Shown here: one piece after another, positions 1 through 64,000 of the stretch
Position numbering within the stretch: position 1 is the stretch's first letter
Layout of the letters: the number at the start of each line of letters is the position of its first letter
NCBI RefSeq assembly: GCF_964194155.1
Contig: NC_135895.1
Span: 53,134,001-53,198,000 of the forward strand
Origin: Cetorhinus maximus
Lineage: Eukaryota
Length of the DNA stretch: 64,000 nt
Direction: 5' to 3'
The notes under the pieces: model-generated
Databases searched by the model: none
Told to the model about the DNA's origin: nothing
What the model saw: only the letters and a program-made list of their open reading frames with translations
Position numbers and translations under genes: made by a program

Positions 1-1050
1 CCTTTTTGCATAGCCAGATTGTGAACGGTGCAACACACTGCGATGATGCGGGAAACCCTGTCAGGAGTGTATTGTAGTGAGCCACCTGAGCAGTCCAAGC
101 ATCTGAAACGCATCTTCAGAAATCCTATGGTCTGCTCTATAAGAGAGCACATGGTGCTGTGAGCAGCGTTGTACCTCTCCTTGGAAGGGTGATGTATTGG
201 TGTCATCAGCCAGCATTTTAGTGGGTGCAAAAGACCTTATCCCCAAGCAGTCACCCCTGCAGACATAATGACCCCTTGAATATCTCAGGCACGTGGGAGT
301 GTCACAGGTTGTAAGAGTCATGGAAATCCCCAGGGTACCATGTACAAACGTGCAGTATCTGCTCCCGGTGATCTCACACCAGTTGTACATTGATGGAATG
401 GTAGCCCTTGTGGTTTATAAACATTAGGGTCTGCTGCCATGGAGCCCGTATAGCCACATGGGTGCTGTCTATTGCACCATGCACTTTTTGGCAGCCTGAG
501 ATGGTGACAAAGCCGATGAGTCTCGCAGCCTGGCTCTCTTCATCCAGAGCAAACCTAACATATTGATGGGCCTTCCTGTAAAGGGCATCTGTGACCTCCT
601 TTATGCACTGATGTGTTGCAAACTGAGAGATGCCACACAGATCCCCTGTTGATCCTTGGAAAGAACCAGAGGCAAAGAAATTTAGCGATGTGGTCACCTT
701 CAATGCCACTGGCAGGGGATACCCTCCAACTCCACGTGATGTCAGGCCTTCACGAAGAACGTGGCATATGTGATGTACCAGAGCTCGGGACAAACGCAAA
801 CGTGCACGTCATTACCTCTCATCCATTTGTAAATAAGAGACTCTTCTATGATAAACCCTGGGTTTGGCGAGTGACCCCCATTGTCTAGGTTTTTCCTCCT
901 GACCCTCCTGTTCATGCTGTGCTCCACTTGACCATGTCCCTCCTGCTGGAGCTGCACACGGATTCGCCTCTCCCTCCTTCGCCTCTCCCTCCTTCGCCTC
1001 CTCCATTGCATTAGGACCCTGACAAAGGCAGCATTGAGCCCTGGATCAAT
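1..1050 (-). pseudogene. Frameshifted PIF/Harbinger (HARBI1-like) DDE transposase, running off the window start
   Basis: Minus-strand ORF pieces 812-1006, 374-799 and 61-390 give PRVYHRRVSY, LSRALVHHICHVL, PVALKVTTSLNFFASGSFQGSTGDLCGISQ, GAIDSTHVAIRAP and NHKGYHSINVQLV. These are Harbinger transposase motifs split across frames. Confidence 0.88.
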
Positions 1051-1358
1051 ATCTGCTTTTGCCTTCTCTCTGAAAGGAAACATTGAAGACATTAATGATT
1101 CAAGGGGCAAGAAAGTGAAGCTCAGAAAATGACACGTTTGGAGACTGTAAGGGTCCATAGTTTTTCCTGCCCTACTTGCATGGTGACTGATGCCACCTTG
1201 TCCCTGAGACACTAGCACACATATCGAGGTGACCAAGATGGCATCACAGATATGTAACATCTTGAGATCTGCGTAGGATGCCAAAGTTTAATTGAGATGA
1301 GTGACCCAACCTAGCTCTGTGCTTCAATCTCTGATGTGGCATATTAATGACCAATCAG

Positions 1359-1616
1359 TTTTTAAAAATTCATTTACAGGATATGGGCATCGCTGGCCAG
1401 GCCAGCATTTATTGCCCATCCCTAATTGCCCTTGAGAAGGTGGTGGTAAGCTGCCTTCTTGAACTGCTGCAGTCCCTGTGGTACACCCACAGTGCTATTA
1501 GGAAGGGAGTTCTAGGATTTTGACCCAGCGACAGTGAAGGAACGGTGATATATTTCCAAGTCAGGATGGTGAGCGGTTTGGAGGGGAACTTTCATGGGAT
1601 AGTGTTCCCATGTGTC
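1359..1616 (-). mobile_element. 3' end of a CR1/L2-group (HER1-like) LINE inserted in the Harbinger element
   Basis: GCCAGCATTTATTGCCC tail is shared with the SINE at 30210 and the + copy at 11588-11763. The other end (AGTGTTCCCATGTGTC) matches the LINE at about 31316. Confidence 0.8.
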
Positions 1617-3063
1617 GTCTGTGAGTGGATGCCTTTTGGCTCATTAGGAGTGTCAAGTCTGGCAAACACGTGACAGGCCTTCATTGATGGACTGCCATAT
1701 ATGATACAGCTGTGCCTCCTTCACTATTGCCTGCATTCCCAACTTCTAAATTCCTATGTGTTACTCTTGAGATGCAGCCACTATGATGCGAAGCCACTGA
1801 GTTCTGAGTAGCCCTTTAACAGTGCTAATGAAGCCATTGGCTTTCAGTGGCTTTCACTGCAAGAAGTCTTTCTCCTTTCTTTCTAAGCAGACTCCTATTC
1901 ACTCCTGTGGCAAAAGAAGTTAGAGGGTGACCTCAGAAAGGACCGCTCATGTTCGCCCATCCTCCTCACTGCCATTCCACAGCCTTCCCTCTCTGTTGCC
2001 CGCCCTTGTGTTCGCTCTGCCCCCTCAATGCCATTCCACACCTTTTTTCTCCGTTGTCTACCTTGTGTTCATCAACCCCACCCTCGCCTCACAGCCCACC
2101 CCCAGTTGAAGTGTTTCTGAAAGTGGAGGCCTGTATGAGTACCACAGCACAGTGGTGTTCTTCGGGACAATGTAGGCAAAGAGCAGGAGCAGACCAACCC
2201 TACAGCCCCAGCAGTGTGGCGTTCATTGCAACAAGACCAGCGAAGCGCTATGGTAGGTAGGCTACGTTTGTTTCACTCACCTCGAAGTTACCACCAAATT
2301 GACGTCTGACTTGTGCATGCCACCCCTTCAAAAGGTTTTGAGGCCAATGTAATTTCACCTGGCATGACACAAGATTGGAAAGTGTGACAAGATTCTGGCG
2401 AGCAGTTGTTTTAATGAGCATTCATGAGATGCTAATAAATGCTAATGGCGTTCACACCACTAGTCAGTGGGATAACTGACCCACCATAAACCCACCATCG
2501 GGAGAATTGCAAGTTGTTTTTACCCCAGCGGATTTCTGACTTTTTGTCTGCTGCTGGATTCTCTGCCTGTCACGAAACCCGCTGTGGGCAGGATGGGATA
2601 ATTCCGCCCAAAGTATTTGAACTAAAATATATGAACCTGCGTAAAGAGATTCTGTAGATTAAAGCAGATTATTGATATCATGTAAGCCTTGTTTCTACCT
2701 AGTTTACTGGAAGTCATTAATCTGTGTGATGGCTGCAGATGTTGGGAATATAAGGCTATTGATGTTTAATACAAGACCAATGTTATTTTTAGATGAAAAT
2801 ATAATGAGATGTAGTGTGTTAATTAATATGAGAAAGGAGAAAAGGGAAGAACATAATTAAGGACACTTGCACTAAAGCTTCAGGGATACCATTAAACTGT
2901 TTTAGGAAGGATCAGATATTTCAATTTACAGATGAAATCCTTATATTTTACTTTTATCATATGTTGCTTTATTATACACAGGTACCCACCAGTATTCACA
3001 AGAATAGAAGATTCAGGCAATTTCACATTGTTTTGAACAAAATCTGCCAAAAAGTCTCTCTAT

Positions 3064-3738
3064 GGCTGAATTTTCTCGCTGATGGTCAAGTCCTGTCGCT
3101 GGGTCTAGAAATGGGAACTGACACTGTCCCGACAGGTGGTGGGCCCATAGGGCAGCATTCTGCTGGTGGCAGCCAATTAAGAGGTTGCTGCGGGAGCCAC
3201 CATCCAATTGAAGATGGCGACCAGCTCACTCAGAGGGCTGGCAGCTCAGCAGCCTCAGCAACACCAGCGCTAATGGTGGCCATTTCTGAGGCTGCATCGC
3301 CAGGGAGAAGGCACCTCAATGGCGGGGTGTCCTTGAAGAGAAGTGATCTTGTTTGGGGAAAGCAGGAGCCAGGCAGGCAGACCACAACAATTGAGGTGGG
3401 GGTGGGGGGGGTGGGAAGAGGGATTCTGGTGCACCAGCAGTGTCATTGCTGTGAGGATGGCCATTGTTCCATTGGTCCCCTCCATGCCATGGAGTGCCTA
3501 TCTAGGAGAGTCTCACACCCCAGAATCTGCTGGGAGACTGCTAAGGTTTCTCTGTTTGTCTCCTGATATGGTGGTGAGCCCTCTGATGGGGGTGGGTGGT
3601 GCGGTGCAGGAAATGGCCCCTAATTGGTCACTTAAGTGGCTTAATTGTTCGCCTGGTAGGCAGCTGCTTGCCAAGGTTTCTGCCACCATGGCAACATGCC
3701 ATGACAATGGGAAGAAGTTGGGCTGAGAAAAGTCAGTC
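3064..3738. mobile_element. Non-autonomous Harbinger-like element (MITE)
   Basis: Imperfect TIRs GGCTGAATTTTCTC (3064) and GAGAAAAGTCAGTC (ends 3738). GC-rich interior with sharp edges against AT-rich flanks. Confidence 0.55.
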
Positions 3739-5079
3739 GATATTTTAGGTTAAAAGAAATTGTGAACTCTGTGGAGCACCTGAATAAAATTAACATCAAA
3801 GTGTTAGCATTAAATCAGCATATATTCCAGGTGTCTACATGCATTGCTAGCAGAATCAGCCTGCTTTAAAAGATGCATTTGGATTCCAGTTGTATATAGC
3901 TTAGAATATGTTTGCACATGCTATAAATAGGGTGTCCCAATACAATATGAAGTAAACCTGTAGTTCCTCACATCTGGATAGTTTACAATCTTGTTTGCAA
4001 ATCACACATGACCTCTGCCTTTCATTAAAGTATCTGTCTGTTGCTAATCTAGCTCGATGGATTAGCAGAGTAGGGACTTGTGACAGAGGTATGTTATATA
4101 ACTGGTGTTATATTGTGTTAACTATTAATTAAGTATTTATGGACAATATGGGAGCCAGTTAGCTCAGTGGACTAAATTGCTAGTGTGTGATTCATAATAA
4201 TGCCAAAAGCATGGGTTAAATTTCCATACAGGCTGAGGTAGACTTGGGACCTGCCTCCTTGCCCTGCCCCTAACAGTGGAAGACAATAGCAAATCAGCAC
4301 TGACAAAAACTGTCAAGAAAACTGCTCGGGATGAAGCATCAGTAAATAATGACCCAAGGACCTGCCTTAAGGCAAAGTACACATGAATGAATGGACAATA
4401 TATGACATGCTCAACTATTGCACAGACCTTGAGTAAATTTGTATTCCCTAATTTCCCCTTTTTGTATAATTGGATGCAAATCAAAATGATACACCTGAAG
4501 ACAACTGTAACAGAAACAACAAATGTCTCACAACTTTCATCCTGGTCACTGCTGGGAACAAAAAATCTTGCGAGATATATGGATAAGAGATTTCACACTG
4601 GCCAAAATTTCAGCAACTTTCATTTAACAGGTAATGTTTAAACTAGGTTGGAATCAAGACTAAATACTGTCTCCTGTTCTAATTATATTTTTCCAAAACT
4701 GTGGAACGGTGAACTCATCTACTCTCATCTTCCATATTTCCTCCAATCTCTAGGCTTTTAAAATCTAAGATTAATATCTGCAGCCCACTACTTCTTGATT
4801 TACCTTATCACTCTTAAACAATGATGATGAGCAATAGCATAGGAGATCTGCTAGTATTAACAAAGTCTGTTAAAAACACTGGACCAGAAATTCTGGGAGG
4901 CCTGCTCCAGCTGCAGAGATGTAGTAGGATAACATTCTGGTCATCAGCATGCTCTGGCATTGACACTCTCTCAAAACCTAGGACAGGATCATTTCTATAA
5001 AGAGACAGGCATCCATGCTATCCACTATGATAACTGCTGAGGCGGAGATGGGGTGGGGAGGGGGAGGGGGAGGGGGCTG

Positions 5080-7505
5080 GGGTGGCTTCCAATATTGGTC
5101 TGTGTGGGTGGTGGTGGGAGGATGGGTGCAGGCAGCTCCAGGGTGCTGATGGGCTGCTTTTTATGAAAAACTGACAGCAATTTCTCTGCTGCTCAGTGAT
5201 CAATTGCCTTTAGGAAACCGTCATCAACTGTTCCTCAATTCGAGGATTTACTCAGGGTCATGAGTTTCTGCCATGGGTCTTCATGCAACTGAACAGGCTG
5301 ATTTTCGACCCACAGATCTTTGGGCACATGGGGTAGGACATCCCATGCGGTAGTGGGACCTGGAGTACAGAAATTGCTTCCTTTTCTTTTGTTGACTTGC
5401 AGAGGTCTTTGTTGTCAAACACTCAGTGCCGTAGTTTGTAGAAGACTGACCTGGTGCAGCTGATCTGGTGTTGGATCTCCTTGTCGGTGGTGGACTTTTG
5501 AGATGGTAGCTGCCAAGGTAGGAGAAGTGTTCAACATATTCCAGAGTGACTCCTCCAACATATATCGGAGGTTGAATATTTGGCTACCAGGTATGGGTTG
5601 ATATATGAGCTTTGCTTTGGCAACATTCAAGGACAAGCCGGGTTTCTTGTCTGCAGAACTAAAGAGATCGAGAGTGGCTTGTAAATCTGGTGCAGAATGG
5701 GCAATGACACAGCAATGTTCCACAAACTGTAGGTCATGTCTGCCTATGGCGGACAGTTTAGTTTTGGCATGGAGATGATTGAGGATAGAGAGTTCTCCGT
5801 CTAGGTGGTATTTAATACTCTCACCAGTGGGCAGTTGATCTTTGATGAGGTGAATAGACCCCGTCAGCTAGATTGTAAATAGTATGGGGGCTAACACATA
5901 GCCTTGTTTGACTTCGGTCCAGATTTTGGAAGCATCAATTTCAGATCGCTTACCCAAGACAGTTGCAGTCATATCATCATGAAGCAATGGCAGGATTGTG
6001 ATGAAGTTTCTTGTATATCCAAATCTTTGGAGCACAATCCACAGAGCCCCAGAATTTACTGAGTCAAATGCTTTGGTCAGGTCATTGAATGCAATGAAGA
6101 GTTTCTGATGTTGTTCTTGACATTTTTTGGGGATTTGTCTGGCATCAAAGATCATGTTGGAGGTTCCTCTGGAAGGTCTAAAGCCACACTGTCTCTGGGA
6201 GGATTTCCACAGGCACAGGAAGTAGGTGATTCAGGAGAATGTGTATCAGGATTTTCCCTGCTATGGACAAGAGGGAAACACATTGATACTTTCCACAGCA
6301 TGATTTATCAACTTTCTTGAGGAGAGTTACAATTGTTGCATTTCAGAAGTTATTGGAAGGCAGTTCTTTTTCCTCCCAAACCTATAGGATAAGTGCATGG
6401 AGTCTTGATGTGAGCCCACCAGCTTTGAAGATACCAGAGGCAGCAGGCTTTGCTGTTTTTCATCCATTTGGTTGCTTATTTCAGCTCTCCCATCGATGGT
6501 GGTTCACCCATGGATTCTACCACAGAATACTGGGGGATAGCCTAGACTCTTAGGTTTCATGATTAAGGAGTTATTGAAAATGTTATTTTCTGCGTTGATG
6601 GATGGTATTGTCATCCTCAAGAAGAGGAACACCATTCTGAAGCAAAGGGGACTTGGTCCATTTAACCTTGATCTGAAGATAGCCCTGGTAGCTTCAAAAA
6701 TGCTTCACAAGTCATGATGGTCAGCACATTGTGAGATCTCTCGGGTTTTCTCGTCCCACCACATGTCCTTTATCTTCTGGATTTCTCTTTGGGTGTCAAA
6801 CTTGAACTTTTGGAATGCAGCCTTGAATTGGATTGTTCTGCCAGGCAATGAAGGCTGCTTGTTTTTGTTCTAGGAGGTCACATATATTTCAGCAAACCAG
6901 CCCTGGTAATGACGATGCTTAATGGTCTGGATACATGAGTCTATTATGTCTGATTTTGTTTGATCCCACTGTTCTGGAATTGATTTGTGATCTGGATTTT
7001 TGAAGATTTTTCAGATTGGTCATGAGCTGTGCTTGGAATCCTCTCTGCAGTTAGGTTGCATCAGGGCTGAGACATCAACCCTCTTCCTTTTGGACTTTTG
7101 GGCCTTGTGATGTCTTGGTGCTAGGTGGATGTTGATCACTGATCAAACAAGTCTATAATCTGTTCAGCAGGCATCAGTCCCCAACATGGATCGAGTGATA
7201 CAGACAGCACCTAGATCTTTGAGCCGAACAATGATATAAACCAATGCTTTCATCAAGGATGCATCCATGTGGCTTTGTATTTGTCCTTCGGGTGGAAGAG
7301 GGTGTTTGTTATAATGAGACCATGCTTAGCAACTTTGTTAGCAGGAGGATGCCATTTTGCGAAGTTGGGGGGTGGCGGTGGGTGGCTTGCAATATTGTGT
7401 GTGTGTGGGGGGTGGGTGCTGGCAGTTCCAGCTCATAAGCTGCCTTATTTGGAAAACTGAAAGCAATTTCTCTGCTGCTTAGTGATCAACTGCCTTTAGG
7501 AAACC
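5080..7505 (+). repeat. Pair of diverged direct repeats (about 5080-5219 and 7380-7505) bracketing the RTE fragment
   Basis: 53-nt core 5167-5219 vs 7453-7505 differs at 3 positions. Upstream GGTGGCTT(C/G)CAATATTG is also shared. Confidence 0.8.
5221..7260 (-). mobile_element. RTE-clade LINE fragment (decayed RT)
   Basis: MIFDARQIPKKCQEQHQKLFIAFNDLTKAFDSVN and VKQGYVLAPILF (5868-6155), CCVIAHSAPDLQ (5415-5723). The 3' end at 5221 is homologous to 12680. Confidence 0.85.
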
Positions 7506-8124
7506 TGTATTTGGCCCACACTTCCATTGTTGTCATGAAGGTATGCCTGCAACACGCTGCAACAAGCAACAAACTCGTAGGATTTTTCACAGGCATGTCA
7601 TCCCACCAAGCTCACCTCTTTGTGTAGCATCATAATGGAAATGGGTGTAGGCACAAGTGTCTGTTCTATTTCTGTCAGAATTTTTGGTATGGGGAGGAAA
7701 AGGAACTGTGGAACTTTGTCTTGTACAAAGTTCTGGCCCCTGACAGTGTCACTCCCTCAAGCCTGAATTTCAGGGCCTTTGTGTTTCATCTATATTTCCC
7801 CAAACTTTATATATTTTGTGTATTTGTAGCTTACAGTGAAACTACAAACTCTCTTTCCCTCCTGTTTTCCCCTTTTATTGCTTTGGCCACATCAAGCACC
7901 TCCTGATGCAGCTAAGGGTAACCAACTTGGTCTTGGTCACCCCAAGACACGACTTGCCAAGGTATTACAAGATGTTATGATAAAAATTTAACAACTTTCC
8001 TTTCTTTATAGCATGGAGTGGCCTTGCCTCAACTTGCACCAATTCTATGGTATCATGGCTGAAGCTAGAATTTAGCAGCATAGAAAAATTGCATTAATCG
8101 ACCTCAATCCTGTGGTGCATTGTG

Positions 8125-8275
8125 GACAGATTTTTAATCTCTCAGTGAATCAAGGATATGGGGAGTAAGCAGGGAAGTGGAGTTGAAGCCAAAGATCTGT
8201 CTTGATCGTATTGAATGGTGGGCAGGCTCAATGGACCATATGGTCTACACCTGCTCCTATTCCTTATGTTCTTCT
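8125..8275 (+). mobile_element. CR1 LINE 3' tail
   Basis: ATTGAATGG...CAGGCTC...CCTGCTCCTATTCCTTATGTTC resembles the CR1 ends at about 49500 and 56100. Confidence 0.7.
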
Positions 8276-9794
8276 GGTCATGTGGTCGTATTCTAGCACA
8301 ATACATCACGTTCCACTTAATATTTTCTCATTTCAATTTTAATGAAGGTATATGTTTATAGAGATGTAAACGATATACTGAAGCATCTACCAAAGCAACA
8401 TGATCTCCCTGTTTTCATGTGTGTTCAAATTATCACTTGGCCTATGACATGCAGCATCACACCAGCTATGCTGAAACACTGAAATGTATTTATTTGAACA
8501 TAGGAACCGATGTAGACCATTCAGCCTCTTGAGCCTATTCCACCAGTCAGTTAGACCACAGCTGGTCGAACCTTCAACTGCATTTACCCAGCTCTGCTTT
8601 ACATCCTTTGACCCAACAAAAATATATTGATTCCAGTTTTCATAATTTCAACTGGCCTAGCATCCAAAGCTTTTTGGAGAACCTACTCTATCAAATCTCT
8701 TTTTCTAATTTTAAACATCTCACTTAGATCACCCTCTAGATCACCTTCTAAACTCAAGGGAATTACTGCCATTTTTATGCAACCTACCCTCATAATTCAA
8801 CACATTAAGCCTTGGTTTGTAGTCAGTCAACGGTTCTCAGCTGAGGTAGCAGTGGGGGCACTACAATAGGTTTCAGCACCATCAGGCTCAGCGGGGGAAA
8901 ATCTTTCAAGGTTCTCTTCCTAAAAGCTATCTAATTGCTCCTGCTGCAGTGTGGATTCTAGGTGAGGACAACATTGGTTGAGTAGCTTACCAACACTGTC
9001 TGCACTCACACATGAAGGCAAGATAATATAAATTAACCAATCCGTATTACCGAGCAGGAGTCAGCAAATTGAGGAAAGAAAAGGAGAAATTGGGAGTGTA
9101 AAAGCTGGGTTCAGTTTGGTGTATGTAAGCAGAGTATAGGTGATTCCTTGACAAGTGGCTTTGGGCTGATTTATTGTTTGAAATCAGTCCTGGAGTTGGC
9201 AGTTTCATGCTGCTGAGATTGTGAAGTCAGGCAAATATAAATTAAGTCTACTTGAAGACACTTTGAGCATCTGGAACAAAATCTACAAGTAATTTGCTGC
9301 ACATTTTCAATCTTAAAAGAATGAACACATGTGAAAACATACAAAGGCTTTCAGTATTAAAGTGTGCAATAAAATCTTTATAAATATGAGCCCAGGTGTC
9401 TGAGGTCACTCAGTTTTACAGCCCCTCACATCATCTTGAAGCAATGTGAGCATTCAGAAAACTATAGCGTTGACATACTGAGTAGAAGCATGAACAGGGC
9501 TGCTGTACTAATTATCAGTCATATTATCGGTTATCAGAAACTGAATCCCTCTTGGTATTAATGGTTTGCTCAGGTAACAAGGAAACAAATATTGTATCAA
9601 TACTTTACAGCACCTTATTCAAATTGAAATATGGTGTCTGATACAAACTAAATTACAGTAGCTAATTTTAACTGAATTACAGTACCAAACACTGAATATA
9701 TAAAGCAATTTCTCAGTGGTTTTGTAGGTAAAAGCAGTGTGGTGTTACTCAATTATTCAGATCAGAGAGGTTACATGTTCAATTCTGAGAAAGT

Positions 9795-10460
9795 TTATAG
9801 CAGAGAAGGAGGCCACTGTGCCTGAGCTGGTCTTTTGTTAGAGAAATTCAAAAGTTATTCCACTGCCTGGCTTTCCCCCCATAATCTTTAAAATATTTTT
9901 TCAATGTTACTTAAAGATTCAATAGTTTTACCTTAAGCACTCCCTGTAGAAAAACAGGCTATGCTCCAACAAACCTCTGCATAAATAAATTTCTTCTAAC
10001 ATTCTCTTAAATCTACTAGTGATATTTTTAATTGATGACCTCTTGTTTGCTGAGTACCCAACCAGAGGAAAAAGTCTTTCCATAGTCACTCTCTCAACCT
10101 CTATTAAATCTCCTTTCAGCTTTCTCTTGTCCAGTGGAAATAATCCAAGCATTTCGCATTTCTCTCCCTGATCATAATTTCTCGTCACTGGCATCTTTCT
10201 AGTGAATCCATGCTCTCCACGGCTTTAATCGCCTTTCTATAATGGACTGGCCAATTCCATGTGATACTCAATCCTGACTTAACTTAAAGTTTTGTATGAA
10301 TTCATTATTGCTTCTTTTCCCTCTCCTCCTATTTATAAAATCCAAAATTGTATTAGCTATTTTATGGCTTTATCTATATGCGCCAGCAATTTCAGGGAAT
10401 TAAGTACCTGAACCTTTAGAAATCTCTGTTCATTGACCCTCTTCAGCGTCTTTCCATTAA
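9795..10460 (-). mobile_element. CR1 LINE 3' fragment
   Basis: ORF 9928-10194 LGLFPLDKRKLKGDLIEV...LFPLV matches the CR1 ORF2 C-terminus. Confidence 0.75.
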
Positions 10461-11211
10461 ATGCAACTCCCACATCGCCCCAGCATTACACAGCTGAAGT
10501 TCGCCGAGCACTGCACATCTGCAGATAAACTGTGCTCCCCTGGCTGGAGTTCTGAGGTGTTCACACTTCTCAACAAGCTAGGCCTGTAGGCCCTGATGGC
10601 CTCAGGCTGGGGCTGCTCATGTGTTTCAAGTAACCTAATGCTAGTGTCAACTCTCCGGTAACAGAGAGGCTGTGCCTAGGCTGATTAGGCCTTTGGCTTG
10701 CCATATGCCCATACTTCACTTGATCTACTGCCAGAGCACTCAGGTACGAATGGCATTGGTAAAACATATAATGGGGTTGTAAACAGAATAATTATGTGGG
10801 AAGAGCTCAACAACAGACAGGGGAGTTAATTTTTTCACTGTACTGAAGTCACCAGTAAGCTGCTCAAAAGGAGCCCAGCTGTTATAGGGTCATATAGAAG
10901 TCAAAGGGAGGGGTGTGCCCACATACATTATTAATGCATCTGTCACTATTATGATTTAAAACTACTCATTAGATCAGACCAGGGAACCTGATGTTTTTGT
11001 GCATAAGTCCTCTTGATTTGATGACATAGTTTTCTGCTTCAGATAGGATTGCCAATATTCCCAAGTTATTTTGAGAATCTCCTGGTACAGGACATGAACC
11101 TCCCAGTTACTGCTGATAACAACTTACAAGAGAAGGAAAGTTTACAAATCCCATTTGCATTTACCTGCAGTTTGTGCCTGTTTACTTTCATCGCCAGCTT
11201 CGTTGGTGGCC

Positions 11212-11875
11212 TCCTTGGCTCAGTGGTAGCACTTCTGCCTCTAAGTCAGAAGGTTGAGAATTGAAGCCACACTCAAGACATTATTGAGCATATAATCTAG
11301 GCTGACATCTCAGCGTGGTACTGAGGGAGTGCTGCTGTCAGAGATGGCATCTTTTGGATGAGACATGAAAATAATGCCCTGCCTGCCCTCTCAGATAAAC
11401 ATAAAAGATCCCATAAAAGAGCATTATTAAAAGAGCTGGGAAGTTCTCCCAGTCTCCTGGCCAACATCTATCTCTCAACCAATATCTAAAACAGATATTT
11501 TGCTCATTTATTTAATTACTGTTTGTGGGAGCTTGGTGAGCGCAAATCGACTGCCGCATTTCCTACCTTACTGTATTTTCTACATTATGGGTCAAAATCG
11601 TGGAACTCCCTCCCTAACAGCACAGTGGGAGTATTTACACCACATGGACTGCAGCGGTTCAAGAAGGCAGCTCACCACCACCTTCTCAAGGGCAGTTAGG
11701 GATGAGCAATAAATACTGGCCCAGCTAGCGATGCCCATGTCCCATGAAAGAATGAAAAAAAAAGCACTTGTTTTCTGCTAAAGCAACCTTTCACTCGGGC
11801 CAAGAGATCCTGAGGTTGTAGAAGATGCTATATAAGGTTGTAGAAGATGCTATATAAATACATGACATTCTTTCT
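11212..11875 (+). mobile_element. Deu-domain SINE (SacSINE1-like) with a nested HER1-like LINE tail at 11588-11763
   Basis: tRNA-like head TGGCTCAGTGGTAGCAC, central TACTGAGGGAGTGCTGC...GGATGAGAC...AAAAGATCCCAT...GTTCTCCC...CCTGGCCAACAT and tail GCTATATAAAT. The insert ends in CCCATGAAAGAATGAAAAAAAAA. Confidence 0.7.
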
Positions 11876-12677
11876 CCTGGTTTTTGGAACTTTTTGCACG
11901 ATAGTTGCTGGCATGAAACAATGAGCAAAGATGTTCAACTACAGGGGATGCAACCTTTATAAGATAAACACAGTAACATTTGCAAGTGCCATTTGATCCA
12001 GCTCATGTGATCAGATGTCATGAGATTGATGTCAAATGATTAAATGTCACTTGGTGACATGTCATGTGAGCAAATCTCCAGGAATATCTTCAATCACAGG
12101 TGGCAACTGCACACAAAAGTAAAAACTGAAAATTTCCTGATTTTTGTACAACCTCCAGAAGACTCCTGAAGGGCTGCTGATTTGGGCACTCAATCTTTGA
12201 CACAACTAATCTCTGCCCATTTTCACCTGAATTTCACATTTGGGTGTCCTATAACTAAATGCCACTCAAGCCAATATGTCACCCAGCACACTTCTGGAGC
12301 AGTGGAGCATGGCAGGTCACAACAGAAAATTCAATGGTCTAACACCAATGTTATGCTTGAAAAATGGGTGGCTGTCAGTTGCATTTTCCTGGCATAATTT
12401 CCAACATTGTAACCATTACTGACAGGTAGACCTGTTATAGACGGCTTCTCAGATGCTCCCATTATGCAATTTTATTTTGTGAAAGAAAGTTACAGTGTAG
12501 GTAAATGTTGAAGACTGACAGCTGAATGTGCCAACAACAAAATACAAATGTCCTGGCACCCTCTGCCCCACCCTTTGTGTTCCTGCTTCTGCCTGAATAT
12601 AGAAAGGGCTGATATTGGACCATACGTACAGGTGGATGAAGCTTGCTTGGGCTGGGACTGGGTCTGAGCTGGGGCAT

Positions 12678-13150
12678 TATCATCATTGGCTGTCCCTCAA
12701 TTCGAGGGTGACATTACTCAAGGTCGTGAGTTTCTGCCATGGATCTTCATGTGACTAAACAGGCCAATTCTCAACCCAGAGACCTTTGAACACATGTGGT
12801 GGGATGTCCCACAAGGTAACGGGATCCGGCTGCAGGATTTGCTTCCTTTTCTGCCAGTGCTCTGCTTCCTCATTAAGATGTTTTGACTTAAAGCATGATG
12901 GACAAGTTGTTGCCATTTCACCCAGGTAGAAGCCTGCACATGACTATTTAACATGGGGCCTTGGGATGTCATCATTGTTCACATTATTTTGATGGGCTGG
13001 TGATCAGATTTCAGTGACATGACAAACCACGATGCCTGGAACCATCTTACCACTACAGCCTTCTTCCACCTTTGCAGCCGGTGAAATGCAGAGTTTTCCT
13101 TTGCCTGTTCTGCCATTGAGGACTTTTTGGACCGCACTTTGTCTGGTACC
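12678..13150 (-). mobile_element. RTE LINE 3' end
   Basis: ORF 12718-12975 ends HMCSKVSGLRIGLFSHMKIH, the C-terminal Cys/His motif of RTE elements. Homologous to 5221-5400. Confidence 0.8.
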
Positions 13151-13154
13151 TAGA

Positions 13155-14330
13155 ACCCAGACTGGGACTGGACATGGAGATTAGGATGAGTTGGGAGATG
13201 GGACTGGAGCTGGGGATGGGATTGGAGCTGGGGGATGGGACTGGAGCTGGGAGATGGGACTGGAGCTGGAAGTTGGGACTGGAGCTGGGAATGGGATTGG
13301 AACTGGGGGCAAGACTGAGCTGGGGGATGGGATTGGAGCTGGGGGATGGGATTGGAGCTGGGGGATGGGATTGGAGCTGGGGGATGGGATTGGAGCTGTG
13401 GGATAGGATTGAAGGTGAGAGATGGGACTGGAGTTGGGGGATGGGACTGAGCTGGGGGATGGGACTGGAGCTGGGGGATGGGATTGGAGCTGGGGGATGG
13501 GATTGGAGCTGCGGGATAGGATTGAAGGTGAGAGATGGGACTGGAGCTGGGGGGTGGGACTGAATTAGGGGAAGGGGATGAGTTGGGGGATGGGACTGGA
13601 GCTGAGCGATGGGACTGGAGCTGGGGGATGGGATTGGAGCTGGGGGATGGGACTGAATTAGGGGAAGGGGATGAATTAGGGGATGGGACTGGAGCTGAGG
13701 GATGGGACTGGACCTGGGGGATGGGATTGGAGCTGGGGGGTGGGCCTGAATTAGGGGAAGGGAATGAATTGGGGGATGGGACTGGAGCTGAGGGATGGGA
13801 CTGGACCTGGGGGATGGGATTGGAGCTGGGGGGTGGGACTGAATTAGGGGAAGGGAATGAGTTGGGGGATGGGATTGGAGCTGAGGGATGGGACTGGACC
13901 TGGGGGATGGGATTGGAGCTGGGGGATGGGACTGAACTAGGGGAAGGGAATGAGTTGGGGGATGGGATTGGAGCTGGGGGATGGGACTGAATTAGGGGAA
14001 GGGAATGAGTTGGGGGAATGGGACTCAAGCTGGGGGATAGGACTGAGCTGGGGGTTAAGACTGAGCTTGGGGTTCGGACTGCGGTTGGGGGTTGGGATTG
14101 GAGCTGGGGGCTGGGACTGAGGCTGGGGGCTGTGACTGAGCTGGGGTTTGGGTCTGGAGCTGGGGGTTGGATCTGGGGGTTCAGACTGAGTTTGGCGTTC
14201 TGACTGGAGTTGGGGGTTGGGACTGGAGTTGGGGGCTGGGACTGGAGTTGGGGGATTCAGACTGAGTTTGGGGCTAGGATTGGAGTTTGGGGGATGGGAC
14301 TGAGCTGGGGGATGTTTCTGGAGTTGGACT
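13155..14330 (+). repeat. G-rich minisatellite, 18-19 bp monomer (GGGA(T/C)TGGAGCTGGGGGAT), with a 93-bp higher-order repeat at 13535-13990
   Basis: Read directly. The 31-residue periodicity of ORF 13535-13990 equals 93 bp, about 5 copies. Confidence 0.95.
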
Positions 14331-14334
14331 AGGA

Positions 14335-15000
14335 GGCGTTGTATTGGCGTCAGTATATGACGCTGGCGGGGGTGTTTGTGAGGTTGAAAATATTTCATGG
14401 ACTCTTTCGAATTCAGCACATCTCGCATCTCAGACCCACTCCCCTCACCTGCGCATTTCCAAGTGGGTAGACACTGAGCCCAGATGAAACGCCTTCACAT
14501 TAAGCGTTAAAGTTTAACAGATAACGTTATCACTAACCGTCGTGACTAAAAACACCGAATGTTCGGAACAGGACTGAGACGAACAGGCTAATTGTGTTCA
14601 ACTTTTATAATTTTATTCCTCATGGATCAAAAGTGTGTTTGATTTCGATGTGATTATGTAACGCCCCCCTCCCAGCGCACACACTGCACTCCCAGCCCTG
14701 CAGACACTGGAGCTTGGCTCCAGCCAGCAGCAAGTCCAGACTGTCCGACATTGTCGTCTCAGCACAGTTTCTAATCCAGAATCAAGTGTACCTGAGCCCA
14801 GTATAGACAGGGCAGCTGCAGCATTTCAAACCACTTGGAGCCGAGCTGCAGTTACCGTTTAAATAAATGATCCTAAGTCAGACAGCTTTTGGGGAGACAG
14901 GAAAAACCTTGCGTTGTTTACGTGACACTGAGTTCGCTGGCGCGTTTTGTTTTGGTAAATTGTAGCATTTGTGTCCGAAAATAAGTAGGAAGCACATAAG
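14335..15000. promoter_or_regulatory. CpG-rich, motif-dense non-coding segment (candidate promoter or enhancer)
   Basis: Many CpGs relative to the flanks. GCGTCA-GTATA-TGACGC (about 14347), GATAACGTTATC (14520-14531), ATTATGTAAC (14653-14662), GC boxes and CAGCTG. Confidence 0.4.
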
Positions 15001-15316
15001 TTGGGTCAAATACTTTTCATGAAGATACTTCCCCTTCACATTGTATAAACTTGTTCCTGTGCGGTGTGAGCACTTTGTGAAGTCGACTTCTCAGATCAGG
15101 AAACGTGGTTGCCTCTAACCAGACAAAGGTGCCTACAGAATGACTGTACCCTATATCTATGAGCGAAATCCGGAACTGCTCAGATTGATTACTGCAGGAT
15201 GTTGCTAGAGACTTTCTCTGAGAACATAGAGAAATTTGAACAAGTTTCTTTCCAGAGAACATGAAACGGGCGGGTGACAGCGTTGCATGGGCAAATCAGG
15301 GGCACAACAATGAGGG

Positions 15317-15455
15317 TAAAAGCAAAATACTGCGGGTGCTAGAAATCTGAAACAAAAACGGAAAAGGTTGGACAAACTCAACAGGTCTGACAGCATCTGT
15401 GGGGAGAGAGAAACAGAGTTGACGTTTCGAGTCCGTATCACTCTTCTTCAGAGCT
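15317..15455 (-). mobile_element. Penelope terminal-repeat-derived short element with a hammerhead motif (family A)
   Basis: Homologous to the Penelope 3' end at 52551-52690. Reverse complement of 15417-15455 reads AGCT-CTGAAGA-AGAGTG-ATAC-GGACTC-GAAA-CGTC-AACT. Confidence 0.8.
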
Positions 15456-16948
15456 CCACGGATTGAGGACACCGTTTGCAATTTTCAAGTGCAAAAGTAC
15501 CAGTCACTGTATGCCCCATTTGTACCGAGCGGTAAGCCCCCTAACCAGCGCTCAAAATGTGGCCTGGGACATTTTTAAGGAGGATTTTTTGGGGGCCGGG
15601 ATGATCTTCATGGTTCCATAAAAATACTGTTGTCCTTTAGGTTGGCCACATGTCCCCCTCTCCAATGTGGCTCCTCACTCCAGTTACTGTGGACTATTGG
15701 TTCAGTGAGGGAGCAGTCGGACTTTCATTTCTCCCATTCTGTTCCCCAAGCTGAAGCTCGCTGTCTGCTTTTTCATGAGGCCTGAAACTGAAAATGTTAC
15801 AGGCAGTGGGCTGTATTTATCAACTGATACACCTCTGAACTCACACCCACTTTGGCGAAAGTTGCAGGATGTGCTTTTATATGTCCAAGTCAGGATAGCG
15901 TGTGACTTGGAGGTGATGGCGTAACAACAACCCAATTGCTTTCCAGTGGCATGAGGCCCTGGGGTGGGAGGTACTGACAAATAAACTATTTTGAATTGTT
16001 ACAACACATTCTGTCATAGATAGATATGATGTAGCAGTGAAAGTCCCAATTCAGGATTATACCTGGGTTTCCTGGCTGGTACGGTTCAGCAACACGCCAA
16101 AAAGCTACACTTAACACTAAGCAAATTGGGAGAGCCTTTCTCCTTTGTCTGTTAACAGACAATGACAGAAATTGTGAGAGGATGTGTAAGTGGACTGATA
16201 CGCGAGTGTACCATTAACCTGTGCTTGTAAATTTGTTTTAAACTCAATATTGAACATTTTAATATGACACAAAGATGTCAAGAATGTTACCATAGTAACT
16301 GCAAAAAAAAACACTTCTTTGCTGTGAATGGTTTATTTGCTGAAACTCTCCCAAGGCTACAAGGCTAGATTTTGACAAAATGTATATGTAAGGCTCTCAC
16401 AGTATGTTGCTATCAATTGGGTTTAAGGGCTGGGTTTATTACAGCAAGGCCACAAAAGGTCACACCATTGAAGACTGAGTAATCAGTCTGGGAGTGAAGC
16501 TGGTGTCATCTGACATTACCTGTGGATTCAACCTTGCCCACCTACTATCACTGTCCTTAGCTTTTACCATGACAATTGAATATAACAGAATATCTTAACT
16601 CATTAAAGATGTCTCATTATTTTTAGCAGTACAATTTAAGAATACAAAGTTTAAAAATACATTATTTAATTTATCCCATTATTGTAGTTTAAACAAATAA
16701 TGCCTGGTTTGTCAAGAAGAGTGTGGGTGACGAACTCTCCAGTATGAAGCCTTTAACATTACTACAAAAATTAACTACCTCCCAGTGTCATATTTTACCA
16801 ATCTACGAGGATGAGGAAGAAGAACTGCAAACCAATTAAAGAATTGACTGCTCCTTTTCTATAGATGCTTCCTCCTCAGAAGAATAGGTGTGCAGATTTT
16901 TTGAGAACAAGACTCCATCTTCCCCCTCTATTTCCCTGAAATTTTCTA

Positions 16949-17070
16949 TTTCTCCCTCCTGAAGGCACTCGTACGGATTGGGTTACATTTCTCTCTCCTG
17001 AAAGCACTCATGCATACTGGGTTACACTTCTCTCTCTTGAAGGCATTCATACGTACTGGGTTACATTTTC
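16949..17070 (+). repeat. Three tandem copies of an approximately 39-bp unit
   Basis: TTTCTCTCTCCTGAAGGCACTCATACGTACTGGGTTACA consensus, three diverged copies. Confidence 0.85.
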
Positions 17071-17165
17071 ATGGCCACCCTCATGCCCTTTGCCCAAGTG
17101 GTTATTCTTTAATAGATCATGAAGTACCACAGCTTGATTCTTCCCTCACCAGACATCCACATACA

Positions 17166-17337
17166 AGGGGATAAATCTTGATTTTATGCAATATTGTGAA
17201 ATGGCTAATAGTAAGTCAGCTGCCAGTTTTAAATCTCGATTTTTATTTCCATTGGCTTCAGTGGGTCCAAACCAGGAGAGTTGTAAAACTCGCTATCACC
17301 CTTTTCACACTATCGCACAGAATTGAGATCTACACAT
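17166..17337. mobile_element. Palindromic MITE
   Basis: Left arm ATAAATCTTGATTTTATGCAATATTGTGAAATGGCTAATAG is an imperfect reverse complement of right arm CTATCACCCTTTTCACACTATCGCACAGAATTGAGATCTAC. Confidence 0.65.
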
Positions 17338-17865
17338 CTTTTTCCAGAATGAAAAATATCAGCTGTAGAAGCCCTGGCTGTTTACCTTTCCTCTCAACTA
17401 ATGGACACTGAAACTAAAAGCTGCTGTGGCTGAGAACAGAGCAGACCAGGATTCAAATTTGTGACAGATATGGTCTGCTTTGCTCAACACTACAGCAGGT
17501 CATGTGCTTACCTATTGAACCACTGGGATAGCAAGAATGGCATGTAAAAATGCAAGTAGTTTCTTCATGAAAATCTAGGCTGAAATTCCTGTTGATGATA
17601 TTAGTGAACAAGTATTTAATATGGCTATCTGACATTCCTCAGTCCCTTATTTTTAGGCAATAACCCCACTTGAAATTACTGGTTAACATCTGCAATAAAC
17701 TAGGATTGGGGAACATCACATGAATGTATTTGGACATTAATATCACTAGCAATGATTTTTAAGCTCCATCCTTACCTTTATCTCACAAAGCTATAATTCT
17801 GTGGTATTAAGTAATTAATAAAATGTTATAAACTATTACCAGAAAATTCAATATATTAATTCAAT

Positions 17866-18568
17866 GGGTAGAGTTTTCTGCTTCTGTTGGCAGTGGGTGT
17901 GCTTGGCGGCAAGAGCGGATAATATGGCAAAAAGGCCAAAAATCGGTTTTATACCATTGTGAAACCAGTTTGCGACTGTCTGCTCCACCTGTTAATGGTG
18001 GGCCACGTTTCCCACCGCCCCACCCCGGGAACCTAATTTCAATACTTTAACATCTCATTATAAGCCCTGCTCGCAGAATCATCCCCCCCAAGCTGGATCA
18101 TCCAGGCATATTGGCATGATTGCACGCCGATGTGTTTCACAACTGAACATAAGCGACGTACATCTGGCGAGCTGCACTTCGCTTGGGACTTTGAGGTCTG
18201 TTTGCCTACCATGCTTCAGGCAGCACTCGCGGTCATAAGCGCCAGGCTTCACAGGCAGCACCACATCACTTTTAAGGGGGCTCACAGGCAGGTCTCTATC
18301 TGCAAGACCAGCCATAAGGCGGGGGAGGCTTTTCAATGGCTGCAGGGGAAGGGGCAGACTTATTTGGGGCTTACAGGGGCTTACTTGGGGAAGAGGGCAA
18401 AAGTGGCCTCAGGCAAGGGAACAGGCTGCAGGGCAAAGGCTGTTCTGGGGAAGGAGAGTATCCCAGGGTGTGTGTGGGGGCACATGTTGATCTGTGCAAG
18501 TGGCCTCAAAATGGTGAGGGCTGAGGAGGCAGTATCTAGAGGACATGAGGCCAGATGGAGATGTGAGA

Positions 18569-18601
<33 letters not shown>

Positions 18602-19172
18602 TGAGTGGTGCTGTCCCTTGAGCTGGCAGTGACTGAGATGCCAGTGAATGTGTGATGGCCTTGTGAGTGTGTGAGTTTAGGGTGATGAGATGGTTGCCTT
18701 GCTCTGGCAGCACGGATGAGATAATTCATCCTCTTTCAGCACTGGATGGCCAACCTTTTCTGTTGACCACCACTGCCACCGCCACCCAATCCGGAGTGGT
18801 GAGATTGCTGGACCTCCTGCGGTTAGAGCTGGGTGTGGAGGATATCATGGCAGGCCTCCAAAAGGCATTCCAGTGATGGTCACTGAACACTTCTTGTCTT
18901 CCCTGGAGCAGTCCTGGGCTGCAATCATGGAGAGCTGTGTGTGCAGCTGCAGTTTAGATATGGCACCCGGAGTGAGGAAACGGTGAGGTAACAGCGTGGC
19001 AGGTGATTCAGAGGCCGCCCATCACCGAGGTGGTGTGTTTCATGTGGCTGCATAAATAATGAGGTGGGAAGCAGTCGGTATGGTGTGAAAACCTGCCACT
19101 GCAGCTGGTGGGTAAAATGTCATTTTTCACGCCCGCTACTGCACTTTGTGCAATTCTGGGATGATTCTGCCC
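17866..19172 (-). mobile_element. Non-autonomous Harbinger element retaining a decayed Myb/SANT gene
   Basis: Termini GGGTAGAGTTTTC and GATGATTCTGCCC, with AAT on both sides (3-bp TSD). Minus strand about 18700-18900 reads RRSSNLTTPDWVAVAVVV...IQC*KRMNYLIRAAR. Confidence 0.75.
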
Positions 19173-19295
19173 AATATATTAATACAAAAATGTAAACCTG
19201 TAAAAACATCTCATCATTGAAGTCTGGTTGAACTTCTAATTTAATTTATTCAGATGCTTAATATTTCCTTTAAATATTAGGTGGTATTGCCACAT

Positions 19296-20212
19296 TGACA
19301 CAAAGATTGGCCGAATAGTGGATAGTGTAGAGGATAGCCATAATCTCCAAAACAATATAGATGGGTTGGTGGAGTGGGCAGTAAAGTGGCAGATGAATTT
19401 TAACATAGAGATGCGTGAGGTCATATATTTAGGGAGGTCAAACAGTTACAGGGATTACAAAATAAATGGGAATATACTAAAAGGGGTAGATGAAGTGAGA
19501 AATCTTGGCGTACAAGTACACAGGTCCTTGAAAGCAGCAGTTCAAGTAGACAATGTTGTAAAGAAGGCATATGGAATGCTCTCCTTCATTGGCAGAGGTA
19601 TAGAATATAAAAGTAAGGATATAATGTTGGAATTGTATAAAACACTGGTGAGGCCACAACTGGAGTATTGTGTGCAGTTCTGGTCACCACATTACAGGAA
19701 GGACGTAATAGCTCTGGAGAGAGTGCAGGGGAGGTTTACAAGAATGTTGCCAGGGTTAGAAAAGTGTAGCTACGAAGTGAGATTGGTTAGGTTGGGATTG
19801 TTTTCCTTAGAACAAAGAAGGCTGAGAAGTGACTTGATTGAGGTGTACAAAATTATGAGGGGAATAGATAGAGTGGACAGGATAAGATTGTTTCCCTTGG
19901 TGGAGAATTCTAGAACCAGGGGACATAGATTCAAGATAAGTGGCAGAAGGTGTAGGGGGGACATGAGGAAGAACTTTTTTATGTAGAGGGTAGTGGGTAT
20001 CTGAAATTCGCTGCCCAAGTTGGTGGTAGAGGCAGAAACTTTAAACTCTTTTAAAAAGTACCTGGATCTGCACCTTAAGTGCTGTAAGCTGCAGGGCTAT
20101 GGGCCGGGTGCAGGAAGGTGGGATTAGAAAGGGCACCTGGGTGTCCTCGGGCTGGCATGGACAAGATGGGCCAAATGGCCTCCTTCTGTGCTGTAACTTT
20201 TCTATGGTTCTA
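19296..20212 (+). mobile_element. CR1 LINE, 5'-truncated, with a 222-aa uninterrupted ORF2 C-terminus
   Basis: WQMNFN, LYKTLVRPQLEYCVQFWSPHY, LFSLEQRRLRSDLIEVYKIM and RTRGH motifs. 3' end TTCTATGGTTCTA. Confidence 0.92.
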
Positions 20213-22734
20213 TCTGGAGGATGTAAAATGGAAAGATGTCTCTCTAATCTGCTGGTTGCTGGAAGGCAAACAGAAACTTGTTTGGGTTCCAATGCTTCCC
20301 ATAGCTTAACACTTACTGCAATAATTCTGGTTCAGCAAGAGTGGATTCTTTTCTGTATTTGACCTTGACTAGCTATGAAGGACAGAGATCCAACTTGGAG
20401 AGCTGTCTGAATTCTGAGCCGATTTTTAGATTCACACAAGTTGTCAGAACTGGTAGCAGTGAGTGTCGATGGATGGACTCAAAGCCCACGGATGTTTGTG
20501 GAATGTGGTATGTTTATGATCCATGTAAACAACCATCAGTTTACCAATTGTCACAGCCAGTTATATCTGAGGCTGGATCCCAACGTGCACACAGAGGGTT
20601 TATGGCCCTTTTCCATGTTGCAACCTGGGAGGTTGACATTTGAAACCTAAGGTATTCATGTGCAATTTTCTCCACATTCCCACAATTGTCAATCCTGAAA
20701 ATAGAACTTGTTTTGGTGATCAGGTCAGAGGACCTGTGACTGAATAGTTCAATATAGGCAGCCTCAGTAAAATGCTTAAAAGGGAAGGAAAGAAAGCTTG
20801 AAGAAAGTACCTTCTGTACATAGTACTTTCATATTCTCTCTCTCTCTCTTCAAGCAAAACCCAAGAAAAATGAATCCTTATTTTTGTGCAGTATTTTTAG
20901 CTTTTAAAGACCAGCACTTTCAGGCTTCCACTTCCTTCAGTACTATTTTAGGATTCCAAGAATGCAAGACACATAGTCTTCCATGGCCATAGCACATTTT
21001 ACTGATGCAGGAAAGATTCACCCTTTAATCTAGTTTCTTTCGTAGACATAGACCAGATCATAAGCTGCGATTGTTTTGTATGGTTTATCAATCTTATTGG
21101 ATACTCATTGCATTGTCCTCACAGGAAGTCAAAGATCTTCCTAATTTGAACTGTTCATACTGATTTGTATTCTGTTCTTCTTTCAAACCCTGAAACTACT
21201 CTCACTACAAACTTAAAATATTTTAAAATATTTGTATTAAATTTGGTGTCCATGATAAAGTGAATTATGAATTTTCTCATCAGAAGTGGCATGGTTTAGT
21301 CTATAAATTCATTTTCGAAGGAAAGAAACCAATTGCTTGGCAGTTCCAGTTACAGAAATTTGCAGTGTCACTTAGAGCTGTATAATAAGTATACCATCTG
21401 TCAATGTCTAATTATATCCCAACCTACCATCAATTATACAGTAAGTTTGTCAGGCATCCAGTTACACTATTCTTGAAGTACTACTGACCCCCAGTGGTAA
21501 TGCAACATCATTACATGCATCATGACATGCAGCTACTGAAAGCAATAGTCACAAATTGTTAACTTTCATATCCCTGATATGACTTTGATTGCTAAGGAAT
21601 TTAGAAAGTTAAATGTGAAAAGTATATTTTTTATTTGTAGAAATTTAAATTGGTGAACTTAATCATCAATAGTACCCTGGAATGCTGTCTAGTTTTCAGC
21701 TGTAAATCCAAAACTATGTTAGATTTATCAATTTTCCAGCTTTGCAGAATAGCAATATAGGACTACCTCTTGTAATCTGGGAAGGGTAGAATCAATCATG
21801 AAGAGGATGCATTAGTTTGAATACTGCCTCATGCTTGATTCCATTCTACTGAGAGATTACTGATGATTTATGTCTTTTCTTTCTCTTGTCCTCTCAGGTT
21901 TTTTTCCTTCTGTTTGTTCCCTCTCCTGTCACCTAGTCCCACTAATCCCATGTCATTGATCTCCTCTTGGGCACATTGCCTTTTCCCACCCCGATCCCAT
22001 CTCATTATTAGTCATCTGCCTTCCAACTTCTAGATTAAACCCACAATTTCCTCTGTGCCTCGCTTGGTAATCTCCAAACGGCCCATCAAGACACCCATGC
22101 CTGCCTGCTCAGGAGCTAATATCGCAAATGCTGCATGCTCCTCTTTTGTCCACCTTTCCACCCACTGCGCCTGCTCAGGATCATCTCTGCTGACCTACTT
22201 CCCATCCCATGTACCTGTACATGAGAGTTCTCTAGCAGGCTGCTCTTACTTATTTTTCAATAAAAATCCCATTACTGTGTCACAGTGAATATACCTTTTG
22301 TGAAATCCTACACTTCCGTGACATGGAGATCACCAGATTTTGTTTGTAACCCACCCCAACCAATTTTCACCCTCCCTCTCCTGAAAGGATTGATTTGAGG
22401 TGAGCTCTGGTTCTAATGTGCATCCACCCACTCTGACCACGCCCGTGTAACTATTCTTCATCCGTGAGCATAGACTGTGAGTGTTGAGAAGATGCAGAAT
22501 ATCTTCCTGGCTTCATCCAGCACCTACATAAGTGTACTTTCCTCAGGAATCACTGCAAAACAGCCAGGGGCGAGAATACAGCCAGAATTTCCAGCATGGA
22601 TGTGACACTCTGACTGGCCTCCTTCTGTTCTGTAACTGTTCTATGATTCTACTCTGTGATTTAACCCCTCCCAAGCCCAGCAGTAATGGAAGGACCTTAT
22701 CACTTCAACAGAAACAACCTACCTTGGTAATTTG

Positions 22735-22920
22735 AGTATTGCTGAAAAAAGAGACATGTCAAAGCTTTTCATCTTGCACTCATTAGGATACTACACAAGA
22801 ATACCAATATAAGGGGAAAACAACAATTTGTACTGTATGAGAAGAGAGTGCTGATTGGTTGGCAACTGGACTCTGATTGGTAGAGCCATTGCCATGGAAA
22901 ATGCACCAGTGATGGTGAGT
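22735..22920 (-). mobile_element. Short element with a decayed hammerhead motif (family B)
   Basis: Reverse complement of about 22757-22790 reads TATC-CTAATGA-GTGCAAGAT-GAAA-AGCTT-T-GACA. Shares flanking sequence with 23651-23730 and 37386-37465. Confidence 0.65.
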
Positions 22921-23407
22921 GACAGAAATGAAAAAAAATCATAATTGCTCGTTAAAATCTATATTCTAGCCCAAACACGTGATTTCATTTTTCTAACTAT
23001 ACACCTCTATTCTTCCACCTCCTCCCTAACCTGGAATTTTTCAATTTCCTTTACCAACAATCTTTCCCCCTTTCAATTTCCTTCCTTTTCTCCTGAAAGT
23101 ACTTCCTGGTGTTGGACATACTTCTGAGTCTAGTCCACAGGTAGGCAATGAGACTGAGGGGTGGTATCATAACTAAGTGTGAACCTATTCTCATTTGTCA
23201 TCTGCCTTTCAGCAGTGACCACTGTTTAACAGTCAGGAGCGGGAACCTAAGCTGATTGATCCTGTCCACTCCCCTTCCGAGAACACTGAGACTAACTGCA
23301 ACACCCCATACCATGGCTGAGTCTCAATACTGGGAGCAAATTTAACCTAGCCCATCTGTCGGGAAACTTATAGGAACAAGTGTAATGATGATTTCATATG
23401 CCACCTA

Positions 23408-23597
23408 ATAAGAACATAAGAAATAAGAATAGGAGTAGACCATTTGGCCCCTCGAGCCTGCTCCGCAATTCAATATGATCATGGCTGACCTTCTTGAGTT
23501 TCATTTTTCACATTCTCATCTAACCCCGATAACCTTTGATTCCCTTGCCTAACAAGAATCTGTCTACCTCTGCCTTAAAAATATTCAATTACCCCGA
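23408..23597 (-). mobile_element. CR1 LINE 3' tail
   Basis: TAAGAACATAAGAAATAAGAATAGGAGTAGACCATTTGGCCCCTCGAGCCTGCTCCG is the reverse complement of the CR1 3' terminus. Confidence 0.8.
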
Positions 23598-23605
23598 ATC
23601 TTAAT

Positions 23606-23730
23606 TTTTTTGTCATGCATCCATCAGAACAGATTCACAAGAGTACCAAATTGGTATTCTTGCGAATCTGTCCTGATGAGTGCATGACAAAAAGCTTTGA
23701 CAGCATGTCTCTTTTCTTCAGCAATAATAA
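23606..23730 (+). repeat. Hairpin of inverted family-B copies (about 43-bp arms, centre 23650) with a hammerhead motif at 23668-23703
   Basis: Arms differ at 5 positions. Motif reads CTGTC-CTGATGA-GTGCATGAC-AAAA-AGCTT-T-GACAG. Confidence 0.8.
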
Positions 23731-25231
23731 AAATGCTCCAACTCACTCACAGACACACACACACACATACAAGTTACAAAGTGACAGGATAGATTAAGTA
23801 GCATTTGAAAAACTCCAATAAAAGTCCGTGGTATGTGGATCTTGTACATTAATGATTTGGATGGTTTCAGGGCTGGATGGTCTTTCTAGATTCTGCGTCA
23901 AGGTGATTTAAAGCTGTTGATGAACGATTTATTTTTTTCTTCTGGAGGCAGCAGCTGCTGGGCTGATTCTTAAAACACTGCCTGTGGCGTGTTGATGATC
24001 AAACAACAGGCAGGGCTCAAACTTGCAGATGGATGGAGAGAGAGAGAGTGTGCACTCAGGACCTTCTTCTTTTGTTTTCTGCTTCTTTGTTCTCTGGTCT
24101 GGAGAAAAGCAGTTTCTTAAAAGCATATAAGAGGGTTAGTGGGCTCATCACACAATGTCCTCTCACCAACTGATCAGTTACCCAACATGGTCACAGCAAG
24201 GTCCACGGTTTAGACATGATTAGATTATGGCTGGACGAGTTCCCATCTCAACCAGAATCCATTGTCCAAAGTGATTACATCAAATGGCTTGATCCGTGCC
24301 CAGTTGAATGCACAGGATGTCTGGATGTTTTGTGAATAAGACAGGGGATGTGCCATTCTCATTCCTCTAAAGTGATTGTCTTTGATGATGGGTTCTCTAG
24401 AAAGCCTGACTCCGTTTTTAATGGCTTTGGAATTTGTAAGGTACAGTCACACAAATATTTGTCCATCTTAGGAGCTGCTGTTAAAGACACTGAAAAGTTG
24501 TTCAGACTTTTAAAACTCAATCTGTGATTTCAGCCCAATAAACAAATACACCATTTGCAGTATAAATCCTAGCTTTATAACAAGGTAATCAATTAATTTA
24601 GTTTGTGCATACAAATAAATATGCATAGGTATATTGCTGTAGGTCTTTTTTATCAATACTGTGAAAATGAACACTAGTTACTTCCAAAGTAAGCAAACAG
24701 TATAACTGCAAATATTTGTTAGGAAAGGTGCACATTAATAGATTCAGCTGCGTACTCTACAGATTGTAGTAGTTTTCTCCTGGCATTAGTTGTGTGTTAT
24801 TGTTTTGCCTTCCCTTCTTAATACAAAGACCTAACAGACTCTAAGCAACAGTAGCTAAGGTGCAGATTTCCACATTACCTGATAGACTGCTTACACCAGA
24901 TTAGTGGATGGCAAACACAAAGTTTTGGCTCACAGGAGAGAAAGGTGACTGTTTTGATAGTTTTATGTTCAACATCTGATGGAATCTCTCAAATATTTAT
25001 TGTTCAGGCCAAACTTAACATGTTTGCCAAAAAGTTTTGGTATTGTTATTGTACCAGAATAAAGCAACCAACCTTGTTGCGATGGTTTGTTAGGGCAGTT
25101 AACGATTAATTCGGGGATCAGGACTCGTTTTATACAAGTTGCAATCTTACTAGCCTCTGAAGACTCTATTTTAACGCTAAGTTACATTAGCTTAATGATG
25201 ATTGACTTTCAGCCATGGAAAGAGCTGTCTG

Positions 25232-25242
25232 TATATTTAAAG
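25232..25242 (+). promoter_or_regulatory. TATA-like box upstream of caiap
   Basis: TATATTTAAAG about 110 nt before the ATG. Motif only. Confidence 0.3.
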
Positions 25243-25350
25243 AAATAGAGAGACCTTGATTGCTTCAAAATTTGACAATTGTGAGAAAGATAAAGTTTCC
25301 TGCTGCCAACCAACCTACGACTTAATCAGTACGGATGTCGTTCTGCCACA

Positions 25351-27600
25351 ATGCCCATAAACAGCACAGGTATTTTTACAAATCCATATGCAATTGAGGT
25401 TCTACAAAGCAAGAAAAAGGAACTTGCAGCAGGAATTATCAACACTGATCATCTTCTGGCCTGGTTGGTTGAGAATCGTATCATTTCACCAGATAAGAGA
25501 ATTGCTGTGTTGAATTACAAGACACGGGAGGAAAGGAACTCGAGAGTTCTGGATATGTTGGTTTCTTGTGGCGAGAGAGCCTGTAGACTGTTCTTCTATC
25601 CTTGCCTCAAGTATGTGGAACCAGCTCTGTATGATTACATCAGAAACTATGTCAGTAATGTGTCTGGCAGCTTTGGAAATGCCAAAAGACAGCTAGTGGG
25701 ATATCTTTTGGAAAGAGATAAGGATGAAATCCCCAGGAACAGCCAAAAAAAGGCAGAGGAATTCATGCAGAACATAATACCTAAAAAGAATCCACATCAG
25801 GTGCTAAAAAGAGCTGCTAGACCTCAACCTGTCCAGGTTGAAATGACTGAGCTCTACCAGGCTGCAGCATTTGGAGATCTTTCCGGTCTTGATAGAGCTT
25901 TTGGAGACAGTGATGTAAATGGCACAAATGCTTCTAATGAAACCCTGTTGCATGTCGCTGCTGCTCATGGGCATGTTGCAATTATTGAATACTTATTAAA
26001 TAAAGGAGCAAAGATAGAGGTGAGGGATAACAAAGGACAATCACCTCTCCACAGGGCTGCAGTGGAAGGACATTTAGGCGCAGCTAAAAAGCTTTTCCAA
26101 GCTGGAGCACACATCTATGCTTTGGATAAAGAATCCAAAAGTCCATTACACTTAGCTGCAGAGAACAGTCACTTCTCCATGGTGAAGCTGATGTTGAAAG
26201 AAGAAGGCAACAACCGTAAAAGGAAGAAATCTTTTTTGCACATGGCTGCACTCAGAGATGAAAGTAAATTAGCGCAAATCATTGTCAAATATGGAGCTGC
26301 AGTTGACACTAAGGATGAGAAGAACAGGACCCCACTGTTTCATGCTATTTCCCAAGGACATTTCAATACTGTGAAAGTACTGCTGGAGGCTGGAGCCAAG
26401 GTTGATGTTGATTTGATTCACGCAGCATTTGACAGTAATGACCAATTCCTGATAAAGCTGATCTTGGAGCATGGCAGTGAAATTAGCTCTATAGTCTTGG
26501 CCAATGCACTCTTTAAAGCAGTTCAGAAAAACCTATCCGGAACTGTGGGCATTATCATTGAACAAGGCATCAATATCAACACCAGAAATGGAATGCAATA
26601 CACCCCTTTACTGTTAGCAGCAGAACTTGGCCATGCTGAATCTGTCAAAATCCTGATAAATAAAGGTGCATGTTTACATGAAAGGACACCGAATATGGAC
26701 AGTGCATTACACCTTGCAGTCCAAACTGGTTCTCTTTCTGTTGCAAGGCTGTTGATTGACCAGGGGATGGATGCAAACATTATTGGCTCTAACAACCAAA
26801 CACCCTTGCACGTTGCATCCTTTCATAACCAACGACCAATGATAGAAACTTTGATAGCAGGAGGTTCAAAGGTCAATGCTGTCACTAAGGAAGCAGTTAC
26901 ACCTTTACATATCGCTTCACAAAGAGGTAACAGAGATACAGCAGAGTGTCTCATCCAGGACAAAGCAGATGTGAATGCCAAAGACAGATATATGAAAACA
27001 CCCTTGCACATGGCTGCTGTAGTTGGAGATGCCTCTATTGCAGATCTACTTCTGTCAAACCAGGCAGATCCTAATGCAGTAAATATACAGAAGAAAACCC
27101 CACTCCATTTGGCTGCAAACGAAGGCCATTTGGATTTTGTATCTTTGATGTTAACCAGAAGGGCCAAGTTTGCTGCAAAGGATATGGATGGGAATACTCC
27201 AATGCACTATGCAGCCAGCAATAGCCACAACATTGTTGTCAAAGCTCTTTTATTGGCTGGAAAAAATAAAAACATAGATGTTAAGAATGTTGGGCGGAAA
27301 ACACCATTACATCTAGCAGCAGAGCATAGTGGTGAGGACCTGGTAGAATTGCTGTTGATCAGTGGAGCTGCCATTAATGCCTTAGATAATGCAAAAGACA
27401 CACCTCTGCATTGTGCTTGCAAATCGGGAAACTTTAACACTGCCCAAAAACTAATCAACTGGTCTAAAGGTGAAAAACCCAAGTTGCAATCAACAAATAG
27501 TTTAAGAAAGAACCCTCTTCAAGTTGCAGAAAGTGGAGATACAGATAACCACCGTCAAATAGCAACATTATTGAAAAAGAAAATGTTGTTAACTAGATAA
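25351..27600 (+). CDS. caiap: CARD- and ankyrin-repeat-containing inflammasome adaptor protein (single coding exon, 749 aa)
   Basis: Intact ORF with a good Kozak context (GCCACAATG). N-terminal CARD-like region (FTNPYAIEVL...RVLDMLVSCGERACRLFFYPCL) followed by about 16-18 TPLH-type ankyrin motifs and no kinase domain. Architecture and length match Caiap of non-placental vertebrates. Confidence 0.93.
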   Translation: MPINSTGIFTNPYAIEVLQSKKKELAAGIINTDHLLAWLVENRIISPDKRIAVLNYKTREERNSRVLDMLVSCGERACRLFFYPCLKYVEPALYDYIRNYVSNVSGSFGNAKRQLVGYLLERDKDEIPRNSQKKAEEFMQNIIPKKNPHQVLKRAARPQPVQVEMTELYQAAAFGDLSGLDRAFGDSDVNGTNASNETLLHVAAAHGHVAIIEYLLNKGAKIEVRDNKGQSPLHRAAVEGHLGAAKKLFQAGAHIYALDKESKSPLHLAAENSHFSMVKLMLKEEGNNRKRKKSFLHMAALRDESKLAQIIVKYGAAVDTKDEKNRTPLFHAISQGHFNTVKVLLEAGAKVDVDLIHAAFDSNDQFLIKLILEHGSEISSIVLANALFKAVQKNLSGTVGIIIEQGININTRNGMQYTPLLLAAELGHAESVKILINKGACLHERTPNMDSALHLAVQTGSLSVARLLIDQGMDANIIGSNNQTPLHVASFHNQRPMIETLIAGGSKVNAVTKEAVTPLHIASQRGNRDTAECLIQDKADVNAKDRYMKTPLHMAAVVGDASIADLLLSNQADPNAVNIQKKTPLHLAANEGHLDFVSLMLTRRAKFAAKDMDGNTPMHYAASNSHNIVVKALLLAGKNKNIDVKNVGRKTPLHLAAEHSGEDLVELLLISGAAINALDNAKDTPLHCACKSGNFNTAQKLINWSKGEKPKLQSTNSLRKNPLQVAESGDTDNHRQIATLLKKKMLLTR

Positions 27601-27614
27601 GAGAAAAACCTCAA

Positions 27615-28030
27615 CTTCCCTGATGGTTTAATTGGTCAATGTATTATCTGGTGTGGGCTGAGATTCATGGACCAATATCGTCCCAGTTTCACCACTGTGC
27701 TGTGCTGAGTTAACAAGCTACAGAACCCTGGAGCTCGTGGTGGAGCTGTGTGTTGGGAAGGGTGCGATGGAGGAAATTAGCTGGTGTTCCTGCTTCTATT
27801 TGCTATCCAGTGACCCTTATTCAAAAATGCATGGTGTGAACTTTGAGAGAGGACAAGATGAGACTGAAGTTGCTGCCATCTACCTACCTCAAATTTATAT
27901 AGTTAACTAATACTCACTATCAAGACTCACTTGAAAAATGGTCACTTCGATGAGGTACCAAAGGGCTGCTGACATGTTTGAAACTTAGCACGAAAGTGGT
28001 TTTAGAGGAATGGGGGAGAAAAAAAAACAA
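27615..28030 (+). mobile_element. Old SINE-like dispersed repeat immediately after the caiap stop codon
   Basis: Shares diverged blocks (TGCTGAGTT, GCTATCCAGTGACCC, GAGGACAAGAT, purine-rich tail) with copies at about 8815-9100 and 60650-61030 (+) and about 23050-23330 and 59860-60160 (-). Confidence 0.55.
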
Positions 28031-28450
28031 AGGTCACAAGTACAAAACACAGAAAAAAAACACATGCTTACAACAAAAGAAAAACAGCAAAATTATCAAT
28101 TGTAAATGCAATTGTAAATAACTTTAAAACAGAACCCTTTAATCTAGTCACCTCTACCTCCTTTTGGGATGCAGTGATGTAATATTTGTGAAACTAAATC
28201 ACAGCGTTGTTTGATTAGAATTCATTAATGCAGTTTCCCTTTGTTACTTTTTCTTGTCATGAGTCCATGTTTCGTTTTTAAATTTCTATTTTATGTTTAC
28301 TTTTTGTACCTTTGGAAATTTAAAGTCTGTACAAAACAGGAACGTGGCAATACAATACCAGTGAGCATACTTCAGATTTGAACAATCATTGTGAAACTGA
28401 CACCATTTCACAAAGGTTCCACTTACTGCTTTGTGCTTCTCAAACTAATC

Positions 28451-28456
28451 AATAAA
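28451..28456 (+). other. Candidate caiap polyadenylation signal (second AATAAA at 28725-28730)
   Basis: AATAAA in the AT-rich region downstream of the stop codon. Confidence 0.35.
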
Positions 28457-30209
28457 ATTAGACATCAGAATATATGACAATATATAACTACTTAATGTTA
28501 ACATGACTTTTTTTTAAACTTCTTACACATTGGGTGCTCAATCATGTAGTTTACAATTTACAGATCAGGTGAACAAATATTTCAGCATTTTTTTCACCCT
28601 TTAGGTCTCCTACAATAGTATTGAACTGGTTGATGCATGCTATGGATAGCTAATGTAAGTTTTGTTTCACTATCCAGCTTCATTGATTAACTCTGCTCTT
28701 TGACAAGCATAATTTTGATTCTGAAATAAATTTTGTTTTTATTTGCACTTGTGATGAATGTATTGTGGCTCTTATTTTAACTCTGCTACAATGGATTTTA
28801 TTCATATTTTGTAACTTTTTTGTGAACCCCGCAGTTGTGGCACCTTGGTCATTATCTGGGCAATGTTTACAGTTTTCATGCTTTGCTATGAGGAAAAAAA
28901 CACAAAAAATTATATTTAATTGAAGAACTTTAGCAAATTCATAAATGTGTACAAATTACATGGTAAATACTACTGACAGACAGGTAAAATTTAGAGTATT
29001 TATGACTAATGTATTATTACTGCGTGTACTGAATGTCTTGCTGATTGATTTTAGTGAATCTTAGTTTCATGTTGTAATTTTAATGGGACATAAAATGTAT
29101 TTTTGCTTCATATTTACCCCCAAACCATACATAGTAATGGAATTATTTTGCTGTGAAAAGGGTAGCAAGGAGAGTGTTGGGATTTGCTTCATCTCAACCC
29201 TTAAACCCAATAAGGTTCACCTTTAGAACATAACAGCATTAAACAGCACCTTTTGAGTGTCAGAAGCACATCTGTTTTAAGTTACACAACTAAAGATCTT
29301 TTAAGTATTGGCAAGAACATATTAAAGTATGGAATGAAAAAAGAAACTATCTGGCAAATCAAACCTTGCAAAAGATCAAAGACAATTTATTTAAATTCCT
29401 CAGCAAAATGAAAATTCCAAGATTTGAAAAAAAGTGTCCTAAAGATGTCCTGAAAGATATCAAACAAAACTCTAGGCATTGATCTAACATCTCAGTCTCC
29501 AGTTTGATTCTGCATGTGTCAGTTACAGGGTGTCAAAAGAAAACTGGCTATTATCAAAAGTCTTCTGTGATCCCCAACTCTACTTTTCCCATTGACAACG
29601 TTGTGCTTATGTTAAAGTTGTTGGCGTAAATGCTTCTAAATGTGTTAAGTGACAAACTGGAAAATGTTTCCGCCCTGTTTCAAAGTTGACTTTTTGATCC
29701 TTGCCCAATGCCTTGCATCATCAGTCACCAACTGCATGTGATCATGTACTGGAATGCATGTTTATGAGCAAGTTGTAAGAGACCAGATTGATATGTTTTG
29801 TGACCCTATATTATAAGTTAAGTGTTCTATATGTTCAATTTCAGCAGCATATTTTGTGTTTTCTAATGGAATTTTATTAGTTTATGCATTGTGTAGTTTG
29901 GTGGTTGAATACCATGGTTTAGTTAACCATTGTCCAGAAAGTACAACATTTACGAGCATCAATAGAGATTTGTATAGTTCTGGGGAAATGGATGTAGCTT
30001 TATGAAATTTGAATGTAATTCTCACAGAGATGAGCAAAATAGGAAAAAGACAATTTACCATAAAATTAAATAATCAGGTAAATGAAATCAATAAATAGAA
30101 AATGCCAGTTTTGTAGGTTCATGAAAAGCAACATTTAAGTCAAACTTGTGGTGGTCACATATACAGATCTAATTACTTAGTATAGGCCAGTGTAGCATAA
30201 TATAGTCAC

Positions 30210-30558
30210 TTTTTTTATTCGTTCATGGGATGTGGGTGTCGCTGTCTAGGCCAGCATTTATTGCCCTTGTTCAGAGGGCATTTAAGAGTCAACCACATTG
30301 CTGTGGGTCTGGAGTCACATGTAGGCTAGACCAGTTAAGGACAGAGAATTCCTGCCTTAAAGGACATTAGTGAACCAGGTGGGTTTTTTTTACAACAATT
30401 GGCAATGGTTTCATGGTCATCATCAGACTTTTAATTCCAGGTTTTTATTGAATTTGAATTTCACCATCTGCTGTGATTGAACCCAGGTCCCCAGAGCATT
30501 ACCCTTGGTCTCTGGAATACCAGTCCAGTGACAATATCACTATGTCACCGCTCCCCCC
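30210..30558 (-). mobile_element. HE1-type tRNA-derived V-SINE, full length
   Basis: tRNA-like head at 30470-30558, central GGAGTCACATGTAGG...AAGGACATTAGTGAACCAG, and a 3' tail shared with the LINE tail at 1359-1420. Confidence 0.85.
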
Positions 30559-31312
30559 CTTGTAAAGCAGTTCAGCAGAAGAGCCTCTGTAACCTTTGGA
30601 AATAGCATTTACCCCATTTATTGGGGATTTATATAGCTTTCCTACTAAAGTTACAATGGACAATTCAGAGGATTCCCATGAAAATTCAGCCATATACACT
30701 TTCACAAATAAAATGACTGGGAAATCTTATTTAAATGATAACTCAGAAAAAGCATAAGTCTAATATGGTTGATAAAGTATTACTAAATAATCAATACTTA
30801 CTAATCCCTTCGGTATCAGGGTATCAGAATAGATATTGCCCTTACAGTTAGATCAATTTTGCCCTGCTTACATACATGCCTGTAAAAGCCTGCAAAATAA
30901 ATATTATAATTTTTCTTTGAATGAATCTGTAGATGACTGTATATTCAGAAAAATTTAATAAAAAGTATGAACTTAACCTTTTAAAATGTTTATTGTTCTT
31001 TGAATACAACAGGTTGTTATTTATTATGCTCATAGAGCGTATGAATTTATGTATGCTTTCATCTCCTCGCCCATCATATTTTTGGTGAAAGTGCTACAGA
31101 AGCCCCTTGGTGATCATGCAATCCAGATCATTGCAACCTGGATATGCCAGAAAAAGTTTCAAAGGGAATTTGTTATTTTGAGGAAGTTGCTAATGACTGC
31201 TTCCTGAAGGCTTTCAGTACTTATTTTGAACTATACTGCCTGATCTGATGCAAACCATGAGCCCAACAATAATGAGCTATAAGGAATAAGTTCAAATGTC
31301 ACTGCTTCTTAA

Positions 31313-34133
31313 GGCAGTGTTCCAATGTGTCTGCTGCCCTTGTCCTAGATAGTAGTGGTCATGGGTTTGGAAGGTGCTGTCTAAGGGGGCTTGGTGAGTT
31401 CCTGCAGTGCATCTTGTAGATGGTACACACTGCTGCCATTGTGTGTCGGTGGCGGAGGGAGTGAATGTCTGGGTGCCAATCAACTGGGCTACTTTGCCCT
31501 GCTTGGTGTCAAGCTTCTTGAGTGTTGTTAGAGTTGCACTCATCCAGACAAGTGAAGAGAATTCCATCACACTCCTGACTTGTGCCTTGTAGATGGCAGA
31601 CAGGCTTTGGGGAGTCAGGAGGTGAGTTACTCACCACAGGATTCCCAGCCTCTGACCTGCTCTTTCAGCCACAGTATTTATATAGCTAGTCCAGTTCAGT
31701 TTCTAGTCAATGGTAACCCCCAGGATGTTGTAGTGGGGGATTCAGCGAAGGTAATGCCATTGAATGTCAAGGGACGGTGGTTAGATTATCTCTTGTTGGA
31801 GATGGTCATTGCCTGGCACTTGTGTAGCACGAATGTTACTTGCCACTTATAAGTCCAAGTCAGGATATTGTCCAGATCTTGCTGCACTTGGACATGGACT
31901 GCTTCAGTATCTGAGGAGCCACAAATGGTGCTGAATATTGTGCAATCATCAGCAAACATCCCCACTTCTGACCTTATGATGGAAGGTCATTGGTGAAGTA
32001 GCTGAAGATGGGTGGGCCTAGGACACTACTCTGAGGAACTCCTACATCAATGTCCTGGAACTGAGATGATTGACCTCCATCAACTACAACCATCTTCCTT
32101 TGTGCTGGGTATGACAGCAATTAGTGGAGAGTTTTTTCTCTGATTCCCATTGACCCCAGTTTTGCTAGGGCTCCTTGATGCCACCCTTGGTCAAATGCTG
32201 CCTTGATGTCAAGGGAAGTCACTCTCACCTCATCTCTAGCATTCAGCTTTTTTGTCCATGTTTGACCCAAAGCTTTAATGAGGTCAGGAGCTGAGTGGCC
32301 CTAGCGAACCCAAACTGAGCGTCAGTGAGCAGGTTATTGCTAAACAAATGCTGCTTGATAGCACTGTTGATGACCCCTTCTATCACTTTACTGATGACCA
32401 AGAGTAGACTGATGGGGCGGTAATTGGCTGGGTTAGATTTGTCCTTTTTGTGGATGGGACAACCTGGGCAATTTTCCACATTGCCGGGTAGATGCCAGTA
32501 TTGTATCTGCACTCGAACAGCTTGCTTAGGAGCACGGCAAGTTCTGGAGCATAAGTCTTCAGCACCATTGCCGAATATTGTCATGGCCCATAGCCTTTGC
32601 AGAACCCAGAACCTTCAGCCACTTCTTGATATCATGCGGAGTGAATTGAACTGACTGAAGACTGACATCTGTGATGCTGTAAAGCTCCGGAGGAGGCCAA
32701 GATGGATCATCCACTCAGCACTTCTGGCTGAGGATTGTTGCAAATGCCTTTTGCAAAGATGGGCTCCCCCATCTTTGAGGATGGGGATATTTATGGAGCC
32801 TCTTCCTCCAGTGAGTTGTTTAATTGTCCACCACCATACATGACTAGATATGGCAGGACTGTAGAGCTTAGATCTGATCCGTTGGTTATGGAACCGCTTA
32901 GCTCTATCACTTGCTGCTTTTGCTGTTTGGCACGCAAGTAGTCCCGTGTTATAGCTTCACCAGGTTGACACACATCATTTTTAGATATGCCTTATGCTGC
33001 TCATGGCATACCCTCCTGCACTCTTCATTGAAACAGGGTTGATCCCTGGCTTGGTGGTAATGGTAGAGTGAGGGATATTCCGGGCCATGAGGTTACAGAT
33101 TGTGGTTGAGTACAGTTCTGCTACTGATGGCCCACAGTGCCTCATGGATGCCCAGTTTTGAGCTGCTAGATCTGTTCAAAATCTTTCTCATTTAGCATGG
33201 TTGTAGTGCCACACAACATGATGGAGGGTATCCTCAATATGAATATGGTACTTTGTCTCCACAAGGAATATGCGATGGTCACTCCTACCAGCATTGTCAT
33301 GGACAGATGTAAATGCAGCTTGCAGGTTGGTGAGGATGAGGTAAGTATGCTTTTCCCTCTTTTGGTAGCAGCTATGTCCTCTAGGACAGCCAGCTCGGAC
33401 TGTACTCATGGTGATGGATATTGAAGTCCCCACCCAGAGTACATTCTGCATCTTTGCCAACTTCAATGCTTCCTTCAAATGGTGTTCAAAATGGAGGGAC
33501 ACTGATTCAACAGCTGAGTTGGAGGGGCGGAGGTTTCCTTGCCCATGTTTGAACTGGTGCCATGAAACTTCATGGGGTCCAGAGCCATGTTGATCATTCC
33601 TTCTGACTGTATACCACTGTGCTGTCATCTCTACTGTGGCTAACCTTCCGGTGGGACAGGACATACCCAGGGATGGTGATGGTGGTTTCTGGGATATTGT
33701 CTGTAGTGTATGATTCGGTGAGTATGACTATGGCAGGCTGTTGCTTGACTAGTTTATGAGACAGCTCTCCCAATTTTGGCACAAGCCCCAGATATTAGTA
33801 AGGAGGACTGAGTTTGCCAGTCATTTCTGATGCCTATGTCAATGCTGGGTAGTCTGTTCCATTCCTTTTAGTCTTTTTAGCGGTTTGATACAACTGGGTG
33901 GCCTGCTAGCAGATCTAGCAACTCAAGATCCTGTGGGCCTGGAGTCACATGTAGGCTAGACCAAGGATGGCAGATGAGATTTTTTACAATGGTTTCATGG
34001 TCATCACCAGACTTTTAATTCCAAATTTTTATTGAATTCAGACTGGTGGATTCAAACCTGGGTCCCCAGAGTATTAGCTTGGGTCTCTGGATTACTAGTC
34101 CAGTGATAGTACCACTATGCCACCGCTTCCCCC
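31313..34133 (-). mobile_element. CR1/L2-group (HER1-like) LINE with decayed endonuclease and RT and a SINE-like tRNA head at its 5' end
   Basis: EN start LVKQQPAIVILTESY...IPGYVLSHR (33594-33782). RT NPANYRPISLLLVISKVIEGVIN...DAQFGF (32243-32584). 33931-34133 is homologous to SINE 30300-30558. Confidence 0.85.
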
Positions 34134-34439
34134 TCAACAGCAGGTCATGCCTGGTTTAGATAGCACTATCTATATAAATATTGGTGGAACATGGATATTA
34201 GTCTATGATGCTGACACAACCAAAGCATAAGCTGTACCCCTTTCTCCCCAGCCCCATTTCCTAGTTTCCCCACGTCTCCCACCACTGCTTCAGATACACC
34301 AGCTGATTGCAGTGGTGGGTGGGCGCAGGTGATATCACCAAGTGGAGCAGCTGAAAATTTGAAGCGTAGAAATCTCCGATGCAAAAAAACAGCAGCATTG
34401 GGAATATGCATGTCCACTGTCTCTGGGTGATCCATGCCC

Positions 34440-34817
34440 TCATTCCGGAAGGGTTAATCCTACAGCAGTATTAATACTTAAGAGCTGTTTTAGAGTTGTC
34501 AGGTCTGTAACTTAAAGCTCTTGGACAGTTTTTGCCACGTTTCTAGGTTGATATATGCACTTTAAGATGAGAAAACTCAAAACTAACGCTAAAAGCAGCA
34601 AATAATTCAAACACAGCATTCACTCCATCCTGTGCCCTAACCCCGTCACGTGACAGAACCTTTTCAGGTGGCACGTGGGACGGTGCCCAACCTTTCTCGA
34701 GGATGCCGGGAACGCGGAGGACTGGCTGACAGAAGAGGATTCTGGGAAGGCGGAGGACTCGGTGAAAGAGCCTGTGGAGGACTGGTTTGGTGTGATGGTG
34801 GTATCGGCGGTGAGCTG
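34440..34817 (+). promoter_or_regulatory. CpG-rich promoter and 5' UTR of the ISY1-like gene
   Basis: GTCACGTGAC (34645-34654), a second CACGTG (34672-34677) and TTCCGGAA (about 34444), directly upstream of the ATG at 34818. Confidence 0.6.
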
Positions 34818-34884
34818 ATGGCCCGCAATGAAGAAAAGCAGCTGGGGAATCTGAACCGATTGTGGCTGCAGAGGGAGAAGGAGG
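34818..34884 (+). CDS. ISY1-like uncharacterised protein, exon 1 (MARNEEKQLGNLNRLWLQREKE)
   Basis: ATG at 34818, donor G|GTAACA, phase 1. N-terminus resembles ISY1 MARNAEKAM. Confidence 0.85.
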
Positions 34885-36609
34885 GTAACATAAGCTACTC
34901 CGGTTCATCTATGTTATTGTCTGCTGATGATTATGGATGTCTGTGTAATGTGGCTGAATGTTGAGAAGCTGGGGGACCCTGAGAGCAGCTCTCCGTGAAG
35001 TGGAGTATTGAGCTGTGTGGTCTGGAATAAATCTTTCCCAACAACTATGTAACTCTGAGTACATTCACAGTTCTTGACTTTTTTTTTCCAGGAGTGGGAC
35101 ATGAACCCACTACCTTCTGACTCAAAGGCGAGGGTGCTATGAACTGAGCCACAGTTTACACAGCGCAGGCACCTTTGGGTTTTATTTGCCCAGTTGTGCT
35201 GGGGTTCAGTTCTCTAATGCTAGAACTCCCCCACCTCCTCTTAGTAACTCGCCTCTAGGGTTACTTTGCGAGTCTGGCCAGAAAGAAAGATATTGAGGTC
35301 AATTTGATTCCGGGGGGAGGGCGGCATTATATTTGAGCCAAAACTCGTTAAGTGTTCTCAGTGTTGTCATTAACTGTATAATCTGGTTTGATTCACATGA
35401 CCTGCCACCCCTTTTAGGGTGCATATATTTTAGGGATTCCGTGACAGCTCTGCAAATTGACTGCATTCAAACGCTGTGGCTCAACATTTGCCTTATCAAA
35501 TATTTGATAAGAAATTCCCCTTTTTTAAAAGTATGTACATTTTATAGGACACTAGCTGTCTGCAAGGGTCTATGCCATTTTTTTGTGATTACTGCTGTAT
35601 GTCCTCGTCTCTCTGTTTCACAACAAACAATGAACAGCAAGGATGTAAGGGAATTAAGTTCATGATTTCAGGCTCCCAGCTCTGTAAGTGACAAGAATGT
35701 AGAAGTCCTGATCTGAATAGACACCACAATGCCCATGTTTTTAAAAATATAACAAAGAGCTATTTGATTTGTGCACATATAATAGAATCTAAACGCAAAT
35801 GAATGAGTGTCAAAGGTTGACACAGCATAGATTCAGGTGACTTTATTTACTGATTAGATATTGGTTTTATTTTGGATGTTCAGGAATATGAAATAACAAG
35901 AGTTGAAGTAATATAAGGGTAAAGCTCTTGATTGGTTTATGGATGTTACTTGAGTCTTGAAGTTAAATTTCTGTCTTTTTCTTTTTCTTTATATTCTTAA
36001 ATAAAACATTACTTTCAAAAGAAAAATTTCATTCTGGTCATCAATGTGCAGATCATCTCCAATGACAAGCAAAATAACAGCTGATGTTACAAGTCCTACA
36101 AAAACATGATTGTAAAGTTGGAAATTTATTTTGTATTCTATTTTTCTATAGAAGCGGTAACTGTAAACCATTCTAATGTTACATAATATCATCTAAGTTC
36201 CTTTCCCCAGCTCAAATTACAGTTATCAGCTCTAGATACTTGAAATTACTGTGTATTATTGAAATTGGAAGGCATGGTGGCATTTTAGTGTTTGCTGTGC
36301 TTACCCCTGTGCTCTTTGGTTTCAAATGCCCCCATGGCCTTACCTCTCTATCTCTGTAATCTCCTTCAGCCCTACAACCCTCAGACCCTTGTGCTCCCCT
36401 GATTCTGGCCTTTTACACATCCTTGATATTCTTTATTCCACTATTGACAGCTACGTTTTCAGCTACCTAGGCTCTGAGCTCTGAAATTCGCTCATTTAAA
36501 TCACTCTACCCCCGTCTCCTGCTTTAAGATTATATTAATATTAGTGTAGTATATTAAAATGTGTTAAAGGCTTTTGTCAGTTTTTAATTATTTTGTTCTT
36601 GTTCAACAG

Positions 36610-36650
36610 AAGGCCGTCTGAGAGAGATACATCAAAACAGACCCAAACTG
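36610..36650 (+). CDS. ISY1-like protein, exon 2 (EGRLREIHQNRPKL)
   Basis: Pyrimidine tract with AACAG acceptor, GTGAGT donor, phase 1 to 0. Aligns with ISY1 EEGKVKERRPFL. Confidence 0.85.
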
Positions 36651-37385
36651 GTGAGTAACCAAACCATTTTTTTCTGGAGTCAATGGAGCAACAACATACC
36701 TGGCTGAGAAAGTAAACCAAGATTGCTATGGTCCTGCTCATGCAACAACTTTCTACAATTGCTGAATAATGTTGCCATCTCATACTTAACAACGGGACTC
36801 AAATACTGGTTGCTTTTTCAGCTTTTACACTTGAGTTTCTAAATGTAAACCTTGTTCATTTTAATTCATATCTGAGCAACTTAGAGTGGGGAAGAAGGAT
36901 TTTGAAATTTGCTTTCTGCCACAGTGCCACACCTTTACCCCATGTTTTTAAATGTGATCTTTAATCTCTGCGGAAAGCAGACTCCTGTTGGTAGTATATC
37001 TGGCAGTGCCACAGTAATAAATTTAAGAGGGTCTAGAATGATCTGTATAGCTTAGGTACAGAGAGGTGTTTGCACATGCACCTCTTAGTACACCACACCC
37101 AAACTTTAGAATTAATGTACATATTTTTAATTTCCGTACCAATAATCATTTGTTTCAGTTCCCTTATTCCATGAAAGATTCAAACTACATTTGTTTCCAA
37201 GGGCTGAGATGCATGTTTTTTTCCAGCTCTCCTACTTCAAACAAATACAGTGTAAAGAACAAGAAGAAACTTGCATTGCTATGACACTTTTCACAACCTT
37301 TGTATGTTTCGAAGTACTTCACAGTCAATAAATTATTTCTGAAATGTATTCACTGTTTGCAATGGTTCTTTCTCAATTTGTACTC

Positions 37386-37465
37386 GAGTATTGCTGAAAA
37401 AGAGAAATTTTTGTGGAAGCTTTTCGTCTTGCATTCATCAGCACAATTCGCAAGAAAATACCAAT
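37386..37465 (-). mobile_element. Family-B hammerhead-motif element in intron 2
   Basis: Reverse complement of 37411-37446 reads TTGTG-CTGATGA-ATGCAAGAC-GAAA-AGCTT-C-CACAA. Confidence 0.75.
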
Positions 37466-37944
37466 AAATAAATAAACACTTGGCATGTCAAGTTAGCACT
37501 TGCAGAAAATCTTCAGAAATGGCTGGTAGTGGTGTTGCAGAGTTGACTGTAGAGGATTCCTGTTTAGGGGCACGGATCTGCTGCAGAATTCACCTGTATC
37601 TGCCGCCAAAACAGCCAAAGTGATGATTTTTTTTTTTGATTTGATTAGCAGTTTGTACAATGTTGCTGTCAGTGTTAAAGTTGCAGTGCATTTACTAATA
37701 TTTATGAACTTGGTAACAAGCTTTGTAGGAAAGTGTAATTAATTTAATCTAAGTGCTTCAAGTTGTTTGAATTCATACCTTTTAATTTACTGAGAGGTAC
37801 ATTTTCAATGCTAATAAAATATGATAGACTTTTTTTCCTAAAATCAAGCAATGTAATGCATGAAGAAATGGGAACTGCAGGTTATCTTCTATTCAGTGAC
37901 CACTTTACATTTTGTGGTGATTTGAACTTGTATTTTCTTTGTAG

Positions 37945-38019
37945 TCCTCCTTGACTTCAGCTGTTGAAGTGAAGAAATGGATTCCAAGCATCAAGACTGA
38001 GATTGAGTATTATCTTCAG
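37945..38019 (+). CDS. ISY1-like protein, exon 3 (SSLTSAVEVKKWIPSIKTEIEYYLQ)
   Basis: TTTTCTTTGTAG acceptor, CAG|GTTAGT donor, 75 nt, phase 0. Aligns with ISY1 AEKWRRQIIGEI. Confidence 0.87.
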
Positions 38020-38854
38020 GTTAGTAATTCAGTTTATGAAAGGGACATTGGCAATGTTTCTCTTCTGGGGGGCGGGGGGTGGTGCAGTTCCCCCTGCTCA
38101 ACAACATCAACTCATTTTTTCTTGGTGAAACTTCTGAAGATATAATTTTTTACTCTTTCATGGGATGTAGGCATCACTGGCATTTGTTGCCCATCCCTAA
38201 TTGTCCTTGAGAAGGCAATGGTGAGCCAGTTCATGAATGTTTGTTTCTACCTTGCCTTGAAATAGAATTAAACTTAGGTCATTTGTGTTAACCTGCTCCT
38301 TTCGAGAAACTGGGTGAAGACTGCCAAAACCTATTTTGCATTGTAATTATCAGAGTCCACAAATGACATTTATTTCTCCAGAGCTGTATCAAGGGAGTTT
38401 CTTTGTAATGCATTTTGCTGTAAGAATACAATATATAGGCAGATTTGTGCTGTAGAACCACTTCTTGCTATGAATGGGTTGATGTTGCTCAAACTCATTC
38501 TAGGAACTTATAGCCAGCATCAAGATGAGACTTTCATCTCCGCGGCACTGAATTCAAAACAAAAAGTCTGAGATGAAAGGATTATCTACTAAATTGCAGT
38601 ACCCACTCCTTGTACAGTGCAACCACACCTTTAATAGCTCAAATGAGTCCAGTTGAAAATACATGAAGGCAATATTGATCACTAAAGATTTGGTTCAGTA
38701 AGTTATTTTTGTTTGCCAGGATTTTTTTGTTAACCAAATTGCTTTTATTAAAAATATATTTTGCAGGGTTTATTACTGATGTAACATAGGGTGTTCTCGT
38801 TTATTTTATGTACGTGTCTAAGTGGGTGGTTTAACAGGGGACCAAAATGTTGAC

Positions 38855-40092
38855 AAAATAATGCTTGAGGTTTTTGATGATATAACAGAGAGGGTTGAGG
38901 AGGGTAATGCTGTTGATGTGATGTGCTTGGACTTCCAAAAAGCAATTGATACAGTGCCACACAATAGACTTGTGAGCAAATTTAGAGCTCTTGAAATAAA
39001 AGGGACAGTAGCAACATGAATATGAAATTGGCTTAGTGACAGAAACAGAGTAGTGGTGAACAGGTTTTTTTGGACTGGAGGAGTGTTTATAGTGCAGTTT
39101 CTCGTGGGTTGGTGTGAGGACCCTGCTATATGTTAATGACCTAAACCGTGGTCTACTGAGGCACAAATTTCAAAATTTGCAGATGATATGAAACTTGGAA
39201 GCATTGTGAACTGCGAGGAGGATAATGTAGAACTTTAAAAGGACACGAACAGTTTGGTTGATTGGGTGAAAGGAGCAGATGAAATCTAATGCAGAGAAAT
39301 GTGAAGTGATTCATTTTGTTAGAAGGTGGAGTGACAATTTAGAATAAAGGTTACAAATCTAAAGGGGGTGCAGGAGCAGAAAGACATGGCTGTATATGTG
39401 CACAAATCATTGAAGATGGTAGGACAGGTTGAGACTATGGTTAATAAAATGGGACCCTAGGCTTTATCAATCGGGGCATAGAGTAAAAAAGCAAGGGAAA
39501 AAACAAGGAAATTATGTTAAACTTGTATAAAACCTGGTTCGGCCTCAACTGGAGTGTCACATTCAGTTCTGGGCATCACACTTTTGGAAGGATGTGAAGG
39601 TGTTAGTGCAAATCAGATTCACAAGAATGGTTCCAGGGATGAGAAACTCCAGTTATGTAGATAGTTTGGAGAAGTTGGGACGGTTTTCCTTGGAGAAGAG
39701 AAAGTTTAGAGGAGATTTGGTAAGGGTATTTGAAACATGAGGGGTCTAGATAGAGTTGTTAGGGAGAAACTTTCCCGTTGGTGGAAGGATCGAGAATCAG
39801 AGGGCATAGATTTAAGGTAATTGGCAAAAAAAACCATGGAGACATGAAGAAAACCTTCAGGCAGCGAGTGGTTAGGTTCTGGAATGCACTGCCTGAGAGT
39901 GTGGTGGAGGCAGGTTCAATCAAAGCATTCGAGAAGGAATTGGATTATTATCTGAATCGGAAGAATGTGCAGGGCTACAGGGAAAAGGTGGGGGAGTGGC
40001 ACTAGGTGACTTGCTTCTTCAGAGAGCCAGCACAGACATGGCAGGCCGAATGGCCTCATGTTTGCTGTAACCATTCTTCTATAATTCTATGA
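38855..40092 (+). mobile_element. CR1 LINE fragment in intron 3
   Basis: AVDVMCLDFQKAIDTVPHNRL and SRIRGHRFKV...VVRFWNALP motifs. ATTCTAT-type tail. Confidence 0.9.
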
Positions 40093-40141
40093 AATGCATT
40101 ATAGTGATACAATATGAGGAAATGTTTTCTCTGCTTTACAG

Positions 40142-40340
40142 CAATCACAGTTATCCCATTACTCAGAAAGGAAGATAAAGGAATTCCAGGATCATATTGA
40201 AGAACTTCAGAAGGAGTATAAACATTACTTGTGGAAGCTGCGTCATTTAGACCCTTCCCACAAGGACCACCCTTGGAAACCCCGTGCTTACACCCGGAAA
40301 AGACCACCTAACTCTACAACACAGACCATCAGCCAACTGG
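40142..40340 (+). CDS. ISY1-like protein, exon 4 (QSQLSHYSERKIKEFQDHIEELQKEYKHYLWKLRHLDP...PWKPRAYTRKR...SQL)
   Basis: TTTTCTCTGCTTTACAG acceptor, open 199 nt, G|GTATTC donor, phase 0 to 1. Aligns with ISY1 EFRIRDLNDEINKLLREKGHWEVRIKEL. Confidence 0.85.
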
Positions 40341-40814
40341 GTATTCAAAATTATGTCTGGGGTTAATTTGTAGCTAAGCAGCAATTGGGTCTCTAGTGTA
40401 CTGCAGCATGCAGTACAATAATGTAAATATTATCTTAATAGGGCATTCATTAAATTTAAATTTAAAATCCTCATCCTTAACTTCCAATTCTACATGGTTT
40501 TGGCCCACCCTATCTCTGAAATTTACTCTAGCCTTATCCCTTTATCACCCTTTAGACCTCCACCCTGGCCTATCATTAATCCCTTTTTTCTTGCTTGAAA
40601 CATAGTCCTCCTGACTCTGAAATCATTTGGTGTAGCTTTTAGTAACTTTCCTGAATTCCCTTAATTTAGAATTACATCCTTCTACTATCTCCTTGACTCA
40701 TGTTATAAACCTATTTAAAGCCCATCTTGGCAACTAATCTTTCATTAATCCCTCTTCATCTCTCCTCGCCTGCATCAACACAGTTTGGCATCCATTCCTT
40801 TTAATATCTAAAAC

Positions 40815-41035
40815 AAAAGCAAAATACTGTGGATGCAGGAAATCTGAAATAAAAAGCAAAAAAACCCTGGAAATACTCCTCAGGCCTGACTGCATCTGCG
40901 GAGAGAGAAACAGAGTTAATGCTTCAGATCGAGAACCTCGTCAGAAGTTCTGAAGAAAGGTCCTCGACCTGAAATGCTAACTCTGTTTCTCTCTCGGCGG
41001 ATGCTACCAGACCCGATGAACATTTCCTTGCATTA
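40815..41035. repeat. Inverted pair of family-A Penelope terminal repeats (centre 40947)
   Basis: GAGAGAGAAACAGAGTTA (40901) mirrors TAACTCTGTTTCTCTCTC (ends 40995). TCAGAA-G-TTCTGA at the centre. A hammerhead-like core lies on each strand. Confidence 0.8.
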
Positions 41036-41875
41036 CCTATTTCTGTCTTACGTTCCTTGCCCTCTAAAGTGTCATAGGGTTTTTTTTTAATGTTCAATGT
41101 ACTATTTGTTGATTAGTCTGTCATTGGGAGAAATTTTGAAGAGTTAATGTTAACAAAAATGCATAACTGGAAACACATTGACAAAGTTTTTCTTGAATAA
41201 ACCGGGTGGGAGCATGAATTCAATCATGGAAGAGCCATTTGATCTTTGGAAATACATTTTCTACCATTTGAAGGACCTCTGTCTAATCCACTGTAACTTT
41301 ATGCAAACCTCTAATTTTAGATATTCCTGCTATACTATGTGATATAATTAACTGTTATAAGACTGTCAGGCCCTATGCCAGATAGTCCCCTTCAGTTTTC
41401 CATTTAATTACATTATTTATTCAAAGACGCATTTTAAAATCATTCTTTTAATATTTTATACCTAGAAATGTTGATTTATCTCCTCACCTTTTCTACTGTC
41501 CAATTACAGTCTCCACCATTGAGCCTTAGCCCTTAATTTAGATTTCTTCAAAATAATTTTTGAAAATGATCTTTGCACATAGTCAGTTTCTATAAATTCC
41601 AGCTGGCTTTCTGTATCAAAACTTGTTACATATTTTTCTGTGAAGTGCCAGGAAAAATGATTTTGCCACAAATATGAACTAAATTCCTTGTAATGAAAAA
41701 TGTGGAATGTAGATTATTTTAATGACACTACAATGTAGTTTTATCCCCGTACTTCATTTTTTTTAAAGCTCTGTTTGCCAATTTTACCATCTGAATGTTT
41801 CCATCCAGTAATTTAGATTAATAGCCGGATGCATTAGTGTTCTCTTTTAGTAAATTAAGGTTTTGTTATTTGCAG

Positions 41876-42339
41876 CTACATTGCACAGTTTGAAACGACT
41901 ATGCATGCCACCTTCAAACAAAACTGAAGATGAAACTCATGAGCATGACTCTGATGGGAAATCTGGTGAAGTAAGGGAAAGGAGCTGCCTAAGCCTGCAG
42001 ATACCAGATGGTGTCATCTATGACTGTTCAATGGTTAATTCCAAGTTTCAAGACCAGCCCCTTACTTTTAATCCTGCTAGAGTTCCATCAAGATTTTCTA
42101 CGCACTTTACTCCAAAAAATACATCAGGAGAAGGCTCACAACATATGACCAAAATTCTTTTGTCTCAGCTACCAAACTTACAAACTTCATCTTCCTGTGG
42201 AACCAAAACAGAGTTGAACAGAGAGGAAGAAGAAATATGTGCCTTTAAGGTGAATGAAGATTCTCAGGAGTCTATTTTGCAAAATAAAAGCTGTGGAATG
42301 CTAGGATTGTCTTGCTATTCTTCAGATGAAGATACATAA
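41876..42339 (+). CDS. ISY1-like protein, last exon (ends GMLGLSCYSSDEDT*)
   Basis: TTTTGTTATTTGCAG acceptor. Phase 1 joins the open frame 41863-42339. Total CDS is 846 nt = 281 aa + stop. AATAAA at 42586-42591. Confidence 0.82.
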
Positions 42340-43049
42340 ATGACAAGTAGCAACTGATTCATATTCATAACTATTTACCATTTTGTCTTAAGTACTGTAT
42401 TTGCTAAATGTATATAGATGCTATATTTTCAAAATGTAAGTGTTCCTATATAGCTTTGTGCTATTTGTATAGAGCTTTGTATGGTTGTTGAATTTAACTT
42501 TCATACTGAGCAAGTACAGTAACAAGCGTACTTTAACACTGACTCTTCCAATTCTCATAGTTGGCGTGAATTTAAATCATTCAGAAATAAAAATGGTCTT
42601 GATTTCAAATACTTGTCAGATATAGTTTACTTTCTGTCATTAGTGTGTAATGCATGTATGAAAGCCATTGATATATAGTTCCACTGGTAAAGCACTGTTC
42701 GATACATGTTTTTACACTCTCCCTGCAACTGAACTGCTCGTACCCATGCTGATACAACAACCTCGAAGCCTAAGAAATAGCTTTCGTTATTGTACGTTGC
42801 TCATTTGGATCAGTTCACACCTTGCTTGAATGGCAAGGAGTTGAGATAGATCATATTGAATCTATCTGACAATGAAAGATTGGAATTTGGGCAAGCTCCC
42901 TTGGTAATCTGATACCTGATTCTGGCAGGTTCATCGTTCTGTTGATTCGCTAGCCAGTTCTGTTGATTGACTAGTCAGCCTGGCCAACATTCTGACCTGA
43001 ATTTTTCTTTGCAAAACAAATAAACATACAAGTACTGTCTTTCTTTCTC

Positions 43050-44465
43050 TTCAGGTACCACGTTTTATATGGATGATCATGGCTGTCCAACTTTCATGGT
43101 CTTTGATAGCAGCCAACATCTTGGTAGCATTCTCAAATCCTCTACCGGTTCTGCTTCTTAAGCTGTTGGTATATTTCCTCCTTTGTCTCCCTCTTGCTCT
43201 GCTCCCCTCAGTTTTACCAGTCGCTACCAGATACAATATTCTAGTTTCTCTTTCTGAAGCACTTGCCCAAAGAATTGTTGTTGCCTTTTGGTTCTTGTGT
43301 GCCCACTTTCCTCAAAACTTCTTCATTAGTTTTGTGTGTTGTCCAACTAATCCTTATCATGCGTCTCAGAAACCACATTGTTGCTTTTAATTTATTTTCC
43401 ATTGTTTTGTTTATATTCCAACTTTTGCATCCATATAGTAAAGTTGACCAGATGTAGCATTTTGGTAACCACATTCTACTTTCCAGAGAGATGTTATTTC
43501 TAGAGGTCTGACATTTTTTTGAACGTTTGTTTTGAAAGTATTATGCATTTCCTGACATGTTGGTCACTTTTCCCATCAGATGTTATTAGGCTACCTATAG
43601 AAGAAAATGATTCAACTTGGTTCATTTCTTTCAATTCCACTATTATTTTGCATCCAGATGTAATCCTTTTCTTTGATATTACCATGCATACTGTTTTGCT
43701 GCAGCTTAATAATCCATATATGTCACTGTTTGTTGTAATTAAGTCTAGCAGTCTTTGTAGATTTTCCTTTATATCTGCCATATTTACTGTCACCTGTATA
43801 TCTAAGATTATTTATATTCTGTCAATTTACTGAAATTCCTGGTAACCTTGATAGATGTCTTTTAATCACTTTACTCCAAAGATTGAAAAGACCTGGTGAC
43901 AGAAGACAACCTCTTTTTGTAGCTATCCATTCACTTTATTCATTGATAAAAACAAAAAGCTAAAAGCTACTGTGGATGCTGGAAATCCAAAACAAAACAA
44001 AAACAGAATTACCTGGAAAAACTCAGCAAGTCTGGCAGCATCGGCGGTTTATTCATTGTCCATTCTGACTGCTGTTTGGTCCCAGTCTAAGTTTTGAAGT
44101 CTTAACTTCGACATTGAAGGGAAAGATTTATGTAACATTTCCAACATCTGTCCCTGCCTCACTCTCTCAAATGCCTTGGTATAATCTATAAAACAGGCAT
44201 ATATCTTTTTGTACTCTCTCATTATAGTTCTTAGCACATGTTGCACTTCTTGTTCTTTTTCCTTTATATAATATAAAGGAAGGATTTCCTATCTAATTCT
44301 GCTTCTCATCATGATTTTTAGGTTTATTTGGATCTGTGTTTCTCATGAGGCTGATCGTTTTATGAAGTTCGCATTCTGTTGCATCTGGTCTTTTAGGCAG
44401 TGCAGTAAATGCTAATTTACTAACAAATTTCAGATTTAATCCAGAGTCGTACACTTTGTTACAGG
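43050..44465 (-). mobile_element. RTE-clade LINE fragment
   Basis: LPKRPDATECELHKTISLM, YACFIDYTKAFERV and CYIWSTLLYGCKSW...MWFLRRMIRISW motifs. Confidence 0.88.
43946..44047 (-). mobile_element. Truncated family-A element inserted in the RTE, 11-bp TSD
   Basis: TTTATTCATTG at 43935-43945 and 44048-44058. Interior is homologous to 52600-52690. Confidence 0.8.
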
Positions 44466-44569
44466 TACAAGCAAAGTAAGTTAAACAATACAGTTTGTTG
44501 GGATTTTTGAATGGATTGTGGGGTAAAACTCCCAATTTAAAAAAAAATCCTCCAAGTCAATGTAAGCCC

Positions 44570-44707
44570 CAGCAGGTATGTGTGCGCGCGTGCGCGCTGT
44601 CAATGTGCGGGGGTGTAAATCAGGCACTGAACCCGAGGGGGCGGTAGACGAACGAGCGGAAGTCCTGGGTTGATGTCGGAAATGATGTTGCTGGTACAAT
44701 ATGGCGG
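44570..44707 (+). promoter_or_regulatory. mysm1 CpG-rich promoter
   Basis: TGCGCGCGTGCGCGC (NRF1-like, about 44583), CGGAAGT (ETS, 44657-44663) and CAATATGGCGG (YY1-like, overlapping the ATG). Confidence 0.65.
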
Positions 44708-44756
44708 AGGAGGTGGATGTGGATATTGAAGGAGATGGAGCAGATCTGAGCCTGGG
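44701..44756 (+). CDS. mysm1: Histone H2A deubiquitinase MYSM1, exon 1 (MAEEVDVDIEGDGADLSLG)
   Basis: Matches human MAAEEADVDIEGD. Donor GG|GTAAGA, phase 2. Confidence 0.92.
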
Positions 44757-45114
44757 GTAAGAGGAGGGCCTTGGATGGGGGTGGGGGAAAGGGTGAAGCG
44801 CTGCTCCCGTGTCTGTTGGTTCCGGAGAGGGGAGAGGCCAGTGTCTCAGCGCTGTAACCGGCCTGGGGGAGGGACCGGCCTGTGTTTGTTTATTTCTCAC
44901 TTGTTTTACAAAGTAAATGACCTGACATTTGGAGTGTCTGCCCTGGGTGGGGGGGGGATCACTAATCTGCTGCTGCTGCTTTTTCCTTTGAGAATTAAGC
45001 GACACACCTCGCAACCTTATTAAAATTAACGAATGTGTATTTAATATTTTCAATAGTCAAACCGACCGGAAGAGGATTTTTGCCAAAGCCAATGAATGAA
45101 GTGCGTACATTTGA

Positions 45115-45420
45115 GGACAGGCTTTGTATAGGAAACGCGGCAGCCAACTTGCACACTGCGGGTTCCTACAAAAAATATCACTCATTGTCGAGATAGTCAG
45201 GTTTTAGTGGTGGCTGAGGGGTTGATATTGGCCAGGGTACCGGGAGAACTCCACTGATGTTCTTTAAAGAGTGTCATGGGATCGTTTATATCCACTTGAG
45301 ACGGTTTACAGTGCCGCAGTTCATCCGACTGTGCAAGACTGAACTGATTGTTTATATGTTCGGACCTTGCTTGAACCCTTCGGGCTCTGAGGCGAAAGTG
45401 CTGTCGCTCATCCAAGGATA
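45115..45420 (-). mobile_element. Deu-type SINE fragment
   Basis: ATATTGGCCAGG...GGGAGAACTCC...GTCATGGGATC is the reverse complement of the body of the SINE at 11212. Confidence 0.6.
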
Positions 45421-45484
45421 AAGGCCAAAAAGCAAGCACGGGAATGAAATAAGGCCGTAAGGTTAAAGCAAAATAAATAATACG

Positions 45485-45970
45485 AGAATTATAGAATGGT
45501 TACAACACAAGGAGGCCATTTGGTCCATTGTGTCGGTGCTAGCCCTCTGAAAGAAGAATTCATCTAGTGCCACTCACATGCCTATTCCCTGTTGCCCTGC
45601 ATTATTTTCCTTTTCAGATAATGATCCAATTCCCTTTTTTGAAAGCTTTAATTGACCCTGCCTCCAACACACACTCCGGCAGTGCATTCCAGATCTGGAC
45701 CACTCGCTGCATGAAATTTTTTTCCTAATATTGCTTCTTTTACCTTCAACCTGCGCCCTCTGGTTCTTGATCCTTCTATCAATAGGAACAGTCTCTCCTT
45801 ATCTGCTCTGTCCAGAATTCTCATGATTTTTAATACCTTTATCAGACCTCCTCTCAACGTTCTCTCCTCCAAGGAAAACAGTCTCAACTTCTACAACCTA
45901 ACTACATAACTGAAGTTCCACATCACTGGAACCATTCTTATACATCTTTTCTGCACCATCTAATGCCTTC
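45485..45970 (-). mobile_element. CR1 LINE 3' fragment
   Basis: LFSLEERTLRGGLIKVLKIM...SRTRG (45648-45887). Confidence 0.85.
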
Positions 45971-45974
45971 TGTT

Positions 45975-46590
45975 GCTTGCCGCTACTCCTACCAGGAGAT
46001 CTGCTGTCATATGTCACGTTCGTCTGTCTTGCGCCATCCTCTCACATCCACTGTAGCTCATCCGCAGCCATTCCGTGACATCCATCTTCCAACTACTAGG
46101 CCAACTCCTCTTTCTGCTGCTCTCGGTTTTGCCCTCTAGAAGGGATCTCTGCAGCTTTGCATCTCTGATCAAATGGCTGAAATATTAAGATTTATTTTCT
46201 GGATGTCACTTTTTAGAGATTTTGTTCTTGCAGTTTCAAGCACCTCTTCTTTGGAGTGTGGTCTGTATATGGAATTTTAAGCATGCGTCTTAGCATCCGC
46301 ATTTCAAAGGCCTTTGTTTTCTTCCACAGATCTTTACTTATTGTCCAGGTTTCTGAGGCATACATGAAAGTTGATAGAACGTAGCACCTTATGAGATTTT
46401 TTTCCTTGTTACAAGCTTGAGCATTCTTGTTGTTAACACATCCTTCATCTTCACAAAATTAATTCTAGCTAACTCCATCCTTCTAATTTCTGCATCACAT
46501 CTGCCATCTTCTGTTATCATATGTCCTAAGTAGACAAACATATCTACTTGTTCTAGTGTGACACCATCCACTTCAATCTTCACTCTAGGA
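45975..46590 (-). mobile_element. RTE LINE 3' fragment
   Basis: LEQVDMFVYLGHMITEDGRCDAEIRR (46389-46583). Confidence 0.85.
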
Positions 46591-47969
46591 AGGATGTAAA
46601 GGCATTAAAAACTAAAGTGTAGTGCACAGCAACTCGTAAATGACCACACAAGCTATTCTGAAATCTCCTGCTTTAATTTATCACATGTTCGTGGCTGCAC
46701 AAAAAGATGTAAAGGCACTGTGCACTTAAATTAATTGGCTGTGCACTAAAAAATAATTAGAGGGGATGTTACTCGTCACCCCTGTGTAGGCTTGCTGACC
46801 TACATCGGTTCCCAGTTATGCAATACCTGGATTCTGAAATTCACACCCCCTTGTCTTCAGCCTTGCCTACCTGTAGCTTTTTAATCATCTTCAGCCCTAC
46901 AAAATTCAGAATACCTAGGCTCCTCCAATCCTGGCCTTTGAGCATCTCCAATTTAATTCACTTCACCATTGGCGACTGTGCCTTCAGCTGGTAAACAGTG
47001 ATGATCACAAGTAGGATATGACTGATTTCGCAACCTGTAACCACAAAATTTGGCACGCAATCTCAAGGAAAAGTGAAGTGGCATTTTTATTTATAGAAAA
47101 TTTTAATTACCAATTATATTGATATATGGTCAAATTTAAGTGGCATAAGTCATGTTGAAGATTTAGGTTAGTGGTTATCAAGTTTTATTGGAAATTGTAT
47201 ACTACCCTGTAAATTTTTGGCATACTTTCATGGATCACCCTGAAAAAACTGACATGATACTAGGGACCCTATAACTGAATAGCCAATCAAAAGTACCAGT
47301 TTCCCAAAGGAAAACAATGTTATTACTAATAAATAAAGTATTTTATTATCAAAGCACAATAATAGAATTGGCATGCCTGCATTAGTTTCTCCCTTAGACC
47401 CTCTTGCAGGTCTGGGAACCCCTGCTTGAAATCCTTTGTTTAGCTATCTCTGCAAATTTGGAAGATGTATAGTATGGTGCCCACAAGCTGTGGTAGTCAA
47501 CTGTATAATAAGTATGAGGGAAATTTTAACCCTCCCCCCACACCCCCCACTAAAATAAGTGGGTTTGGGTTGGATGGGCAGTTAATAATGTTTAAAATTT
47601 CAAACTTGAATGTGGCCACTTCCAGTTTTAATGGAGGGGTGCGATGGAATGGGAACGTATGGGCTCCTGGGGGGCAGGTTGGTTCCATTTTAATATTTTA
47701 ATGAGGCTGCATGTCTCACAATTTATCTCTCTTCTAGCTGTAACACTGGCCAGAGGAGAGGACTGCTGTGTGGAAGAGAGAAATGCTTTCCTAGCATTGT
47801 TTGTGGGCCAGGAGGAGCAAGAGTGCTTCCCCCTGGCTCGCCAAGCTAAACTGCTTCCTCCCAGCGATCACCACCCCTTCTCCCATGACCAGACCCTCTC
47901 ACAATTACCGGGCACCCCAAAGAGGATATAAGAAACATTCCAGTAGTAGCTGTAAATCAGGAGGTGGAG

Positions 47970-49555
47970 AGGAGAGAGGAGCTTGGTGAAATTACATTCA
48001 CTAGGGAAGCAGTACTGAGCAAACTGATGGGGCTGCAGGTTGACAAGTCTCTGGATCCAGGTGGGCTTCATCCTAGGGTCTTAAAAGAGGTGGCTAATGA
48101 GGTAGTAGATGCGTTGGTGTTAATTTTCCAAAATTCCCTAGATTCTGGAAAGGACCCATCAAACTGGAAAGTAGCAAATATAACCCCTCCATTCAAGAAG
48201 GGAGGGAGGTAGAAAACAGGAAGTTAGCTTGATGTCTGTCGTGGGGAAAATGTTAGAGTCTATCACTAAAGAGGTTATAGCTGGGCATTTAGGAAAACTC
48301 AAGGTAATTGGGAAGAGTCAGCATTGTTTTGTGAAAGGCAAATCATGTTTAACTAATTTATTAGAGTTCTTTGAAGGAGTAACATGTGCTGTGTGGTTAG
48401 AGAGGGAGCCTGTAGATATGCTGTACTTGGATTTCCAGAAGGCATTTGATAACGTGCCACATCAAAGGTTATTGTGGAAAATAAAAGCTCATAGGGGGTA
48501 ACACATTAGAACGGATAGAATATTGGCTGGCTGGCAGAAAAAAGCATATGCACAAATGGGTCTTTATCTGATTTGCAAGATGTGATTAGTGGAGTCCCGC
48601 AGGGATCTGTGCTGGGGTCTCAAATTTTACAATTTATAGCAATGACTTGGATGAGGGGAACGAAGGCATGGTAGCTAAATTTACAGATGAGACAAAGATA
48701 GGTAGGAAAGTATGTTGTGAAAAAGACATAAAAAGTTTGCAGACGGATATAGATAATTTGAGTGAGTGGGCAGGAATTTGGCAGATGGAGTATAATGTGT
48801 GAAGTTCACTTTGGCAGGAAGAATAAAAAAGCAGAGTATCACTTAAATGGAAAACGGCTGCAAAATTCCGAGGTGCAGAGGGATCTAGGCATGAGTCACA
48901 AAAAATTAGTATGCAGGCACAGCCTGTAATCAAGAAGACTAACGGAGTGCTCTCCTTTATTACGAGAGGAGTTGAACATAAAAGTAAGGGTGTTCTGCAT
49001 CAGTTATACAGGGCATTGGTGAGACTGCATGTCGAATACTGTGTGCATTTTTGATCTCCTTATTCAGAAAGGATGTAAATGCGTTGAAGATGGTTCAGTG
49101 GAGATTTTCTAGATTGATACCTGGAATGAGTGGGTTGTCTTATGAGGAAAAGTGGGACAGACTGGGCTTGTTTCCACTGGAGATTAGAAGAGTGAGGGTA
49201 CTTGATTGAAGTATATATTATCCTGAATGGTCTTGACAAGGTGGATGTGGAAAGGATGTTTCCTCTTGTGGGTGAGTCCAGAACGAGGGGGCACTTTTAA
49301 AATTAGGGGTCGCCCTTATAGGACAGAGATGAGGAGAATTTTTTTCTCTCACAGGGCTGTGCAACTTTGGAACTCTCTGCCTTAGAAAATTTTTAAGGCA
49401 GCGGTAGATAGATTCTTGTTAGGCAAGGGAAGCAAAGGTTATCGGGGGTAGATGGGAATGTGGAAATTGAAACACAAACAGATCAGCCATGATCTTATTG
49501 AATGGCGGAACAGGCTTGAAGGGCCAAAACCTACTTCTGCTCGTATTTCAGATGT
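47970..49555 (+). mobile_element. CR1 LINE fragment
   Basis: LHPRVLKE, WKVANITPPFKKG, KGKSCLTNLLEFFE and YLDFQKAFDNVPH motifs. Confidence 0.92.
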
Positions 49556-49879
49556 TCGAAAAGTAAATCTTTGCCGCCTCACAATAACCACCAACCTTAC
49601 AAGCCATGCCTTACCCACCCTCCTTGCAACCCCTACTCCAGCAGCAGGATACCGACCTCCTCCTTGGCTGCAAACTCTTCCTGCAGCATTCCACACCCAC
49701 CAGGGAGCCAAGCCTGACAATCAGGCTGGCTTCCAGGCAAGGATCCTGTTCAAAATAACCAACCATACACGTTGTGAAGTTAGCACTCCACAGTGTTATG
49801 GACAGGAGGGGGATTAATTTAAACAGCCCTGATTTCTCCTCTCACTACCGTCCATAAAGAGAAAGGTATTTCTGATTTC

Positions 49880-52690
49880 CTGCAAGCTCCAACAACTCAT
49901 TGATACCAACGCCCATCCAGGACCCTCCACCCCTACCCACCCCTCTGACCCCATCCCGTCTTCTAATCCTGACCCCGGCCATGTATTCACCCATACCCCC
50001 TGACCTTCCCCTCTCTGGTGCTGAACGTTCAGTACTTAGCAAAGGACTCAGTTTCATACCTTTACGCCCTCACCTCAATGAATTCCGGGCTCGGCACAAT
50101 GCAGAACTCTTCTTCCGCTGCCTTCGTTTCCGTGCTCACTTATTTGGGCAGGAGTCCTCTCCATGTTCAACGGATCTTTTAACCCGCCTCCAGTATTCTC
50201 TTTCCACCTGGACCCCTCCCTCTGGCCTCTAACCTGCTCTTGATCTTTTCATTGAGAACTGTTGGCGTGACATCGGCCCTGTCTATTTCTCTGCTCCTCT
50301 CACCCACCCTAACCTGTCTCCTTCTGAACTTGCTCCTTTTTCTCAGGTCCAACTCTGACTTTGTTATCAAATTGGCCGACAAGGATGGTGCTGTTGTTGT
50401 CTGGCGCGCTGACCTCTGGAGAGTTGGCTGAGCGTCAACTCGCAGACACTTCCTCCTACCTTTTCCTGGACCGTGAACCCACCACCGAACATCAAGCCAT
50501 TGTTTCCAGGACTGTCACTGACCTCATCTCCTCTGGTGATCTCCCAACTTCAGACAGCCCGCTTCTACCTCCTCTTCAAAATCCACAAACAGGACTGTCC
50601 CAGTAGACTGATCTTGTCAGCCTGTTCCTGCCCCACGGAACTCATTTCTTCCTATCTTGACTCCGTTCTCTCTCTCCCCTTGTCTAGTCTCTTCCCACCG
50701 ACATCTGCAATTCCTCTGATGCCCTACATCATATCAACAATTTCCAGTTCCCTGGCCTCAGCCGCTCCTTTTCACCATGGATGTTCGATCCCTCTACACC
50801 TCCATCCCCCACCAGGATGGCCTGAGGGCTCTCCGCTTCTTCTTTGAACAGAGGCCCGAACAATCCCCACCCACCACCACCCTCCTCAGTCTGGCTGAAC
50901 TTGTTCTCTCACTGAACAATTTCTCCTTAAACTCGCCTCACTTTCTCCAAATAAAAGGTGTGGCTATGGGCACCCGCATGGGCCCCAGTTATGCCTGTCT
51001 CTTTATGGGGTATGTGGAACATTCTTTGTTCCAGTCCTACTCAGGCCCCCTCCCACAACTCTTTCTCCGGTACATCGATGACTGTTTCGGTTCCGCTTCA
51101 TGCTCTCGTCTGGATCTGGAAAAATTTATCAATTTTGCTTCCAATTTCCACCCCCTCATCACTTTCACGTGCTCCATAACTGACACTTCCCTTCCTTTCC
51201 TTGACCTCTCTGTCCCAATTTCTGGTGATAGACTGTCCACCAATATTCATTACAATTCACTGACTCCTACAACTACCTTGACTACGACTCCTCACACCCT
51301 GCTTCCTGTAAGGACCCCATCCCATTCTCCTAGTTCCTTCGCCTCTGTCTCATCTGTTCAGACGATGCCACTTTCCAAAACAGTGCTTCTGACAAGCCTT
51401 CCTTCTTCCTTAACCGAGGCTTCCCACCCACGGTGGTTGACTGGAGCTTGACTGTGTCCGACCTGTCTCCCGTGCCTCTGCCCTCACACCTCCCTCTCCC
51501 TCCCAGAACCATGATAGGGTCCCCCTTGTCCTCACTTTTCACCCCACCAGCCTCCGCATTTAAAGGATCATCCTCTGCCATTTCCGCCAACTCCAGCATG
51601 ATGCCACCACCAAAACACATCTTCCCTTCACCCCCCCTGTCGGCATTCCACAGGGATCGTTCCCTCCGGGACACCCTGGTCCACTCCTCCATCATCCCCA
51701 ACACATCCCATGGCACCTTCCCATGCAATCGCAGAAGGTGCAATACCTGCCCCTTTACTTCCCCCGTCCTCACCTTCCAAGGGCCCAAACACTCCTTTCA
51801 AGTGAAGCAGCATTTCACTTGCACTTCCCTCAATTTGGTCCACTGCATTTGCTGTTCCCAATGCGGTTTCCTTTACATTGGAGAGACCAAACGCAGACTG
51901 GGTGACCGCTTTGCGGAACATCTTCGGTCTGTCCGCAAGCATGACCCAGACCCTCCTGTTGCTTGCCATTTCGAGTCACCACCCTGCTCTCATGCCCACA
52001 TGTCCGTCCTTGGCCTGCTGCAATGTTCCAGTGAAGCTCAACGCAAACTGGAGGAACAGCACCTCATCTTCCGATTAGGCACTTTACAGCCTCCCGGACT
52101 TAACATTGAGTTCAACAACTTCTGATCATGAACTCTCTCCTCCACCCTCACACCTTTTTGATCCCCTTTTTTCAAATATTTATTTTTTAATTTTTATGTA
52201 TATATTTTCATCCCTACCTATTCCTATTATTATTATTATTTTCTAAATTTATTTCCATTCATTGTTTTATCGCCACCTTTTAACCTATTTTCATCTTTTC
52301 TCCCACACTGCCCCCTCCCCCCCACCCTGCCCCACTAGGGCCATCTGTCACTTGCTCATCCTGCTTCCCACTCTTAATATCACCATTAGCACCTCCTTTA
52401 GCCAGTATCACCACCGCCAACACCCCTTTTGTTTATGACATCTTTTGCAATTTCCCCTTTGCCTCCACCTATCACTAGCCTTCTATTCAGCTTCACCTGT
52501 CCCCACCCGCCTTAAACAATATATATTTCACCACATTTTTACTTCTCTTTAGTTCTGAAGAAGAGTCATAAGGACTCAAACCGTTAACTCTGTCTTTCTC
52601 TCCACAGATGCTGTCAGACCTGCTGAGTTTTCTAGCGATTTTTGTTTTTGTTTCAGATTTCCAGCATCTGCAGTATTTTGCTTTTTTCTG
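49880..52690 (+). mobile_element. Penelope-like element (Neptune-type): RT, Cys linker and GIY-YIG endonuclease, frameshifted, with 3' terminal repeat
   Basis: MDVRSLYTSIPH, GVAMGTRMGPSYA and FLRYIDD (50777-51451). CNRRRCNTC and CSQCGFLYIGETKRRLGDRFAEH...LQPPGLN (51433-52125). Hammerhead-like motif at 52551-52589. Confidence 0.93.
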
Positions 52691-53812
52691 ATTTCCCCCT
52701 TTGTAAGTTCAGTTTGGAGTGATCTAATCCTCTATTAATAACCCCACAGCAAACTCGAGATGAGGCAAAATAAGAGAGCTGTTTTATTTTACACACACAC
52801 ACAAAACACAGGAAGGGGTTTTGCAATGTCCGCCCCTTTTTGCACTTGTACAATAAAAGATGGATAAGGGAAAAAAAGAGGTACAGGGCAAGACCATGAT
52901 AAAAATAAAAGTTATGGCTTCATGTTAGTCCATAGTCCAAAATCAAAAGCCCAGTGGGGTATTCCTTCAGAGATTAGCAGGCTGAAACTGTTGCAGGGTG
53001 ATTCGTCTTTCCAGAAACGAGGACTTCCCTGATGGAAGAGGGAAAGTTGAAATGGGTTAATCTTATAGGTCCAGATACAGGAGCTCCAGTGTTCCAGTAG
53101 TTCACAGTGTCGATTAGGGCCAGGCAATTTACCTGGGCAGAGCTTTTTCTGCTGCTACCGTGTAAGGTGGTAAAATGGTAGACTGTGTGGGTTCAGCTCC
53201 ACGTGGCAATATTGCAGGTTCTAGCAGCTTGGGAAGGTCTTGTGACATCATGTGTCATTCCTCTCACTTCTCCTGGGTTTTGGACAAAGGATGTATCTTT
53301 CCAGGTCTGGAATCTTGAGAGGTTTAATAGAGGACTCATGGTCCCTTTTATCCTTGCACACATACTGTCTTTGGGGCCAGACCTCTGCCTTAGAAATGTA
53401 ACGGGTGTTTGTGCATTTCTTTGGAATTCGATTTTCTGCAGTCCCAGGGGACATTAGCATCTCTTCAGATATAACAAGGCGCCTGCTTGTTTTCTGAAGA
53501 TTACAAATTTCTCTGGTATGAGTCATGGCTAGTCAGGCATGTCAGGGTAAAGCCTTTGTCCAATTTAAAAATAAGATAATTTTATAAGGTATCCAGGTTG
53601 ACGTCAATATATTTTTCTTCCTGTCTCTTGGACAGGACAACAGCATTTAAAAAAACCTGGACTTCTGACCAGAATTCTGCACCCCCCACTTCCACCCACC
53701 CAGTTAAATACCCTGCTCCAGTAAAGGTAGGGAGTTAATTCTTTGATTATAGGATTGATTTTACTGTTTGTGGTTCTGAATCAATCAAAAAATTATTCAT
53801 TTTTGTTTTAAG

Positions 53813-53891
53813 AGAGGATTGTGGCACAGTTCCTGGTTTCCTGCAGGACCATTATCTGGATTCTTCCTGGAGGAGTAACAATGGTTTTTTG
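53813..53891 (+). CDS. mysm1: MYSM1 exon 2 (EDCGTVPGFLQDHYLDSSWRSNNGFL)
   Basis: TTTTGTTTTAAG acceptor, GTAAGT donor, phase 2 to 0. Matches human DHYLDSSWRTENGL. Confidence 0.93.
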
Positions 53892-54249
53892 GTAAGTCCT
53901 AAAACTCAGCATTGTGGTGGGTAATTTTAAATTTGTTGAATTTGTTAAGTATAAAAATGTAATTTCCTGTGAAGCATCAGTTTTTCAACAATGGGTCGCC
54001 AAACCAAGTTATCAAATTCTGCAACTAAGCTCATACACTAGTTCAGTGTTACGCATTTGGGTCACCTTTCAGGTTTAATGGCACCAGTTGCTCTTGAAAG
54101 AAGACTAAAATCTCTTATTTTTGTGGGAGTTGACTCAGTGCCATACCTACTTGTTTAATAAGGTAACACAAGGATGTCTCATGTTTTTGACTGATAATTG
54201 GTGCCTTTTTGTATGTGCACTTCATTAATCTTCAAGTGGCTTCTTATGC

Positions 54250-56410
54250 CAGCTCATATTAAAGCTCCTGATGTCTGCAGAAAAACACCCTCCTCAGAGA
54301 ACCCCACTGGCTGACAGCTAACAAAGCACTCCCATTGACACAGGACCTCAAATAAAACCCATGTACTCATATGAAATCCCACAGTCCCTATTAGAAAACA
54401 AGCCGCATCCAGAAAACTGATGACAGCCCCACCTCTCGATGGCGCACGTCTTGGTTGACTGCAAACAGCAACCTGGTAACTGACCCGAGTGGTGAAGTTA
54501 TTGGCTTCAATCTTCCAAGGAGCTAATGGGAGGAAAGTACTTGTAACAGTCTCTATCATGAGGGACAAAGCTTTTGACAAACTAATGGGACTAAAGGCAG
54601 ACAAGTCACCAGGACCTGATGGCCTGAATCCAAGGGTTTTAAAGGGAGTGGCTGCAGAAATAGTGGAGGCATTGGTTGAAATATTCCAGAACTCGCTGGA
54701 TTCCGGGAGGGTCCCAGCGGATTGGAAAACCGCTAATGTGACACCCCTGTTCAAGAAGGGAGGGAGTCAAAAAGCAAGAAACTATAGGCCAGTCAGCCTA
54801 ACATCTGTCGTTGGGAAAATGCCGGAGTACATTATTAAGGAAGAAATAGCAAGACATTTAGAAAAGCTTAATGCAACCAAACAGAGTCAGCATGGTTTTG
54901 TGAAAGGGAAATCATGTTTGACAATTTTCTAGAGTTCTTTGAGGATATAACAAGCAGAGTTGATAAAGGAGAACAGGTAGACGTAGTGTATTTGGATTTC
55001 CAAAAGGCATTCAGTAAGGTGCCACACAAAAGGTTATTGCACAAGATAGGAGCTCACCGTATTGGGGGTAATGTATTAGCATGGATTGAGGATTGGTTAA
55101 CACACAGAAAACAGAGAGATGGGATTAATGGGTCTTTTTCAGGTTGGAAAGACATAACTAGTGGAGTGCCACAAGGATCAGTCCTGGGGCCTCAATTATT
55201 TACTATCTATATTAATGACTTGGAGGAGGGGGCAGAGTGTAATGTATCCAAATTTGCTGATGCTACAAAAATAGGCAGGAGGGCATGTTGTGATGAGGAC
55301 CTAAGGAACCTGCAAGGGGATATAGATAGGTTGAGTGAGTGGGCAAAAACTTGGCAGATGGGGGAAAGTGTGAGGTCATGCGTTTTGGTAGGAAGAATCA
55401 AAAGGCAGACTATTATTTAAATGGAGAGAGACTCCAAAAAATTGCAGCATAGTGGAATCTGAGTGTTCTTGTGCATGAAACACAAAGTTAACACGCAGGT
55501 GCAGCAAGTAATTAAGAAGGAAAATGGAATTTTGGCCTGTATTGCTAGGGGGTTGGAGTTTAAAAATAAGGAAGTCTTGTTACAACTGTACAGGGGTTGG
55601 TGAGGCCGCACCTTGAGTACTGTGTACCGTTTTGGTCCCTGTATTTAAGAAAGGATATACTGGCATTGGAGGCAGTTCAAAAGAGATTCACTAGGCTGAT
55701 TCCTGGGATAAAAGGGTTGACCTATCAAGAATGTCAGGTTAGGCCTTTATTCATTAGAGTTTAGAAGAATGAGGGTGATCTTATTGAAATGTACAAGATT
55801 CTGAGGGGGCTTGACAGTGTAGAAGCTGAGAAGATGTTTCCACCAGTGGAGGAATCTTGAACAAGGGGACAAAGTTGCAGAATAAGGGGACACTTATTTA
55901 AACTGAGATGTGAAGGAATTTCTTCTCTTGGAGAGTAGTGAATGTCTGGAATTCTCTACCCCAGAGAGTTATGGAGGCTCGATCACTGAAAGCATATAAA
56001 GAGGAGGTGGATAGATTTTTGAAATATCATGGAGTTGAAGGTTATGAGGAGCTGGCACTAAAGAGGAGTTCAGGCCTAGGGCAGATCAGCCATGATCTTA
56101 TTGAATGGCGGGGCAGGCTTGAGGGGCTGAATGGCCTATTCCTGCTATTTTTTATGTTCCAAGGAAAATCTGGACAACCCTCAACAGATTGAGGACAGGC
56201 CAGGGAGGATGTGGCCACTTGCTCCACAAGAACAGCTCAAATTGTGATCGTGGCCATCCCAGTCAGACCACCGCCCATTTATTAAACATTTACCTTGAGT
56301 GAACCATCCCTGGTGGCATCACAACCATTCGCATTCTGTCAGCTGAAGCCATTGAGTAGATTATTAACCTTGACATCAAACTATAACTGCTTCCTCGGCC
56401 ATACGAATTT
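54250..56410 (+). mobile_element. Vingi (Ingi-related) LINE 3' fragment split by a CR1 insertion
   Basis: Joining 54521 to 56166 restores LVTDPSGEVIGFNLPR-KIWTTLNRLRTGQGGCGHLLHK...CDRGHPSQTTAH. Ends NLDIKL* followed by GCCATACGA. Confidence 0.7.
54522..56156 (+). mobile_element. CR1 LINE with a 9-bp TSD
   Basis: KSPGPDGLNPRVLK, NYRPVSLTSVVGK and SGVPQGSVLGPQLF motifs. TTCCAAGGA at 54513-54521 and 56157-56165. Confidence 0.93.
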
Positions 56411-56777
56411 TAAAAATGCTCAAAAGACAAACCAAGTAAATGCTTGATGAGGCAAGGCCAGTTGATATTATTGGACTTAGTTAATTCAATCCACGCAATT
56501 TATCCCCAGGTAACGATGCAAAATTAACAGCGTACCACATTACTCCACATTACTAGGTGGTCTTAATTTAAACAAGATGGCCTCTACCTATTTTTCAGCA
56601 TCTGTAACCTTTTTGACTCAGTGAAAATGCTCACAAATTTCCCTGGCTGTCTTTGAAGGCTTTCCTGTTTCAGAAAGCCTCTGCTTGACTCTGTACGATC
56701 TCTTGCTGATCAAAGACTTTCCGGCACAATGGGTGTGAGGTGTTAATTGAATACCAAGGTAGTCTAACAAATCACTT

Positions 56778-56881
56778 CACTCTGAAGAAGAATCATACAG
56801 ACTCGAAAGGTTAACTCTGTTTCTCTCTCCACAGATGCTGTCAGACCTGCTGAGTTTTTCCAGCATCTTCTGTTTTTATTA
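56778..56881 (+). mobile_element. 104-bp family-A hammerhead-motif element with a 15-bp TSD
   Basis: TCTAACAAATCACTT at 56763-56777 and 56882-56896. Begins CACT-CTGAAGA-AGAATC-ATAC-AGACTC-GAAA-GGTT-AACT. Confidence 0.88.
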
Positions 56882-57762
56882 TCTAACAAATCACTTATTG
56901 TTTACAGTCCATAGGAAAATTACAGCAACTCTAGTGCTTTCGTCTATCTCAAAGACCTTTTGTTAACTTATCTAAATACACTACGCTTTTAAAAACCCAA
57001 CATTAAAAGTGACCCTTTTTGTCCAATTTCTTTTTGTGGAACATTGCAGTAGCAGAACAGAACCTTTACCTTCTTAAGCCTGTTCTGTCATTCATTTAAA
57101 TAAAGCTGCTTTATACCTTAAATCCATTTACCTGTATTTAATCCGTATTCCTGATACTCTTACCTTGTGAAGATCTGTGGACCCCTTGAAAATTTCAGCT
57201 GACCCACAGCATTCACACTTGCTTACAAGCAATGGAATTCCAGATTTGCACTAGCCTTTGTGTTTCCTGATTTCACTCGTAAACAGCCTAGCTCTAATTT
57301 TGAGATTATGCCCCCTTATTCTGGATTTCTCCTCATCCCACCCCAAGAGCGAATAGTTTCCATCTGCACTCTAGAATCCTGTCATAATTTGAAATATTTC
57401 AACTTCATCAGCCCTCATTACCTTCTAATTTCAGGGGAACAAAAGCCCAATTTATGCAAGCTGTCCTCATAATTTAACCCTTTAAACCTTGAGAAGGTGG
57501 TGAATAGATTCTGAAATGTGAAAAACATCAAGAACAACTCACACTTATATTAGTGCATTTTATGATCTCAGGACATCCTAAAATGCTAGTGAAGTAGTTT
57601 TGCAGTGTAGTGACTGTGGTAATGTAGGGAAATGCAGACACATATTTCCTCACATCAAGCTCTCAGAAAAAAACAATGAAATAAATGATGAGATCATTTG
57701 GTGTTGATCAAAGGATAAATATTCTGAGTTTTTTGTGTTTTCATCATTCTTTATTTTCACAG

Positions 57763-57833
57763 TCCTGGACTTTGGATAGCTCTCTCAGTGAAGAGAATAG
57801 AGCAGCTATTGAGAAGATGTTACAAGAGGAAGA
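57763..57833 (+). CDS. mysm1: MYSM1 exon 3 ([23 protein letters not shown])
   Basis: TTTTCACAG acceptor. Matches human [24 protein letters not shown]. Ends at the U12-type donor, phase 2. Confidence 0.95.
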
Positions 57834-59029
57834 GTATCCTTTTCATTGGTGGCATTATTGTATAGATTCATTACCACTGGAGTGAGATGTAATTATGTTT
57901 GCAGATAATCTTTCTCCCTCAGTGCAACACAGGCGTGCTGTCTCTCCAATTTGAAACTTTGCCTTTCTCTATGCCTTTATACCGAGTGACTCCTGATCCT
58001 AAATAATTTCAACCACCATCTAAATTCCCTCTCCCTCTTCTGTCCTCACTTAATTTCATCCTGCATGTCAACTCTGCATTTTCATCACTACTCCCCTGAC
58101 TTCACTACTAGATGTGATCTTGGTACCTCTGAGGGCTACACTGTTGAACTTGTTACTTCTGAGCACTTCTACTTCTCTTTGCTATCCAAAATCCTACTTT
58201 TGCTCTGCCCTACTACCATCACCCTGTTCTGTTGGGAAAAACTAACTGCTTATCCCTTTCCAGTTCTCAATTCTCTCTCCTTTAGCCCTCCATCTACCAA
58301 GGTGCTGCTATCTCTGTTGATCTTCTCAGTAGCTGCCACTGCTTCAAACACCATCACAGTCTGTCACTCAAGTTGTTTCCCTGTACAAGGCTTCAGAGTC
58401 AAAAGCTTGAGTGCAGATGCTGCAATATTGACCCAATCATGCCTTAGAAGACCTGGACTTGATCATGAAAAAAAATAGCCTCATCCTCTGCAGCCAAATC
58501 ATCAGCTTGCACTAAATTATTTTTGTGAGCAAGAGTGATCCCATATTCTCTTCCTGCATTATCTCTTCAAGCTCCTAAAGTCTTCACAGGATTTACTCCT
58601 ACAACTTGTTCCATAAATTGGCCCTGCTGTGAAGTAATAAGGTAATGAAATTGGAGGCAAGTGGAATTTATTTCTAGAACAGAGTCCACAGTATATTTAG
58701 AAACAGTTAATAGCCCAAATCTTCCACGAAGCAGCAATCACTGTTGGATTGCTGCCACTCTCCTACTTTTCTGCAGCGTGACAGAGCTCCACGTTTTAGG
58801 CCCGGTCTTCCGATCCCAGCTTCTTTAGAAATGCAATGCGGTCTTCCACCAAACTGCTTCCTTGTAGCGCTGGAATATCGGGGGAAGACAAGCCACATCC
58901 CCTTTTTACGGCACTAGCTGCCTTATTCTGGTAAGCATTCACTGACTCACTGAAAAGCTTTGAGACATTTTAACAGCTTTTCAGTATGTTAGTGAATGAG
59001 TGAGTAAATGGGTAAATGTGTAGGTGTGT

Positions 59030-59345
59030 AAGTGGGTAGGGCAGCAGGTTGTTAGGGTGGCAGATCCATAAGGTCGAGGAGGGGTCAAGTCGGGTGAGGG
59101 GTTGTCAGGTCGGGGGCTAGTCAGGTCGGGTTGGGGGAATCTGGGAGCCAAGGGGGAGTCAGATAGTGGGAGCTAGTCAGTTCAGGTTGCGGTGGAGTCA
59201 GAGGTCAGTGGTGGAGTCAGCTGTCAGAGGCTGGTTGGGAGGTCGGGGGAGTCAGGTCGGGTTAATGGGGGGTTGGGTGTGTAGTCTGGGGCCAAGGGGG
59301 GTAGTTGGGGGTCAAGGGGAGTGGGGAGGAGGGGTGGGGTCAGTT
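59030..59345 (+). repeat. G-rich low-complexity repeat (GTCAGGTCGGG-like units)
   Basis: Degenerate GTCAGGTCGGG / GGAGTCAG units with runs of G. Confidence 0.7.
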
Positions 59346-59629
59346 GCATAGTTAACTAGGAGGTAGACTACGATTTTTACATCTAACATTTCCTGCGTAA
59401 CTATCCAGGTAGGTAAGTTGGAACTGTCCGAAGTCTCCGGCTCTAACTCAGAGTTGTAGACTTTTGTGGAGGGTCATGAGGAATTGCCCATTGTAAATTC
59501 AGACTTCCCAGGCGATTTCCATGAGTCAGCGTGTCAGAACTTCCACGGGGTCCTGAAGCACATCTTGGGGGCTGGGGCAGTGGAGGGGTACATCCGGCCT
59601 CAGACTGTCTGGAGACCAGAAGATCTGGA

Positions 59630-59760
59630 CCTTTCAGGTTAATGACCTGAAACTTTAACTCTGTTTCTCTCTCCACAGATGCTGCCTGATCTGCCATGTA
59701 TTTTCAGCATTTCCTGTTTTTATTTCAGATTTCCAGCATCTGCAGTATTTTGCTTTTGTC
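59630..59760 (+). mobile_element. Family-A Penelope terminal-repeat fragment
   Basis: GACCTGAAACTTTAACTCTGTTTCTCTCTCCACAGATGCTG...CAGTATTTTGCTTTT is homologous to 52575-52685. Confidence 0.8.
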
Positions 59761-60369
59761 CACAGAATATCAGTTGGTTAGAACAAGCTTCCTGTTTGTT
59801 CACCATATCTTCTCAATTTGGCAGTCTTATTTTCTGTTTCTCTTTATTCTTTTTAGTTTTCTTCTTCCTCCTTTTTCTGTAGAAGTTGATTCTTTGCTTG
59901 CAGTATGGGCACTAGTTCCCTGGACACTAGTCCAGCATTACTCCACTCAAGTGTTTATTCCTGATATGAAAGTCTTTGTTAGTTAACAGTCTAGGTTAAG
60001 CAACCTAGTTAACTTTCTCCTCCCTAATCCAAGAGCATCAATGCTAATTTTTCACTGCTAGCCAGTTCTAGTTGGGATCAGTTACCTCAGTACAGACTGG
60101 GAATTAAACCTAGGATGGTCCTGATCTGTATGGTTACCTTCTATTCTGCTGAGCCATCAGCAATGTCTTCTTTCTCATTAAGGTGGATCTGTGAAGAATT
60201 CATGGAACTTTAAAAAATGAAGCAAATGCTAATGGAAACCTATAATATAATGGTCCCTGAATGCAGTTTGTATGTCTTTAAATTGTAATCTCTCATACCC
60301 TGGATAAGTATTTCTCCATAATGTAACTCATTCTTCTTTGCTTATGTGTGTTCCTTAACCATTTGATAG

Positions 60370-60447
60370 ATACTACCTAACAGGGAAAAAACATCCACAA
60401 GGCAGCTGGTCTGATCACCAAGAGAGAGAGAAAATATCTGTGAAAAG
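60370..60447 (+). CDS. mysm1: MYSM1 exon 4 (YYLTGKKHPQGSWSDHQEREKISVK)
   Basis: Frame-compatible with exon 3. Similar to human YYLSKKSQPEKVWLDQKEDDKKYMK. Donor AG|GTGAAT. Confidence 0.9.
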
Positions 60448-61214
60448 GTGAATTGACATGTATAGTAAATGGAGATCCATTTATTAATATTTAAAGCGTA
60501 TAATGTACTACTTTTTAAACAAACTTTAACCGAAACCTCCCTTTTTTAAGCTGTTTAATAAAATATAATAACACCAGAAAATATATTCTAATTACTACAC
60601 ATGAGGAGTGAAAATATCTGTATTCAAGACCAGTTAAGATGAAATGAGGAGCTCCCTGTTGGATCAGCGCTTTTATCCAATGAAAAGTTAAGACTCATCA
60701 ACCACGAAAATTCCAGGTTCATACTCTGCTTCATGATAGGTTAGCTGTTCTCAGATGAGGGAAGTTATAGTTTTGCTGTAGTGCCCCATGTTATGAGAAC
60801 ATCACTTGAGTTTTGCTTGTGGTAACCTTTCCTGCTTTGAAGTGTACACTTGTGGATATCGGGTAGGGACAGGATTGAGCTTGGTTATGAAGCCATTTGC
60901 AGTCACATGCTTAGATTAACTGTTAAGGTTTATATTTGAATATTGGCCATGAGGGTGAGGTAGTGGAAGGCACCCAGGGCCGTTTAATCATTACCTTGAG
61001 GCAAGATAGAAAGGGAAGAAAGTTGATTGGAAATCTTTAAAACATGAACTTCAAAACCTGTTGTATTATTTTCCACACACTTTTGTGGATGGGTAGAGTG
61101 TTACTGTTGTAGGAACTACTTTGTACGAGTTCACATGGTACCAGTTAAATCTCTGTTTTGTAGAGTATGTGAAAACATTCATTGATTTCTTTTCATTTTA
61201 AGGGAAGGAAGATA

Positions 61215-61870
61215 TAGAATCATAGTTGTTGACAACACAGGAGGCCATTCAGCCCGTGTCTGTGCCGGCTCTCTGCAAGGCCAGATCACCTACTGCCGCT
61301 CCCCTGGTATTTCCTGATAGCTCTGCAATTATTTTTCTTCAGATGACTATCCAGTTCTCTTTTGAAGGCCTCAATTGAATATGCCTCCACCGCACTCTCA
61401 GGCAGTACATCCCAGACCCTAACCACTCACAGCATAAGGAAGTTTTTCCTTATGCCACCATTGCTTCTTTTGACAATCACATTAAATTGGTTTCTCATCT
61501 TTCCTGCCAATGGAAACAGTTTCTCCCTATCTACTCTGTCCAGACCCTTCATGATTTTGAACACTTCAATTAAATCTCCTTAATCTCTCCTCCAAGGAGA
61601 ACAGCTTCAGCTTCTCCAAACTATCCATGTAACTGAAGTTCCTCATTCCTGGAACTCTTTTTGTGAATCTTTTCTGCACCCTCTCTAATGCCTTCACATC
61701 TTAATGTATGGTACCCAGACCTGGATACAGTAGTCCAGTTGAGGGTGAAACAGTATTTTATACAGGTTTATCATAACTTCCTTGCTTTTGTACTTTATGC
61801 CCCTATTTATAAAGCCCAGGATCGTATATGCTTTGTTGCCACTTTCTCAACCTGTCACTGTCAGTGATTT
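61215..61870 (-). mobile_element. CR1 LINE 3' fragment
   Basis: ATAGAATCATAG tail and reverse-complement ORF2 end homologous to 45485-45970. Confidence 0.85.
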
Positions 61871-63484
61871 GAGCACATGTACTCACTCTCAGGTTTGTGT
61901 GCTCCTGCACCCTCTTTAGAATTGTACCTTTTACTTTATCTTGCCACTTTGTTCTTCACACTAAAATATATTTATTTATTTAAATTGACACAATCTCCAT
62001 TTTTTTTCCCCTTTTATCTTTGTTTGATTGTCTTCCTGTGCAAAAGCTACTGGACCTTCACTAGTGCTACTTTAAATCTGGCTGCTGAAATTTCACAGAA
62101 GCCCAGTGTTTAACTTTCTTTCTGACACTCCCTTTGTACAAACTGCTACTGTATTACACTTAGTGCCATGCTAGGCCTTTCGAGGGGTGAGTCTTAATGC
62201 CGCCAATGACTACGCCAAAGTACACATTGAACACTTCACTAAGGCTATTGGTCAGGATGATCCAGTTAAAAAGAAACATTCTGCTTTGGTATTGCTGCTG
62301 ACTGTCAGAACTTGGCTGTACAAGAGCAGTGTAAAACCAGCTCCAGAATTGCTCGGTATCTTCAATGTTTCCTCAGAGAAATGACTTGAGATTGGAAACT
62401 TTGCAGTGCAGTGGATTGTGAGCACAAGTCCATGTTACATTGCCCAGTGCAATTATTCTCAAGTGCAGTATGTCATCATGCCAACTTACTGTAGAAAAAT
62501 TGATACATATTCCTCCGTCCCATCTCTTTGTCCCAGTTTCTTTTGAATCAGTTGGGTTTTTTTTTCTGTAAAGCTACTGCATAGAACTATCTTCCAATTT
62601 AGACCTATTGCTCACACAAATTTAAAGTTTGGGCACTAACTAGGGTTGAAAAACTTAATTGATCAACAAACTTGGGACAAGGTATTTGAGCCTTTGAGTG
62701 TGAAAGTAACACAAATGTATGCATCCATTCCTCTTCCATTGCTTATTCTTTATTCTGTATTTTCTTGCCTCAATATTTGTGATTTTGTGCTGTTCTCCAC
62801 TTGCTTTATCAGCTCACTGGTAATCTATATGTCAAAAATGCATTTGATATTTTATTGGAATAATTTCCTCTGTTAAAGCTTTACATTTGGGGGTGAGTAA
62901 AAATCTAATTAATGTAAGGTTTAACATAAAATTAAAAGTGGACTTTGTGACCAAATGTTAAGAAAAAAACCTTTCTAGCACTGATAGGGAAAGGATTTTG
63001 TCCTTATTGTGTGCCTGTAAATTAGTTAATTAGTACTCGCTGTTGCTTCCTGTAATTGAACATTTTCTTCTAGTTTAAATTGTTCTGTTACTTGTGTAAA
63101 TGGCAGAATGTTAGACCCATCGTACCCTGGAAACTTAAATTAAGAAATTAATTTTTGGATATAGGCAACAACCTCTTATATGGGCAACATGTTCAGCAAA
63201 GGTCAGCGTTAAGTAAAGAGGAAAATTGTTATAAGTTCAACCGATGCACATCAGTGAGTGGCAAAAGTTGAGGACTTACTGGCAACCTTGCAACCAGTTA
63301 AAAATTCAATAGCTGAATGGAAACTGCTTACTCACAGAACAGCCGCATAAATAAGCTCTAATCTTTCTTTTTGACTGAGATCTGTGTGACATGCTGTCAG
63401 TGAGAGGAAGAAAACAGCGATTTCACCAGGCAGATTAGTGAGCTACTTAAATAGTTTTTTCTTACCTCAAGCTTATATGGATGT

Positions 63485-63627
63485 ATATGATGAAAGCAAA
63501 ATACTGCACATGCTGGAAACCTGAAATAAAAACAGAAAATGCTGGAAAAACTCAGCAGGTCCAGCTGCATCTATGGAGAGAGAAACAGAGTTAATGTTTT
63601 GAGCCCGTGTGACTCTTCTTCAGAGCT
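63485..63627 (-). mobile_element. Family-A element with a 15-bp flanking direct repeat
   Basis: AGCTTATATGGATGT at 63470-63484 and 63624-63638. The reverse complement begins AGCT-CTGAAGA-AGAGTC-ACAC-GGGCTC-AAAA-CATT-AACT. Confidence 0.85.
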
Positions 63628-64000
63628 TATATGGATGTGTACTTCATTTTAAAATGCTGCAGAAATGTTTGTTTACCTATGCAAAAGTAGTGTTCTACTT
63701 GAGACCCATATTATATAGACTCAAAAACAAAATCACTTCACTGGAAAATTTAAAACTCATACAACTGAGATTTACATAGGGCCAGTAAGGTACAAAAAGT
63801 ATATGTCGTGAAATTTAAACTCAGATGAAATTGCAGCATCAGTTGATATTTTAAAGTTTAGTCTTCTGGGGTGAACTATTTCAGGTTATAGTTTAGAAGA
63901 AGCATTTATTTAGTGCGCACAATGACGGATTATCAAAGTTTGTGTGCTATATCACAGAGTGGTGGATGTAGACACTTTAAGTTCCTGACCTCACCCGTGT

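What the first reader, a model, noticed from the sequence alone, without database searches (positions are those of the whole stretch)
34818..42339. Hidden five-exon gene encoding a divergent ISY1-like protein of unknown function
Seen: five exons with canonical, phase-compatible splice sites assemble into an 846-nt CDS (281 aa), with a CpG-rich promoter and a downstream AATAAA. Knowledge: about the first 100 aa align with the N-terminal helical domain of ISY1, an NTC factor that promotes branching (MARNxEK, EEG, RPxL, KW..I..EI, E..I.E..D.I..L..E). The conserved ISY1 YKYFGAAKDLPGV block is absent and replaced by HPWKPRAYTRKR and a low-complexity tail. Inference: an old ISY1 paralog rather than ISY1 itself, possibly a specialised or competing branching factor (for example tissue-specific or minor-spliceosome). 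I recall an uncharacterised zebrafish si:dkey clone gene beside caiap and mysm1 that may be the ortholog (unverified), and I know of no functional study.
Basis: partly seen in the sequence, partly recalled or inferred. Interest (0 to 1): 0.78.

Follow-up and report, generated by a model that had tools for sequence, protein, structure and literature searches.

The report
Ancient second ISY1 splicing factor
This shark gene is a spliced, very old second copy of the splicing factor ISY1, shared with fish, amphibians, invertebrates, amoebae, one fungus and Blastocystis but not found in any reptile, bird or mammal record seen, and it likely serves as the branching clamp of the rare 'minor' spliceosome, which nobody has tested.

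Summary
Five GT-AG exons give an 846-nt frame (281 aa). All four joints appear in contigs of 4 of 4 RNA-like runs from two related species.

The gene is the orthologue of the annotated but unstudied si:dkey-86e18.1, lying between JUN-CAIAP and MYSM1. Canonical ISY1 sits on another contig.

Only residues 1-98 match Pfam Isy1. The active-site N-terminus (MARNxEK) is kept; the ISY1 C-terminal half is replaced by a disordered tail with its own conserved motifs.

New here: the family is far older than vertebrates. The shark domain is 42-49% identical to amoebozoan, Basidiobolus and Blastocystis members but 27% to its own ISY1.

All 5 named non-animal holders with published data belong to minor-intron-rich genera. 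The human minor Bact lacks SYF1, the tether that ISY1's missing tail binds. Best reading (0.45): a minor-spliceosome branching factor, secondarily lost in some lineages.

Against: no amniote, plant or dipteran member was seen although these keep minor splicing, gene-rich genomes co-retain many unrelated genes, and binding is untested. No paper and no earlier scan finding on it turned up.

The parts
34600..34817 (+). modestly CpG-enriched promoter / 5' UTR region
   Evidence: CpG o/e 0.66, GC 0.56 at 34600-34799 against 0.26 window-wide; RNA-like contigs cover from about 34757
34795..34818 (+). 7-codon upstream ORF whose TGA overlaps the main ATG (TGATG)
   Evidence: read directly from the sequence; upstream ATG positions; not followed up
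34818..34884 (+). exon 1, residues 1-22, holds the MARNxEK N-terminus that in ISY1 reaches into the active site
   Evidence: weak Isy1 hit of the exon alone, E 0.029; residues 1-14 are the best-conserved block, mean top-residue share 0.80 in 67 sequences
36610..36650 (+). exon 2, residues 23-36 (RPxL); NAGNAG acceptor, proximal CAG used
37945..38019 (+). exon 3, residues 37-61, first helix of the hairpin (WIPxI)
40142..40340 (+). exon 4, residues 62-127, second helix, then the family-specific LDP..PW..R.Y + basic patch
   Evidence: single copy in the genome
41876..42339 (+). exon 5 coding part, residues 128-281 + stop: disordered tail with QDxPLxF and a C-terminal LGLxxY-S/D/E motif
42586..42591 (+). 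candidate polyadenylation signal AATAAA
   Evidence: contigs of runs X2 and X3 stop at 42624, weak hint only

Best explanation
The gene encodes an ancient paralog of ISY1 that keeps ISY1's N-terminal domain, has lost ISY1's C-terminal half, and likely acts as the branching clamp of the minor (U12-type) spliceosome. Shown: an intact, spliced, single-copy gene; a conserved MARNxEK N-terminus and helical hairpin; no ISY1 C-terminal blocks; a disordered tail with its own motifs; and a family spanning animals, Amoebozoa, Basidiobolus, Amoebidium and Blastocystis. Inferred steps: (1) the free N-terminus would insert beside the docked branch helix as in ISY1; (2) without ISY1's C-terminal helices it would not be tethered by SYF1 and U2A'/Lea1, and would instead be recruited through QDxPLxF and the terminal LxxY-S/D/E motif to a partner not yet known; (3) that suits the minor spliceosome, whose Bact lacks SYF1 and U2/U6 helix II; (4) amniotes, and apparently plants and dipterans, would have lost it, with ISY1 or nothing covering the step.
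For: Kept with ISY1: A2, R3, N4, E6, K7, L12, R14, R33, P34, L36, W48 among 19 shared conserved columns. The family profile hits only ISY1 chains in the PDB at E<0.001 (3 rows; 7 of 8 rows up to E 1). The model has helices 42-63 and 70-97; the top 10 Foldseek rows are spliceosome chains or the Isy1 NMR domain and the top 4 VIA rows likewise, Z 8.8-9.0, rmsd 1.7-2.4. ISY1's N-terminus projects into the active site (PMC9505925); its C-terminal helices bind Syf1 and Lea1 (bioRxiv 2020.09.22.306647). ISY1 C-terminal motifs: 0 of 190; QxxPLxF 164 of 190; terminal LxxY-acidic 170 of 190. Human minor Bact lacks PRPF19, SPF27 and SYF1 (PMC11039992) and helix II (PMC9762485). Named non-animal holders Physarum, Planoprotostelium, Pelomyxa, Basidiobolus and Blastocystis are 5 of 5 genera singled out as minor-intron-rich in PMC10639083. 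By contrast 2 of 80 non-animal, non-land-plant species reach 50 minor introns in the part of Table S4 of PMC11347168 that I read. Trichoplax, a holder genus, has 121 minor introns and all four snRNAs. Precedent: RBM41, TXNL4B and WDR25 are minor-type paralogs, and RBM41 is often lost and dispensable in cells.
Against: No amniote is among the 116 named of 120 listed rows (of 262 hits), and none of the unnamed sequences checked looks like one. No land plant, dipteran, Rhizophagus or Neocallimastix is named in any hit list, although all keep minor introns. The 5 genera are only three independent lineages, all intron-rich. Six further named non-animal holders (Cavostelium, Nematostelium, Arcella, Rhizamoeba, Balamuthia, Amoebidium) have no status that I could find, and the Blastocystis holder is another isolate than the one scored. 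Such profiles are unspecific: RBM41's co-occurrence table is full of unrelated genes such as TMEM214, XRCC4 and SNAP47, and neither ISY1 nor this gene is in it. The fold match is a plain helical hairpin with Foldseek E>=0.043 and Z within the range common for helical bundles. Eighteen conserved columns differ from ISY1, so the partners of the hairpin may have changed.
Confidence: 0.45

Rival explanations
1. It is an alternative, SYF1-independent branching factor of the major spliceosome that replaces ISY1 on a subset of U2-type introns (weak or unusual branch points), or in some tissues or conditions.
For: It has the same conserved clamp. Isy1 affects proofreading of the branch site. Its apparent loss in amniotes and plants, while minor splicing stays, is easier to explain this way. 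All holders are intron-rich.
Against: It does not explain why the few non-animal holders with data are all minor-intron-rich genera. In the major spliceosome the SYF1 tether is present, so losing the tail has no obvious purpose.
Confidence: 0.25
2. It is an untethered decoy that occupies ISY1's site and dampens or proofreads branching rather than promoting it.
For: The docking domain is kept and the tether is lost; such an anatomy can act as a competitor (inference).
Against: The catalytic-side N-terminus is the most conserved block (0.80), as expected of a working clamp. There is no direct evidence of inhibition.
Confidence: 0.1
3. It left the catalytic spliceosome long ago and uses the Isy1 hairpin in another nuclear RNP process (snRNP recycling, lariat turnover, RNA surveillance). 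Its range reflects gene-rich genomes in general.
For: Identity to ISY1 is only 27%, with 18 family-specific conserved columns and a separate set of tail motifs. Many unrelated genes share minor-like profiles.
Against: The extreme N-terminus that touches the intron in ISY1 is nearly invariant from sharks to amoebae. No other Pfam family matches more than 2 of 67 members.
Confidence: 0.17
4. It is the ordinary ISY1 of this species, a recent duplicate or a pseudogene.
For: Two shark records are named 'ISY1 homolog'.
Against: Canonical ISY1 is on C6. No intron position is shared. The frame is intact and spliced. The shark protein is closer to amoebozoan members than to its own ISY1.
Confidence: 0.03

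Closest known systems
ISY1 / Isy1 (Ntc30), Pfam PF06246; PDB 6ff7_w, 5yzg_y, 7b9v_G, 1x4t
   Same: MARNxEK N-terminus, RPxL, two-helix hairpin to about residue 98; similar overall length.
   Different: 27% identity over the domain; no YKYFGAAKDLPGV or IDAxYYG blocks (0 of 190); no predicted C-terminal helices of the kind that bind Syf1/Lea1; own tail motifs; 4 introns, none shared with the ISY1 positions mapped; patchy rather than near-universal range.
si:dkey-86e18.1 (uncharacterised gene of fish, sharks, coelacanth, lungfish; LOC genes of amphibians)
   Same: It is the orthologue: 97% over exon 4 to the Carcharodon record and 79-89% to other cartilaginous fishes, many of them so named; 65-77% over residues 1-120 to bony fish and amphibians.
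   Different: Nothing in sequence. What is missing in print is any function, or recognition that it is a deep eukaryotic paralog.
Minor-spliceosome paralogs of major components: RBM41/RNPC3, TXNL4B, SCNM1, candidate WDR25
   Same: An old duplicate of a major-spliceosome protein with a patchy range in minor-intron-bearing lineages; RBM41 is often lost and dispensable in cells.
   Different: All of these exist in humans, whereas this gene was not found in any amniote record. It would act at branching, a stage for which the papers read name no minor-specific factor.

Membership tests
Pfam Isy1 (PF06246) | score above the gathering threshold | tested here: met
   P0001 (276/281 identical to the window product) 47.6 bits against 25; 61 of 67 family members match at E<=0.01
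ISY1 orthologues | N-terminal MARNxEK and helical hairpin | tested here: met
ISY1 orthologues | YKYFGAAKDLPGV block and the downstream IDAxYYG block | tested here: not met
   0 of 190 for either motif; Pfam match ends at profile position 98 of 253; both blocks present in the C6 gene
ISY1 orthologues | C-terminal helices that bind SYF1 and U2A'/Lea1 | tested here: inconclusive
   no sequence match beyond residue 98, and the tail is modelled as disordered apart from one short helix at 214-224; binding itself not tested
ISY1 orthologues | being the genome's ISY1 (best match, shared gene structure) | tested here: not met
   canonical ISY1 on C6; introns after codons 8.67, 26, 48, 62.33, 100 there against 22.33, 36, 61, 127.33 here
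si:dkey-86e18.1 orthogroup | closest hits carry this name; single copy | tested here: met
   synteny shown only in this genome, not in zebrafish
minor-spliceosome-specific proteins | paralog of a major-spliceosome component | tested here: met
minor-spliceosome-specific proteins | found only in lineages that keep U12-type introns and snRNAs | tested here: inconclusive
   5 of 5 named non-animal genera with data, plus Trichoplax; 6 named non-animal holders without data; most hits unnamed
minor-spliceosome-specific proteins | present across minor-spliceosome lineages, including humans and land plants | tested here: inconclusive
   no amniote or plant among named hits; 142 of 262 and 112 of 262 hits were not listed, and no amniote genome could be searched
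minor-spliceosome-specific proteins | physical association with U12/U6atac complexes and a U12-type splicing defect on loss | not testable with these tools
   needs RIP, AP-MS and a knock-out

The most novel reading that the evidence does not exclude
ISY1 duplicated at or near the last eukaryotic common ancestor into a major copy and a minor-spliceosome copy. This gene is the missed minor-specific branching factor, overlooked because amniotes lost it and all inventories start from human and yeast proteins. Fish and frogs would then branch U12-type introns with a part that humans lack.
Probability: 0.4. Interest if true: 0.88.

Novelty: new variant of a known kind. Interest (0 to 1): 0.68.

Why it matters
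How the minor spliceosome carries out branching without SYF1 and U2/U6 helix II is open, and a 2025 review expects more minor-specific parts (PMC11874965, passage). A dedicated ISY1 paralog would fill that gap. It would add a pair to the pre-LECA major/minor duplications (the LECA inventory of PMC9887622 lists ISY1 with no close paralog). It would also mean that zebrafish and Xenopus models of minor-spliceosome disease use a part that amniotes lack. Even if the minor link fails, a very old second copy of a catalytic-core splicing factor, present in two standard model animals and never studied, is directly testable by knock-out.

Tried and rejected
- First exon coordinates were one base off for exons 3-5 and were corrected. 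First ISY1 exon coordinates were off and were corrected; identities are not used.
- No listed run is on record as RNA; the laid runs are RNA by guess and are contigs, so no statement on level or tissue is made.
- Single exons against Pfam gave only a weak Isy1 hit for exon 1 and chance coiled-coil hits. The own-genome Isy1 scan found only the C6 gene, not this one.
- Complex prediction of residues 1-116 of P0001 with a CDC5L-type Myb region from a metagenome contig gave no verdict (0.08, mark 0.34, alignments not used). It is no evidence either way.
- The metagenome scan with P0191 found no relative, so intron sharing with protists was not tested.
- The ESM Atlas gave only this family's own clusters.
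- Rfam found nothing in the window. U12-type signals are absent from the gene's own four introns.
- The 74 weak own-genome matches to exon 4 cover only its low-complexity second half and were rejected as noise.
- Supplements of PMC11039992 and PMC8280824 (12 of 13 files) do not list ISY1 or this gene.
- The amniote-loss screen PMC10416458 does not name it in the main text; its supplementary lists were not seen and may hold the frog orthologue.
- Galej et al. 2016 was not held, so residue-level ISY1-RNA contacts were not checked against the structure paper.
- The tree (37 rows) has one canonical ISY1 on a very long branch and no protist ISY1, so it dates the duplication only indirectly. Physarum, Balamuthia and Pelomyxa rows were left out as partial.
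- Earlier scan findings: none on this family.
Full report
1. The gene is real. Exons 34818-34884, 36610-36650, 37945-38019, 40142-40340 and 41876-42339 join in phase to 846 nt, 281 aa plus stop, with GT-AG U2-type introns. Four of 17 listed runs were laid on the region. All four joints were found at these positions in 4 of 4 runs (contigs; RNA by guess; two related organisms, three studies). The product is 276/281 identical to P0001 from Carcharodon, which served as a stand-in for tools that need one unbroken protein. Exon 4 has one strong match in the genome, itself. CpG enrichment upstream is modest.

2. What it is. The nearest named relatives are si:dkey-86e18.1 or uncharacterised genes. 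Of 120 listed rows (262 hits) 14 are chondrichthyan, 1 coelacanth, 1 lungfish, 31 amphibian, 69 ray-finned fish and 4 unnamed. The neighbourhood reads JUN, CAIAP (window 25294-27597), this gene, then a SWIRM exon taken as MYSM1, all on the + strand (123 of the longer ORFs were scanned). Pfam Isy1 matches residues 1-98 only. Canonical ISY1 lies on C6; its six mapped exons read intact through YKYFGAAKDLPGV. The two genes share no intron position over the stretch mapped.

3. How old it is. A profile search of 1.84 billion representatives gave 262 hits, 150 listed. The genome's own ISY1 would score E 11 on that profile, so these hits are this family, not ISY1. I looked up 30 of them by name and ran one further search. 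Over residues 1-100 the shark protein is 42-49% identical to five amoebozoan rows, Basidiobolus and Blastocystis, 34% to Amoebidium and 27% to its own ISY1. The 37-row tree roughly follows species groups, with animals together (93/87, not starred) and ISY1 outside on a very long branch. The duplication therefore predates the split of Amoebozoa and opisthokonts (inference). If the Blastocystis gene is vertical, it lies near LECA. I did not show that these protists also keep a canonical ISY1. No amniote, land plant, dipteran, nematode, dikaryan fungus or dictyostelid is named in any list; the two unnamed tetrapod-like representatives are 81% and 92% identical to frogs. Loss in amniotes is likely, not proven.

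4. Anatomy. Residues 1-14 are the best-conserved block (0.80), 33-99 next (0.60), the tail least (0.20). AlphaFold2 gives helices 3-22, 42-63 and 70-97 and a disordered tail (mean pLDDT 63; 85-95 in the ten-residue blocks from 41 to 100). Structure searches rank ISY1 chains first but with weak scores typical of helical hairpins; the sequence profile is the firmer link. Nineteen conserved columns are shared with ISY1 and 18 are family-specific, including WIP, Y68, K72, F76, Y87, LDP and Y111. Among 190 full-length-like proteins the two ISY1 C-terminal motifs occur 0 times, QxxPLxF 164 times, TP[LVI][LA] 80 times and a terminal LxxY-S/D/E run 170 times. That similar terminal motifs occur in other nuclear RNA proteins such as USB1, PRCC and RBM5 is recalled, not tested.

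5. How it most likely works. In yeast the Isy1 N-domain clamps the branch helix, while two C-terminal helices tether it to Syf1 and bridge to Lea1 (bioRxiv 2020.09.22.306647, 12 passages). The N-terminus contacts the intron backbone (PMC9505925, passages). Human ISY1 arrives with SYF1 in the intron-binding complex (PMC10208982, passages). The paralog keeps the clamp and swaps the tether. The human minor Bact lacks SYF1, PRPF19 and SPF27 (PMC11039992, passages) and U2/U6 helix II (PMC9762485, passages), so a clamp with another tether is what that machine would need (inference). The range points the same way. Physarum, Planoprotostelium (265 minor introns), Pelomyxa (90), Basidiobolus (249) and Blastocystis (253, another isolate) are all singled out in PMC10639083 (section 24 read whole). 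Only 2 of 80 non-animal, non-land-plant species reach 50 in the part of Table S4 of PMC11347168 that I read (names C to V). Trichoplax has 121 and all four snRNAs. Against this stand the apparent absence from amniotes, plants, flies and Rhizophagus, only three independent lineages, six named holders without data, and the many unrelated genes with minor-like profiles (part 2 of 21). RBM41 shows that a minor-specific paralog can be lost often, but it is kept in humans. I put the minor reading at 0.45, an alternative major factor at 0.25, a role outside the catalytic spliceosome at 0.17, a decoy at 0.10 and plain ISY1 at 0.03.

6. What is in print. 'dkey-86e18' occurs in 0 papers of the library. 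'isy1' with 'paralog' gave 39 papers, 20 listed, none on this gene by title or abstract. 'isy1' with 'minor spliceosome' gave 10, none on it by listing. Searches added nothing on it. The LECA inventory (PMC9887622, passages and the supplementary rows for ISY1) lists no close paralog. PMC11874965 and PMC5662874 were seen as passages, PMC8280824 only through a search of 12 of 13 supplements, and PMC10416458 as passages, its gene lists unseen. Subscription journals are largely outside the library.

7. Verdict. A real, annotated but unstudied gene; a member of the Isy1 Pfam family but not an ISY1 orthologue; a new variant of a known kind. The deep range and its overlap with minor-intron-rich lineages are the new and testable points. 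Function is untested. Interest 0.68.

Noticed in passing
window 25294-27597 +: Long exon encoding CARD plus many ankyrin repeats: CAIAP, an inflammasome adaptor reported from cartilaginous fish to marsupials and absent in placental mammals (PMC5662874 passages). Two adjacent genes here seem to have been lost stepwise on the way to placentals.
   Followed up: partly
L015:2584-3576 + (G000:C18 about 53.117 Mb) and L019:7379-8218 + (about 53.225 Mb): Intronless JUN upstream and a SWIRM-domain exon, taken as MYSM1, downstream.
   Followed up: partly
window 34795-34818 +: A 7-codon upstream ORF whose stop overlaps the main start (TGATG); it could tune translation of a protein that needs its exact N-terminus.
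   Followed up: no
window 38800-40050 and 40800-41000 (introns 3 and 4), 43050-43400: Decayed LINE-like and other high-copy repeat fragments: an RT-like reading at 38897 and very high contig depth. Further RT fragments lie at 5871-6230, 32246-32614, 48184-48498, 50720-51448 and 54872-55417.
   Followed up: no
window 34855-34998 and 35153-35379: One low-depth contig of run X4 (record 22) joins these two intron-1 stretches directly, and positions 34945 and 35192-35380 are covered in all four runs; this is either a deletion in the related species or retained-intron RNA.
   Followed up: no
P0072, P0131, P0288, P0040, P0236: Database models fuse or mislabel this gene with neighbours: TNF-family domain in two teleosts, PIM2 kinase in Polypterus, 'OMA1' in Xenopus, 'dynein intermediate chain' in Balamuthia; two shark records call it 'ISY1 homolog'.
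   Followed up: no
P0224, P0229, P0243, P0249, P0259: Unnamed protist-type members share an extra NP[NS]G-x(2-3)-LY motif after the basic patch; three of them group with Blastocystis in the tree. Their taxon would decide whether the family reaches beyond Amorphea more than once.
   Followed up: partly
G000:C1:1719231-1719440 -: A second Myb_Cef (CDC5L-type) match apart from the CDC5L gene on C5, with one stop inside; perhaps a processed pseudogene.
   Followed up: no
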